From Marsupella aquatica (Eukaryota; Plantae; Marchantiophyta): 64,000 nucleotides of DNA. The stretch covers positions 6,720,234-6,784,233 of the forward strand of contig OZ316894.1 in the NCBI GenBank assembly GCA_973895155.1, given 5' to 3'. The notes below the pieces were generated by a model. It ran no database searches. It had not been told where the DNA came from and saw only the letters and a program-made list of their open reading frames with translations. The translations under genes were made by a program, and so were the position numbers. Below, in pieces: positions 1-64,000 of the stretch. How positions within the stretch are numbered: the stretch's first letter is position 1; each line of letters starts with the position of its first letter.

Positions 1-81
1 GTCATCTTGCTGTCACTGAGCACTATTCTATTATTTAATTTGCAAATATGTACCCACTCTGCAAATTTGAGACTTGCGTAG

Positions 82-1568
82 TCAGGCCTCCCACAAGGAT
101 CCACCTGGCTGCCTGTTCAGCTGCAACACACGAGCCATGACTGCCCTCTGTAACCTTGTACCAGCTGCTCTTGCCCTCCTACTCCTGGCAATGTCAGAAT
201 GTATGTTTCCGCCTACATGTCTATCATCCTCTTCAGGAGGGCCAGGTGGCCATGCAGACATTTCAGCTTCTGTCCACTCATCCCTTTGTCCTAAAACATA
301 GTTGTGCAGTAGCGCACACACACGAATCCAACGGCACATCCACACATTATCCTTTTTCCCATTAAGCTGTGTGCGTATCTCTTTCAAAGAAAACCAACAC
401 GATTTGAGAACCCCGATGCAATGCTCGTTCACATATCTAGTCTTTGCAATACATGTATTCCAATCCTCTTTGTCCTTCTATCCAAATGTATTTTTGTAAG
501 CTGCCACCATGTGAGGTGCATTCACATAACCTGAATCCCCAATGAGATACTGGCCTTCATCAAATGCAGAGTTTCCATGAATTTTTTGCCAAAGGATGTT
601 CCTCTTCAAGACTGTGATGTCTGAACAAGACCCCGGCATTCCTGTCATTGCACTTCAAAACATGAGCAAGTTACAATTCATAAATTTAGAGTAATACATA
701 AATCATGCAAAGAAAAACAATAATGGTCCTCACCTGCGCTGAGGTAAGTTATTTTTCTCTTATGGTCGCAAACTACCTGTGCATTGATGGAGTATCTTGA
801 TTTCCTGTCAAAGTAACACTCCCCGTGATTTTTGGGACGTTGTGTCAATGGCAGGGTAGTACCGTCAATCAGGCCTATGCACCCATGGAAGCCCTTCTTT
901 GAAAATTCCTGTGATATCTGACTTCGCTCAATCCTATCCGGCCATTTGAGCAAATCAGTAAGGGCACACTCCAAGGCAGTGATGCATCTACTTGTGTAGT
1001 TCACACAGGATCCAATACTGACACCCCAAAGAAGCAGAGTTCTCTTCAAACAAACTCCATTTCCTGTATGTCCCAACCTATCTAAACAGGTGGCTAGTTG
1101 AAGTGAGACTGGGGCCTGTTGATGATGTGAATTGTTCAAGAAAATAGGATTCAATTCAATCAAGGCCAGGAGGCCAAAAAAAGCGTCTTTATCCATCCTA
1201 CAAATTTGCCGGAAGTCACTATGGGGGAGGATTGTTTGAAAAAATGTGTCAGCAAATTCCTTAGCTCGAGGAGTTTTAGATCTTTTCTCATAGTACCTCT
1301 CGCTATCCAACAGAGCATACAAGTCCAGCCACTGGGATGGTTTTGCATTCAGATCAGTGGGATCACTTGTTATTCCATCATCTGAATCTGAAGATGAGTC
1401 AGCATCAGCAATATCACTATTTGAGGTGATGAAGCCACTACTCTGAGAGGAGGAATCAGAGGACCCACTCATGCCATCATTGTCAGTAGAGCTTTCCATC
1501 ATGATACTCAAATAAAGTTGTTCTCGAGCCCATTTCAGACATTGTTGGCGATTTGAGACCTTTGGCAT
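82..1568 (-). pseudogene. PIF/Harbinger (HARBI1-like, DDE_Tnp_4) transposase, 2 exons (1568-734, 641-82), one in-frame stop
   Basis: Motifs GCIGLIDGT, YFDRKSRYSINAQVVCD, GMPGSCSD (across a GT-AG intron at 733-642), YLIGDSGY, RYVNEHCIGVLK and CALLHNY give a full DDE triad. Premature TAG at 480-478. Confidence 0.9.
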
Positions 1569-1755
1569 GATTTGAGAATGGCAATTTTCACCCCGACACT
1601 GCAAGGGAGCACATACAACACTCTTTCAACATACGCAATTACAATCAGAACTGGAAAAGGTGATTTTCATTTGAAATATATCATGATCGTGGATACATAT
1701 ATCACAGAACCTATAGTAGTACACAGAACTGTTAGTCCTACGCCCTGAATGAAAG

Positions 1756-2421
1756 CTAGTCCTCATCACCTAAATCTACACTCCTAATAGCCTTGCAGAG
1801 CTCCTCCAACAATTTCTTAGTAGAACCCCGAGTAGAAGTGCCTGTTTTTGCAGGAGTACATTTGCTTTTAGTCGGTGTCTGGTAAGAACTACTTCCAGAT
1901 TTTGGACTCCCGCAACAGTGTAACGTAATAGGCATAGGGATTTGCGGAGCATTCAACAAAGTCAAATGCTGTATTGTGATTCCCTTGTCCGTAGTTCTCA
2001 AAAGCACCTTTGCTCTCGGAGTGCTTTGCATGAGCGCATCCAAATAAGCAATTTGTTGTCTCTCAGTACAAGTACTAAATTCCTCGGCATTGCATCCAAG
2101 GAGCACCGATGCATCATCCCATAGGTTGACATGGAGAGGGGGCGTGCCTCCATGGATGGCATCAAATATGATGACCTTAAACCTAAACTTCAGCAGAGGG
2201 CCGGAAGTATGCGTGGAACAGGGCCCAAATTCCAAGGATTTGGAACAAATCCTACCTTTTTATAGTCTATGCGAGCAGGCATTGTACACAAATTTGCGAG
2301 GATACGGATTAGGAGCAATGTAGTTGATTAGCCACACTAATGCGGGAGGGAAGGTCGAGTTGTCGCCTCTGTCCATACTATCATCGACCTCAGAGAGACA
2401 GGTCCACTCTCCCATATCTTC
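1756..2421 (-). pseudogene. RPA1 C-terminal (OB-fold/zinc-ribbon)-like gene fragment next to the transposase
   Basis: Reading through TAA 2262-2260 gives FVYNACSHRL*KGRICSKSLEFGPCSTH...FRFKVIIFD...VNLWDDASVLLGCNAEEF, which resembles the RPA70C pattern. Acceptor ttttcacag at 2422; donor GTGAGT at 2536. Confidence 0.6.
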
Positions 2422-3684
2422 CTGTGAAAACAAAAATTGAACTCAGACATGCCGGCCCTTCACATGTATTCTCGTTGAGAATTCGAATCCAGTGCTAGTG
2501 GCTTTCAACTACACCGCAATGGAAATATGAACTCACCAAATTTGATGTCACGAGAGGCCCACTGAGTTGTGGATTTGGTTTCTTCTTCCACGTACGCAAG
2601 CTTGCGCAATCACCACTCCTACCGATGAATGTTGAGAATCAAGGCGATGACACACTCGCGTCGCCAAGCTCCCTTGTATCTGTGCATAGTCGCAGCACAA
2701 GCTATGGTGGTCGTCCTTCTGTGAGGATGGCCCGACATTGGAGAAGAAAGTCGCGAGATGCAACTTTAGTTCAAAATTACGGCCAATCGACCGTTTCAAA
2801 GTATCAGTCCCGGGCAACGGTAAATCGCCGCGGGAGGTGTGTGCGGGCTAGGCTAAGGGTGTGCCGCACACTTTTCAGCCGCGTCCGCCCGAACCTAACT
2901 CGGCCGGCCGCTAAAATGTCCCGGGCCGATATTTGAGACCCCCTAATATTGCGAGTCACTGGCCGGCACACCGCCGAGTCCAGTCTCATATTAGTGGGAA
3001 CGGGGCTCTGCCATGGAACCCGACTGAGGCCGCTGAATGCTGGGAGTGGGAGGCACGCACTGGTGAGAGAGTCGCCAACCAACACAGCAGAAAGAGCGGA
3101 CGGAGAAAAAGGTCAGGGGACCAAGACCGGTGGAGCTTTCCCGTCAAAATCGTCTGAGAGGAGAGGTATTCTCCAGCAGTCTCGACCGCATTTCGTGGTT
3201 GGCGGATCTGGTAGCACCTCAATGATTTTGACGCTGCACTCATTTCCTTCCTAACTCTGTGATGCATTACCGTATTTCAGGAGGAACGCAGCTGAGACTC
3301 ATCAAGATTGTGATCGACAGTGGGTGAGGGAGACGGATCCAATTGCTCGTGTCTGACCCAATTCTTCCGTGTTTTGGGTGCTGAATTGGCCCGGCTGCGA
3401 GAATCCATGTTAAAGTGCGTGGCCGCATTGGTCAGACGGTGATGCGAAGGATAGATTGATCGTCGATAATTCGGGAGGGGCACGGGAGGACAGCAGGGAT
3501 TGTTCGTGAGGTGTTTGTCGTGTGCGGATTGCGGACCAGGTTGTGAGCTGTGGGCTGGCCTGCAGCAAGTAGGAAGGAGTTTGAAGGTGGGCGTTGAGGA
3601 AAGGGAAGAACTTCAATCAGCGCAGGGTAGTAGAAGAGCGTCTCAATCAGGGAGGGAGCGAGGGACTCTGCTGGTAGGGGCAAA

Positions 3685-5514
3685 ATGGCATCCGGACAGC
3701 TCTTCTCGCAGACAACACAAGCTCTTTTCTACAATTACAAACAGAGCCCCGTGCAGCGGATGCTCGATTTTGATTTCCTCTGTGGACGGGAGCTCCCTTC
3801 AGTGGCAGGGGTGATCAACCCCGGCTCAGATGGCTTCCAGAAGCTTTTCTTCGGACAGCAGGAGATCGCTATCCCCCTCCATGGCTCTATTGCAGCGGCC
3901 TGCAAGGCCCATCCAACTGCAGATGTGTTCATCAACTTCGCGTCCTTCCGGAGCGCTTTCGCCTCATCGATGGAGGCTCTGCTCCAGCCTACGGTTAGGG
4001 TTGTAGCGATCATTGCAGAGGGAGTCCCAGAAGGCGATGCGAAGAAGCTCATTGCTTACGCCCGGTCGAACAACAAGGTGATCATCGGGCCTGCCACAGT
4101 GGGAGGGATACAGGCAGGAGCGTTCAAGATTGGGGACACTGCAGGCACTTTGGACAATATCGTCCAATGCAAGCTCTACCGCCCGGGGTCGGTCGGGTTC
4201 GTCTCGAAATCTGGCGGCATGTCGAACGAAATGTACAATGTACTCGCACGGGTGACTGATGGTCTTTACGAAGGAATTGCGATTGGCGGAGATGCTTATC
4301 CAGGTTCTACTCTCTCTGATCACGTCCTCCGATTCAACAACATACCGCAGATCAAGATGATTGTTGTCTTGGGAGAGTTAGGCGGTCAGGACGAGTACTC
4401 GTTAGTCGATGCAATGCTGCAAGGGAAAGTGAAGAAGCCGGTGGTGGCCTGGGTTAGCGGCACTTGCGCATCGTTGTTTAAGTCAGAGGTTCAGTTTGGC
4501 CATGCTGGTGCCAAGAGTGGAGGAGAGCTGGAGTCGGCCCAAGCAAAGAACAAGGCACTGCAGAAAGCAGGCGCCATTGTCCCGACTTCATTTGAATCCT
4601 TTGAGCAGGCCGTCAAGGACACGTACGAAAAATTGCTAGCAGAGAAAGTCATCACTCCCATAGTCAGCTCCAGCCCGCCTAAGGTGCCTGAGGATCTGAA
4701 CGTTGCGATTAAGAACGGGCGAGTCCGAGCCCCGACGCACATTGTGTCTACAATTTGTGATGACAGGGGAGAGGAGCCTACTTATGCCGGAGTTCCGATG
4801 TCCACCATCATCGAGAAAGACTACGGCATTGGTGACGTTATTTCTCTCCTTTGGTTCAAGCGTAGCCTGCCTCGCTACTGCACGAAATTCATCGAGATGT
4901 GTGTCGTGCTGTGCGCGGATCACGGACCCTGTGTGTCTGGTGCTCACAATGCGATAGTCACATCTCGTGCTGGTAAAGACTTGGTGTCTTGTCTTGTGTC
5001 CGGGCTTCTCACCATCGGTCCGCGCTTCGGCGGGGCTGTCGATGATGCAGCTCGGTACTTCAAAGATGCACATGACAAGAATCTCACTCCCTACGAATTC
5101 GTGGAAGCGATGAAGAAGAAGGGAATCCGAGTCCCTGGAATTGGGCATAGGATCAAGAGCCGTGACAACAGGGACAAAAGGGTGGAATTGCTCCAACAAT
5201 ATGCACGCACGCAATTTCCTTCCGTTAAGTATATGGAATATGCGGTCACTGTGGAGACATATACCCTGACGAAGGGAAACAATTTGGTGTTGAATGTCGA
5301 TGGTTGTATAGGAGCGCTATTCCTGGATCTCCTTGCCAGCTCCAGTTTGTTTTCACAGCAGGAAATAGACGAAATTGTAGAAATTGGTTATTTGAATGGG
5401 CTCTTTGTCCTAGCCCGTAGTATTGGTCTCATTGGGCACACTTTCGATCAGAAGAGGTTGAAACAGCCTCTATACCGACATCCTTGGGAGGATGTTCTGT
5501 ACACTAAGTACTGA
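3685..5514 (+). CDS. ACLB: ATP-citrate lyase (ATP-citrate synthase) beta chain, 609 aa, single coding exon
   Basis: MASGQLFSQTTQALFYNYKQ start, VFINFASFRSA, IIGPATVGGI, phospho-His motif VQFGHAGA, ADHGPCVSGAHN, VPGIGHRIKS and C-terminal LYRHPWEDVLY are all plant ACLB hallmarks. Confidence 0.98.
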   Translation: MASGQLFSQTTQALFYNYKQSPVQRMLDFDFLCGRELPSVAGVINPGSDGFQKLFFGQQEIAIPLHGSIAAACKAHPTADVFINFASFRSAFASSMEALLQPTVRVVAIIAEGVPEGDAKKLIAYARSNNKVIIGPATVGGIQAGAFKIGDTAGTLDNIVQCKLYRPGSVGFVSKSGGMSNEMYNVLARVTDGLYEGIAIGGDAYPGSTLSDHVLRFNNIPQIKMIVVLGELGGQDEYSLVDAMLQGKVKKPVVAWVSGTCASLFKSEVQFGHAGAKSGGELESAQAKNKALQKAGAIVPTSFESFEQAVKDTYEKLLAEKVITPIVSSSPPKVPEDLNVAIKNGRVRAPTHIVSTICDDRGEEPTYAGVPMSTIIEKDYGIGDVISLLWFKRSLPRYCTKFIEMCVVLCADHGPCVSGAHNAIVTSRAGKDLVSCLVSGLLTIGPRFGGAVDDAARYFKDAHDKNLTPYEFVEAMKKKGIRVPGIGHRIKSRDNRDKRVELLQQYARTQFPSVKYMEYAVTVETYTLTKGNNLVLNVDGCIGALFLDLLASSSLFSQQEIDEIVEIGYLNGLFVLARSIGLIGHTFDQKRLKQPLYRHPWEDVLYTKY

Positions 5515-6400
5515 GAATTCATTTGCTAATAGTCGGTTATTAATACGACAGCAGCAGCCACGACGTTCGACTGTGTTAATGAGGAGAAGACTAGACAACC
5601 CCGCTAGCGCTCCCTGTTTTATTTTAGATTCCGGAGCTGAATTTTAGAAGGAAGTCTTGCTCCTTCAGAGTGTTGACCATTCATTATTTCCGCTTTTTCT
5701 CGGCGAGCTTTGTTGTATTTATGTCCATCTATATTTTTCGAAAGCAAGCGGCACCCAAGGCTGCAAATCTCATTCGATATCGGTGAATCAGGTGTGTCCT
5801 CAAGGTAGTCATGGATTTGGTGGGGGGGTGTTTGGTCTCGTCTCAGTGTCACCTTGCATCCAGAATTCAGAGTTGAGTTTGTGGGCCCCAACTCGTCTAA
5901 TTTATCAAACGTAAAACAAGGTGCAAAAAAGTTTGTGGAGGTATATGGTTTTGTGTCGGATGGCCTTGTGCTCTGTTCTTGACAGCTCTTAACTTGACTG
6001 AGTGGTATCATTTTAAACGTTCTATCTAACAAGCACGACGCCAACGGCGTCTTCACATTAAGGAAATCAAACTTCGTCTCTCCTTTCCGTCACCCAATTT
6101 CAGTTCACCCAGATCCTTGATTCACATGAATCATTGGAAACGAAAGCTGTCTGCTTTATTTGCATGTGGCGCATAATCTATTCAGAGGAACAATTTGACA
6201 ATTTCTTGGTTGAAGACAGATGCATTCTCAATATGATTCTGTCGCTCCGACTTTGTTCACCGAATTTTCGTTATTTCCATGTGGCGCCTAATCTATTTAG
6301 GGGAACAGTTGGACAGATTCTTGGTTGAAAACAGAAATGCATTCTCAATATGATTGAATTCTGTCACTCCTACTTCTTTCACCTAATTTTCAGGTCATGG

Positions 6401-6548
6401 AGACTTTTGGTACACATGAATTGGGTGGTCCTATTCTGACCTGTCTACTTATTACTCTGCCTCTCCTACTTCTTTCACCGAAGTGGAAGAAGACTTTTGG
6501 TGCACATGAATTGGGTGGTCCTTTTCTGACCTGGCTACTTATTACTGT
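6401..6548. repeat. Tandem duplication, 90-bp period
   Basis: agacttttggt(a/g)cacatgaattgggtggtcc... occurs at 6401 and 6491. Confidence 0.85.
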
Positions 6549-6582
6549 GAGCAGAGTGCTTGCCGAATCACTTCGGGTATAC

Positions 6583-6880
6583 CTGAAATCAACAAAGACT
6601 TGGGAGTGGCGAATTTCTTTGATTATATCTGAAATTAACAAGGACTTGGGAGTGGCGAATTTCTTTGGTCATACCTGAAATCAACAGACATGTTACTGGC
6701 GAATTTCTTTCGTTATTCCTGAAATCGACAAAGACTTGGGGCTGGCGAATTTCTTTGGTTATATCTGAAATCCACAGAGACTGAAGACTGGCGAATTTCT
6801 TTTGGCTATACCTGAAATCAACAAAGTCTTGAGACTGGAGAATTTCTTCTGGCTAGCTGAAATCAACAAAGATTTGGGAC
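6583..6880. repeat. Minisatellite, about 6.5 copies of a 44-47 bp unit
   Basis: ctgaaatcaacaaagacttggg-gtggcgaatttctttggttata units start at 6583, 6629, 6675, 6719, 6765, 6812 and 6857. Confidence 0.9.
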
Positions 6881-7756
6881 TTGGTGGTTGTCGTGGTATG
6901 GAACGCTAGCTCAGAACAGAGCACTTCCTTATTTCTCCCGGGAATCACACTTCATTATTACACATAGTCAGGATGAAGTGGCAAATTGTCAGGGCTGGCA
7001 CATGCTTCGCCTTCATCCACACATGCAAATGATTGTCACTTCATTCAAGTTTACACTATGTAGCCAAACTTTGGCATAGAACAGAGTTGTACTTGAAAGA
7101 ACAGGGTGACTTGAAAGGTCATTGTGAACCCTAAAAATGAGTAGCAGTAAATTCTTGCACCGAACACATATTGACATTGTGCAGCACTGCTGTGAACTTG
7201 AAGTTATCTCATTCTTATTATCTCATTCTGCTCCAGCAAAACTGCTGATGACTTAGAGGGGAGCACATCCTAATGCCTTTCTGGCAATTTCAACCCTTAT
7301 TTGAATCCCAAGTAGTTAAAGTGAGAGAAGACAATCAACTCACCGTGGACAATCAATTAGCCTGATTGTGGTCCACATAGCCTGAGTTGGCCACATTACT
7401 AAATTTGAAACATCCTCAAAGGGATAATTGGCCCTAATATTTCAGGGCAATAGTAAAAAGATTCTTTGCAAGACTGTTCATCAGAGGTGCCTTTTGGAAT
7501 CTGTGCTTTGTGGTACTTTGTCTTTAAACTGCCACTAGCCATATAAAAGGAGGAAGTGTCCAAAATTTCTCCCTTTTTTACATTCCACTCATTCTTCTCC
7601 CTCTCACGAGTCACGAGTGCCATTTTGTTCCACAATTTCAGGAAAAGTGTACTATGTATGGTGAAACCTGGTGGATCATTAGGGACTAACCTCAAGATCA
7701 GAGACCTAAAGTATGTTTTCTTCAAACACAATGTCATTTTAACACAGCGCCCAAGC

Positions 7757-7892
7757 ATTGTGTTTGAATATTGGCTTTGTGTTCAAGTTGGACACCGTGT
7801 TTGAGATTGGACCCTAAACTATGCAATCTACATTGAGCACAAATAGCAAAGCATTCAAGAATCACATGTCAATGCCAATATTCAAACACAAT
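7757..7892. repeat. 19-bp perfect inverted repeat enclosing about 100 bp (MITE-like or foldback)
   Basis: attgtgtttgaatattggc (7757-7775) pairs with gccaatattcaaacacaat (7874-7892). Confidence 0.7.
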
Positions 7893-8904
7893 TTCAGTAT
7901 TAGAACAAGACACCCATTTTCAAACACACCACCCTACAAATACAAAAATTAAAAATTAAAACACGTAGTCAAAACTTGAATACAACGCCCCGGGCACATT
8001 ATTTGAATATAGCGCCCCATGGTCCACTATTCAAATACAAGGCCATGGCGGTATCTTGGGGGAAGACGGTAGTGATGGTCTAATAAACAAAGGTAAAATC
8101 TGACTTTGCATGAAATTTGGGCTGGTCTTTGAGTGTGAAGAAAGGAGAAAAGAACCTGAAATAGTAGGAGCAAGAAGGCTTGTTAGGGATCAATGTGCAT
8201 GACTATGATGATTCCATGATCACCAAGGAAGTAATGCCAGGATGGAAGGGCAAAGTTGTCTGTGGCAACTAGTATGGAATCTTTACAACGACTGTAGGCA
8301 AATTGAGTTAGGCTTAATTAAAGGGCTAAGTATGGATGATGACTTGACGGCCTTAGGGTGTCTTGCATGTGCAAGGTCTTAAAAAATGTGGCCCTTACCA
8401 GTCCACAAATGTAGGTAAAAAGTGCATGTTGTCTCAAATCTGCGCCCATCAGCACAAGCAGGACAACATGTGTAAAGATTGTTTTGCATGTTTTATGTGA
8501 GATTCAAAGGTCATAACGTTGCGGCCCTTGCCCTTGAAAGTCCTCAACTATTGGTGTTTGGACTGGCTGATGAGGGGGCTGAGGCAGAAAGACTTGCATA
8601 ATGCAAAGATGTCACTTGAACACTTAAAGGGCCGATTTTCTCAAGACTCTTGGAAGAGAATCTAGACCGGACAAGACAACATCAACAGGTGTGAACAATC
8701 ATCCATAGACTCCAACACTGAAAATATGTGGTTCACCCAGTCTGGGCTACGTCCACAGCCGTGAGAGAAATCCAGTACTTAATGCAAAATGATTACGCCC
8801 ACCATAGCCAACATGCTAGAGCTCCTCTTTTCTCACACTTTCTCCTCAGTCTAGAGTGAACCTTGAAGTGTGAGCACAAGTTGTCTTCCCCTTGTGTATA
8901 CCCC

Positions 8905-9379
8905 TGTTGAGCATAGACGACGATCGCAACGGCAAGCCCATGAACCATCCAACGCACAATAGTCGACACAAGAGATACGTGGTTCACCTCCTTGAGGCTA
9001 CGTCCACGGGAACACACAAGAGAACTTTACTGAACTCTAAGCCCGTCGGCTATACCGAGTCTCCACAGTGTAAGCTCTCCCTATCTCTCAAGTGGCTCCA
9101 TAACAATGAGCCTTGGTTCTACCTCTCCAAGCACACATGCCTCTTATGATATAGTGTGCAACTTAGTTGTACCTAACCACATAGTTGTACCTAACCACAT
9201 AGTTGTACCTAATCACGTAGTTGTACCTAACCACATAGTTGTACCTAATCACGTAGTTGTACCTAACCACATAGTTGTACCTAATCACATAGTTGTACCT
9301 AACCACGTAGTTGTACCAACCCACGTTGTTGTACCAACCACGTCATACCTAACCTAGACGTAAGAGTAAATACCCAACA
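8905..9379 (-). repeat. 3' LTR of the copia element
   Basis: tgttgagcat...tacccaaca; identical by eye to 14273-14747. Confidence 0.97.
9165..9343. repeat. About 10 copies of an 18-bp unit in LTR U3 (also at 14533-14711)
   Basis: Unit agttgtacctaa(c/t)cac(a/g)t. Confidence 0.95.
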
Positions 9380-9380
9380 A

Positions 9381-9390
9381 TCTTCCCCTT
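9381..9390 (-). promoter_or_regulatory. Polypurine tract of the copia element
   Basis: AAGGGGAAGA on the minus strand just before the 3' LTR. Confidence 0.85.
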
Positions 9391-9570
9391 GACTCTGGTC
9401 TAGGGGAGAGTAATACTGCCAATGTATATGATCCCTCAACGGGAAGTTCTGGACAGAAACCAAACCGGTTTCCCTCTTTAACTAGAGCAAACCAGAACTA
9501 AGCCGTAGCCTAATACATAGGAATGAGGAAGAGCATATATCAGTAATTACAATGAATGTTTAAGAAAACT

Positions 9571-12500
9571 CTACTTGTGATGCAATTGCAAAACCTGCAA
9601 TACGTCACGGTGTCTAGAGAAACTCTCCAAAGGAATCACTTTGGTAAATGCGTCAGCCGGGTTGAGTTTACCATCAATCTTGACTAGCTCAAACAAATTA
9701 TCAGACACAGCCTGCCTGATAAAATGGTACCTGACGTCAATGTGCTTCACTCTACTGTCCATCACCTGGTTCACAGCAAGGTGGAGCGCACTTTGACTAT
9801 CACAATGGAGCTTCACATTCCCCTGTGGCAATCCCATTTCAGTGATAAGTCTATCCAACCAAATCGCTTCCTTTGCTGCTTCCGCAACTGCAACATACTC
9901 CGCTTCTGTAGTAGACTGAGCAATACACTTCTGCAAAGTAGACCTCCAACTTATGCATCCACCGCCAAGTGTGAACACGTATCCTGTTGTTGATCTCCTT
10001 CGGTCCAAATCTTGTCCATAGTCAGAATCTACATAGCCAATCAATGATCTAGCATTCTTTGCATTCGCATCAAATAAAAGACCATGATCCACGGTACCCT
10101 TCAAGTACCTGATAATCCACTTCACTGCTTCCCAGTGTACCTTCCCTGGATTCGACATGTACCTGCTCACCTTGCCCATAGCCATGGCAAGATCAGGTCT
10201 AGTGCAAGTCATCAAATACATGAGACTCCCCACTGCCTTGTCATATGGAACCTTTGACATCAACCCCTTCTCTGTGTCATCCGTAGGACAGAACGCTGAT
10301 GATAACTTGAAGTGTGGAGCCAACGGGGTACTTACTGGCTTGCTATTCTCCATGTTGAACCTTGCAATTACCTTCCTCGCATAACTGCTCTGCGTCAACC
10401 ATAGCTTGCCAGCCTCCAAGTCCCTAGTGATCTCCATACCCAAAATCCTCTTAGCTGGCCCTAAGTCCTTCATCTTAAACTCTGCACTAAGCAGTGCCTT
10501 GAGCTTAACAATCTCAGACCTATCCTTGGCTGCAATTAGCATGTCATCCACATAAAGTACTAAAACAATGAACCCAAAGACAACATTCTTCACCGGTTTC
10601 AAATACACACAAGGGTCAAATACACTTCTGTGAAAACCTTGTGACCGAATCCAATCGTCAAACCGCTTGTTCCACTGTCTTGGTGACTGCTTCAACCCAT
10701 ACAAGGATTTCAGCAATCTGCAAACCAATTCCTCCTGTCCTCTCTTCACAAAACCTAGCGGTTGTCTCATGAAGATCACCTCTTCCAATGTGCCATAGAG
10801 GAAAGCTGTGACAACATCCATCTGATCTAGGAGCAGACCAAACATTACAACAAGTACACACAATAGTCGTATTGTAGAGTACTTAGCAACTGGTGAGAAG
10901 ACCTCATTGTAATCCACACCTTTCTCTTGTGTGAATCCCTTTGCTACCAATCTAGCCTTGTAGACCTTCGATCCACCTCCTATGGAATTATCCTTCAGCT
11001 TGTAAATCCACTTGCTGTCCACCACTTGCTGACCCTTAGGCAGCTTAACAAGCTCCCAAGTTTTGTTGTCCTTTAGTGACTGCATCTCCGTTTGCATTGC
11101 TGCAGTCCACTTATGCTTCTCTTTTGAAGCACTTGCCTCATGAAATGAAGAAGGTTCTCCTTCTTCCAAAATTAACGCATCACCCTCATCATCAGCTGTA
11201 AAATCATCCTCTTGCAGTTGAGATGAATCAACCCACTGTCCATACCTTGATGGAGCGTGTACAGTGCGACCAGATGTTCTTCTAGTCGATGACTCCGGTT
11301 GATCTGCGTGTGCTGGTACAATTTGAAGCTCAACAGCATCCACTTGTTGCTCACCAGCATCAACAAACTCCTCTGGTTCCTCTGGCATAGGAACCAGCTC
11401 CATAATTGGAGCAACTCCTTCTCTCCGGTCATGCATCACATAACCAATCTCCCCCTCAACGAGATCCGGGATAGGAGATTTTCCTTTGTCAGTACGGGAG
11501 ACCTGAGTATTCTCCCCCTCCTTCAATAATTTGGATTCATTGAAGGAAACATCCCTACTGACAACGAGCTTACAGGCAATAGGATCCCATAGCCTATAGG
11601 CTTTCACACCACTCTGGTACCCAAGAAAAACACATTTCCTGGAGGTAGGATCCAACTTGGTCCTATTCTGCTTTGGTGTGAGAGCATATGCATCACTTCC
11701 AAAAATTACCAAGCCATGATAGTCTGCTTGCCGCTTATAGCGCATCTCAAACGGCGTTTTGAAATTGATAGCACTAGAAGGAGAAAGATTTACCAAATAA
11801 GCTGCGGTATTGACAGCTTCTGCCCAAAATTCTTGTGGTAAACCTGATTGGCTCAACATACTCCGTGACCGCTCCAACAGTGTCCGATTGAGCCTCTCAG
11901 CGACACCATTCTGCTGCGGAGTATAAACTGTGGTGAGATGGCGAGTTATCCCCTGTTCTGAACAGTACTCTTCAAATTCCATTGAAGTGTACTCCCCGCC
12001 GTTGTCTGACCTCAGACTCTTCACCCTTGTATCCAAACACTTGATCGTGTTTCCAGTCTGATTCTCCACCTGGGCCTTCCACTTCTTAAAAATGGACAAG
12101 ACATCAGACTTATGCGTCATGAAATAAATCCACACAAATCTTGAGTAATCATCAATAAATGATACATAGTACAACTTTCCAGAGTGTGAGGGAGTCGGGG
12201 ATGGACCCCACACGTCACTATGTATGTACTCAAGAACCGCTTTGGAACGATGAGTTCCAACACCAAAAGCACGACGATGCTGCTTTCCAAGAATGCAATG
12301 CTCACAAAACTCTAATTTACAAGATTGCAAATCAGAAATGAGTCCATTCTTCCGTAAGATAGCCAAACCCTTCTCACTCATGTGGCCTAGCCGTGAATGC
12401 CACAGTTGAGTCATCTCCTCGTGAGACTTGGTTACATTGGCCTCTCCACATACAGTATTGCCCTGTAACACATACAAATTCTTTTGTCTACTCCCCTTCA

Positions 12501-12843
12501 AAATCACTGTCTCTCTCGACCTGACTTGAAGTTCACCATCAATAACGCTCCATTGATGACCATTTGAATCCAACACACCGAGTGAAATCAGATTCTTACG
12601 CATGCCAGGTACATACCTGACTCCGGACACTATGCGCACAGCGCCATCAAACATTTGAATCTTCACAGACCCAATTCCCTCAATTTGACAGGAGTGATCA
12701 TTTCCCATCAGAACTGAACCGTTTGAAACAGAGTAAGAACTGAAAAACTCACGAATGTAACAAATATGAAAAGAGCAAGCACAATCAAGAATCCACACAT
12801 CATCTGCTCTCCTAGATGACGTGCACAGGGCATACCCCCGGCT
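9571..12843 (-). CDS. pol: Copia pol (protease, integrase, reverse transcriptase, RNase H)
   Basis: WILDCACSFH (PR), WHSRLGH/CEHC and HSDVWGP/LRSDNGGEY/QQNGVAER (INT), YKARLVAKG, QMDVVTAFL, LYGLKQSPR, LYVDDML (RT), TTEAEY and KHIDVRYH (RH). No internal stops; in frame with gag after the TGA. Confidence 0.95.
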   Translation of the reverse strand, partial: SRGYALCTSSRRADDVWILDCACSFHICYIREFFSSYSVSNGSVLMGNDHSCQIEGIGSVKIQMFDGAVRIVSGVRYVPGMRKNLISLGVLDSNGHQWSVIDGELQVRSRETVILKGSRQKNLYVLQGNTVCGEANVTKSHEEMTQLWHSRLGHMSEKGLAILRKNGLISDLQSCKLEFCEHCILGKQHRRAFGVGTHRSKAVLEYIHSDVWGPSPTPSHSGKLYYVSFIDDYSRFVWIYFMTHKSDVLSIFKKWKAQVENQTGNTIKCLDTRVKSLRSDNGGEYTSMEFEEYCSEQGITRHLTTVYTPQQNGVAERLNRTLLERSRSMLSQSGLPQEFWAEAVNTAAYLVNLSPSSAINFKTPFEMRYKRQADYHGLVIFGSDAYALTPKQNRTKLDPTSRKCVFLGYQSGVKAYRLWDPIACKLVVSRDVSFNESKLLKEGENTQVSRTDKGKSPIPDLVEGEIGYVMHDRREGVAPIMELVPMPEEPEEFVDAGEQQVDAVELQIVPAHADQPESSTRRTSGRTVHAPSRYGQWVDSSQLQEDDFTADDEGDALILEEGEPSSFHEASASKEKHKWTAAMQTEMQSLKDNKTWELVKLPKGQQVVDSKWIYKLKDNSIGGGSKVYKARLVAKGFTQEKGVDYNEVFSPVAKYSTIRLLCVLVVMFGLLLDQMDVVTAFLYGTLEEVIFMRQPLGFVKRGQEELVCRLLKSLYGLKQSPRQWNKRFDDWIRSQGFHRSVFDPCVYLKPVKNVVFGFIVLVLYVDDMLIAAKDRSEIVKLKALLSAEFKMKDLGPAKRILGMEITRDLEAGKLWLTQSSYARKVIARFNMENSKPVSTPLAPHFKLSSAFCPTDDTEKGLMSKVPYDKAVGSLMYLMTCTRPDLAMAMGKVSRYMSNPGKVHWEAVKWIIRYLKGTVDHGLLFDANAKNARSLIGYVDSDYGQDLDRRRSTTGYVFTLGGGCISWRSTLQKCIAQSTTEAEYVAVAEAAKEAIWLDRLITEMGLPQGNVKLHCDSQSALHLAVNQVMDSRVKHIDVRYHFIRQAVSDNLFELVKIDGKLNPADAFTKVIPLESFSRHRDVLQVLQLHHK

Positions 12844-13701
12844 TCATAAAACATACTCATCATTGAGTAAATCAGCTTCTCCATCAGCCCTAGCCACATT
12901 TGCCGATGAAGTTTCCGCTGCCTTTCCCTTACAGTCTCGCTTGAAGTGTCCAACTTGGTTGCACTTCCAACATGTCACCTGCCTCCTCTGAGGGGATTTA
13001 CCCTTGGACTTAGATCTGGATTTAGATCTAAACTGGGTTCTACGGTCCCCAGTTGGTCGCTGCATACTCCTCCCACGGTTAACATTGAGGGCAGCACCAG
13101 ATGATGAAGGCTGTGACGTGATGTGCATCTTCTGCTGAAGATCATCACTAAGCAGAGAACTTACCACGTCATTGTATGAAATGGTATCCCTATCACGATG
13201 CAACAACACTCGTGATAGGGACTGGTAAGATGGAGGCAATGAACTAAGAAGCTGTAGAGCCTTCGTCTCATCATTCAAAGTCTCCCCAAGGTTTTCCAAG
13301 TCAACGACCATGTCGTTGAAAGCATCCACATGGTCTTGCAACTTCGTACCAGATTCCTTCATCCTGAAACTCATCAGTTTGTAGGAAGTGTAGAGCCGGT
13401 TCGACAACTCCTTGCGGTGATACTTGCTCTGCAATTCCGCAAACAAGGACATGCAATCCTTATGTGCACCTAACTGCTTGATGATGGGAGGCATGAGATA
13501 GAGTGTAACACACCACACTCCCTGCTCCTGCATGCGGTCCCATTGTTTCTCATCAACATCGTCTTCACGAGGGCTCAGCAGTTGGCCCATCCCTGACGCA
13601 TAAAGCACTCCCTTCACTTGCTTCTCCCATAGCAAGTAGTCAGAGCGCCCATCATACTTTGTCACTTCATACTTGGGTCCCCCAAGCTTGAAAGTCCCCA
13701 T
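12844..13701 (-). CDS. gag: Copia gag
   Basis: KYDGRSDYLLW, LQDHVDAFNDMVVDLENLG, LLSSLPPSY and zinc knuckle CWKCNQVGHFKRDC. First ATG at 13701; the frame is open upstream to a GTG at 13848. Confidence 0.93.
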   Translation of the reverse strand: MGTFKLGGPKYEVTKYDGRSDYLLWEKQVKGVLYASGMGQLLSPREDDVDEKQWDRMQEQGVWCVTLYLMPPIIKQLGAHKDCMSLFAELQSKYHRKELSNRLYTSYKLMSFRMKESGTKLQDHVDAFNDMVVDLENLGETLNDETKALQLLSSLPPSYQSLSRVLLHRDRDTISYNDVVSSLLSDDLQQKMHITSQPSSSGAALNVNRGRSMQRPTGDRRTQFRSKSRSKSKGKSPQRRQVTCWKCNQVGHFKRDCKGKAAETSSANVARADGEADLLNDEYVL

Positions 13702-14258
13702 CTTCTTCTTTACCGTGAGCTCCGGTAGTAGTACTGCTTCCTCCACCACACGCCGCACCGGTGATGGTATCGGTGTCACGTGCTCTTCCTCCTGCTCCTC
13801 TCTCTGCCCCTGAAACCTCCGCGGTGATCCTCGTGCTTCAAGTTCCACGTCTTGTCAACAACGAATGTTGATCAATTGCATTTGGTGCCGTCACCAAGTC
13901 CAACAAGGTAATTGATTTTGCTTAGCCTTCCTCTTTGCATCAAAGAGCCAATCCCGGACTCAAAAACAATCGTCTTGCCTCAATCTCTCCGTTGAGTCAA
14001 AACACTTGACGCTTCTCCCTCCGAGTCGATTGCCAACTTTCTTCACAAAATCCAGAACGACGAAAACTTAGATCTCTCTGCACCACGAGCTCCGTTCAAC
14101 GATTTCTTCACACCGTTAGAAAGCTCTTGCCCTGATCTATCCGTTGAGCCCATAAACTCCAAGTTCCATGCGATGGAACTCTGGAAAATCCACCAACACT
14201 CAACGCTGGAAAAACCGTCATGAAATCCCGTCACGAACACACGTCACCTCCCAAGCAT

Positions 14259-14270
14259 GCTCTGATACCA
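14259..14270 (-). promoter_or_regulatory. Primer binding site, tRNA-iMet
   Basis: TGGTATCAGAGC on the minus strand, 2 nt after the 5' LTR. Confidence 0.95.
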
Positions 14271-14272
14271 AT

Positions 14273-14747
14273 TGTTGAGCATAGACGACGATCGCAACGG
14301 CAAGCCCATGAACCATCCAACGCACAATAGTCGACACAAGAGATACGTGGTTCACCTCCTTGAGGCTACGTCCACGGGAACACACAAGAGAACTTTACTG
14401 AACTCTAAGCCCGTCGGCTATACCGAGTCTCCACAGTGTAAGCTCTCCCTATCTCTCAAGTGGCTCCATAACAATGAGCCTTGGTTCTACCTCTCCAAGC
14501 ACACATGCCTCTTATGATATAGTGTGCAACTTAGTTGTACCTAACCACATAGTTGTACCTAACCACATAGTTGTACCTAATCACGTAGTTGTACCTAACC
14601 ACATAGTTGTACCTAATCACGTAGTTGTACCTAACCACATAGTTGTACCTAATCACATAGTTGTACCTAACCACGTAGTTGTACCAACCCACGTTGTTGT
14701 ACCAACCACGTCATACCTAACCTAGACGTAAGAGTAAATACCCAACA
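14273..14747 (-). repeat. 5' LTR of the copia element
   Basis: 475 bp, TG...CA, adjacent to the PBS. Confidence 0.97.
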
Positions 14748-17700
14748 ACCCCCTCCCATGGTCTGTGGGAACCTGGAACTCAACTAGTGCTATCCTAGTC
14801 TAGTGAAATCTAGCTAGTACTATGGAAGTAGTTAGGTTATACTATAGGCATAACCTAACAAATACCACCACATGCAAAACAGCCCTTAGGTAGTCCCCTT
14901 ACTCAAAGAGATTCAAATTTGACTTTTGTCCAGAACAGTTGACGAGTTGATGACCCTGTTCAGTAAGAAGTCAAGATGCGAAGTCAGGTTTTGGAAAATG
15001 CTCAAAATACTTGCAACCTGACAATGAAATGATCAGGGGGTCAACTGATAACCCCGCTGAAAACCGGGTGCTACCAGTTGTCTGGACTTTACACATTGTT
15101 TGTTGAAACCCAAATGTAAGCAGTACTATGTTGGCAATTTCAGGTGTTTTGGTACAGTCCATGGGGCATCATGAACAACTATTGAGTCCATTTATCCAGG
15201 CATTGCTAATTTTAATTAAGAAAATGGAAATCTGGGGCAAAAATAAATTACCAAGGCTGCCTTGCTAGCTGGGAACCAAGCACCCACACCACAGCTCTAA
15301 CCTCTAAGAAAGAATTGATAAATGTAGGGTCTCTGACAAGCACACTTGAGAGGGGGGGGGGGGGGGGGGGGAAGTACCTAAAATAACCCATGTTTCTAAT
15401 TATAATTTTATGGTAAGAGTATACATAAGTTTGAGGCACATCCGAAACTCCCACATTTTGAAAACTAGAAATAATGTACTTAGAAACACTCTCCAGAGAA
15501 AAAAACTATTTCAAAGCTGGTAGGATGGAAAAAAAGTAGTGCACAAAATATCAGCTGGAGTAGCACCTTTGACAATTTTGGCTAAATGTGACCTGGAAGT
15601 GGTCTCCTGACAGCCCATTTCAGGAGGTTTACCTGGTGGTAAGTTGCTGCTCATTTCCAAACTACTCAGGGCGACCTCACAAAATGAAACATTTGTTGAC
15701 AATTTATTTATACCATTTGACCATTTTTGTTCTCATAGAAAATGGAGAGTACAGAACGATCCAAAAGGTATCCAAATAATGCACAAGCCTGCCCAAAACC
15801 CAAAAATTTACAGTTGATCAAAGAGTCTGGAAATTAAAACCACTTGGGCCGGCGGGTTGCACAAATTAAAATGTTCTCCCAAAAGAAGCTGGTTGCTTTT
15901 TCTTTCTGGTGTAAATTGGTAAATGACTTTACGTAGTCCATGGATGGGTAGGCAGACCATCTTGGTCCATCTAGGCTTTCTTCTTGGTAGAATGAATATA
16001 ATTAGGCAGTTAATACATTGATCAGAATCATTAAATAAACTGTTGATCAGTTGCTTATTAATTAACTAGATAATGCAAAGATTCATTCTACTAGGTTGGA
16101 TGAAACTAGGGCAAAAGTGCAGATATGTCCCTGGGCTCGTCCCTAAGAATAAGGTTGAACAGTTTTCAAGCTCAAGCTGAGGCATCTAGACTATGACTAT
16201 AATAAGGAGAACAAGGTCAATTCACTGAAGAGGCCAGTATATTGGGACTGAGGTTATGATATGCAAAGTACGGGTAGCTAGAATTAATCAAATTAAATAA
16301 TGGGAGTGACTAACATAAAGTCAACCTCTGCCATTTGGCCAATTTCACAGTTGAGATCTGATCGGGGATCTGAGGGGACCCAAAAGTTAATTTCAATGAG
16401 ATGGGCCAAATAAATGAAGAAGCCCTGATTTGAGCAAAGATTTCGCAGAAGTATGATATGGAAGAACCAAAATTTACTCCAAATTTACACAAAAAGCAAC
16501 AAATAAAGTACAAAGAACGGACAGCAAAACAGGTCCAATTGAAAGAGACAACCACCAAACACAAAAAATAGGCAAAATAATGCAACCCTGAAAACGAGGA
16601 AGAGGAAGAATAAATTAAAAAAGGGAAGAAGTGCTACCACTTCTCGCTTTTCTAAAGTGATAGGAGGAAATCCCTTCAGGCCAACACTTTTTCCAGAGTT
16701 TTGCCAACTTTTCACTCCAGGTTTGTGCAATCCACGGTGCAATCTATACAAAGGAATATTTGAAGGATTTGGGGATACTTGGGTGAGAGGCCAAATTGCC
16801 AGATCTCTTTAATCCAAAAGTTTGGGAGTTAATATAAATCTGTGAAAAAATGAATACCCAACTGTAACGCCTAGGGCAGCTCCTTCTCAGATTGTTGGTA
16901 TGAATCCTGGCGGTAGACAATGCTAGAAATGTGCTCTTGGGTCTACAGTTACTATGTAACTATAATTAGTCTAACTATAATCAAGTACATAAGGTTAGAT
17001 GTGTCATTACTAATCATGCTTGATGTGGGCCATCAATCTTAGTTGTAGAATTTTAGGACCAGACTGACTAGACTAGGCAGGGCATGAGCGGAACATGAAA
17101 GTACACTCACTTTCACACTAAGTAAACCACAACCACACCACAATGGAGAAACTCTTAAAATATCTATAACATGAGAGAATACATGTGAATAATGAGAAAA
17201 TGAAAACCCTTCCTGGCCTCTAGAGTAGCCTGTACCTGCCAAGGGTGGCTAAAATGTGTGGCCCCAAACAAGTGTATCTTCTCCCAAACTAATCAAGGGT
17301 TAAGTTAGCCTAACAAGGCCAAACAAAATACAGTTAAGAGCTAGAGTCAATCCTAGTAGAAACTCATTTGAGCAGCCTTTGGTGAAATCCATGTCTTTCC
17401 CAGGTAGAGAAATGGTATAGATGGGAGGACCATACTTAAGGCTGTTAGTAGTTTGTGCAAGCATGTGTGCCCATGCAAGATGTCATTGCAAGGTACTCAA
17501 GCTCAAAGATCCACATGATGATTGTAGCAATATTTCTTAATACATGCTCATGGATTGAGTTTCTCATTGGTTGATGAAATATATGGGTTGCCTTACTTAG
17601 AAGGTTGGGCTTCAGAGAATGAAGGAAGGGTGGTTGCATAGATTTACTCCTAATTGCTTATATAAGGGACAGACTTCCCCCACCTTTCCATCTTAATTCT

Positions 17701-18455
17701 CTCTCAGATCAATGATTTGCTTTGTTAATGTTGTTCTGATGCCTTGATTATTTTCAATCTTATATTTTTACAAACTGTCAATGAAGAAATGGTATTGCAT
17801 TGTTGTTCATCAACGTAACAAAAGATAGCCTGTTTTTACCCGTAAGCCTTGCCTGATATTAATAAGATCATCCCCACACATTGCGAGGAATGCCTGTGCC
17901 AGCAATGGCTTTGGTGAGAGGTGCTTGGCTAATGCTCTTCTTAGGTCCCTACTAGGCTTCTAATCCTCTCCTCCAAATCTGTCCAGCATTGTTTTCCAAG
18001 CTAGATTTAAAAAACGGATCACCAGGAGGTCTAGCTTGGAGCTTAATGGAGATCTTATAGTAGAGTCAACGCCAGGAAATACATCAAAGAGCACTTCTGC
18101 AAAACAGTTGTCAAGGAAAGTTCAGAAAGGAGGTGAAGATGGTTACTTCATTTGTAAGTTTTACATGAACTAGTTAACTGGCACTTACTTTGTATTATCA
18201 ATATCATTATTAAACACTGATATATCAGGCTACTAGAATTTAATATGTAATGAAATTATATCTTATGAATTATTTTATTCTGTTAAAAATAGAAATGTAA
18301 CTAAATGGGTTACATGTGAAAATTTTACCCATCTCGCCTTTTCATTTTTGATTTTGTTTTTACAGTAATGGCGTCCCAAAATTTACTTCAAAATTGTTGC
18401 AAACATGGATGGGGCTATTATTTTGATTCACAAAAATAGGCCTGGTAATCATGTT

Positions 18456-18800
18456 TGTTGTGGGTGACGATGATATGGCACATTTGTTGAACTATGACGT
18501 CTTTGTTCATGACGATCCATCATTACTCATTCCATGCACAATCTCTACGTGGTTCACCTCTTCTCTAAGGCTACGTCCATACGAACACTCAAGCTTTATT
18601 TCAAGAGTAGACAAACACACATGTTCTCCCTCTTCCTCAAGTTGCTCCATTACAATGAGGAAGCATCACACCAACGGCTTACACTAGCTCTGGTATATGC
18701 AAGGTCACACGCGACTAACCTAACCTCAGCTAAGACCCTAACTGTGGTTAGCCTAAGTGTCGTAACCTTTGAGTCACAAGACTAAGAGCAATCCTTAACA
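18456..18800 (-). mobile_element. Solo LTR distantly related to the copia LTR
   Basis: TGTTG...CTTAACA termini; shares tacgtggttcacctc..ggctacgtcca and gactaagag motifs. Flanks are ATGTT/ACATT. Confidence 0.8.
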
Positions 18801-19095
18801 ACATTGTGGTGCAAGGGAACTTGCAAGGGCTCCTCATGGAGGTCCAAAAAACAATTCAAAGTTGTTATTGTGCTGTTTTTGTTTGCTCATTTAAAATACA
18901 ATCCGAAAACTGAAAAGATGTTTGGATCATTTAAAATTTTTTACATTCTAAACTTCTTTCTTTTACAAGAATTCTAAAAATAACCAAAAAACCCAGATGG
19001 ACCGAGACATTATCCCTGCTCATCCCCATGGACTGCGTGAAGCGATCGTTACTTTTTACACCACAAGGAAAAAAGAACTAATTGCAGTTGACTAC

Positions 19096-19426
19096 TTTGA
19101 CATCCTTGTGGAGAAAGTAGTCAAGATGACATGGTGATTTTGAGTAATGACAAGATGTCTTGACATCTTAATGATCAAGGTAGTCAAGTTACCAAGGAAT
19201 TGAAATTGGTTTGGTAATATAATTTAAACCTGCTGCAAGTGATAAGGAGACCATTTTACAGTTTGACATCCTTGCGGAGAAAGTAGTCAAGATGACATGG
19301 TGATTTTGAGTAATGACATGATGTCTTGACATCTTAACGATCAAGGTAGTCAAGTTACCAAGGAATTGAAATTGGTTGGTAATATAATTTAAACCTGCTG
19401 CAAGTGGTAAGGAGACCATTTTACAG
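19096..19426. repeat. Near-identical tandem duplication, 166-bp period
   Basis: tttgacatccttg(t/c)ggagaaagtagtcaag...accattttacag occurs at 19096 and 19262. Confidence 0.9.
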
Positions 19427-22400
19427 GACACAGTTCACTCAAAGTGTAAATAGTGTTATCTGATTTACTTTAAATGTTCTGAACAAGTCCATCTAAGCAT
19501 AGCTTTGCGAGTCCATCTGAGTCTCAGACATAGAGAAAGTGGAAGTCCATAACAGGGCTTCAGTTTCTGCTAAAACATTTAGTTCCAAGTTCCCAAAACT
19601 TCTATGATTATCTATTTTTCGCCGGGGATGGCACTGTGGGCCCGCGAGTCCCATCAGACCCGGGGGAAGGGTCCTCGAGGCCCCAAGTGCGCCGACCCAG
19701 GTTTGAACCGTGGTCGAATCCATCTAATAACTGACTGGCACGTGCACGCGAGTCGTCACGACGATGTGAACGATGGATCTGCACCCATCGAAGGAAACTG
19801 CTAGTGTTAGCTTATTATACTCCGTCGCTCTCTCGTTGCGCTGTGTCATCGTTGACGCCCTTTTGAAGATGCGTGCGTTTTGGTCATCGTTGACACCTTT
19901 TGAAGAAATTTGGAGATGCCGTGGAGAAATTTGAGAGCGTAATAATCCGACACCACACGGCACTGCAGGGGGCTGTTTTGCAGTCATTATTATGGACAGC
20001 GGGTGAGCGAGCGACGGTCGCTTTTAGCTGCGCAGCAGCAGGAGTTATTCTCTGCGCGCGAATTTGATCGAGGGCATAATTGGCATAACATACTAATGCT
20101 TTTCAAGATGTGGTGGAGAGGTTGGGAGCCGAACGGCAGGCGTTAAAGCGTTTACGATATTGCAATTACAGCTCCTGAATTTGCGTTCGCGAGTTGACAA
20201 AGGCGCGGGAAGGAAGCTGTGATGGGCCGAGTCAGGCGCGTCCGAAGGAGGGCGACGACATCCTTTCCAAGATGCTATGGAGTACGGTGCCGGCCGTTGA
20301 TCAACGTGCAGGAGGAGGAGAGTTTCGATTCGCCGCTGGTGATGATGTGCACGTAGGTAGGCGGAACAAAGGACTGGCTTCCAGGCAGCATATGTTTCGA
20401 CGAGGCCTTTGAATGATCCTCGTAGAGCTGATCAACGTGTATAACTGTTAGTCGTTGCTTTGATGAAAAGCTGCCTGTCAAACGACATGATAGTGAGTGT
20501 AGAAGTGCTGCGCTGTACATCTTAGATTCGAGGTAGATGAGACTGATTTCGAGTCCGACTAGCTTACAACGAGTGGCCCATTTCCATGTGAAGCTAGTGT
20601 TTCGCTTTCTGCCGTGCGCGCTCGCTCGATGTACGCCTCAAACGCTGCAGTCCTTGGATTCATGGATTCAATCGTTGTGCATTCTTTCTAGCTCTTCATA
20701 TGATGCACGGCCGCGAGTAGGTATTGTGTTGCTTTTCAATGACCTCGAATGTTGGTTCACGACCGCAGATGCAAATTTTTCAAACAGTCGGCAGCGTCGG
20801 GCTTCGTTGGTGAATGTTGGCGGCATCGTTGGTGCGAGGCTCATTACTACCGGAGGATCAGGTTAGTCTGCTTCCAAGCAGTTCGCTTGTCGTATGATGA
20901 TTTCCACCAACGTCCCATACACGGCGGGTGTTGCATTATTGCAAATCTTTTGAATTTCAGCTGAAGATTCCCTGAGATAGCAACATTGGGAGGTCTAGAT
21001 CGCCTAGTCCTTCTGAAAAAGTTGCTTCGAATTTGTCGCGATCTAGACTTTGCGCAGTTTCATTTTTGGGGCACCACAAGAACTCCAAAGGTAGAGTGTG
21101 CTTGGCATTGTCCTGACCAATCTCTACTGTTGTCAATTGTCTGCATTGTTCAGGTTTCATTCTGGCTTCTTTGAAGTGCTCCGCTGTAGACATCGAAGTG
21201 TGCAAATTAGGAAGCTCCTACGGTGCATCGTCTGCGATATCAGATGCGATGTACAGATGTTCAGCTGGATCGAATGCAGTCCAATCCTACCGATTATTGC
21301 AAGTTGTGTTGCAGCGGTATTGATGGTGATACTAGCTCCGGGATAAACTTTAGTCGCTCTGGCGCCTTGACAGTCACCTCTCAACATGCAATTGGCTCAT
21401 AGCATGCACTTGACGACTGCGCCTGGGGAACGAGATGTTCTGAATAACACATCCGCACAATCTCTCAACTTACCGAACGGGTCAACATGCATCTCAAGAA
21501 CGGGGTCGACGAATGTCTCTGCCATCGATATTCTCGACGTGCCTCTAATACCATATCCTGTCAGTATGAAGAAATCCAAGCGAGATTCCGGCTCTAGGTT
21601 TCGAAAGGAGACTTACGTGCACTCGATCCCGTTTATCGTTCTCTTCTGTTACTTCTGCCTATGGATTGCTTCATCAGGTACGTCAGTGCTAACTCCTCGC
21701 AGTTAAAATAAACGATATTAAGAGTTCATGAGCTGGGTAGACAGAACCCATCGATCATACAATGTTTGTCCAATCTAACGAGAAGCAGGATTGGATTAAG
21801 AGTTGAGACATTGTATGTAAGCGATCAAGGAGACATTGTAAGAAATCAGCCAGAATTGGTAAATTCGCAATTCTGCAATCCACAATAGTTTTGAGTTTGA
21901 TGCTCGTACGAGGGCCCGGCGTCTAAGATCGCGTGCAGGTGTAAGTACATCTTGACCAGTCGCACAACCATATTCTTGGATGTGCTTGCAATTGTAAGTC
22001 TTCTCGTGTGAACTTCATTGTTCTGTCGGCCTCCCGGCCAACCTCTTTGACCGGTCCTCGGATCGTCTGAGTTTGAATGAACAATAAATTGGAACCGGTG
22101 ATGTTGGTCTATGTGGGCACCGGTTGCTTAATTTGACCATCTTGCAAGCAGGATATTGGAAAGATTTATCTATTTTACTAGTGCAGTGTGCTTTATCATT
22201 GAGGCGGGGGGGGGGGGGGGAGGTATGATTCGTTAACATTCGTGGGGCGTTCTTACTGGTCTACTGTGCCTATCAATGATACCAAGAGGAAATCGTGAAC
22301 GACGCCACTCAAGCAAGTTATATTTACTGCATCAGTTTAGAAATGTTTTGGTTTAAAATTGGTATTGAGCACAGACTATCCAGTACAGGCTTTGGACATT

Positions 22401-23552
22401 GTAGTTCTCGAATGAGACCAATAATGTACACGATATTTTCATCACTAAGAGGTTTTCAGTGCTTTGCCCTAAAAGTGATCCCTGTATGATGTCCTGTCTG
22501 CAGATGTTCCTACAGCTAACAGCATTTAAACTTTACTGGACGAAGCTTTCGTGGGACTAGTGTAACGAACACAGGGCAATACCCTAGATTTCAAGTAAAA
22601 CGCATAGGGGTGAGAGGAATGGCACAAGCAGAAAGGATATACCGGGCTCATGCCGATTCGCTAGAGACCTTCGAATTATCGCCTTGAATCTCCCATTGCG
22701 CAAATGCTGGACGAGGTCAACATAGAAAAAACGGCGTAGCTTCATGGTAGCCGCTATTGCAGTAAACGACTCGATGGATTTTACCTAGCTAAAGTATTGT
22801 GTTTAAAAGTGGAAATGATTACAGCTTCCACACTGCATCCCGTTCAAACGACTTACTGTGTCGAATGGAACATTACGAAAAATTACTTGTGGTACAGGTA
22901 ACGGTATTCGAGGTCATGACTTTTGTAAATTGCACAATTGTAGACATCGAACTGCTCGAAACTTGTCTATGGCTGAGTAGGGTTTCAGCGATCAATATTA
23001 TTGCTCTTGAATTTTGAGCTAGTCAGGCTTCGCCACATGAGTCCCAGAGGCAAAGAGACTACAGGAAACAATTTGTGGGACGATAGAGTGTTTCCCGTTG
23101 CATAGTAGGTCTTCAACTTGGATCAGGAATGTTCGCATATTGTTGTCGGGGTTCCCATGGCAGTGAGAACAAGAGCAAAGGGCGCTCATCCTTATCTCAA
23201 ACTATATCCCAGAGAGGAGTGTGGAACAAAGTTAAGTTGTGGTTTCAATATTCCTGATGCATCTATCCTCTCGGGTGGAGAGAGATGGTACGTTTCCAAA
23301 AGCAAACATGTGAGAACATCTCAATGGAATGAATTGACTCCTGTTGCTGATTCCCAGGGGTAGGGATGGAAAGTACAACACGCCCAGAGCCTTCTGTCTT
23401 CGTTTTCTCCCACACTCCCTACCCCACTTTTGTTTTCTTTTCACTCTCATTGCTTTGATAAAGTCACTCACAAAGTTATGCAAAATTCAATTTTCTCCAA
23501 ATTTGTGTAGTGATTAGCTCCCAAGCCACATGGATCACGAAGTTATAGCTAA

Positions 23553-24065
23553 GAGCATCCAACTGGGTTTTGCTTACTGGGTACATTAAGTACCCAGTCT
23601 GACAGTGTCCTATATTTAGTTCACTATACATATCTTTAGGGGCCAACTGTAATGCAGCCCCAACCCTACAGGGCTTTAGGCATCAAGATCTATATTCCCT
23701 AAACAGCAGGTGTCATCAACCAGTCTGACAGTGTCCTATATTTAGTTCACTATACATATCTTTAGGGGCCAACTGTAATGCAGCCCCAACCCCAAAGGGG
23801 TTTAGGTATCAAGATACATATTCCCTAAACAGCAGGTATCATCAAGATCTGACAGCCATAGATTGAGATCTTGAAAACCCAACAACTAACGAGTCAGGAG
23901 TAAACTAGTGTCCCATATACAGATCCAGCAACCAAACAACCCAGTTCGTGAAATCCAGATAGCTTACTATGAGTGGGTTGGACCTGACCTTTTAGATTTT
24001 CTTTATTGAGTTTGGTTAACACCCAAATTATTACTGGTTCAAAACCAGTTGGGTTGGAGATGCTC
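23553..24065. mobile_element. Tourist (PIF/Harbinger)-type MITE with an internal 126-bp tandem duplication
   Basis: TAA|GAGCATC.CAAC ... GTTGGAGATGCTC|TAA. Duplicated units start at 23594 and 23720. Confidence 0.85.
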
Positions 24066-25702
24066 TAAGTAGCTCTTTTGATGAAGTTTAAGATACCCCC
24101 ATAACATAGAAACAGTGACATAAGGATACTTTAATTTATTCAAGAACTGTTTATGTGTCTGCTATTAGAGGTAAGGGTGGCTTTACAAGACATTGGGGGC
24201 AGTTTCCAATTTTGTCCCTCTCCAAGATCCAATCAGGGCCATCCATTCAGGAAAAACTGCTGCTGTTCATTTCACAAAACGTTGGGGGGCACTTTCAACC
24301 TAACCTATTACCTACATGGAATGGAATGGGGCCCAATTTTTGCTTATGTGGAGCACTCTTTTGTCCTAGATTTTAGACCACTTCTCTTGAAGGTCTCTTC
24401 TTTGTGCCCCTTTGGTTCATTCCTATTTTAAGTCATTTGCATCAAAAAGTGACCCACAACTACTTCAAAAGATCTTCTCTTGTCACATCTAGAAAGACTT
24501 TAGCCAAAGAATATGCGACATTCAGGTGGAGTGGGTCCTCAATCTGTCTTGCAGCAAATTGATCTAGCACCACTGGCTGCACTTCCCTTTACAAGACCTT
24601 GGGGGCCACAAAAGGATCATTCCAAAATTCTTTTAGCCCCGGGACACTATATTCAGTGCGTGCAATGGCCCTCCTGTTTGCTTTGGTGAAAAATCTTCCC
24701 AAGTGCCCCCAACTTCTTGTAAAATCCTAACACAACTGCTTGTTTGTGAACATGGAGATGCAGGCCACATGATTCATAATTGTCAGGAAAACTTTATGCA
24801 GAGTTACACTGTAGCACATTGCTCATGGCCTTCCACAAGAACTGGCAGGTTGGGGATTCAAGCCCTTCCCTCATCTGTTATTATTCATCAGCATGATAGG
24901 GCTTGAAAAAGGGAAAAATTAGAAAGGAATTATTTGAAAGTGAGAAAAGAATTATGCAAGGAATGACTAGGGCATCTCAAATATGATAAAAAACCACCTC
25001 AAAGGCAGCCGGCGATGTGTTAGGGCACACCAAAACTGGGTACAATTGGGTCGTGATCTTCTCGGGCTGTCAAATTTGAGGGAGTTCATGGCACTGTGTG
25101 AATTATGGCAACATGAGTCAATGACTACTCTGAATCGTGACCTCTTCCCTGTAGCGGTCAAGCCCTCTGTATCGGTCACGATTCCCAATAGTGACTGGTC
25201 GAGTGTCACATTTGGTGCCCGACCAGTCCTTCTCGTTGCCCCGGCCGGCTATGCGCAGTTAAACCACAGGGTACTCGCTTCTTTTTTTCCAACCCATCAC
25301 ATGCGAATAAGTATTGGGTTTTCTTATTGGGGTTAGTGAAAAAGACTTTTAAATTTTTGTTGAAGAATATTAGGATTGTTTTAATACAATATTCATTTGA
25401 GAATTATAAGAATCATACGGTTTTCTAAAGCCAAATTGGAATATTCCATTAAGTTAGGGGTAAAACTATTCCTAAAAAAAAAAACTTTATTGACTTAAGG
25501 TTTACGGTGTTTTTCCCCCAAAAATTTGCGCGTGATATGGGACACCCCTCTAATTGAGGCCCCTGAGAGTCAAACATGAAATTTTGCTGTATTTGAGATG
25601 CCCCACTAAACCCTTGACCACGAAGTGAAACACATGGGCATCAACTTCAAAGCCTCTGAGTGTTCACCTCCCTAATTAATTCAATTTTGTCATGTTGTTA
25701 AT

Positions 25703-26031
25703 TGTTAAGCTAAGTAACATCCAACGCACAAGTAGTCAACACAAAGAGATAAGATGTTCACCTTAGCTACTCAAGGTTACATCCACGGGAACACACGAGA
25801 GCTTTATGGCTCTCTGGACTTGTTGGCCATACCAAGTCTTTGCAATACAAGATCTCCCTATTTCTCAATTGGTTCCGTAACAATGAGCCTGAGAAAGTTC
25901 ATAATATCCAAGCAAACACCGCTTGAGATATAATTAGTGTGCAACCTAGTTAATCTAACATAGTGTGCAATTGAGGTAAGCCCTAACTACGGTCACAGTC
26001 GTAACCCTAGACTAAGAGTAATTGCCTAACA
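25703..26031 (-). mobile_element. Solo LTR related to the intact copia family
   Basis: TGTTAAG...CCTAACA; shares atccaacgcacaa, tccacgggaacacac, taacaatgagcct and ctagactaagagtaa. Flanks TTAAT/TTAAC. Confidence 0.85.
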
Positions 26032-26369
26032 TTAACATGGTCAATGTCTATCGAGGCTGTCATCCTGCAAGGTGTTATAAGTTTCCTCGCAAAAGAATAC
26101 AATCTGGGCCCATCAAATTTTGCACAACTTATGTACTCTAATAAGTCCAGTCCTTCACTCACTCAATTTGCTTTTTGGTGCATGCATTCAATATTTTTAT
26201 TCCAAGAAATAAGTGAAATGAAATCTCAGCTCTGGAAAAGAGGAAGGGGTCTTGTCACATAATTTTTAACAATAAATTGTAGTTGACCATAACAGTCACA
26301 CTCTTCCTCAATATTTGGGGTTGCATTTTACTCTTTTTTAGTGTTATTGTGATGTTTGCTAGCTTTTAA

Positions 26370-26574
26370 ACCACACCTGCCACTATAAAAGCCTCATTCC
26401 ATGTCTCACTACTCACCATAAAAGGTGCAACTCTAGCACCTTTTGTGGAATGCTTGCCAAAAAAAGGTTTTGCAGTCAACACCTTTTGTGGAGCTCAAAG
26501 TCCATTCTTGAACAATTTTTCATTACAATGAGAGCTACGGGTTACCCGGAGCCTTTTATAGGGGCAAGTGTGGT
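26370..26574. mobile_element. Small TIR element (MITE) flanked by TTAA
   Basis: accacacctgccactataaaagcctc pairs with gagccttttataggggcaagtgtggt. TTAA at 26366-26369 and 26575-26578. Confidence 0.75.
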
Positions 26575-29338
26575 TTAATTACTTTGCCACTAGAAATGTT
26601 TCAATTTATAACATTGTTTTTATAGTATTTACAAGTAAAGTATGATTTTTGAACTACTCTCGTTAGGTTGGTGAACTTGTCATCCATATACAAAAGAACG
26701 AAATATTTGTAATCTTACATCACGGTGCCTCAAGGCGGACTCTAGGGCCCGTAGGCTTCTAGAGTGAAGACTCAAGAACGTGATTCTAGGGCCCCACCAA
26801 AATTTGCACATAGAAAAAACCATGAGTAGTCATTCCTATTAACATTCAAAGAATGGGCATTCATGCTCCTTCCAATAAAAGCTGTGTGGCAGCGCACTCA
26901 GGCTCTACAATAAAAGCTTTGTGGCAGCATCGTCAATTCGTATTTTCAATTGGACAAAGTAGTCAAAAGTTGCTTAAGATGCAAATAACCAACGAGATAT
27001 GGCTCGTACAGCATCACTCCAAAGACCAAATGCACCTTTGTTGGACGAATACCCTGCAGGTCACATCCCTGGGACTGGCAATTTCTCCTTCAATTCTCTT
27101 GGTAAGAGTGTTGTGTCAAAGTGAACCTAGCCTAGTTCTGTGCTCACCTAGCTTTAATCTCGGCTCAATCGTGATGAGCCAGCCGTAAGAATTGCAGGAA
27201 CAGGTCAGCGCACCATAGAAAGCGCAATTGAAGCAAATTCAAAATAGTCAACTGACTGAAGGCACGCTTTGGTAAAGAAGAGGACTGGTGTACAGCTAGA
27301 TGTGTAGACCAGGGAATCAGCTGTCGATGCAGGTAGACCAGACACTCAGATTCCTTCCCTTTCTGAGTCGCTTCCGGTCAGATTTCCTAGTTCCTTCTTC
27401 GTCGTATTTTGCAGCCTGTGATCACCGTAGTAACTTCTTGACACTCAAAACTTGAATCGTCGTAATGCCGGTTGCTAAAACTGACTCAATGGAATTGCTG
27501 AGACTGACTAATTGTAATGTAATCTGATGGTGACATTGTGTTGTTGAGCTGAGGACAAATCTTGGCATGCGTTACAAAACAAACTTCGCGTCGCTTGAAT
27601 TGTCAACACATTATAGCAGCGGTCTTTGGCGTCTGCAATCCATCCATTTGGACTGAGCCTGAATTATGTCGATTCCAGCTTTGACTGCTCGTGCATGGCT
27701 TGCTGGATTTACGAATTCCTAGAGCAGTAATTGGTCATGCCTGAAACTTGTGGGCTTGCAAGAAAAAATGGAAATGGATCCTCGATGTGTTAGTTATTGT
27801 TCGTATTGTGGGCTTCGGTGGTACGAGTCGTGATCAAATCGTGAAGGAACCAGACCTGATCACGGATTCAGTTGCTCTGAAAGCCACTATTGGACCTAAT
27901 TTGAGACAGCTCGTCCTTGGGTTAGTTTTCCCATCAGCAAAGGTTGGACCAAATTTAACGAGAGTTAAAACGTTGGTCAAGCTTATAAGCCAATCCATGG
28001 GTAAGAAGAGAATCTGGACTAGCCAATTCATGGGTAAGAAGAGAATCTGGACTAGCCCTGGCTAGTATACAGGTCCCCGTAACAAGACTCTGACAGGCTA
28101 GAGAAAGACCAGAAGATGTTATTGTTAGACTCACAAACCCAAAAAAGGGTATATAATGCTCCATTATTCCAGCAACCTGCACCGAGTCCTATGACACAAA
28201 AGATGCTCGTGTTTGTTCTGGTAAACCTCCTGGACATGATGAGCTCATGAGGAAACGATGTTATAGCTGGACTGTACCGATTCAAATGAAATCAATTAAG
28301 GCATTATTTTTCGTTGGGGAACCCTCCACTGACATCGAACAAGGAGTCTCCTTCAGAGAACCTAGGATGAAATATTAGCAAATCCCAACAGACCTACTGC
28401 AGCTTTTCTTACCAGCTAGAAGTCAGGAAACAATTACGACAAAATTCACAAGCTACATTCTCTGCGAATACTTAATCAGTATAAACCTGAAAGTTGTGAG
28501 GTTCCTCTGTTGACAGAGGTGTTCCACACTATTACCAGGGGTTTTGAAAGGGAAGAATAAAAGCTATTGCAGGAACATAGTGAAACTAAGTCGTGGCTGT
28601 ATCGGATGTAAGCTAAATCATTATCGAGGTGATAAGGTCAAATACAGCCAACATTTTACATGGACAAGTCTTGACCTGATGTCATTGATCGCAGGTGCGG
28701 GAAGGATACATATCATGTACCCTAGGTATACTCTAATTCAAGACCACGGCAAAAAGATAGAACTCATAGAAACTCCAGGCATCCGTTTCCATTGTTGAAA
28801 GAAACTTGTCAAAGGACGACCACTGTCAAGATTTGTTATGTCAGCACGGGTGTGTCAGCAATTACAATCCCTAGTTGAGCCCATCAGTCTCACACAGTGT
28901 TTAGTCCAGTAATCTTGCAAACTACATTTGGACACCTTATCCTGTAGCTGAATTACTTGTGGATAGCTGGAACAGGAACCGTTCAAACTCATGCCGTGAC
29001 CTACTTTATTCAACATGGAGTTGCGATGGATTTGTGAGAATAACAGAATAGCAGCTGATGGGCTTCAAGCAGACAGTTGCTGACCATGCGCTCATCATCA
29101 TGCATCAAATGTTCCTATCCCCACTTAAAATTGCCTACGACCTATACGTCACTTAAGATCATCACTATCTTCAATTCAATCCACACTCTTCACACAGCTC
29201 CCAGGCGTGCACTTCAGTTAATTGACTGGATAACCTGCCAGCAATTGTTTTAAGCTCAGTTATGTTTGTCTTTCACAACCCGTTCTGCATCATGTTTCTC
29301 GCTATTCTTAATGTCTCCTCTTACTCCTCACGTATTGA

Positions 29339-31813
29339 CTACTCAACTCCAAGTATGTCATCTTCAAAATATACTCGTCTGTTACTCCGTCCTTTCCTGG
29401 AAGTTCTCATATCTCTTGGTGCTTCTCTTGTTGCCCTCACATACTTAACCTCACCTAAGACAATTTCTTCTTCAGCTACCGTTTTCCTTCCAAACCTAGG
29501 GATTAGGACTTGCCGACAACAACACAAGATAATGGCCACTTCGAATAGAAACAAGCATACCCCATTCCAAAGAAAAAACAGCCATTTCCATCTCGTTATC
29601 ATGGATCGTGGCCAAGGAAGAATCGACTCCAGTCGTACAGAAGCTTTGTAGATGTCAGGTACACCACCGAGGTCACGTACTCTAGCTTTCGGTTCAAGTA
29701 AGATTCTCACACTTGCAGTTGGAATCAACTTTTCCTGGGCCTCAAGAAGGCGGATCTCTATGGTTTGTGCCTCGTTAGAAATGCCGACCAAATTGGGAAC
29801 TGCATAAACAAGAGTTTTCACAAGCTGAATTGGGAAACTTCTGTAGCGAAGCCTGCACGGTTTGCTTGACCGCAAAATAACTCGGTCTCGTGGAGATAGT
29901 AGCTCAGCTGTCACTTGAAACATGCCCAACTTCATGTTGTAATCTGACTCCGGCAGTGTCAAGGAAACAGTGACGTGAAACTTGCTTCCTTGAGGAATCA
30001 CTCGAGTTTTTACAACTTTGTCAAGAGGGAGGTTCTTTATTCTCTCAATCTCTTTCGCAGGGAAAAGAGGGAGCAAGGAGACGGGTCTCGGCTGGGTATA
30101 ATCGAAATCCAAAGCCTGTCTTATTACGAGTGGCTTTTCCGCCACAATGTTGACGATAATTATGTCAGCAAACAGCGCTGGAATGAGCAGAAAACCCAGC
30201 ACGCAGACGACATATGCCACAGCCAAGCATCCCCAGAATGTTTTCTTCGACAGCTTGCTCACGTCGGGGCCTGCTTGTGAAAACGCTTCCAAGACCTGAT
30301 TGGCAGTGCCTGCTGTTACACTAGTCACCTTGTCCTTAACTTTCACTGTCCGAGTTATGGGATAAGATAATGAGGAGAAAGTGAAATTGACCAACCAAAT
30401 ACCAATGGCAAGTATATGAACTATGAGGTTTAACTGGAACTCGATTGCTTGCACTACAAACCCTGCGGGTTGAACAAGGGCCTGAGGTGGATGTTCTCCT
30501 CCATTATCTTCTCCTTCTGCTTCACTGCCAGGCATACTGTACGCCCCTCTTGTTTGCCTCGTCTCAGGGACGGAAGGTTTCCCACCCAAATCACTTGACG
30601 AGGCTACCCCTTCCCACTGACCCCTCCTCTGGCTGAGATCGGTACCTTTCCACAGACCTACTCCATCATCAGTTTTCATACTGGAAGCATTCCTTACAGC
30701 ATTATCGTCGCCTTCCAGTTCCGGATTATACCCAGACCCAAACCCCCATTCTTTCTTCCTCGTCCAGACATTCAAACTAACAGGATTTGAAACAGTATCC
30801 TCATCCACAGTTTGCAGCTGACTCTCAACTTCCGTGTCCCCTAATGATCCGGATGATGAATCATATTGGGGTTCAAAAGCGTCGGGCCTCTCAGCGATAG
30901 CCGCGATGTCCATGCTCTCTGAAAACCGGGAGACGTGGGCACCAACAAAGTTCACAACGGAATCATCATCTTCTCTTCCCGTACAAAGCGATCGAGGCTT
31001 CCTACTCGTCAAGTCAGTCATTGCAACAGAATCATCACCCTCGATTTGTAGCTGGCTCCCAACTTCCATGTGCCCTGATGCTCCTGACAAAGCAGCATTT
31101 CGGAGTTCGAAAGCTGTAGGCCCCTCAGCGATAGAAGCGATATCAATGCTCTCTGACAACGGAGAGATGTGGGCACCAACAAAGCTGACAGCAGACGCAT
31201 CATCTTTTGTTCGCTTTGAAGAAGATAGAGGTCTCCTCCTGAGAGACGAAGAAGACACGAAAGGCCTGGTTTGACTATCCTCTTCTAGTATTTCAGAATC
31301 AGTCTGCATAGAAATATTAGGATCGTCTAATTCATGTTTCTCTTCTTCCCATTCAGCACTTGATAAATGTGATTCCGATAGTGCCTCGTCTTTCTTGGCT
31401 TCTTCTTCTGGCAACCGATCCACAACAGACCACCCTTCTACCACAACATCTGTAATTGTGCCTCCTAGTGACGACACGTCAATGACCTCATTAGCTCGAG
31501 ATGGGTCCTCTCCAATCTGCGATTCAGAAGTTCGTGCTTCCTTTCCAAGCTCAGTGTCTACACCGTGACCGGATGCTGGGTCAAAATCAGCCTGATCCTT
31601 TGACCGGCGAACAGTTGACGGCAAAAATCCGGTGGCCAATTTCGCCGTCCCCATCAAAGAATTTACGAAAGAGCCTCCAACTGTTTCACCACTGCTTTCT
31701 TGCTCGCTCTTTTCATCCGTTTGATCCTTGACCACAGCGGTGTTACTCTCCTCAGTACGGTCATCTCCTACACGGGCCTTATCCTCATCCTCATCCACAA
31801 CCACTGGCTCCAT
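29339..31813 (-). CDS. SEIPIN: Seipin (lipid-droplet biogenesis protein), long acidic N-terminus, 824 aa, single coding exon
   Basis: LDFDYTQPRP, VSLTLPESDYNMKLGMFQV, SSKPCRLRYRS, GGVPDIYKASVRLESILPW and W(KW)LFFLW, with flanking TM helices. Confidence 0.95.
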   Translation of the reverse strand: MEPVVVDEDEDKARVGDDRTEESNTAVVKDQTDEKSEQESSGETVGGSFVNSLMGTAKLATGFLPSTVRRSKDQADFDPASGHGVDTELGKEARTSESQIGEDPSRANEVIDVSSLGGTITDVVVEGWSVVDRLPEEEAKKDEALSESHLSSAEWEEEKHELDDPNISMQTDSEILEEDSQTRPFVSSSSLRRRPLSSSKRTKDDASAVSFVGAHISPLSESIDIASIAEGPTAFELRNAALSGASGHMEVGSQLQIEGDDSVAMTDLTSRKPRSLCTGREDDDSVVNFVGAHVSRFSESMDIAAIAERPDAFEPQYDSSSGSLGDTEVESQLQTVDEDTVSNPVSLNVWTRKKEWGFGSGYNPELEGDDNAVRNASSMKTDDGVGLWKGTDLSQRRGQWEGVASSSDLGGKPSVPETRQTRGAYSMPGSEAEGEDNGGEHPPQALVQPAGFVVQAIEFQLNLIVHILAIGIWLVNFTFSSLSYPITRTVKVKDKVTSVTAGTANQVLEAFSQAGPDVSKLSKKTFWGCLAVAYVVCVLGFLLIPALFADIIIVNIVAEKPLVIRQALDFDYTQPRPVSLLPLFPAKEIERIKNLPLDKVVKTRVIPQGSKFHVTVSLTLPESDYNMKLGMFQVTAELLSPRDRVILRSSKPCRLRYRSFPIQLVKTLVYAVPNLVGISNEAQTIEIRLLEAQEKLIPTASVRILLEPKARVRDLGGVPDIYKASVRLESILPWPRSMITRWKWLFFLWNGVCLFLFEVAIILCCCRQVLIPRFGRKTVAEEEIVLGEVKYVRATREAPRDMRTSRKGRSNRRVYFEDDILGVE

Positions 31814-33536
31814 CTCTCATGACCTAAAACCTTTCCCCTGATATTCCTCGCGATCTCGCAAAGTGATTGAACTATTTCGTGGCGAATATTTCTCGGCGTA
31901 AATAGATAGACTACGGCTGATACACATGGCAAATTAAAATGACGAATTCAGGAGTAGCAATTCTTTTGCTCACTGATGAGCTAGCTTCAACCTGTAAAGT
32001 ATTCGCCATCATGTTACCACTTCTGGTTTTACTCTTCTGTCCTTATAATCACGTCTCGCTTGAGTTCAACCAAACCAGAATCTCCTCAAAATCAAGCACA
32101 GGTTGATTCTGCGCCATCCAAAGCCCCAAATTCGCTCTACTTCCCTTGCTTCAATTATGCGAGACAGAAGCAGCAATCATTAAAACAAATTCGCCCCTCA
32201 CTTCAGAAATGTTCCTCCGTCTGCAGCAAAAACAACCACAATCACTCAAACCTCCCGAAACTGGACACCAAGGGGAACAACACCTTTAAAGATAAATTCG
32301 CTCAAAGTTCCTACAGTACTTGATCTCTGTCCAACCGCAAAAAAGACCCAGACGGTACTAATCGTTCACAGGAACCATTTCGTCTTTGAAAATCCGGCAA
32401 ACCAGACACGAAGGACACACTAAGGCATTCATCAAAGTCTACACAACCGTGGCTCGAACTCTCACATGAACATTGAACCATGCTGTTCCCCTTCGTCCTC
32501 TCCAATTCACTTCGACACAAGCATCGTCTTGTCTCGTCTCTTCAATTCTTTGCGTCCTCTTGTCTCACTGCTCTCCGCTCTTCAATCCCATCTCGGAAGT
32601 CGAAAGCCTGCTGTTGGATGGGATGAGAAACCGAGGCCCAAGGTGTCTGGCCCTCTTACGGCCAAGGATGTGCGCTGCCCAGTTTTCCTAGGATGCAAGA
32701 AACCAGCAACGTCCCTGACAAGTTTCGACCTCTCGACCTGTCACGCAAGTATCTACAGGAGAACAGTCCGTGGAACAATACGAGTTCAGTGCCACTTGTC
32801 AAGCCAAGGTTACCCGCTGTCTTGCGGGGATGAGTGCCACTTGTCAACTACAGGATAATGGAGGTTTAAGAAGGAAAGGGGGGCTGTAACCCTGCTTCTG
32901 GAATGTCATAACAAGTTGTCAGGTGGCAACCTGAAAGCTTTTCCAAAAATCTAGGCACAGGATTATAGACTAGGACCCAGCCCGCCGCCGGGACGGCATG
33001 TCTAATTGGTTTATATTTTTGTCCAGAAAAGGGTTTATTGTTGTTTTAAAAGGTTACCTATTAATTTGTGGCCCAATGTGAGAACCTGAGCATGGATTAG
33101 AAAATGGTTACATAATTTTTGTCCAGAAAGGGTTAATTGTTTTTAGAAGGTTACCTGACTATAAATGTCTGGTCCAATATGTGAACTGGAGCATCGGGTT
33201 AGAAATGGTTACACTCTCATACGGTTTTGGAACTCATGGCTACTCTTCACATTTCTGCTTATGATTGTGTGGAGTGGGTGTCTTTGGGGCTATCAAAGGA
33301 AGGTAAGGTGGCGTCTCTGGTTCTGTCCTGGACAGTATCTTTTCTTATACATGTTTTGACACATGACTTTCCACCATTACAGTTTGCCCCGATATATATT
33401 TTCTCTCATAAATGTTTCAAATCAATGCAATTTGAATCAATAGATTTCTCAAGACTAAAGCAGTTCCATCAGCTTAATTGGAGGTGCAATTACCATCATG
33501 AGGCACAGGAGAATTAGGGAATTTTGGGGGCAATTA

Positions 33537-33916
33537 GAGTTTTCCGTAAAAGCTCACTTACGGAGTGAGTTCCCAGGGTGAAAAGCAGGAGTGAGCTGAA
33601 CACAGGGTGAGTTAGCTTGTGGCAGCGGCACTCAAATACACTAGAGTAAAATCCAGGGCGAAAACGGGAAAGTGATCTTTGGGGGTGGCAATGCCTAAGT
33701 CACCCTGTAATCTTGATGTGGGCAGCAACTACCGTGTGAGGGACGTCAGAAATGCTCAGAGTCGAGAGTTGCCCTAGAAATCATTAGCTGTAGGACTTCA
33801 CCTTGAGTTTTGACTAAAAAGTCTGTTCAATCATGCTCTACTTTCACGGTAACTAGCATTTTAGAATTACAGGGTGAGTGGCACGTCTTTTCATGGGCTG
33901 CTTTTACGTAAAACTC
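33537..33916. mobile_element. MITE with 17-bp TIRs and TA flanks
   Basis: TA|GAGTTTTCCGTAAAAGC ... GCTTTTACGTAAAACTC|TA. Confidence 0.8.
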
Positions 33917-34081
33917 TATTGTCTTCTCAAAAGCTTGCTTGGTTTCTTTACACTACGAAAAATTTCAGGCTAAATAAGTAGCCCTACAATTGAACACTAT
34001 AGCAAAGCTGAGATAGATGTAGAGGACCAACATAGAAGGGAACACTTCACAAAAGTCATTGGGAGTCCACTTTATTAAGAA

Positions 34082-35830
34082 CTAGCTCAATACCCGTGCG
34101 TTGCACAAAAGATGTCGTCACGGCCAAGATGTCATTGAGAACAAAAGAGGTCATGTCGGCCAAGATGTCATGTCGGCCATGAATTGGTTGAGAAATAAGA
34201 TGTCGTGTCGACCAAGAGATTGTTGAGAAAAAAGTTGTATTGGCCTCATTCACAATTGGAGGACCCAAAAGGAACGTCACACTCAAAAGTGACCATAGTT
34301 TATTATGCTTTAGGATATCATTTGTAGGGTGTAATGAGATGACATAGAAAATTTGATGTACTATACTTAACAAACATCCTGTAGGTTGGTAACATTCATT
34401 AAACTATCTAGCATTTAAGACTTTGAAGATTTCCTTATATGTCCTTCAAAGATTGATAAAAGGACTTGTCATGCAACGGGTCACATCATTTCAGGACTAA
34501 AAAATACCCCCAAAAATGCATTTTAGACAATGAAATTTTACCAAAGCATGCATACTAATAGAATAATCTTATATTTTAAAACTCAAATATTGACACACAC
34601 TAAACCTTTATGTACAGGACAAAAATAATCAGTAATTTTGGCTTATTTAGGGCCAACAATAATAGGATCCCTTAAAACAATTAAAAACTTGATTTATCTA
34701 CATGGTGAGGTAGGTTACACCATGTAAAATAGTCTTGTGAAAAAATTAGAGTTAAATGTCTTCAGATAAAATCATGGTGAAGCTTTTTCCATGTTATAAA
34801 AGTCATTTTTCACTAAAAAAAACATGTTTTTGAGTCCTGAAAGTGGTTCCTGCGAGGTACACCCTGTTGTGAATGAGGCCTATTGGCCAAGAGGTCGTTG
34901 ACAAAAACCGATGTCGTGTCGGCCAAGATCTCATTGATAAAAAAGACGTCGTATCGGCCAAGAAGTCATTGAGACAAAGGATGTCGTGTTGGCAAATTAA
35001 GAAGTCGTTGAGAAAAAAGATGTCATGTTGGCCAAGATGTTGTTGAGAGAAAAGATGTTCTGTCGGGCAAGACATCACTGAGAAAAAAGATGTTGTGTCG
35101 GCCAAGACATCATTGAGAAAACAGATGTCGTGAGGAAAATAATTACCCGTGCATGGCACAAAAGATTGTGTGTTGCCCAAAATGTAAAAGATGTCAGTAT
35201 GTGAAAGATGGCGTTAAGAAAAAGTTGTCATTTTGCCAAACTAAGTTATTGTGAAGTAAATGATGTTATAAGTAAAAAGGTGTTGTTTCACCCAATATGT
35301 CCTTAATATGTGAAAGATAGCTCAATACCGTGCGTTGCACAAAAGATGTTGAATATTAAGAAAAAATATGTCGTTTTGCCAAAGATGTTGTCAACAAAAA
35401 AAGTGTCATGTTGCCAAAGATTTCGTTAAGAAAAAATATGTTGTGTTGCCAAAGATTTCGTTAAGTAAAAAGATGTCATGTTGCCAAAGATGTCGTTAAT
35501 ATGTGAAAGATGTTGTGAAGTAAGAAGATGTCATTAAGAACTATGATGCCGTGTTGCCAAAGGTGTCGTGAAGAAAAAATGTTCTTATGTGAAAAATGTT
35601 GTGAAGTAAAAAGATGTCAATGCGCCAAAGATGTCTTTATGTCTAAGATGTCGTCAGGTAAAAGATGATGTTTCACCAAAGATGTTATTAAGTATTTTTT
35701 GTTAAGTACAAAATGGTCGATAAGTAAAGAATGTCGTTAGACAAAGATGTAAGTTGTGAAGTAAAAGATGTTCTTAAGTACAATTGAAAATATTGCTAGT
35801 AAACCATGTTAAGTTAAGTAAAAAAGTTGT
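34082..35830 (-). mobile_element. Non-autonomous Helitron 3' region filled with degenerate short tandem repeats
   Basis: Minus strand reads GTGCAACGCACGGGTATTGAGCTAG|T (hairpin plus CTAG-T end) at 34106-34081; second copy near 35318-35340. Repeats of aaagatgtcgtgtcggccaagatgtcattgag. Confidence 0.75.
34242..34880. mobile_element. TIR element nested in the Helitron repeats, 4-bp TSD TATT
   Basis: GGCCTCATTCACAA ... TTGTGAATGAGGCC with tatt on both sides. Removing it restores a host repeat unit. Confidence 0.8.
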
Positions 35831-36178
35831 TAAGTTGTTGCCACTTTTTTGCCACCCCTTGCATCCTGAAGTCCCATTGATAACCCCAAACTTTTGGTTA
35901 CATTATTAAGCTTTTTGCTGAAAGTTACCATCATTGGCCGCTTACTTAAAACTTCTTCCTTAAAGTCGCCGCAATAGCTTAATTGGCGTTGTCTGCCCCG
36001 ATGTCGAGACCCCCTGGGGTAACGGCGCTGCTTGGCTGACTTTTCAATGGCCCTTTCCCTGCACTTGCATATATCTTGCAACCTCATCAGTAACCCCAAT
36101 TTTTTGGTTACTTTAAGCTTAGTTTGATTAAAGTTGACTGCGGCTGCTTTCTTGGCTTTGGCCGCCCCAACGCCAATT

Positions 36179-36293
36179 CCCCTTGAGGCAACGGCACAAC
36201 TCAGCCCACTTTTCAACAAAACAATTTGCCTACCCCTTGAGGCAACGGCACAACTCAGCCCACTTTTCAACAAAACAATTTGCCTACCCCTTG
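36179..36293. repeat. 54-bp tandem repeat, two copies
   Basis: ccccttgaggcaacggcacaactcagcccacttttcaacaaaacaatttgccta, twice. Confidence 0.9.
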
Positions 36294-39087
36294 CATGGAA
36301 CCCCTTTGGTAACCTCATCCAAGTTTACTCGGCTCCGTAGTCGCCAATACCATGCCCCCTTGGGATAGTGGTGTGGTTTGCAACACTTTCCAATATTGGA
36401 GGACCTGCCACCCCCAGACCAACTTTGGTCCAGATATTTTGGCCCCCACCCCATGCCTCTTCCTGTGGTAAACAAAGTGGCAAGACATAACAACAACTGA
36501 GGGGTTGTTGGGGAGTTGGAACCCAGGGCAAGATTGAGTTAGGGTTGGAGATGGAACTTTGGGGTCCCAGGTTTAAAACATTAATTTTTTGTTTTTAGCC
36601 AATGTGGTAAATGTCAGCCTCTCAAAGGTAGGAGATGCTAGGAGTATTCTTCCACAAATTTTCTTGAATTATATCATATTCGTCAGATATCCCTAGATTT
36701 ACATGCAACCGTTAGATTTTGGCAAATGAGATCCATGATTTGGTGGGAGAGTGACCAATGGTATGCAAAAAATCTAGCAAATTTTTGGCAAAAGTGGCGG
36801 AAAAAGTGGTGAACACATTTTGGGGAGGTAGAATTTGGCAAAAGCTTGCACCAAAAAACTACATTTATTGGATCGAGGCTAGGGCCAGGGTCGTCTCAGG
36901 AGTTATCATCGCTTCCTCTTCACTCTCCCTCTTCTGGCCATTCAGTAGTTGTTGTTGCTTAAAAGTTCTCATTAAATGCCAGGAGCCCTTATGAGCTCAC
37001 ATAGGCTTGGAATAGAGAACTTTAAACTCCAAAGGGAAAGAAGCTACGTTCCTCCCTTTCTCTTAAAAGTTGTACTCTGTTGGTACAACTGTACCTCTCT
37101 AGAGGACCTCTATCCTCTTTGTACCTTGTACCTGGGGTCCCAAGAGTAATGAGCTCATATGTCTCTATCTGAAGGTACAATAGTACCTGTCTTGTGCATC
37201 TTTGTGTACCTGGTTTGTGCACACCCGGCCCTGTACCAGGTTTTTTCACGTCCCTTTTTTTTCCCTTATTGGTTCCATATTTACAGGTTTCAATTATTAT
37301 CACCCAAAAGGACACTCCAAATTTGAATGACGACCATGCCATTTTTTGGCGCAACTGTGTATTCTAGTTTAGGATTATGGCTCACTTGGGTTTCCCCTTC
37401 CCCAAAAAACCCAATCATGGCTTGCCAGTCTATCTGTAGTTATCATTAATTTTAGACTGAATCAGCTAAAGTGGTCATTGGCAGAGGGTTCCTCTCCTAC
37501 TACATAACCCTCTAACACCATAATTAGATCTATCAAGACCCAATTACTCTCCATCTGAGTGACTGGTGGTGTCAATGAGATGTCTATCTCAACTTGTTCA
37601 GACCTTTCCGGTGTTCAGCCATGGGCGTGGTGGACCCATTCTAAATGTATATTGAGCTAGCAAAGCATCCATACTGAAATTAGCATAGTTACCACAGACC
37701 AACACTAAACATTTTTCCAATTCTAAGGTTACTCTCTTGAGAATGGGTCTCGAGTATGGTCACTCCTATTGAAATTAGTGTAAAAAAGACCAACACTAGA
37801 ATTTGCAAAACATTGTTCCATTTCTAAAATACAGGAGAATGGGTCTCCAAGTATGGGTTTGCTGATAAGATTAGCTGAGCAGGGGGAGCCAAGCAATGTT
37901 CTTGCCCATGGCTCATGCAATCTATAGGTGCAGACAATCCCCAATCTTTGTTTCGACCCTTCTTTTTGACAACTAAAGCTATTAGTCAAAAAATAAAAAG
38001 ATTAGAGTCATAGAAGGTTGTTTCAGTGGAAAAGAGAACTTCCACATAAAATCTAATTTCTATTTTCTAGTGCCACAATGCAAATGAGAAGCTAGTTTTT
38101 GGAAGTTTGTTGATAAATATTCATATTTAGTCTAGCGTGGTCTACATCTATATTTTATTGCCTTTCTACATGGCTTCACAATTGCATTTAAGCAGCTTAC
38201 ACATTATGTCTTCATTGATATAATGCTTGACATTGATTCTATGATATTTCTGCACACCTGATAACATGATCGTAATGATTGCATGGCTATAACAACACCA
38301 CAACAACTGCATGGATACAGCAACAATATGGCAACGCAACTACAATTGTACAAACCTGTAGGCCATTTAGACCAAGTGCATGGCTACAACTATCACATGA
38401 CCTTAACCACAACATAGCCACAATGACACATAAAAAGTCTCAATCAGTTTGTGGATCCCTGCACAGACCCCATCCTCCCATCTCTCTATAGCAATTCTTC
38501 AATTCAATGCAATGGGAGAAAAGAACTTACCTGGAAATATTTAAGTGTTGTATCAAAGTTATGTGATGTTTTACATGACAATAATTAAAAATATGATCTC
38601 CATATTAGTGCTCATTGCGCTTCATCACTATATTCATTAAAACTGTACTTTTAAAAGTCCATAAGATGAACCCTAAAGTTAATTTTTTTCAGGCCAAATT
38701 CTATTAAAGCATTCCCCAAAGCTAATTTTTTTCAGCCCAAATATACACTTTTGAACGCCCAAAATTTTGTTTTTTTTCACCCAAATGTTTAATAATAACT
38801 TAAATCATATATTCTAATTAATTTAAAAATTAGAGTAAATTTAATTTAGTCCAAAAATCAGAGGCCAATACCACTCAGACCATCTATAAATTAAAAAATA
38901 TAGATGGTCATAAATCAAGGGTCAAAATGAGATTGACCCACTATATAATTATTAAATTGTCCAGTCCAGGGAGAGAGCCTCACACTATGCATATCCTAAT
39001 TATTACTTTATCCTACATGTTCAAAACATATCCTTTGACATAATATGAATGTACAATTCAGGGTAGGCACTAGAGCAACCCTATCTC

Positions 39088-40127
39088 CTAATGATCAAGA
39101 CAAAACTCATTTGAACAAGAAAGTCTGCTTCTTGATTTATCATAGCGGATATCACGGTTGCAAGTATCTCTCGCATGGTGGTTCTTAAACTTATTGGTGA
39201 GATCCCTAGTTCTGAGAACTTTCCAAATAAAATGCCTTCTATTTTGTCTATGAGGACCAGAATAGTTGTCTCCAAGTATTACGTTTGCAGTTTCTTCGAT
39301 CTCATCCGTGGTCCACGTCTCCAGTGGTGGGTAATGCTGCACCTCGTTCTTTCCGTCCCAAGGAATCTCTTCAGGAGTCACATCCAAGATGGTTCCAAAC
39401 TCTTTATGGATACAACGACAATCTCCCCACTTCTGTTCCAAAAGAGCATAGATGGCAGCATGATCCTCCTTGCTTGTTAATAAATTGAAAACAGACCGCT
39501 TTGGATTGTTGACAGTGATATAATGTTGAACGCAGTAAGCCTTTCTCAATTTGCAAAGATACAGCCATAATATCTCGGGCAAAAAAATGTCATTTGAAGC
39601 TGTGTGAGTAAATGGATTTGGAAACAATCCATTCACGTCATAATTCAAAAATGCCTTCAATGGAGAATCATCAATAAGAACTGTATTAGAAGCATCATAT
39701 TTTTCTGGAAAACAGTCCCAAATGGTTTGCAAATTCTTCAGAAGTAAATTGGCCTTCCCATTTGTTATATCTGGCCTTTGGATGCAACTATCAAAGGTAT
39801 CTTCTTGAGTAAAGACAAACTTGAACTTCTGTCGCTCCTCCTCAGTGAAAATCAACTCCATTAAGTCCATTGTTTTTGGCCTCCTTGCACAGGTCCAAAT
39901 TGCGACGTCAAAAACCATGAAAGCTGCATATAGAAATTCGTGGAGGTATGGGCGCTCCACATACATGAAATTAAACCCTCCACGTCTCCCCCAGTGCACA
40001 CCACGTAAACTTGTCTGATTTCGCCATGGTCCTGAGCTTTTGGTCTTAATGCAATCCCAACAAATCTTGTTAAGGTCAAGAACCAAGAGCTTTCGCCGGA
40101 TCGGAGAGTGTAGTATTGGAGTGAATT
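39088..40127 (-). CDS. FCP1/SCP (NIF)-type HAD phosphatase-like domain (last exon)
   Basis: RRKLLVLDLNK, ERPYLHEFL...FDVAIWT, KNLQTIW and YDASNTVLIDDSPLKAFLN. Confidence 0.85.
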
Positions 40128-40481
40128 CTGGAAACATTAAAATAAGCCCTTAGTCAATGCGACTCAAAGTTTAAACAATTACTACGGAGGAAAACTCTCA
40201 AAATTTGAAATCAAACAAACTTTGTTATAGCATTTGAAGTAGAGAGGAACGACCCTGGGGCGACCCTCCTATAAAAACATTAATTACATTCACTTGCCAT
40301 TTTTTAGATCCAAAGTATACCTGGGTCAAACCCTTCCTCCATAGCAACACTTTCCGAGGGAATGCCAACAAAATCCTTTGAGGAAGGAGATTCTACGACG
40401 GAACTTTGGTCTGTAAAAAAGTATATTATTACAAAGATAAAGCTTAGATTGTCATTAAAATACCAAGAACCAAAGAAAGGG

Positions 40482-42671
40482 CTAATAATTTCCAATGCTA
40501 AAATGCCCAAATTCATCTATTGTTTGATCACCTAGAACACTCTGTATCTCGGAATTGATACCACTGGGAAGTTGCTCTTCAAAGGATGGGGGTGCAAAAA
40601 CTAGGCTCAGTCTCAAGTTCAGTTTTTTGTAATCTGATTTTGCCATTATCTTTGGAGCATCGTCTAGTGATTCTATCATTCCAACCTTTGGTCCATTTCT
40701 CCATATAAAATGAGTTGCAGGACGGACTATTTTCATATATCCAGTCCTGCCGATCTCGGATCCAGAATTTTGTGAAAATGATAATACTACGGGGCTTCCT
40801 GTAGAAGCACTTGTAAAAACCAATTTAGTCTTTGATGAGCAATATAGAGGAGACAGGGGAGGATTTGAAGCACCTGCCTTCTCTTCTTCATTTGCAGCGG
40901 TCTCAGGTACTTGACGATCATCCTCCTTTGCAAGCACAATGTCTGACATTTCTCCCAATTCTACTACGTCAATATTGCCTAGACCATCTGCGGTTGCCTT
41001 CCAATGTGCGTCCGATGTGGACGATGTAAGATCTGGGTCTGACTGGTGCATCCAATTCTCTACACCGGCAAAGGGATTTCTTGGTGGGTTGCCCTCAGGT
41101 CGACCCACAACATCGGCCAACCCCACACCAAAGTAGGGAATACCTACCACTTGTGTTCCACGTTCATGATCCAAATTTTGGGTGACCCTGTCGTCTGTGT
41201 CGTGACCCAATTCTCCTTCCTCAATATCATCTTCGCCCTGGTCTACGCCTTCTTTGGTGCCAACATGCTCGGAAACCCCATCGCGGGCTCTACCAAATTT
41301 GGAACCGCCCATCCGATCACTCATTATGGAAGGAACTTTCTCGTAGAGAACCCTTCCATATGCCTGAGTGAAATCATATTCATCCTCAGTGTCTGAATAC
41401 GCAAAGCATTCTCTGAAACACAACAATGACACCTTCATAACCTGTCCTCCCGAGAAAAAGTCAAGTATAGTCTCCCCTTCAGCCGAAAAAAATTCAATAA
41501 TACTCTGCAACATACATTTTGGCTTAGCGTGAATATTCACAAAGCCACCTCTACTTCCCACCATCTCAAACATGGGAGCCTTTCGTAAGAAATCTCCAAT
41601 GTGAAATGCCGAAGTTGACTCAGTCTCTGTCTCCTTACTTGTCTTACTCTTATTCTTATCTCGCTTCTCCGTCTTGTCTTCCACTTGGAAATCAGGGTTG
41701 ATCGTCGAATTGTAAGAAAATTGGCAATTAAATCCAGGCCTGAACACTTGGTTCCAATCAAATTTCTCCTCAGTGGTGATTCCTGCAAAGATTATCTCCT
41801 CCATACCACAACTGAAAAGTAAGCCCTCTGGAACTCGTGTATCACTCCGTCGATAGCTCCCATAGTCAACGTGGATGTCGATTCCCTTTTCATGTTGCAA
41901 TTTCCTAAGGGCACTCAAAATGTTTGCAGCAAGTGGCCCCGGATGCACAGTCATGACAACAACAATTGTTGGATTTCTTGGAAGATCCACAATGTATTGC
42001 AGTAATGCAATAATTTCAGCATCGGTCCAAACATGTTGTCGGAGCCTACTGAAGTCAACAATGGCAAAAGGACACAAAGGCAAAGGCTCTTGTAGCATTT
42101 CCGGCACGGTCGTCTTCATCAAATTATCACTATAAAATGTCAAGAAAGGCTCCGTGCGAGAACGACCAATCCCACCAAATTCTTTACAATACAACCCATC
42201 TCGTCTGACCATCAGACCTTGTGGAAAACTCTCCTTGACCACATTCTTCTTCAATGAATTGTTGAGGTAAACCTCACCCGCTGCTCTCCTCAATTTTTTC
42301 ATCTCAAGCTCAGATTTCAAGGAAGGCAACAATATCACCAGAGACTCCCAAGATGTGCCAACAGGAAACTTTTCACGATACTTTTCCACGAAATAGCCAA
42401 TAATGACTGTTATCAATTTGGACATTATCTTGATTGTAAGGGCCAAGTCTCCCATTGCGACAAGCTCTGATTTGTTGGTGATATCCTTCTTCAGCAAGAC
42501 TCGCTCCTCTTCAACGTCCTTCAAGATCTCAATTATCTGTTTGCTACTAATCTCTCCTTCAAAGCATCGAAAGGTACCGGAGTGATCAATTTTGGGGGTC
42601 TTGGCCCTCCATACCCACCAGCCCCGTCTTGGAGCTTCCCACTCAACCATTTTGCACACACGTTCCGCCAT
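40482..42671 (-). CDS. N6-adenine/N4-cytosine DNA methyltransferase-like domain (beta-class order) plus acidic linker
   Basis: VNIHAKPKCMLQSIIEFFSAEGETILDFFSGG matches HPxQKP..L...I...S.EGD.VLD.FxGxG. Upstream AIVDFS sits at the DPPY position; MEEIIFAG is also present. Confidence 0.7.
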   Translation of the reverse strand: MAERVCKMVEWEAPRRGWWVWRAKTPKIDHSGTFRCFEGEISSKQIIEILKDVEEERVLLKKDITNKSELVAMGDLALTIKIMSKLITVIIGYFVEKYREKFPVGTSWESLVILLPSLKSELEMKKLRRAAGEVYLNNSLKKNVVKESFPQGLMVRRDGLYCKEFGGIGRSRTEPFLTFYSDNLMKTTVPEMLQEPLPLCPFAIVDFSRLRQHVWTDAEIIALLQYIVDLPRNPTIVVVMTVHPGPLAANILSALRKLQHEKGIDIHVDYGSYRRSDTRVPEGLLFSCGMEEIIFAGITTEEKFDWNQVFRPGFNCQFSYNSTINPDFQVEDKTEKRDKNKSKTSKETETESTSAFHIGDFLRKAPMFEMVGSRGGFVNIHAKPKCMLQSIIEFFSAEGETILDFFSGGQVMKVSLLCFRECFAYSDTEDEYDFTQAYGRVLYEKVPSIMSDRMGGSKFGRARDGVSEHVGTKEGVDQGEDDIEEGELGHDTDDRVTQNLDHERGTQVVGIPYFGVGLADVVGRPEGNPPRNPFAGVENWMHQSDPDLTSSTSDAHWKATADGLGNIDVVELGEMSDIVLAKEDDRQVPETAANEEEKAGASNPPLSPLYCSSKTKLVFTSASTGSPVVLSFSQNSGSEIGRTGYMKIVRPATHFIWRNGPKVGMIESLDDAPKIMAKSDYKKLNLRLSLVFAPPSFEEQLPSGINSEIQSVLGDQTIDEFGHFSIGNY

Positions 42672-42849
42672 AATTCAAAGAGCTCATCTTCGGCAAAAAG
42701 TAACCAATAAATGCTCTTTAGGCTTGACTTCCCCATTGTAACCTTTGCCAGGGCAAACCAATCCTGCATATCCAATGGACTTGACATTAGTTTCAGGGTA
42801 CAATGCATATGTTAGAAAATTTATACCTATGTTTGAGACAGGCTAAGCC

Positions 42850-43029
42850 GTCTCGCCCCAAGGGCGTGGCGAACCTCTACATCTAACCGCAATTGACTGA
42901 AATGGAACTAGGGAATTATTCTTAGAGAGACTAGTCTAGGTTGCCTCGCCCTGAGTGCGAGGCAAACATTTGCTTTAATCTTCTAACCAAGGAAAACAAG
43001 AAAAGGTAGCCTCGCCCTTGGGGCGAGGC
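42850..43029. repeat. Three intronic copies of the palindrome GCCTCGCCC-NNN-GGGCGAGGC
   Basis: Copies start at 42850, 42943 and 43009. Confidence 0.85.
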
Positions 43030-43097
43030 AAACCTCTACCACTGACAATATTTAAACAAAGCGGATCAAGAATAGTTTGCGTTGCTCCAACATGTAC

Positions 43098-43640
43098 CTG
43101 ATAGTTTTTCCTGTCTGTATTTTGATTGGTCCCAATCCCTGGATGCGGCGGTTTCCCGCACTCCTCAAACTGCCTTCGTGCATGAACAATAGTCTCTAAA
43201 AAACAAGACTTAAATTGCATAGTATCATTGACAGCATTCGATAAACTTGAATGCTCAACCAAAATTGTCTTCGGAGTGAGGTCAGATAGGATCCTTGATT
43301 TCCTATACTTTAGTTTGTTGGCAAGATCTGTCAGCTTGGCGTCAGTCTCAGCCCACCTTTGGATCCATTGGGCAGCTCTTGCAGAATGCTGGCCACTGAT
43401 GGCAAGGAATTGGATCTCATGCTTCTTTCCTATCCTGAGGTGTGTTGTCATAATGAAGCAACTGTTTAGTGCTCTCGCGATACGGAATCAAATCTACAAC
43501 TTGTGGTTCCTGTCCAGGGTTTTTCATCATAGACTTTGATATCTCCATTGCATGCAAAAGATTGAACATTCGATATACAAAAATGGCCGATGGCGGAATA
43601 ATACTTTTTACAGGAATATCAAAAGTATAATACTGCTCAA
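43098..43640 (-). CDS. ParB/sulfiredoxin-like domain (frameshift near 43440)
   Basis: FDIPVKSIIPP...YRMFNLLHAMEISKSM...VVDLIP / FLAISGQHSARAA...YRKSRILSD...SSLSN; GQH corresponds to the ParB GxxR/GxH loop. Confidence 0.6.
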
Positions 43641-44664
43641 TATTACGCAAAACCTCTTGGCCTTTGAGCACATCATCTTCTTTGGGTCCTTCTGTCGGAC
43701 ACTGTATATCATCCTCTGGATGCAAGACAAAGTTTGAAGTCGACGCTGACATATATTGGTTTTGATTTTGCAACCTTTGCCTTCTTTGTCTGCTTTTTTT
43801 GGGGGCCCTCATCATCTTCATTTTTTTTAGCCATCTTCTTACGGAGTGAACTCCCAGATTGTTTCTCTTGTTGAACAACCGGCTCTCAAAGCTTTCATTT
43901 CTTCTCTGTCTTTGATTGCGCGCTTCTTTCCACTGTCTTCTTTCTCTCCTTTGCCTTATGCTTTGCTTCTTTTTTCTTCATCTCTGAAATCCACGTCCGG
44001 CACGCGGCCTCTTGAAACTCTGGACAAAAAATGAAAGTCTTGTTGATTGCTTGCTCATATGAAAAATGTGCCTTCTCAATCATCCTTTGAACTATCCAAG
44101 TAGACGGAGGGTCCACACTGTCCGCATTGTCATGCATGTGCTTCTTTGCGTAGAGAAATCCAAACACTAGGTCAACTCCACTTATTTGAGAACGCATCTT
44201 CTCAAACATCTGATCAATTGCTACTTCATCTGGGAAGAATCCCATATCAGCTACGCTTATCTCCAATCGAGCCATCCACTCAACATTCAGTAAAGTCAAG
44301 TAGAGTTTTTGGCACCAGAAGTCTCATCCACTGAGATTTCTCATTGGACTCAACAATAATCGTTGCATTGCGGTTGTTGTCCGTGTTCACAAGGACGACT
44401 GGACCTAGAGTAACAATTGTCTTGCGGTCATTCAATTGACTTGTGAGGCCCTTGAAACAAATCAAGAGACTGCCTTCCGCCGACACCCCAACTCTAGTGC
44501 CCATCTAAATCCTGAAGTATCTTGGTCAGGGAAAACAAAGTCCTTGATATCCTCGTCCATAATATTTAACTCCGGCTTCTCAAGATTTTTTCTGGTAAGA
44601 AACATTGAAAACAAAATGGTCAACATCATATTTTTAACATTGACATGTGGAAAACTTTCAAGGT

Positions 44665-45164
44665 GCCTCGCCCTTGGGGCGAGGCGACAAATAGAAGATT
44701 GCAAAATCTTCTTTGCTCCTAGTGCAATTAGCCCTGCCACCTCATCCAAGCAATCAAACATTATTTAGGAATGCAAACGACATCGCCTCGCCCCAAGGGC
44801 GAGGCAACTTCTGGGAAAGCAAACAACATTTAGGAATGCAGACAACATCGCAACTTCTGGGAAAGCAGACAACATTTAGGAATGCAGAGGACATCGCTTC
44901 GCCCCAAGGGCGAGGCAACTTCTGGGAATGCAGACAACATTTAGGAATGCAAATAACATCGCCTCGCCCCAAGGGCGAGGCAACTTCTGGGAATGCAGAC
45001 TACATTTTAGGAATGCAGACGACATCGCCTCGCCCCAAGAGCGAGGCAAAAAATAGAATATAGCTAAAGATCCTTTATTAAAGTAATATACAAGGTCCAA
45101 TACGCCTTTGAAGCAACAAAAAATCTAGAATGAAGTAGACGTCGCCTCGACCTTGGGGCGAGGC
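44665..45164. repeat. Array of about 65-bp units carrying the 21-bp palindrome GCCTCGCCC-CAA-GGGCGAGGC
   Basis: Palindromes start at 44665, 44785, 44896, 44961, 45027 and 45144; the tandem units span about 44757-45047. Confidence 0.92.
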
Positions 45165-45764
45165 GACTGCAAAGGAATATAGAAATTTTCCTAATAAGAA
45201 GTTTGAAATCCAAATTAAAGTAAAGTTTCCTCGCCCTAAGAAGTTGAAGTAGGTGGTGCCTGATCCACTCGTGCCCGATCTGTTGGTGTCCACTCGTGTG
45301 CTGGGTAATGTGTGGGCTTTTTGCCTCTCAAACTGAGTATAGACCTCCCACAATCCATTTTTTGGTTCATTGTTATTTAGACAGTGATTGGTACGGTCAC
45401 TGTGTGACGGGTACCCCGTCACGGGAAGTCACACATAACTGGTTGCAAAGGCCGATACCTTGTTAATAGTCAATGTAAATAAGCCATTTTTTAATTTTTA
45501 GTTAATTCCGTCATTATAGGTTGATGATGCCCCAGGTGACTTTATATTCTTTCTCTCATAATAGTTCTAAGATTTGCGGCGACCTAAGTGGGCAAATATT
45601 TTGGGACCTTGAAACTAGCCAGGACCAGCCCCATAGGACTTACCGTTTTGCTTCAAGAGCTATTGTTGAGACCCCCATTGCAAAGTCAGGAGAGGGGGGG
45701 GTTTTTTTTTAAATAAATCCCTCCTCAGGAGGGCGAGTCCCATTAGTGGCCGTCCGAGAGAAAG

Positions 45765-46139
45765 AGGGGCTGCCTCGCGAGCCCATAGGGCTGCGTGCCC
45801 GGGCGATTAATGGGGCTCCGCGAGCTGAAGGGGCTGCCTCGCGAGCCCATAGGGCTGCGTGCCCGGGCAATTAATGAGGCTCCGCGAGCTGAAGGAGCGC
45901 AAGCGAGCGGGGGGGGGGGGGAGTTAAAGGGCCTCCCGCGAGCTGGGAGGATCACGCGAGCGGGGGGGAGTTAAAGGGCCTCCCGCGAGCTGGGAGGATC
46001 ACGCGAGCGGGGGGGAGTTAAAGGGCCTCCCGCGAGCTGGGAGGATCACGCGAGCGGGGGGGAGTTAAAGGGCCTCCCGCGAGCTGGGAGGATCACGCGA
46101 GCGGGGGGGAGTTGAAGGGCCTCCCGCGAGCCGGGAGGA
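45765..46139. repeat. GC-rich tandem arrays: 2 x 64 bp, then about 4.5 x 47 bp with G7 runs
   Basis: 64-bp units at 45765 and 45829. 47-bp unit gggcctcccgcgagctgggaggatcacgcgagcgggggggagttaaa at 45929, 45976, 46023, 46070 and 46117. Confidence 0.93.
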
Positions 46140-46562
46140 ATGGCCGCGCGCCCTGCATAGGGCCGCGCGCAGGAGGACGCAAGGGTAAGGCCCGAGAAAT
46201 GGGCCGGGGCGCATGGCGAAGGCGCCAGGAGTTTTTTCGGTTCTATTTTTTTTTCCTTCCTTTTTCTTTCCCTCTTCCTTTTGCACGACCCTCTCATTGC
46301 CGAAAGCAAAAACGGGGTTCTTCTCTCTCTTGCCGGAAGCTCTCTCCAGATTCTAATTATTTTTGAAGCTCTCTCTTTCATGGTGGATTAGTGGGGCTTG
46401 CTGGCGTCATTCTTCCAGGCATTAGTGGCGGCCGCACGGAGTAGTGACGGGAAATTGAGAGAATTTAAGTGATCGGGCTACGGGGGCTGTTTCGGGCCAG
46501 GGAATTGACATTGCCACGGGTGACGGGATTGGTGATTGAGAAATTGATTTCGGGATGCATGG

Positions 46563-48419
46563 ATGCTAGATCAACCAGAGTTTAGTGCGTCACGCATTCG
46601 GAGATACAAGGCTGCTTACCGTGACTACGTGGAGACTCGGATTACACGGGAAAGGGAAGAGAGAGAAGTTATGATGAGCACGGGATTGGCAGCGGGTTCC
46701 TCACCGGTGGGTAGGAAGATTTTTCGTCGAATTTATCCCAAGACCTCCACCAAGGTGATGGAGGATTGTCGGAACATTTTCCAAGCCACCGGGCTTACAG
46801 AATTCATGAAGGTGGAGATTACCATCCCTTCAGGGAAGAGCTGGGACATTGAGGCCGGGATGGAGTTCCGAACGGAGGGAATCTACTTTGAATGTCTCAA
46901 ACGTGTAGTGCCCCATGTGGAGTTGGCTAAGCTATTGTTTCTTGAGAATCAGAAATTCTCATTCACACCTCGGAATATCAGGGGAGAACTCACGTTGAAA
47001 ATGGTGGCCACTTGGGTGACCAATCCTACCTCCACCACCGCCATCCCTCTTTCTGCTGTCAAGGATGTTGAGTATAAGGGCTTCCTGGCCAAGGTGCATC
47101 AACGGGTTCTTGGCAACGTGCAATCCGGAGTGCTGAATGAGGAGCATTTCGTGGTAGCTATGGACATCAAGAACTACCCAGCCCATGTGTACGGATGGTG
47201 GTGCTACGGATTGAAGAAGCTATTGGCCGCTGAGCCCGGGAGTGTGAAACCAGGTGGGGCTGTACATTTGATGGGGTCATTTGTATTGGCCAGGGCAGAA
47301 GGGTTGATTGGTTCTCCGGGGCATGAAGACACGGGATCATCTCTCACCACGGAGATCCGGAGTATTGCCACTACCGTTTTAGGGAAGCTCACGGAGGAAT
47401 CATTGTCTGCTGGTGGGGAGGATAATAGAGAAGAAGAGAACCAGGAGGATGATTGCACATTGGAGTGGCTTGAATCACTCGTGGGAGATCCGAAACAGCC
47501 TCTGGAATACAACATTCCGGATGTTTACTTGGCAGAGCTACGGGATTTCAGAGAGGGAGTCCACGAGGGACTCAAGCTAGTCCACGCATTGAGGGAGTCT
47601 CTCAAGCACGCCACAGTCAAAGTAGAGACGTTAGAGCAGAGCATCCTGTCACTGAAGGAGGTGATCAAGACCAAGGAGCAGACCATTCATGAGAAGGTCA
47701 GGCACATCAATGCAGCTCACGTAGAGATCACCAACTTGAAGGGAGCTTTGTCCACCAAGGCCAAGGAAGCAGAAGAAGTAGGAGCGTTGAGGCAAGCATT
47801 GGCCAAAGAGAAGCAAAATTCTGGAGAAGTGATGGAGTGGAGGAACCAGGTGGGAGCACTACGGAGTCAGGTGGCAGCCTTTGAGACACGAGCGAAGAGA
47901 AGTGAGGCCCTGAGTCTAGGGAAACGGAAGAGTCCCGGCACACCTGGCTCCACACTTTCCCCGGATGTGATCTCCCAAGCTATCGAGATGGTGGTGAAGG
48001 AGGTTAGTGGGAAGTATGGACCCTTGTTGGATGGAGCCAAGAAGAGTCAGGAGAAGAGTAAGAGCTTGGAGAAGAAGCTCCGGGAGGTACGGAAATCGTT
48101 ACGGGAGGCTCAGGTCAGTACGGGGATGCCACCCAGGTCTGTCACCCCCGGGACTCCCATGGCCACGGGGCAAGTTCTACCGTTGGAGTTGCGGTCCGGA
48201 GAAGAGGCTACCCTCTGGAAGGACACAATTGGTGAGGGGTACATCAAGGCGTGGCAGGCCTTGGCTGCTTTGAGGAAGCGCGGGAGCAGCAGCACTAAGA
48301 GTACTCCGTCGAAGAAGAAGAAAAGTACGGTGGCACTCACTCCCGTGAGTGATGAGGAGGAGGACCACTCACGGGGCACAAGTCCGGGCACCGAGAGCGA
48401 AGAAGAAGAGGAGGATTAG
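46563..48419 (+). CDS. Retrotransposon accessory (extra) ORF, 618 aa, coiled-coil C-terminal half, function unknown
   Basis: Intact long ORF ending about 50 bp before the PPT/LTR; heptad-rich LRESLKHATVKVETLEQSILSLKEVIKTKEQ; basic PSKKKKS followed by an acidic tail. Confidence 0.75.
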   Translation: MLDQPEFSASRIRRYKAAYRDYVETRITREREEREVMMSTGLAAGSSPVGRKIFRRIYPKTSTKVMEDCRNIFQATGLTEFMKVEITIPSGKSWDIEAGMEFRTEGIYFECLKRVVPHVELAKLLFLENQKFSFTPRNIRGELTLKMVATWVTNPTSTTAIPLSAVKDVEYKGFLAKVHQRVLGNVQSGVLNEEHFVVAMDIKNYPAHVYGWWCYGLKKLLAAEPGSVKPGGAVHLMGSFVLARAEGLIGSPGHEDTGSSLTTEIRSIATTVLGKLTEESLSAGGEDNREEENQEDDCTLEWLESLVGDPKQPLEYNIPDVYLAELRDFREGVHEGLKLVHALRESLKHATVKVETLEQSILSLKEVIKTKEQTIHEKVRHINAAHVEITNLKGALSTKAKEAEEVGALRQALAKEKQNSGEVMEWRNQVGALRSQVAAFETRAKRSEALSLGKRKSPGTPGSTLSPDVISQAIEMVVKEVSGKYGPLLDGAKKSQEKSKSLEKKLREVRKSLREAQVSTGMPPRSVTPGTPMATGQVLPLELRSGEEATLWKDTIGEGYIKAWQALAALRKRGSSSTKSTPSKKKKSTVALTPVSDEEEDHSRGTSPGTESEEEEED

Positions 48420-48473
48420 ATAGGCGTACGGACGTGGGTGTACGGCCTCCAGATTTCCAACATTTTAGTGGGG

Positions 48474-49530
48474 GGTCACTCATGGGCTTGTTGGGATGAG
48501 CTCGCGGAGCTGATTCCAACAAGAGGCGGCGCTCCTCAAACGGAGCCAGGATGAGCAAGTTATGGCCTGGAGAACTTATGTTTTTGCGGTACGGAAACGG
48601 CCATAACTCAGGCGTCTGAAGTCCGTTGAGGGAGCGACTTAGTGATTCGGAAGCAGGAAAAGAAGAGCTATCCAGGGGTGAGCTCAGGTGTGCACTTGGA
48701 AGGGCACCTAGTTTCGGCCATTTTGGGGTGCCTCTCACTTTCAGGGTTCACGTGTACTGTTGGGGCGCCGTCGAAGGCACCGTCGGCCCCCTTGTTTTGG
48801 GTTTAGGGTTTTAGCAGCATGTGTGTGCCGCATGCTCCTCTTCAGTTTAAGGATTTCTCTTAGTGCAAGGTTTTAGCGGCGCCGCTAGGGTAGCCGCCAC
48901 CGTTGTGACCCTGTGAGGGGTGCTTTGGTGTGATTTTTCAGTATTTAGGGGGATAGCCCCGAAGTAGTTAGGGGGACTCAGTGTGAAGTTAGCAAGGAGG
49001 GATAGAGTGGAGCCTGAGGAGTTTGAAAGCGTGTTCAGAGTAGTGAGGGGGAGCCATACTCATTGTCCGGAGAGGCAGGAGTTGAGTAGACGGCAGGAGG
49101 CCGGGTTACTCATGCAATGTGTATCGTTTTTCCCAAGAGATATGGATCTGTACATTTGACTTGATGGGCTTTTGTTGTGTGTTCCTTCTCCCTTTTTCGC
49201 TTTCCGAATTGTGTTCTCCCGTTCTATGATTTGAAGAAACTTGCTTGGTTTGAGTCGGCCTTGTGAGTAGGGGTGGTGACAGCACTCTTTGGGTGACTCC
49301 GAGTGAAGGTGTAGTGGGGTAGTCGGCAGGACTTGATCAAAAGCTGTGGGGTGAGGGTAGTCGGTAGACTTGATCAAAACCTACATTTCCGGGAGCGGAA
49401 ACCAAAATACTCATCCTGGTGTGAAAAGAATCCAAATAACGTCCCTCCACGACCCCGTAATACGATACCAACGGTTTAAGCGAAGAAAAGTGCGGTTTGC
49501 ACGTATTAACCGTTGGAGAGGCAAGTGACA
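48474..49530 (+). repeat. Putative gypsy LTR (about 1.06 kb)
   Basis: Follows a purine tract; termini (g)GTCACT ... AGTGACA are inverted, with the 5' T apparently mutated; ends 20 nt before the PBS. Confidence 0.55.
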
Positions 49531-49550
49531 TAAGTGTGGTCTTTTGTTTT

Positions 49551-49568
49551 TGGCGCCGCTGCCGGGGA
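49551..49568 (+). promoter_or_regulatory. Primer binding site, tRNA-Asp (Athila type)
   Basis: TGGCGCCGCTGCCGGGGA, one mismatch to TGGCGCCGTTGCCGGGGA. Confidence 0.9.
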
Positions 49569-49785
49569 ATCCTTCTTCTTGTTTGACGACACGAAGGAGG
49601 GGAGCTACGTCTATTGGGAGTTCAAACCTATCAACCACAACGCAACTTGCGACGGTTGATACGTGAGAAGTTTGTTGGTTACTTTGTTATTGTACGTCAA
49701 CCACAACGCATCGTGCGACGGTTGATGTTTACAAATATTGCTTTCTGAGACATTGGTGTAAGTTTGGAATGCAGGTCTCAATGGG

Positions 49786-51771
49786 ATGCCGAGAGGGAGA
49801 AGGGGAGGTAGAGGAAGTCCCCAACACACACGTACCCCAAGATCAGAGCTAGAAGGGGGGCCCTCTTGGATTGGGACCAGACGACGAGTTGCTGCCGAAG
49901 AACGCTTACGGCTTGCAGAAGAGAGGAGGTTGCCACTGGTGCTGGAAGAACAAGTTGGTGTGCAACAGGAAGAGGCTCAACGTAATGAGGCCATATGCCC
50001 AGACGAAGAGCCAGACATAGATCACGAGCGAGAAGAAGGAGAGCCCTTTGTGTTGGTGCAGTCTGAGTTACAAAATCTGATCCCAGAGCTCACTGCATTG
50101 CCACAAATCATCTCACACCTATCATCGGTGCTGTTACCGGTGGCCCAACAAGCGCCATTACCACCTGTGTTGATACAGGCACCGGCTGCACCGATGGCAG
50201 CTGCACAACGTACCCGTGTTCAGTACGTACCCTTCAAGGGGAGACCAAAGGATGATCCAGACGAATGGATTGAGGAGTTTGAAGGGATTGCCGAAGCTAA
50301 TGGGGAGTCTGCACATAAGCTCACTATCATTCCTGGAATGATGAGAGGGGAGGCAGGTCCATGGTTCATTTCGTTGTTGGCCAACGTGAAAGCTGATTGG
50401 GCTCTGTTCAAGCAAGCCTTCTTGAAGGAGTTCAGATCCATAGGAGTGGAGGCCACCTCACTATTAAAGGTGGGCCAACTCAGGATGAAGAAGAAGGAGT
50501 CATTACGGAGGTTTTTGCAAAGGTTCCAAAAGCTGGTACGTCGGATCCAAGCCCGTACCGATGATGCTATGCGTCAAGCCTGGTTTGTGGCTGCCCTACC
50601 AAGCAAGATGGGGTTCTTTGTACGTCAAGCCAAGCCAACCACATTGGCTGAAGCTATTGCAGCAGCGGAGTCATACACCGCAGCTGATGCCACAAGCAAG
50701 CGTTGCCGAAGAAAGAAGCTGAAGCCGGTTGACAGTTCCTCCAGTGAGGAGTCGAGTGGATCTGATTCAGATAGTAGTGATGAATCTGAGGATTCTGAGA
50801 GTACTACAGAGTCAGACACTACGGAGTCAGAAGCTGAAAGACGAAGGAGGAAGAAGAAGAAGTTGTCAAAGAAAGTCAAGAAGTCCTCTCACCGTGAAGT
50901 GATACTACCCACGGTGGCCGTTACACCATTGTCTACGGCAAGACGCCTGAAGGAGCAAGAGGCCAGATATGATGAGCTGACGGAGCAAATGAAAGCGTTG
51001 AAAGTACATTTTGCCGGACTCAAACCTGAGAGGAGAAAAGTTCCGGTGGAGAGAGCCAATGTGTGGTGCACCAAGTGCATGAAGTTTGGTCATGCCCCGA
51101 AGGAGTGCCCAGCGGGAGAACCAGCCAAGGTTTTCCAAGTACGGGAGGAGGATGTTGAGGGGGCAAGCTACTCAAATCCTTCATATGCAGCGGAAGGGCC
51201 AATAGAGTACTTCATGGAGGAGCCACCAGAGGCCAACGTGTATAGTGTACAACCTCTCAACCCGGGACCACGGAGCATTCATGGAGTTTCAACAAACGCC
51301 GGAGCACCCGCATACTCCAACTATCCCAACGCTAACCCAGGGAATCGACCACCGTACCCTGGAGTGAGGAAGATCCCTATTTGTTACAATTGTAGAGTGG
51401 CGGGCCACTACGCTAATGTGTGCCCAGAGCCCACCCGTCAAGGCAATGGAGATTTTGCCCGGCTGTGTCAACTATGCAAGGGGGAGGGTCATCTTGCACC
51501 ACACTGCCCAACCTTGGAGGCGTTCAAGGCTCAACCGATTGGGGCACAAGAGAAGAAGGGGCCGCCACCTCCTCTGAAAGAAGCTAGCGTCAACTTTCTC
51601 ACCACGGAAGCAGTCGACACCCCTCTAATCACTAGAAGAGAAGAAACCGTAGTGAACATTCCCAAGCAAAGGATGACCACCATAACGGAGGAGGTGGTAC
51701 CGCTAGTCGTTGTAGTATCTCCAGTTGTTGAGATACCGGTGGTTGTTGACTCTTTGCTGAACATTACTTAA
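49786..51771 (+). CDS. gag: Ty3/gypsy Gag with three CCHC zinc knuckles, truncated before protease
   Basis: PFKGRPKDDPDEWIEEF, MRGEAGPWF, WALFKQAFLKEF, ESLRRFLQRF, KPTTLAEAI; knuckles CTKCMKFGHAPKEC, CYNCRVAGHYANVC and CQLCKGEGHLAPHC. Confidence 0.9.
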   Translation: MPRGRRGGRGSPQHTRTPRSELEGGPSWIGTRRRVAAEERLRLAEERRLPLVLEEQVGVQQEEAQRNEAICPDEEPDIDHEREEGEPFVLVQSELQNLIPELTALPQIISHLSSVLLPVAQQAPLPPVLIQAPAAPMAAAQRTRVQYVPFKGRPKDDPDEWIEEFEGIAEANGESAHKLTIIPGMMRGEAGPWFISLLANVKADWALFKQAFLKEFRSIGVEATSLLKVGQLRMKKKESLRRFLQRFQKLVRRIQARTDDAMRQAWFVAALPSKMGFFVRQAKPTTLAEAIAAAESYTAADATSKRCRRKKLKPVDSSSSEESSGSDSDSSDESEDSESTTESDTTESEAERRRRKKKKLSKKVKKSSHREVILPTVAVTPLSTARRLKEQEARYDELTEQMKALKVHFAGLKPERRKVPVERANVWCTKCMKFGHAPKECPAGEPAKVFQVREEDVEGASYSNPSYAAEGPIEYFMEEPPEANVYSVQPLNPGPRSIHGVSTNAGAPAYSNYPNANPGNRPPYPGVRKIPICYNCRVAGHYANVCPEPTRQGNGDFARLCQLCKGEGHLAPHCPTLEAFKAQPIGAQEKKGPPPPLKEASVNFLTTEAVDTPLITRREETVVNIPKQRMTTITEEVVPLVVVVSPVVEIPVVVDSLLNIT

Positions 51772-52740
51772 GTTTATTACATTACTTAATTTTATACTCA
51801 AAACTATTTACTCATTCTCAAAACAAAAAATACCCAGTCGTAGATCTCATTGAGATCTTTCTTTTGCACCCTAGATCGCCTTCTAACATGGATGAATAAG
51901 ATTTCTAGAGGCATTACAAAATGGACGGCAAAGATCATAAAATCAATAAAATCGACGGCTAGGAAGGTGGATTTGTTTAATTTTTCATTTGAAAAATATT
52001 AACCCATTTGCAAAACAGACAGAACCCATCCATAGATCTATTTGAGATCTTTCTTTTGAGCCATAGATTGGCCATTATGATGGACGGACGAGATTTCCGG
52101 AGATAAGAAATGGAGACGGCTCAGATCGACTCTTCCCCCTGATTTTATTTCTTTTGTGATCTTCTTATTCTTATTGTTTATATTGCTTTAATTTCCTTTC
52201 CTTGAATCAATTCAAACACAAATAGTTATATTTGTTTCTTGTTGAAAACATCATTGTTTCTATCTATGACCGCACATGATGATGTGGCTCTGCATGGTAC
52301 TAGGGATTTTAGAATGAGCTTCCCATGGGGTCTCTAACAATTTCCTTTCCACATTTGCATCTCTAATTGCCTCACTTTCATTTCTTTTTTTGTTGCATTT
52401 TCTTGTGACTTGAACATTTTTTGTGCATTGCAAGGTCACTTACACTTCGTTTCTTCACTACATTTTCTTAGACCACCTCACATTTTTATATCACCTGGAC
52501 ATTTGTTGTGCATTGGAAGGGCATGCGGCTAGTTTCACTGTAAATAGTTGACAATTAGTCACCTGTCAGTCAATCAGGCTAGTTTCAAGATAAACACTAC
52601 TTGACAATCAGTCATCAGTCAGTCAAGCAGGCTAGTTTCAAGATAAATCCTACTTGACAATTAGTCATGAGTCAGTAGTGTTTCAATACACCACTCCCTT
52701 GTCTTTGGTAAATCCTCTTCCTATTTTCCCCGAAACAAAC

Positions 52741-52747
52741 TATATAA
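52741..52747 (+). promoter_or_regulatory. TATA box upstream of the TFIIA-like ORF
   Basis: TATATAA followed by a CT-rich (Y-patch-like) stretch, 180 bp before ATG 52921. Confidence 0.55.
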
Positions 52748-52920
52748 GGACCTAGTTCTCTCTCTTCTCTCTCAGTCTCTCAGGCAGCTTAGCTTAGCAA
52801 AGTTTCTTACATAGCTTTGCTACAGTCATTACACGTGAGGAAGAATCATAACTTTGATATAGTGAATCATAACTTTGATATAGTCATTACATTGTGAAGG
52901 AGAAGCGCATCCAGGAAACA

Positions 52921-53364
52921 ATGGCTCGAAGTCGAAGGAAGAGAGTCCGGGGTATAGAAATTGACCCAGAGGCCGATGCTGGGCCCAGCGTTGCTGAAGT
53001 ATACGGTCATATCATCAACGAAGTAATTCACGATGTGTGGAAAAATCTCTGTGATGATTTTCGGCTGGAGAATATGGATCAAACCGATTTGGCACAGCTC
53101 CAGCAGACTTGGGAATCAAATTTGATCAAATCTGGGGCTGTCGGATCTACCACGACAGACGAGCAGAGCGTACCAGCACTGATAACAGTAGGTAATGCAT
53201 CAACACAAGTTCCCGCACAAGTTATCGACATCAATGTGCCCCACGAAGGAACTGACGAGCTGATACCGCTACCGAACACACAGGCTCACGTAATGCGATT
53301 CCCCTTCCAATGCAAAACCCTGCACCAGTTTTCATCAGTGGAGGAGATCCAACCATGGCTCTAA
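52921..53364 (+). CDS. TFIIA large subunit N-terminal domain only (truncated paralog or retrocopy)
   Basis: SVAEVYGHIINEVI...DDF...LAQLQQTWESNLIKSG matches the TFIIA-alpha helices; VIDINVPHEGTDE matches plant HDLNVPYEGTEE. Confidence 0.7.
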   Translation: MARSRRKRVRGIEIDPEADAGPSVAEVYGHIINEVIHDVWKNLCDDFRLENMDQTDLAQLQQTWESNLIKSGAVGSTTTDEQSVPALITVGNASTQVPAQVIDINVPHEGTDELIPLPNTQAHVMRFPFQCKTLHQFSSVEEIQPWL

Positions 53365-55526
53365 CCGGCAGAGAATTGAAGAGGTTTCGTTACAGTCCTG
53401 GAGGACCTAGCTAGTGAGTCCTCTAGTGGGATCGGTGCTACGTTGGCTACAGCTTGATGACGAGCACCGAAGGCAAGCTTCCAATATGCCAAAGCGAGCT
53501 CCGACCTGCGATGTATCAAAATGGGAGTGAACGTAGATATTGAACTTCATCTTAACATGACAGTTACGGTCAAGAGGAAGGTGAGTCTGGGCAATATGGA
53601 CGGAAGCGGAAGATAGAAGAGGATCAAATAACCCCCAACTCCCGTCTCAGCTCTAAATTAAATAATGGCACTTATGTTCCACAGCGAGAAGGAGCAGGAG
53701 GTTTTCTTCCATCTTCCACTGTATGCGAGCAACAGCCGCAAACTGGTCTGTAGAATTCAATCTACAAGACTAGATCCAACAACAAGAAGGAATGCGCTCT
53801 AAGAAATGTACGAAAAACGACTACTGGAAATTCATATCATTGACGGCGGGGAAGGCAAGCAACTGGGGCCTTCGACTTGTGATCAGCTGAGATGACGGGA
53901 CTCTGCCGCGGAAATCAGTGACTTCGTGGATTTCGTTGATCCTGCCGAACACTCAAAAATCGAGGTGGAAAAGGCCTTGTAGAAAAGAGAAATCGTGTGA
54001 ATAATGGTCAGGTTGGAATAGATCAGATCAGATTCAATAAATGTCATGTTGCCTCCTGTCCATATATGTGGGAGCAAAATCGCAAACCATTTTGAATAAA
54101 GCAGAGTTTTTTTGACAGTTTAATAGCTCTGCTGTTTCGTTGCTTGACTGTGAACGGAACTTTTAGCCTTTTAGATTCAGTCTTTTTTTTACATTACTTA
54201 CAATGTAAGTTGCCGCCTGAGTATATGAGGTTTTACTGCCGTGTGGTGCAGCCTGAGAATCCCGCTCCCTTAAAATGCATTGAATTGAATTTAGAAGACA
54301 GCTCTTTACTAGTTTATTTTCGTTCAGTTCTCAGACAATCCTCTCTTGCGTTGTATTTGTTGGAAATATATCTCGGGACTTTCCATGTTTTTGAGCATTC
54401 ATTCATTTGATGACATGAACACACAATTGTGTAGTTCACAAGATCAATTAATACAAGCTCCGCTTTGTTTCATTCTTTTCATAAAGAAACAATCTTTGTC
54501 AGCTCTTCATATTTTTTTGAATAAACAGAGTCCATAATTCATAGTTTATGGGTCAAGAACTTTTTGATCACATCAGATTATTAGTTTATTAGTTTACGTA
54601 GAATATGGTACGGCACTCTAGTTCGAATCAAGTAGTCACATGTCATCTCAAAGCAGTTCAGAGTGTTTCGTTGAATGTGATTTCTTTGATTTTAGTCTCG
54701 AAGGCCAGTCATTCTTTAATGCTCGACATCACTGCAACCGCTATGATGCGCATTAAACGTCGAATAGAGTATTTCAATGTAGTACATAAACACAAACTAC
54801 AAAGTGAAATTTCCGATAGATAAGTTTGTGAAATGGGAAGATTGTTCTTACTACATTGGTCTAGTCATGAGAACGTGACCACAAAAATCTATAGAAGCCC
54901 TTGAGCCACAATTTGGGCAAATTCATCTAACTTTATAACGTCTGAAGTTCTATTGACTTCCTAGTTGGTTTGGGCTTCAGTTCCAGTTCCTAAATGTGTC
55001 CGACTTATATTTAAGCTCGCTTATGGGGGGGGGGGGGGGGGGGGCGGGCTAGTTTAGCAACTATTGTCAGTAGAATGGATGCAATGCAGTGAAAACATTG
55101 ATCGTAGGCTACATCTCAATAGTGAGCAATGAATGACGGTATCAGTCTTTAAGAGATTGAAAAACCCAACCTAAGATAGAGTACATTACTAGCCCATCCT
55201 CGATAGTGACGTACACCTCCCGTAATTGTTTACATCCCTGGAGTTAAAAACAATGGCATCTTGATTCATGCGAGTATTGGTGGTCTATCTGCGCATCCCG
55301 TGCTGCAAGCTATTTGTTGTGACAATACTCTCCTTTATAAATTGATGAAGCTTGACCATTTCTAATCAACTGAATGAACCACAACAGAATTTTTCGAGCT
55401 CAAAAAAGAATTTACGACTGCGAAGGATCTAAGGCTTCTCCATCGAGTCCCGAGAACCCGCCCGAGAATTGAGTGAGTTAAAACTTAGAATAGCTAGAAA
55501 TAAAGAACTGGACTTGAGGATTTGTA

Positions 55527-58464
55527 TTACCATCCTAAGCCCAGTAACAAGTTTAGACCAACCGCAAAGGGAAGGAAGATCGCAGTCTGGAACCATACTC
55601 TGCAACGCAAGACGTAGTTAGGCAGCAGCATAAGTATACAATTTCAATCTGTGTTGGATGCGCCAAGCTCATTACAATGTTAATAGCATTCTGACAACAA
55701 TTTAAGATAATAACTTAGAGTGCCATTGATGCTAAGTTTTGCATGTGGATAACTACGAAAGATTTCTATAGCCTGTGAGAATCTTCTAAGACTTGAGTTC
55801 TGTACCATCACGTGTTATTTTATCATTAGGTCTGAGGACAGGGACATATATTGACGGGCCATGTTTTCTTGAACTAGTCAAAAGCGTCAGAATATCGTCA
55901 AGCCCAAACTTTAGAAAGAGACTTGATCTACTCTCTGAGTGACCACCCTGCGTCTTGAGCGTTGCGGAAGTTCAGGTCCGGTCTTCAAATAGACATGAGC
56001 ATGAACTCGATCACAGGTTTAATATCGAAGGTCTTTAGTTTGTACTTCTACCCGGGACTTCTAGACGGGAACGTTTGAGAATCTTGCAAGGATTCATTTC
56101 GTTTCATCACGGACTTGGACTTAAATACATTAATCGCTCTGACTCCATGCTAATCCCGACAGTTGAACACAGCATGCAGTGATCGAATACCACGATTTAA
56201 AATAACTAACAACCACACACTATAATCTCTAACAGTAAAAAAAGGCTCAGGGAGAACGTACGCAGTGCTGAAGATATCAGCATGAACGTTGTACTGGGTA
56301 GCCCACACAAAGCTAACAATAGCTTGGGGAACTATCGCCTACATTGCAAAAGGTAAAACACATGAGTTAGCTGAAATATGTTTATTGATGTAAGGTTGCG
56401 TTCTTCAAGTCCAGTTTCAATTGTCACGATCATTTTTGTACATCTCAATGTGTGCACAATTCAGTTCATTCCAATGCATGTCAGTCTTCCGGTCAATGTG
56501 ATTAGTAGGTAGAAGCAATCATAAAGTTCACTGATTGATCGATCTCGTCGAATGTGAGTTTGGAACAAGCTTTCTGCTATCTTCGAAAAATTACTTACTT
56601 GCATGACCGCGAAACGGAACATTTTTCCACGGAGACCAACTGCAAAGGAGACCAAGGCCATGCAAGCCGGCGCTACTATGAAACGCACACCTACACCCAA
56701 AAGGGCCTTGGGTACCCCACAAACAAATAGTCTTGGAGCTACGCCCACGCTCATCCCTTGACACAAGAAAATACATACCAGCTTATGATCAATAAGGAAC
56801 GTTAGAACATTGGCTCTAGTTACTAAAAAGCTTAATAAACGACCGGAGTGCCGCGTGCACTAGTCCTTTGTAGTAAATTAAATCTATACAACATTTGTAA
56901 CTATTATTGTAGAGCACTCTTTTCGGCACTCAAGTCATCTTCAAATCAGTAACGGAAGGGAAGTCAGCTTGCCCTGCTGCAAATGAGAAATTCAAGCCGT
57001 TTGAAAGGAGGCCAGAAGTTCTAAATGATTCGGAAGAAATCCCCAACAATTGACTTATGTAAAGGAGCAGATTCGGGAGCTTTAGGGCTTACCAATCATG
57101 AACATGCAAATTCCCAGAGTGCAATTGGCCACGAGATCAATCATTGACTTCAACATCACTGGTAAAGCCTTCCCATGATTGAATCTGGACATAAAACGAT
57201 GAAGATTAATTAATTAGTAATGCAGAACTGTCAAGATTGACGATGTCTCCTGAGATATATATATTGGTACTCGAAGTCCTATTGGTGGTAGATTTCATCC
57301 CCAAAGGTTGTCTACTGTAGTAACATATCAGAGAAGCTCACAATATAACCGGGAAGCTCTATTAAACTATATATATAGTCTTCCAGATCTGTCCCTAGCC
57401 TGAAGTCAATTTTCGCTTTGATAATATAGTCTTGATCGAAGCATAACGAATATATATTGTCGGAGGTCTCTAGCTAGCGTGCTCACAATTCGATTTCCTT
57501 CCGTTCGTCCTGTCATTGATTCTGGCTATCCCAGCAATCACACACACCAAAGTTCAAACGATTAAGCAAACAAGAAAGTCAATAAGGTCAGACTATCGGA
57601 CGCTTCTCATCCATGAAAAAATAACTACGGTAACTCAAGTGAACTGTATCCTTACTTGTAATTGAAAAGAGAGTAGATAAATCCGAGGATGCTCCCCCAC
57701 ACAACCGGCGCCAAAAGGAACTTCAAGAAAGCAGTCTGTGTAATCTTCCTGGCAAATTGGCGTTTTGTTGGCCTTATCTTCTCCTCACCGTTCTGAACGT
57801 ATTTTTTCTGCGGGTCTTTAAACTCGCTCGAAGCATCTTTCTGTACATGTATCGCAAGATCAGTTGTAAGGACCCCTGGCTCCTGCTGCTGCTTTTCACC
57901 TTGTTGAAGATCTTTCACCGAGGAAGAAATCCCGTGCTCGTTCTCACTAGCAACATTATCCTTTGCCTCAGATTCTGCCCAGTTTTCGTACACAGCCTTG
58001 TGTATTTCCAATAAGAGGATACAGACACAAAACCACAAGGAGAACTGCATGAAGACTAGGGTTGTGACATCTTTGTCAGTGCCAGGGTAGAGAGACGTCA
58101 AAAGAGGAGGACCGATGAGCAAAGAATTTGGCATTGTGGCCAGATTGAAGAGCGAGTTCACCCAAGCCAAGGATTGATGCGTTCGTCGATAGCAACAATT
58201 AAGGCACAGTACAGACAACACGGCAACCCTGTAAATAGTATCTGCTGCGATGAGTTTCAGGTCCATGTGGTAGGGGTCGTTGGTACTGATCATGCGGAAG
58301 ACGAGAAACGGTAGCGAGATATAGCTATTAAAGAAACCAAGACCCGCATAGGTCTGCTCGTGGGGAAGGATGCGCAGCTTCGATGATGCATAGCCCAGCG
58401 CTATGCACAGATTGAGGGGGATAATTACGTTCACAATAGCTAGGACCGTCGATCCTCCCAACAT
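55527..58464 (-). CDS. PIN: Non-canonical short-loop PIN auxin efflux carrier, 402 aa; exons 58464-57656, 57184-57093, 56756-56599, 56338-56262, 55599-55527
   Basis: PLNLCIALGYAS, ISTNDPYHMDLKLIAAD, MPNSLLIG, AIVPQAIVSFVWATQYNVHADIFSTAV. GT-AG introns give the conserved PIN exon sizes 158 and 77 bp, and the spliced frame is open to TAA. Confidence 0.92.
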
Positions 58465-59414
58465 GGTTGCGATTGGGCCCTTCCTGCCGCATATTCCTGG
58501 AGTAGCTTCCAAGACAGTTCGACAAGTTTGGTCTGTCTCTCAGAAGTTACTTGGACCCAAACGGCTCTGCATATTTCACTTCGTTCGTTTGTTTCTCGCT
58601 GCGGTCTTTGCTCGGATTCGTCGAACTACTTCAAACAGTTCGGAAATCGTCTACTGTTGAGTCTTGCTGACCTCGAGCCATGACCGAATTTCAGCAAAGA
58701 GTCTAGCTTGCCCGTGGTAGTTGATTCAAAGTATATCAATTAACTTCAAACAACGCAAGTACGGACCTTGCGTTGACAGGAACCCATGTGACTGGCTTAC
58801 TTGTTCCTTGGGTTCATTTCCGGGCATTTTTCCCCTTGAGTGCTGCCCTGTAATGACGCAGGGCAGGGCATGTTAGTCTGCACCAGAACCAAACAGGAAG
58901 GAGAACTCAGCAGAAGGTTGACTGTACGTTCTGAACACAACTCTAGCTAGTTATGTATTAAGCTACGAACTTGAGAGACCTCAGCTTCAAGAAGTTCACA
59001 AGATTGGAAACTTGAAAACAATGGTAGCATCTTCATTGTCCGACTCTATATCGCACCAGAAATGTATGCTGTGATACTCAGCAAATTGTATTCTGGATCG
59101 TCTGCGGCAGTTGCAACTTTGTGAGAGCAGCACCTTGTCTGGAGCGGATTAGCAGTCGACTCAGAACAAGGAGACCAAGACTTCTCCGCCTCATTTCCTC
59201 CCACGATCGTAAATTTCTTCATTTAGATTCTGAATTTCTGGCGAACACTGGATATGATCGAAACTAGCTTACTCACACTGAAGTACAGATTATTTATTTC
59301 TCCCATACTCAAAACGATTTTAGAACTATATCGATTGCGCGTCTAGACTCACCATGATAGTAGTCAATCGATCCGTCCATCTGCTGCCTGCTCGTCTTTG
59401 GGTGCTCCTGAATC

Positions 59415-60245
59415 TCAGATATCGTGGAACCGCGAACCCTGAAAATTGGGAAAGAACCCTCCATCACCGAGACACCAAGAATCCAAGTACTGTACTCAAC
59501 GCCCTCGCTGTTCCTTTTTGTGTCGTCGACTAGCTTGGCCGTCCAACCCAACTGCTCAAAATCTAATTGAAAATGAGCACTTAATTAACGAAGAAAGAAA
59601 GAGTGAACAGACGGTGACCACGGGGAAATTCTTAACTGAAGGCATCAGGGACATAAGTAATCTGGCACGCCTCTGATTTGTCTCAAGAACAGAACATCAA
59701 TGAAAAGAAAATTTAAAATAATCTTCTCCAGTTATGTGAAAAATAATAATACCGGGGACAAAGCCAGCCAATCTTTGCAAAATAAAAATTGATTACTTCA
59801 TATCGTCCCTCGTACCCAAACACAGATCTCAGAACGGGTGGAACGTAGTGCGAATCCCGAAGTTTGGGAAAGATGAGTCGATGTCAGATAGGGTGGAACG
59901 TAGTGCGAATCCCGAAGATTGCGAAAGATGAGTCTATCAACGAGACACCAAGTACTGTATTGAATGCCCTCTCTGTTCCTTTCATGTGTGTAGTCGACTT
60001 GTCCGTCCAACCCAACTGCTCAACATTTTGTTCAGGACTAAGCACGTCACTTACCTACAAAGAAATAGTGAACAGAGGGTGACCAAAGGAAAATTAATCT
60101 ACAAAGGAAGAGTGAACAGAGGACCAAAGGAAAATTCCCGCCTGTGATTTGTCCCAATTTGAAACAATCGAAAAGATAAAACCAGCGAATCTCTGCAACT
60201 AAAAAGTTGATTATTTCGTATCGTCCCTTGTACCCAAACAGTGAG
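59415..60245. repeat. Diverged tandem duplication (about 420-470 bp) upstream of PIN
   Basis: ccaagtactgta..aa.gccctc.ctgttcc..ccgtccaacccaactgctcaa near 59481 and 59948; tatcgtccct.gtacccaaaca near 59801 and 60219. Confidence 0.8.
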
Positions 60246-63200
60246 ACAATCTTTTTTTTTTGCCTCGAAAGAACTAAACGAAATCCATTCATAAAGCCAG
60301 GCGTACAAAACGGAGGCCCAAAAAGACACCAACCACGTGGACCTAGGTCGAAGTGCTACAACCGGGGAAGCCGGACCGTCATTGATACAATCTTCATCTT
60401 GTATTAGTGCTCTCGATACTAGCCTACCATGCGCGATTGAGTGTCTGATCATGTACGTACTTACATTGTGGTCTGTAGTGACGAGAGCCAAAGTAGTTTC
60501 CTTTTCTCAAGTACATTACGTCTCTGGCAGGTACCAAATGAAGTTCAAGAGAGAACATCAATTGAAAACGAATTTGATTCCATCCAATCCGTCTATGTAT
60601 TTTCCCGGAGAGGCCTGCATATGTATGACTATGGAAATTGTAGTACTAACTTTAGGCAATAAAAAAGTATTCCAACTCTTCGAGAAAATACGTAGACGGA
60701 GAAAAAATACATAGATAGAGAAAAAATGACTTTTTTGGCTGCAGATTCTTTCTACTGACTATATGTGTGCTTGAATGAATCAAGGACTTGGTGGGAAAAA
60801 ACTATCAGATGCTGCATGTGTGAGAGTCCCTTGGAGAGGCCAATCTTTTAAATCTTTAGGGATTTTATGTTAGTTACTACAATCGCCCTGGGTGTGCTAT
60901 TTGGGCAGAGAGAATTTGAAACATTAAGTGGGAGACTAGTTGGTTAGCGGCTCACTTTCACTGTGGATGGATAGGATTTGATTTTGGAGCAATTTGACAA
61001 GCTCTCAATTAGATCACTGACCTGAAGGGGGCCAGAAATAACTCTAATTTTCTCTCAAATGATCCCATTGACATTGATTTCCAAAGACCCAAGACAGCCT
61101 ACCATCTCAAATTGCTTCAGAAACAAATTTCAGGTCATGAAAAACTCATTCCTTGAATGCATTGATTAATAACTAATTCCAACTTCTTTGATAAATTAAA
61201 ACACCATAATTATGCAAAGAAACAAGGAATCCACTGATTAATTGCATGTTGGACACCCAACTGGACAACTGATAATATGCGCATGTTGGAAGAAATGAAT
61301 CTTCAGCAAGATTTGTTATCTTGTCCTATGGCCATGTCCTAGTCCCCTGTCTCCTGTAGTCCCCAGAAGAGAGCCTGCAGAGCCATGAGGCAAGGTCAAC
61401 CAAGAGGAAACAAAACCTGAGATTCTAATGTTCAAAAGATGTGCTATTGTCTATGTGGGTAACTCAGGAAGGTTCTGATATGATCTTGGCCGGGGCACTC
61501 CCAAAACTCCAAATATCATATGAGAAAGAAGTCTCAGGAGTTTTGCTCATTCTAGGAAAGTACGTAGTACAGAAAATTCCCGAGAGGAGCCAGGGTGACC
61601 ATTAAAAAAACCCATTTTTTATTCCAAAATTGAAAACTATTTTCATTTAATACCCTTTCACTCTCATGCCACATTCATTGAATCGTAGTGTTTTTAGTTA
61701 GTATAAACCAGTTACTTACTTTGCATAGATTGAGTAAAGGAAAATTGTTATATTTGAATAGTGGAAACTAAAAAATTTGAATGACAAAGTGGATAGAATT
61801 TGTTAAAAGTGACATTTTTATGATACACTTGAATTAATCAACTATTAGTCCGGGGACCCCTTGTTGATCCAAGGAATGGGTGTCTGATCAAGTAATTCTC
61901 TCGTCATGGTTAGAGAAAGTTCTCTCCTTGTTCAGCTGCTTGGATCCTCTTGGATTTAATTGGCCATCCCAATCCTAGCTCGGCTGACGTTGTAAGAATA
62001 AGAAACGTTGTAGTGAGTGGAAGCTTGTTATGTAGGCTTGCAAGGAAATCAATTTGCCATTACATGTTTGTGGGGAAGGTTCCATGTGCAATTTTAAACT
62101 GCTTGTGGGACATGGTTTCTCCATCCATTTGATAGAAAGAATTTAGATCAAAGGTGCATTTTTGCAGTTAGGATGTGTATTCTTGTGCAATAATTGTTTG
62201 TCTTATACGTTAGGTCTTTAGTTGATTTGATCGAGTCCTTTGAAAGAGACTAAACCTATCCTTAAAGGTTGTGCATCTTTTTGTGCAAGTTTAGATTAAA
62301 AAAAATCTATCCCTGAAACTCAACCAGGCATGAGTACGTGGTGCAGATAGAGTTTTTCAATCTAAACTTTCAGAAACACTAAAACTTTGCAAGACAAGTA
62401 GAAAGAAGTACGAAAAGCTTTCAATTTCAAAAATAGCTCAATTTCTTTTTGCCACTCACATATCAAATCCCAGTTTTTCAAAGCTATATAGTCTGAGTGA
62501 CTTGGAAAGGTGCATCCCTGATGCACCATTGATTGAATTTCCAAATAGGTCTATTATGTACTTATATCCATTTCAACTCCTCTCAAGGATAATCTTCTTG
62601 AAAATATAGATTTTATAACTCCAATGTCCCTCTTCTCTCTACAGTGAATGAATGTTGCTTGAATGTCATGCAACCACCACCCACTCAAAATTTTCTATTC
62701 ATTATTTTGATCATTGTCAGACTCATTGTAAGGTTATGAAGCTTGCATTATTTTAGCCAAAAGGACTTCGATACTAGAAATCCTGCCAATTGCCGGAGTG
62801 AAATCGCCATTTCTTTGGTCTGTCTCCAAAAAGGACTACTCTTGGGATTCTAATGTGGAAATTTGATCTCTAATTTACTTTACATAAAAGCTTATATTAT
62901 TAGAAGCTACTATCTTGCTGGGGTGGTGGATTGCCAAAAACTGTAAAACATTGTGCTATCCAAATAGGTTTTGTTTTGTGACATTAGCTAAAATTTTGAA
63001 AAGCTAAGAATGTCAAAATGTTAGTTATCCTCGATAAATCTATAGTAGAAATATGGGATTTAATTTTTGCTTTGATTTAGAAAAATGTAAATTATGAAAT
63101 TAGGTATTGAACTTCTAATATTTAAAGTGAGCTTGACTCACAAAGTTATAAGTCAATGCATCTTTCAAATTGGCAACATGAGGCTTAGATTGTCTGGGCA

Positions 63201-64000
63201 CAAACAATCACAAAAAAATAAAATTGCTGGCAAATGGAGCACAGGCATGGAATTTTGAGATGGCGCATCAAAAGCTCAAGGAGTAGCAAGTCTGCCTAGC
63301 ATTGGATGACAATATGGCACCCTACTGCTATGGTAGTATGATTTAACAGGTAGTTATTATTAAGTAGTTATTCAACTTATTTTCACTGGTAAACACTTAC
63401 ATATATGCTTTTGGTGAAATAAATTAGGTGTTCCAATTAAAATTTTGGAATGAATTTTAATTTTTTGCTGAAATTACAATTGTAACTAAAAAAGTTATAA
63501 GTGAACTTTAAGTCATTTCATTCTTTGCATTTTTAATTTTCTTACATCCTCTTTTGAGAGCATGGCTCCTAACATGATGGAGGGCAGTTATTGGACTCAC
63601 AAATATGAATATTTTTGTTTGTTGCAAGTGCTGCTGATGTGGCACACTCCTGTGCCAGTGAATTGCAAAGGACCCCTCATAGGGGTCCGTAAATATTATT
63701 TCTAAATGAGCTCAGCAGTTTTTATTGGGTAAAAACTGCATTTATGTTTACGTGAATATGTATTTATGGAAGTAGCATGAAGAAAAAAATTGAAAATTTA
63801 TTTGTGAAAAATGAAGTACACTTTTTCACAAAATTTGATATCCCAACTATAGCACACGTTTCACATATTAAGAACTTTCCACAACCATGGCCTTTTTTCA
63901 CCGTCGCCACTAACATAAATAAGGGGTAGTACTACTTAATAATCATGATCCATCATCAACCATGTGTAAGTACAATATTGGTGGTTTTCATTAGCTTCCA

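Follow-up and report, generated by a model that had tools for sequence, protein, structure and literature searches.

A repeated liverwort element carries a ParB-like, methyltransferase-fold and NIF gene that may encode an anti-silencing factor

Introduction

Quite what a gene with a ParB-like domain, a bacterial-type DNA methyltransferase (MTase) fold and a NIF/HAD domain is doing in a liverwort is the question raised by the minus strand of the window, the whole 64-kb stretch of Marsupella aquatica DNA analysed here. A first-pass annotation had spliced the frames into one gene, likened its parts to active methylases and Pol II CTD phosphatases, and proposed a mobile-element or virus-derived effector. 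The minus-strand frames, their motifs and the frameshifts were all found again at the same positions. We give about even chances to the reading that a liverwort DNA transposon carries this as an accessory gene, with an MTase fold that is without the catalytic motif, and that its product would bind the element's own palindromes against silencing.

A repeated element carries the gene

Comparison of contig sets (X1, X2, X3 and X5) with the window gives a repeat spanning 38624-45402, with many near-identical copies and an adjoining flank that is single-copy.

38624-38665, plus strand: left end of the repeated element, reading A/TC (Helitron-type 5' end) or AT plus CACTA (EnSpm/CMCT-type end)
38683-38786, plus strand: three subterminal 17-bp direct repeats
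45403-51771, plus strand: Gypsy-type sequence, nested or adjoining, which interrupts the element outside the gene; other copies diverge after 45402

At the left end a single-copy X1 contig (depth 17.4) stops at 38652, and the X3 joint and the loose ends of six X5 contigs start at 38624-38627, with AT kept and the C at 38623 not; by the loose-end consensus the A at 38624 and the T at 38625 are common to the window and the other insertions seen. Where they cover the gene, the long X1 contigs reach depths of 455-515, about 27-fold that of the flank contig; since depth does not equal copy number, this is no more than a rough indication. Helitrons have a 5' end A/TC without target duplication, a RepHel gene and a hairpin-CTRR 3' end. 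The PlavakaB end is 5'-CATCA with a target duplication of 2-3 bp (PMC12730594), and the window has CATCA at 38623, its first C not being kept by other insertions. No transposase or RepHel was seen in the frames scanned within the window, where this copy is broken off at 45402, nor was a right end matching the left one seen in the 64 kb, which leaves repetition and the sequence of the left end as the case for mobility. The interrupting sequence has a Retrotrans_gag match at 49762-51771 (E 3.1e-9) and, near 49551, a site that we take from its motif to be primer-binding-like.

The window copy of the gene is decayed and has private lesions, several of its stops and indels being absent from other copies. 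Differences towards A/T number 113 in the window and 55 in X1 (p 9e-6), and the corresponding counts are 106/61 with X2, 163/110 with X3 and 150/117 with X5, an excess that fits expectation for a methylated, decaying copy. That the gene is cargo of a mobile element seems very probable, and this half of the origin first proposed stands, while nothing was found for the viral half. Fold neighbours of the MTase domain do include phage and giant-virus enzymes, one of them labelled ParB/Sulfiredoxin, at 8-13% identity, but matches came from just 2 of 96 viral candidate stretches and covered only 62 residues at the MTase motif, and locus L002 is a plain phage methylase. With spliceosomal introns, a NIF domain akin to a plant family and many near-identical, decaying copies also against it, an endogenous-virus relic or a domesticated host gene is highly improbable.

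The ParB-like part and the palindromes

44665-45164, unstranded: six 21-bp palindromes, GCCTCGCCC-N3-GGGCGAGGC, upstream of the gene and in part contained in 46/65/111-bp tandem repeats
43651-44560, minus strand: putative N-terminal region, Lys-rich in one stretch and broken by several frameshifts and by TGA stops at 43897 and 43888
43098-43650, minus strand: ParB-like/DUF3723-like domain (FDIPVKSI ... ISGQHS), with a frameshift near 43430 that splits it
42764-43097, minus strand: intron 1, phase 0, containing three 21-bp palindromes (42850, 42943, 43009)
42151-42763, minus strand: conserved helical region between the ParB-like and MTase domains, with one frameshift near 42580-42600

The start codon is putative, and none of the relatives compared matched the first 270 codons (44560-43750); neither TGA stop is common to other copies, and one X1 contig spans 43293-44622. 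Intron 1, absent from the first-pass annotation, is supported by the Calypogeia fissa models P0002 and P0043, which read straight across it, and the ParB-like region is 39-55% identical to P0043 and to a further relative, P0172. A candidate assignment of the N-terminal domain as ParB-type and DNA-binding is supported only by Atlas language-model features, in which the nearest clusters are DUF3723 (0.95), with ParB_N at 0.91 (35% of that cluster). Sequence searches of this region gave no ParB family in Pfam, PHROG or NCBIfam, and two structure predictions, with pLDDT mostly <50 in this part, did not return a ParB fold. In the ParB/Sulfiredoxin superfamily the nucleotide-binding arginine lies in GxxR; here that arginine is absent, the motif ending HS and not HR in the window and in 6/6 relatives.

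Nine copies of the palindrome occur in the window, confined to the upstream side of the gene and its first intron, against 0 in 20 shuffles, and on this pattern we lean slightly towards self-binding by the protein at its own palindromes. Their position at the gene's promoter and first intron would also suit a structural helper of transposition that uses the palindromes to pair or compact copies, much as TnpA-type proteins use subterminal repeats, or an autoregulator of the promoter, neither being concerned with silencing. The DUF3723 clusters nearest in Atlas point the same way, being Starship cargo in the available part of the source (PMC9156397). However, the palindromes lie 4-6.5 kb from the only known element end, and a helper or autoregulator would leave the chromatin-type domains (MTase fold and NIF) unexplained, and we consider this rather unlikely.

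A methyltransferase fold without its catalytic motif

41340-42150, minus strand: beta-class N6/N4 amino-methyltransferase fold, as determined for the intact relative P0172 and mapped to the window
40874-41339, minus strand: acidic, unconserved linker, predicted disordered

The bacterial-type beta-class fold first suggested is borne out by structure and profile comparison. Intact relatives had been expected elsewhere, and P0172 is one, an open frame of 1009 aa with the ParB-like, MTase and C-terminal domains. Its predicted structure has the circularly permuted Rossmann fold, motif IV ahead of motif I, and matches CcrM with Z 17.8 and rmsd 3.7 over 223 aligned residues; the top 11 structure-match rows are beta-class MTases throughout. 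Profile comparison agrees, aligning DPPY to DFAR, and the Pfam N6_N4_Mtase match (E 0.0024) falls under the cut-off.

The SAM-binding motif I of such enzymes is FxGxG; the window has DFFSGG for motif I and, for motif IV, DFSR in place of DPPY/SPPY. The catalytic [DSN]PP[YFW] form of motif IV occurs in 0/52 aligned relatives, and the domain is, judging by this, likely to be catalytically inactive. The earlier likening to an active DNA methylase such as MpDN4MT1 or rotifer N4CMT fails on the missing xPPY. Activity through an altered motif IV, writing 4mC or 6mA on element DNA or RNA, would draw on the fully kept fold, the motif IV Asp retained in 44/52 rows and DFFSGG/DIFSGG in 37/66 rows, but is quite unlikely given that Pro-Pro-aromatic is missing in all 52 rows and that motif I is one residue shorter than in M.RsrI; MpDN4MT1 itself retains TSPPY, in the part of the preprint available (bioRxiv 10.1101/2021.02.12.428880). 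Overall the domain shares fold and motif order with M.RsrI, CcrM, M.PvuII, MpDN4MT1 (Marchantia) and N4CMT (Adineta) and differs from them in having no DPPY/SPPY, in an identity of 8-15%, and in being multi-copy and element-borne, not a host gene. Entry of phage ParB-linked MTases into eukaryotes has precedent, and the MTase domains of DIRS1 are described as likely inactive; the sections available of that review deal with different clades and hosts, namely chlorophytes, chytrids and haptophytes, and name no NIF fusion (PMC4738411).

The NIF domain belongs with a plant family

39088-40127, minus strand: last exon, an open frame with the NIF/HAD domain (DLNK, WTC, K, DDSP) and a C-terminal Cys/His cluster, likely a zinc finger

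Pfam NIF matches the last exon with E 2.9e-15; of the Pfam families named at the outset, this one is clear, the methylase one lies below its cut-off and the ParB one is absent. Ten relatives of the exon were found at 31-67% identity, the NIF of locus L001 is 33% identical, and C330, C345 and C350 of the Cys/His cluster are conserved. FCP1/SCP phosphatases have a motif I of the form DxDx[TV]. Here motif I is DLNK, DLNG or DCNG in the element clade and DVEG in Riccia, with DxDx[TV] not found, and family profiles favour HAD-IIID (E 1.5e-13) over FCP1_euk (E 0.009). By its sequence the domain is a real member of the plant DxN subfamily and not FCP1, closest to that subfamily and UBLCP1, and the Pol II CTD phosphatase first suggested is set aside. 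With the plant DxN family (for example R1flu_003202 and R1sor_004664) and UBLCP1/HAD-IIID it shares 35% identity over the domain, the DxN motif I and the DDSP motif IV, but it has WTC for WSS and the added Cys/His cluster, and the Riccia fusions have DVEG and DV[HN]P. In the tree, the NIF domains of the element copies group together on a separate side (97/92, with a long-branch warning). A search for long NIF proteins gave 18 matches among 2,393 candidates and 0 element fusions, though the same search missed the Riccia fusions, and searches for NIF relatives returned no Calypogeia fissa NIF model.

Two C-terminal ends

40482-40873, minus strand: small conserved C-terminal domain, ending E-[YFH]-G-S-F and then a stop (isoform A)
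40411-40873, minus strand: alternative intron proposed from the sequence, donor CAG/GTGCTT at 40873, acceptor at 40411
40321-40410, minus strand: 90-bp mini-exon, phase 1-1, Ser/Pro-rich
40128-40320, minus strand: intron, phase 1 (CAG/GTATAC ... CCAG/AA)

The 90-bp phase-1 exon, the intron behind it and the acceptor at 40411 hold as first drawn. L001 has the same intron at the same position and phase and a counterpart of the mini-exon (87-bp, phase 1-1, without an in-frame Met), and the frames of P0017, P0019 and P0020 would be intron-like at the place of that intron. The core of the small C-terminal domain is predicted in P0172 with pLDDT about 96; it has no usable Atlas match. In the donor sequence at 40873 the intron part (GTGCTT) is weak, and AGAS could be a protein motif.

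The first-pass annotation had reached the mini-exon from a donor at 40531, giving a single four-part protein. That join is in frame without stops, the 121-bp intron is GT-AG, and Gly stands at the donor codon in 19/25 relatives. The donor itself is in doubt because it cuts a conserved C-terminal motif ending in a stop: behind the donor codon, E-[YFH]-G (E721/G723) is retained in every one of the 25 hand-picked relatives extending to the end, with a stop 3-22 residues (median 7) further on. The codon is E or K in 6/25 relatives, where a phase-1 GT is impossible, and L001 has no GT at the equivalent place. The 40531 donor is probably wrong, and the single protein built on it very unlikely. A donor at 40873 is probably better and would give two C-termini, the join to 40411 being in frame, with G601 at the donor invariant in 9/9 rows and AG[AGP] at the equivalent place in 19/28 relatives, against 0.14 in other linker windows. 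The relatives' DNA compared for splice sites is that of L001, which ends short of the 40873 equivalent. We consider it fairly likely that NIF is joined by alternative splicing here.

The element might instead make two separate proteins, ParB-MTase up to the stop at 40482 and NIF-zinc finger from an overlapping ATG (40516) or the mini-exon Met, perhaps from a two-cistron RNA. The stop is conserved in all 25 hand-picked relatives. Followed backwards, the frame of the mini-exon meets no stop before an ATG overlapping the end of the upstream frame, both in L001 (ATGA overlap) and in the window (70 codons), and so leaves room for a separate NIF protein, and MTase-like and NIF relatives occur as separate frames on ENA contigs of equal size (5992 and 5883 bases), taken as the same contig from size only. 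But the sequence just ahead of the mini-exon has an A+T content of 73%, finishes with a pyrimidine tract and CAG, and is unlike in protein between the window and L001, the mini-exon Met is missing in L001, and the Riccia models are fused. Two proteins seem to us an unlikely arrangement, and alternative splicing at 40873 the better one.

Relatives number 228 at E<=0.001; of 27 looked up, the 13 with a species name are all liverwort gene models, from Calypogeia fissa or Riccia sorocarpa, several per genome. The linkage of MTase and NIF is upheld, in Riccia as direct fusion within single models, 3 of the 37 models scanned (P0069, P0129, P0133), while two further ones end in the NIF start motif; the Riccia fusions are automatic gene models. 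ParB-like, MTase and NIF parts together were in no single relative seen.

Comparison with known systems

Although the three-domain architecture was at first not recognised as described, this kind of system has been, in red-algal Plavaka elements, with PAG genes beside inverted-repeat arrays. By analogy, Plavaka PAG2/PAG3 and Arabidopsis VANC are the closest known counterparts. In the accessible text of the Plavaka preprint (bioRxiv 10.1101/2025.02.11.637652) PAG2 has PF01555, PAG3 with its ParB-like domain adjoins the arrays, self-binding is proposed, and the cassette is reported to move among Plavaka, Mutator, Zisupton and Fanzor-encoding elements. There, however, two genes are involved, one joining ParB with a 2OG oxygenase and the other joining the methylase with SET, whereas here ParB-like and MTase parts share one protein, with NIF plus a zinc finger as the partner and a land plant as the host; the likeness is one of description.

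VANC of VANDAL is likewise an accessory gene, and the motifs bound by VANC21 are gathered in tandem repeats that lie within the introns and upstream regions of the element encoding it; those motifs are 8-9 bp in one orientation and VANC activity is proven, against 21-bp palindromes and a candidate activity here (PMC5735166, in the part available). No domain common to VANC and the window protein was seen. DUF3723 (PF12520) is described, in the portion of the source seen, as a Starship cargo gene that is conserved in these fungal giant transposons and has no known function (PMC9156397), similar here in its language-model clusters and its giant-transposon setting and unlike in that no Pfam sequence match and no MTase/NIF fusion were seen.

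A possible mechanism and its meaning

We infer two splice forms that would share the ParB-like, helical and MTase-like domains and the linker. One would end in the small C-terminal domain at the 40482 stop (about 1250 aa), and the other, of about 1490 aa, would pass via the 40873 donor into the mini-exon and end with NIF and the zinc finger. A dimer may dock through its ParB-like and helical part on the CG-containing palindromes of promoter and intron 1, the MTase fold serving as a DNA- or SAM-binding scaffold like inactive METTL14. The NIF form may engage a phosphorylated host chromatin or transcription protein, and the net result would be local protection from methylation and ongoing transcription of the element. 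Anti-silencing was a reasonable guess at the outset, and as the purpose of the gene, argued by analogy, it falls somewhat short of even chances.

More tentatively still, a large DNA transposon family of liverworts (at least the leafy and complex thalloid lineages) may encode a sequence-specific anti-silencing factor built of three pseudo-enzymes, a ParB, a phage-type methylase and a captured plant HAD phosphatase, which would dock on parS-like palindromes of the element's promoter and intron and have its effector end switched by alternative splicing. If true, this would be a second, independent VANC-like system and a land-plant counterpart of the red-algal PAG cassette.

Gene organisation and relatives of the predicted protein

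The motifs quoted in the first-pass annotation for a fusion gene of ParB-like, DNA methyltransferase-like and CTD-phosphatase-like (NIF) parts are indeed present, and sit in about ten minus-strand frames from 44560 to 39088. The mini-exon and the intron adjoining it also lie where they had been placed.

Parts of the gene in the window
43097-42764, minus strand: intron 1, backed by Calypogeia fissa models, which read across its position
40482-42674, minus strand: weak N6_N4_Mtase match (Pfam E 0.0024, under cut-off)
40410-40321, minus strand: mini-exon, as first annotated
40320-40128, minus strand: intron, as first annotated
39088-40149, minus strand: NIF domain frame (Pfam E 2.9e-15)

No ParB family was matched in the Pfam scan of the gene frames. 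The intron 1 position is read straight through in the relatives P0172 and P0027 (ENA), which may be transcripts or intron-less copies, and P0032, 51% identical, looks intron-like there.

With the methyltransferase-like frame as query 7 proteins were found among 7,997 candidates, and a profile search gave 228 relatives at E<=0.001 (150 of them listed); species were named for 13 of the 27 looked up, three being Calypogeia fissa and ten Riccia sorocarpa, which makes a liverwort the probable host. P0172 (ENA, 1009 aa) is an intact relative in which a single open frame carries ParB-like, helical, methyltransferase-like, linker and C-terminal domains. ParB-like and methyltransferase parts are joined in the Riccia models P0107, P0116 and P0148, and methyltransferase and NIF parts in the Riccia models P0069, P0129 and P0133 (3 of 37 scanned). 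None of the relatives seen has all three domains. Of 567 candidates, 10 proved to be relatives with the NIF exon as query (9 being close), and a search for longer NIF proteins, which missed the known Riccia fusions, returned 18 of 2,393 candidates, all of the host plant family.

Three proposed domains and their possible activities

For P0172 the predicted structure is confident at 220-750 and 937-985, and both Foldseek and VIA put beta-class amino-methyltransferases first (M.RsrI with E 2e-6; CcrM with Z 17.8, rmsd 3.7 and 223 aligned), these fold searches barely probing the C-terminal and helical domains. Alignment by HHalign to a plain phage methylase places its DPPY opposite DFAR (probability 94.7), and so a beta-class fold for the methyltransferase-like domain is supported in this relative by two routes. 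The motif IV Asp is kept in 44 rows of 52 and motif I reads DFFSGG or DIFSGG in 37 of 66, but the catalytic motif [DSN]PP[YFW] occurs in 0 of 52 aligned rows, and membership of the active N4C/N6A methylases fails on this point. Since the fold is kept and the motif absent, catalysis has probably been lost.

A ParB-like N-terminal part is suggested by language-model features (DUF3723 0.95, ParB_N 0.91); its motif reads SGQHS where ParB-type proteins have GxxR, and Pfam gives no ParB family. Neither of two structure predictions gave a fold for this part (the second model having a mean pLDDT of 39).

Membership of the FCP1/SCP phosphatases did not hold for the NIF part, which has DxN in motif I and scores best with HAD-IIID/UBLCP1 profiles, the FCP1 profile hardly scoring. 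The plant family R1flu_003202/R1sor_004664, at 35% identity, also has DxN there, and so DxN need not mean decay. In a tree of 32 NIF domains, 19 host-like rows are separated (97/92) from the 10 rows of the element and the 3 of the Riccia fusions, though long branches were flagged.

How the NIF part may be joined

The splice donor first proposed, at 40531, falls within a conserved stretch of the protein. E721 and G723 do not vary among the 9 rows compared (9 of 9); E-[YFH]-G is kept in 25/25 selected relatives, with a stop 3-22 residues on, and in 6 of the 25 a phase-1 GT is impossible at that donor codon. These 25 were drawn from 33 profile matches (P0180 not among them), leaving out the near-copies P0008-P0011 and P0173 and the early-ending P0033, P0047, P0143 and P0171; several of those kept are closely related to one another, and the profile that selected them all contains the motif. 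A conserved C-terminal motif followed by a stop argues that one product ends at 40482. The C-terminal domain itself had no usable match in an Atlas search.

The sole metagenome locus found, L001 (1 of 143 candidates, NIF 33% identical, one homopolymer frameshift), repeats the order in the window: C-terminal domain, stop, AG, an 87-bp phase 1-1 exon without Met, an intron and the NIF exon. The NIF part apparently depends on an exon upstream of it. A candidate donor, CAG/GTGCTT at 40873, falls where the linker gives way to the C-terminal domain, and G601 there is invariant within an otherwise free linker. At the equivalent place AG[AGP] occurs in 19/28 hand-picked rows, the window among them, compared with 0.14 at other places in linkers. 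In P0168 and P0169, judged from their protein frames, intron-like text opens the frame just before the G601-equivalent Gly. Both donors are in frame; by rough weights 40873 scores 3.1, 40531 1.4 and the mini-exon donor 3.5, and 40873 appears the better donor of the two. Its use would give methyltransferase-linker-NIF, the same layout as in the Riccia models. Alternatively, a separate NIF protein could be started at an overlapping ATG, which is present in both the window and L001, and the DNA at donor 40873 is known from the window alone. Contigs of four public runs, of unclear kind (none of the six runs listed being marked as RNA), had no joint at a proposed splice site among the rows listed, which speaks neither for nor against the splices.

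A repeated element and a dead copy

Contigs from 4 of 6 listed public runs aligned to 35800-45750 of the window; three of the runs (X1-X3) include flank contigs identical to it and may be its source, and so do not count as independent evidence. In X1 the depth is 455-515 for long contigs over the gene and 17.4 for the flank contig 37347-38652, a 27-fold step taken only as a sign of many near-identical copies, as contig depth is no copy number by the tool's own warning. On the left this step is found at 38624-38627. Behind 45402, on the right, where Gypsy-type sequence starts (gag at 49762), other copies continue differently. The TGA stops at 43897 and 43888 are read otherwise in 4/4 runs, between two and four runs disagree with the indels at 44492, 43751, 43703 and 42578, and where the sequences differ the window leans to A/T (X1: 113 vs 55, p 9e-6), a pattern as in a methylated copy. 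The window copy of the gene is decayed and dead.

The left end reads C-AT-CACTAT, and ends of PlavakaB are CATCA (PMC12730594). Assignment to PlavakaB was withdrawn, since at the left end of the other insertions seen AT is kept and the first C is missing. This fits the A/TC 5' end of Helitrons, or else an end of EnSpm type whose target was AT. The frames scanned (82 in one scan) contained neither a transposase nor a RepHel, the window had no matching right end with a target duplication and neither of two loose-end motifs from other copies, and a left-end hairpin was not significant (z 0.23). We lean cautiously towards a Helitron; CMCT, the transposon group holding Plavaka and EnSpm, is a tentative second reading, and any other superfamily seems improbable.

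In X3 one contig joins the left end (38624) to 43033, inside the family's intron 1 and beside a palindrome, possibly an element copy inserted into another. A second high-depth repeat (35800-37460 and 34086-35703) lies left of the single-copy flank and adjoins arrays of 35-bp and 17-bp units.

Other features of the window

Gypsy-type sequence at 45403-51771 carries tandem repeats of 47 and 64 bp that are rich in GC (45765-46139), and includes an open 623-aa frame (46548-48419) with no significant Pfam family and a coiled-coil second half, upstream of a primer-binding-like site (about 49551) and then gag without pol; it is either a chimera or an LTR of unusual length with a gene inside. The direct repeats of a Copia-type element (8905-14780) are identical and stand 5368 bases apart, and its frames for gag (12844-13854) and pol (9571-12843) are long and open, so its insertion is probably very recent; its LTR carries ten 18-bp tandem units. 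Harbinger-type DDE_Tnp_4 transposase pieces (E 1.8e-7, 6.6e-5) and a neighbouring frame occupy 82-2259. Host-like genes are long uninterrupted frames at 3634-5514 (presumably ATP-citrate lyase), 29339-31816 (seipin, E 1.7e-42) and 57652-58539 (PIN-like membrane transporter, E 9.2e-26), and a 161-aa frame at 52879-53364 that matches the N-terminal part of TFIIA alpha/beta below the cut-off (E 3.2e-5) is possibly a fragment or retrocopy.

Palindromes, proposed function and meaning

The 64 kb contain 9 copies of a 21-bp palindrome, all of them at the gene: six stand upstream of it and three within intron 1. In 20 shuffles there were 0; the copies contain CG sites and lie partly within tandem repeats. 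In red algae, Plavaka transposons bear one gene with PF01555 and another that is ParB-like and adjoined by inverted-repeat arrays, with self-binding proposed (10.1101/2025.02.11.637652), Plavaka is reported from streptophyte algae and moss too (PMC13519894), and VANC21, an Arabidopsis VANDAL accessory protein, binds tandem-repeat motifs in its own element's introns and upstream regions (PMC5735166); further sources are PMC4738411, 10.1101/2021.02.12.428880, PMC11244446, PMC9156397, PMC8616336, PMC8885841 and PMC10406627. By analogy with such PAG/VANC-type accessory systems, the gene here would work alike: its protein would bind its own palindromes as a dimer and, once bound, shield or activate the element, perhaps with two alternative effector ends. 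Palindrome binding, splicing and purpose of the protein are what we infer.

The known kind to which the gene belongs is that of transposon accessory chromatin genes. It is real and conserved, and seems to be undescribed in land plants; no description of the architecture in liverworts was found in the literature covered, with most subscription journals and Repbase outside the search. Methylase-type Pfam matches call for caution when liverwort genomes are annotated, as they can stem from transposon cargo that lacks a catalytic motif, and bacterial-type methylase folds in liverworts now extend beyond MpDN4MT1. This family, for which both a candidate protein and a 21-bp candidate site are available, makes a second testable land-plant case, and liverwort transformation is routine (Marchantia, Riccia).

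Follow-up and report, generated by a model that had tools for sequence, protein, structure and literature searches.

Few transposons have been proven to recognize and modify the DNA of which they consist, and the only one named in the account of the Bostrychia elements is VANDAL (bioRxiv 10.1101/2025.02.11.637652). In VANDAL21, the motifs targeted by VANC21 lie in introns and upstream regions and have spread through tandem repeats; both the binding and the demethylation have been proven (PMC5735166). In the Plavaka (EnSpm) elements of Bostrychia, tandem inverted repeats adjoin a ParB-like gene, PAG3, and self-binding has been proposed (bioRxiv 10.1101/2025.02.11.637652). In Ectocarpus, one accessory polypeptide of Sola1-1_Ec32 contains ParB-like and N4C/N6A methyltransferase domains, and is proposed to bind and modify the element's own sequence (PMC12477816). 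Adenine methylases of another group, fused to ParB-HTH, are noted in chlorophytes and chytrids (Iyer 2016, PMC4738411), and Marchantia contains a beta-class amino-methyltransferase, DN4MT1 (bioRxiv 10.1101/2021.02.12.428880). Going by these sources, a role for ParB together with inverted repeats has already been proposed in red algae, and a ParB-methylase fusion has been reported in brown algae. A search of the open literature on ParB in liverworts, bryophytes and Helitrons found no land-plant case of a ParB-carrying transposon, the Bostrychia and Ectocarpus papers being the only relevant ones. For green algae, the algal-transposon literature reportedly cites Iyer 2011.

The locus described here lies in a 64-kb stretch of contig OZ316894.1 of the liverwort Marsupella aquatica (the window, to which all coordinates refer). 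It has the algal-type set of features: a gene that joins a ParB-like part to a domain of DNA-modifying type, a multi-copy DNA element, and adjoining inverted repeats. Compared by description rather than by sequence homology, it resembles the PAG3 elements, in which a ParB-like accessory gene within a DNA transposon is likewise adjoined by inverted repeats. However, PAG3 is described as fused to a 2OG oxygenase, with the methylase separate (PAG2, with SET), whereas here ParB is fused to a methylase fold that lacks motif IV. The Plavaka elements are given as 17-19 kb long with a transposase, whereas the liverwort element is ~6.8 kb and has none; it also differs in its intronic sites, in an NIF phosphatase as second gene, and in its land-plant host. 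The Sola1-1_Ec32 protein, again by description, similarly combines ParB-like and methylase domains in one polypeptide on a DNA transposon, but that element is 21.5 kb long and has a transposase, and its main text does not use the string "palindrom" (PMC12477816), whereas the liverwort element contains nine palindromes. As in VANC21/VANDAL21, a motif that is probably family-specific lies in introns and upstream non-coding DNA and has been multiplied by tandem repeats. However, the VANDAL21 motif is reported as 9 nt long, non-palindromic and in one orientation, the protein is unrelated, the element is Mutator-like, and binding in the liverwort is a prediction. Bacterial ParB-parS, Noc-NBS and KorB-OB (7bnk, 6sdk, 7ol9, 8qa9) share the N-domain fold, palindromes near the gene and, with moderate confidence, the helical DNA-binding fold, but the liverwort protein differs from them in lacking the GxxR arginine and a ParA partner, in having extra N-terminal, methylase-like and C-terminal domains, and in being encoded with introns. 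Beta-class amino-methyltransferases (CcrM, PvuII, MboIIA, rotifer N4CMT) share the fold, motif X and motif I, but not the motif IV sequence, here D(F/L)xR, or the ParB fusion; Marchantia DN4MT1 is set beside the liverwort element by description.

Extent, copy number and ends of the element

Six public sequencing runs from three organisms contain part of the window, and four of them were compared over 32501-46200. One of these, X1, possibly comes from the window's own sample and thus does not count as independent. The X1 contigs that cover the flanks have depths of 14 and 17 and show 0 differences from the window; the internal contigs have depths of 515 (39436-40083), 480 (40985-42661) and 474 (43293-44622), with 0.9-1.9% divergence from the window sequence. 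The resulting inside/flank depth ratio of ~30 is even across exons, intron and 5' region. From this ratio the element is present in about 30 near-identical copies, a rough estimate since read depth is not a direct copy number. At 0.9-1.9% from the majority form, the family is young.

The element, a non-autonomous DNA element of ~6.8 kb (38624-45388), has a mapped left end and a probable right end. The left end, 38624/38626, was mapped from joints in the read contigs: a single-copy X1 contig terminates at 38652, one X5 contig begins at 38624, and six X5 contigs carry unlike loose ends before 38624. The convention for such joints was calibrated on the Helitron end at 34081, for which the conserved target base is the place reported; by this check, AT-CACTA... 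from 38624 onward is common to the element copies. Documented high depth extends to ~45262, and a different repeat, a Ty3/Gypsy-type retroelement, begins at 45403 (X1 contig of depth 1524). The right end probably lies at 45386/45388. Of the 22 AGTGAT hexamers in the window, the one in the 20-mer ending at 45388 matches the left 20 nt best in inverted orientation (13/20), and 0.05 such hexamers are expected in the 140 bp between ~45262 and 45403. The termini would then read AT/CACTA...CAGTG/AT and probably place the element in the EnSpm/CMCT clade, which is described as having 5'-CA..TG-3' (CAC..GTG) termini and a 2-5-bp target-site duplication (PMC12730594). Alternatively, the end may be the A/TC end of a Helitron, which matches the left end, or the element may be longer and have been cut by the Gypsy insertion. 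The AT that is fixed in six insertions would also fit a Helitron, and a hairpin (45382-45402) abuts the start of the Gypsy-type element; however, neither a CTRR end nor RepHel was seen. The Gypsy-type neighbour (45403-51771, plus strand; PF03732, E 3.1e-9) is separate from the palindrome-bearing element, which it may have cut.

Neither a transposase nor RepHel was found inside 38624-45402. This interval contains two genes only, both on the minus strand, and no ParA ATPase gene, with extension past 45402 possible; no relative aligned to an ORF across 45078-45428. Just inside the left end lie three 16-bp direct repeats (38684, 38727 and 38771, spanning 38684-38786 on the plus strand), which are distinct from the palindrome and are candidate transposase-binding subterminal repeats. 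Four X5 contigs match the left end over its first 39 nt (38624-38662) and then continue into another common sequence that is absent from the window; these may belong to a sister family or mark the real opposite end of a longer element.

One of the two genes (39088-40342, minus strand) encodes a NIF/FCP1-like HAD phosphatase (PF03031, E 2.9e-15) with DLN in place of the DxD motif. From splice sites read in the sequence, it is predicted to consist of exon 1 (40321-40342), an intron (40128-40320) and exon 2 (40127-39088). Longer fused forms of the phosphatase were found in 0/408 candidates, which is weak evidence.

Copies, sequence and placement of the palindromes

The first-pass annotation had listed nine copies of a 21-bp palindrome in both orientations, and a scan of the window with up to three mismatches recovers all nine at the same starts. 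Four copies are perfect (43009-43029, 44665-44685, and those starting at 44785 and 44961), four contain one mismatch (42943-42963, 45144-45164, and those starting at 44896 and 45027), and one contains two (42850-42870). The claim that none lies in exons or elsewhere in the window holds at this threshold, at which there is no tenth copy in the 64 kb and 100/100 shuffled sequences give 0 matches. The 3-nt spacer is CAA in five copies, TTG in three and TGA in one; the presence of both CAA and TTG means that the palindrome occurs in both orientations. All 18 CpGs of the nine copies are intact (18/18). A partial copy that had been placed at 45229 proves to be a left half-site that actually starts at 45228 (45228-45236, plus strand). 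A second one, noted near 40250, is at chance level: 40246-40266 has mismatches at 6/18 positions and is one of 11 matches with 5-6 mismatches, another of which (41086) is exonic. In metagenome contigs the exact motif occurs at five loci, each with one full copy but no relative of the gene, and is attributed to chance; viral contigs contain it at one locus as a single copy.

Three of the palindromes lie within a GT-AG intron of the ParB-methylase-like gene (42764-43097), and six lie 5' of the first coding exon seen. Of the latter, the copy at 44665 has this exon 74 nt away on its 3' side, and those at 44785, 44896, 44961 and 45027 are contained in 65-bp tandem units (44752-45058, plus strand), so that the nine copies represent six independent placements. 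A 46-bp tandem unit without a palindrome is private to the window copy (X1 joint 44812-44860, depth 431), and one tandem unit lacks exactly 19 nt between two GC dinucleotides. Although exons make up 72% of the element, 9/9 palindromes are outside them (p ~5e-4 for six independent placements), an avoidance that coding constraint by itself would also predict.

The division into three intronic and six upstream copies stands as to position, but the six may not belong to the promoter: an acceptor-like site at 44592, immediately ahead of the first codons with homology, suggests that they may sit in a 5' intron instead. Were the 5' region a first intron, all sites could be intronic, as might be expected if they served as RNA stems that tune the splicing of the gene or recruited a host factor. 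GC-rich motifs can bind host factors. However, the mixed orientation, the 3-nt loop, the lack of any copy near the window's host genes, and 0 matches in Rfam make either of these roles very improbable.

The comparison with the other runs indicates how the sites have changed within the family. Among the best-supported differences listed, the majority letter agrees with the palindrome consensus at 42851 (X3 and X5), within the first palindrome, and, in 4/4 runs, at 42956, within the second, and at 45228, where it is the G of the half-site. The runs that restore the palindromes come from up to three organisms. One subfamily, in X3 and X5, lacks 85 nt that contain the third palindrome (joint 43006-43092); palindromes are gained and lost as blocks.

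Taken over the six placements (12 arms), the half-site consensus is (G)TY-GCCTCGCCC. The arms extend beyond the half-site with G at -3 in 8/12, T at -2 in 10/12 and a pyrimidine at -1 in 11/12, and at these three positions the two arms pair with each other in 2/6, 4/6 and 3/6 sites, respectively. Since the extension keeps its consensus without arm pairing, each arm follows a consensus, as for a site read by a protein. This bears on the possibility that the palindrome has no protein partner and is a GC-rich hairpin, spread through slippage and through tandem duplication and tolerated only outside exons. Six of the seven copies that were folded as single strands do form hairpins (z -3.9 to -6.0), the loss of 19 nt between GC dinucleotides is as in hairpin slippage, and the family is young. 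However, a hairpin of this kind would account for the deletion rather than for any gain, and the unpaired consensus of the arm extensions, together with six placements in both orientations and with unrelated flanks, makes it unlikely.

The first-pass annotation had also drawn a parallel with subterminal binding motifs of DNA transposons. The palindromes would in that case be sites for the transposase, or for another protein, of an autonomous partner and not for the ParB-like cargo; the element contains no transposase and hence must be moved in trans, and six palindromes lie ~220-720 bp from its probable right end. However, the mapped left end contains 16-bp repeats of a different kind and no palindrome, and three palindromes lie 2.4 kb inside, within the intron of the ParB gene. 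The parallel is not supported at the left end, and a role as transposase sites is decidedly unlikely.

The ParB-methylase-like gene and its product

The first coding exon seen (43098-44591, minus strand) encodes a conserved N-terminal domain, a Lys-rich linker and the ParB N-domain, and contains frame changes near 44310-44490, 43750 and 43427. The intron that follows (42764-43097, minus strand, phase 0, GT/AG at 43097/42764) separates the ParB N-domain from HTH-like helices. Its position is common to relatives, of which P0002, P0010 and P0027 read across the joint and P0008, P0009 and P0011 stop there. Exon 2 (40482-42763, minus strand) encodes the HTH-like helices, a beta-class amino-methyltransferase fold, an acidic linker and a conserved C-terminal domain, with a frame change near 42572. 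At least four frame changes interrupt the window copy; since the X1 majority has frame-changing differences from it at 44492 and 43751, some of these breaks are private to the window copy. The coding start would be at or before 44591, and the acceptor-like site at 44592 suggests a further exon upstream.

The relative P0008 is matched by 91 cluster representatives at E <=0.001, and in P0072 and P0090 the ParB and methylase parts are present within a single chain. All named relatives are from liverworts, Calypogeia fissa (3 proteins) and Riccia sorocarpa (7/20 looked up). Two of the Riccia sorocarpa proteins, P0079 and P0086, start with MARWKQTAR, which we take to resemble the histone H3 tail and thus to be possible histone mimicry. 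In viral contigs, two phage beta-class methylases match only in the motif X-I part and were rejected, and the ParB part is found in 0/24 candidates. Among 44 candidates from prokaryotic genomes, the one hit was a 23-residue match in the wrong frame and was rejected. In the ESM Atlas, P0008 retrieves DUF3723-like clusters from fungi (0.91; recognition low, few features in common), which is a lead only, and the C-terminal domain has no usable match; DUF3723 and ParB were not found together in the literature. A PDB sequence search with the ParB profile also returned nothing.

A structure model was made for P0010, which is 63% identical to the window copy in the ParB part (53 sequences; pLDDT 80). 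Its top structural matches, ahead of all others, are Noc-NBS, ParB and KorB (best E 9.3e-4), with Z up to 9.9 for ParB. The N-domain superimposes on that of Caulobacter ParB over 98 residues (Z 9.3, rmsd 2.4). The whole chain matches ParB less closely, with an rmsd of 6-9 A; over residues 37-230 of ParB, 136 residues align with an rmsd of 9, and the HTH region is only moderately confident. With KorB (51-259), 190/209 residues align (rmsd 5.9, Z 7.5), the model having a pLDDT of 54-83 in blocks 190-250; thus the helices encoded after the intron would map, with moderate confidence, onto the DNA-binding domain.

Within the ParB N-domain, the arginine of box I is conserved in 13/13 close relatives and in 43/53 overall, and the asparagine of box III in 52/53. 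The GxxR position in box II reads GQH followed by S (49), T (3) or L (1) in the 53 aligned relatives, with R in 0/53; the window copy has GQHS (43383-43394). In ParB, the GxxR arginine is a CTP-binding residue. Its replacement means that a canonical parS/CTP clamp is not supported. A true clamp, which would load at the palindromes and slide, for instance in partitioning or tethering extrachromosomal copies, would agree with the box I and box III residues and with the fact that the best structural matches, ParB, Noc and KorB, bind CTP. Nevertheless, the replacement in 53/53 sequences, together with the lack of a ParA gene in the element, leaves it highly improbable. The first-pass proposal that palindromes and ParB-like protein form one module can thus be retained in part: a predicted ParB fold with probable DNA-binding helices and non-coding sites are combined in one multi-copy mobile unit, but not as a canonical parS/CTP clamp.

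The methylase fold occupies ~41316-42158, with motif I (DFFSGG) at 41445-41462 and DFSR at the motif IV position (42045-42056). A model of exon 2 matches CcrM over 217 aligned residues (Z 17.4, rmsd 3.5), PvuII with Z 15.3 and rotifer N4CMT with Z 15.0, and Z ranges from 14 to 17 over CcrM, RsrI, MboIIA, PvuII and N4CMT. The domain thus has the beta-class fold with the motif order IV-X-I, and motifs X and I are kept; the PF01555 match (E 0.0024) is under the curated cut-off. The catalytic motif IV, [DNS]PP[YFW], is present in 0/14 sequences that have motif I. The equivalent column, set by eye from strand order and the ranges of the structural alignments, reads DFSR, DFGR, DFTR, DLLR and DLAR, or D(F/L)xR (8 aligned). 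Since a DPPY-type motif is lacking, the suggestion that the element methylates itself by the standard mechanism is not supported. Overall, the models predict that the gene family combines a ParB N-domain, ParB/KorB-type DNA-binding helices and a beta-class DNA amino-methyltransferase fold.

Proposed role of the palindromes and neighbouring sequences

On balance, we favor the prediction that the palindromes serve the ParB-like protein of the element as family-specific sites, through which it would control or protect the element in a VANC-like manner. This reading is based on nine copies, where 0 are expected by chance, that are confined to the non-coding parts of the element and missing from its mapped left end; on decayed positions at which the family majority restores the palindrome; on arms that follow an extension consensus without pairing; on a P0010 model that matches Noc, ParB and KorB first; and on the same design having been proposed for PAG3 and tandem multiplication being seen with VANC21 targets. 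Several points count against it. The confinement of the motif to the family rests on 64 kb, all sites could have been inherited and duplicated within one young family, palindromes restored by the majority are expected for any recent copy, and one subfamily lacks the third site. Furthermore, parS-type sites are shorter than 21-25 bp.

If the palindromes are indeed cognate sites, the ParB-like protein would dock on them as a dimer by means of its helix-turn-helix, each subunit reading one 9-12-bp half-site, (G)TY-GCCTCGCCC. The protein would come in trans from intact copies of the element, and the clustered sites near the 5' end could nucleate an oligomer. The bound protein would likely keep the promoter region of the element open or self-controlled. 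Loss of both the GxxR arginine and DPPY points to a role in binding or scaffolding rather than as a CTP clamp or a standard methylase, and the methylase-like domain may be a DNA/SAM-binding module or an atypical enzyme instead of a standard 4mC/6mA writer. The outcome might be shielding from host silencing, as VANC provides for VANDAL, or autoregulation; anti-silencing is the preferred purpose, with autoregulation a close alternative. For transposase the element would depend on an autonomous partner acting in trans, which might be of EnSpm/CMCT type. More speculatively, and with considerable doubt on our part, liverwort transposons might use a captured prokaryotic ParB-HTH plus pseudo-methylase as a sequence-programmed anti-silencing device, in which the long family-specific palindrome changes together with the recognition helix and a bound oligomer, aided by the CTD-type phosphatase, keeps 5mC/4mC silencing away from the element.

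Because the element is short, young and multi-copy, has a clear 21-25-bp site, and belongs to a lineage with a transformable model, the proposal can be tested directly. If binding fails, the palindrome is an ordinary internal transposon repeat. If the anti-silencing reading is true, land plants would have a second self-recognition system, unrelated to VANDAL/VANC, and the ParB kind would for the first time be represented in a group of organisms that is open to genetics.

The remainder of the window contains several other mobile elements. The Gypsy-type element ends after gag, with pol missing, and its PBS-like site near 49550 is preceded by an unusually long region of ~4.1 kb that contains a coiled-coil ORF of 623 aa with no clear Pfam assignment. 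A young Ty1/copia element (8905-14748) has two identical 476-bp LTRs and a 5-bp target duplication, and encodes gag and pol in one frame with a single stop between them. A high-copy element (34081-~37500) has a minus-strand Helitron-type 3' end at 34081 (hairpin plus CTAG, T target) and 35-bp tandem arrays, and more than 100 contigs from two runs have loose ends there. A Harbinger-type DDE_Tnp_4 transposase lies in two ORFs at 82-1625, and a broken TFIIA large-subunit-like fragment (PF03153, E 3.2e-5) at 52879-53900. Long host ORFs, intronless over these spans, are present at 3634-5514, 29339-31816 and 57652-58539; they are presumably ATP-citrate lyase beta-like, seipin-like and PIN-like, respectively.
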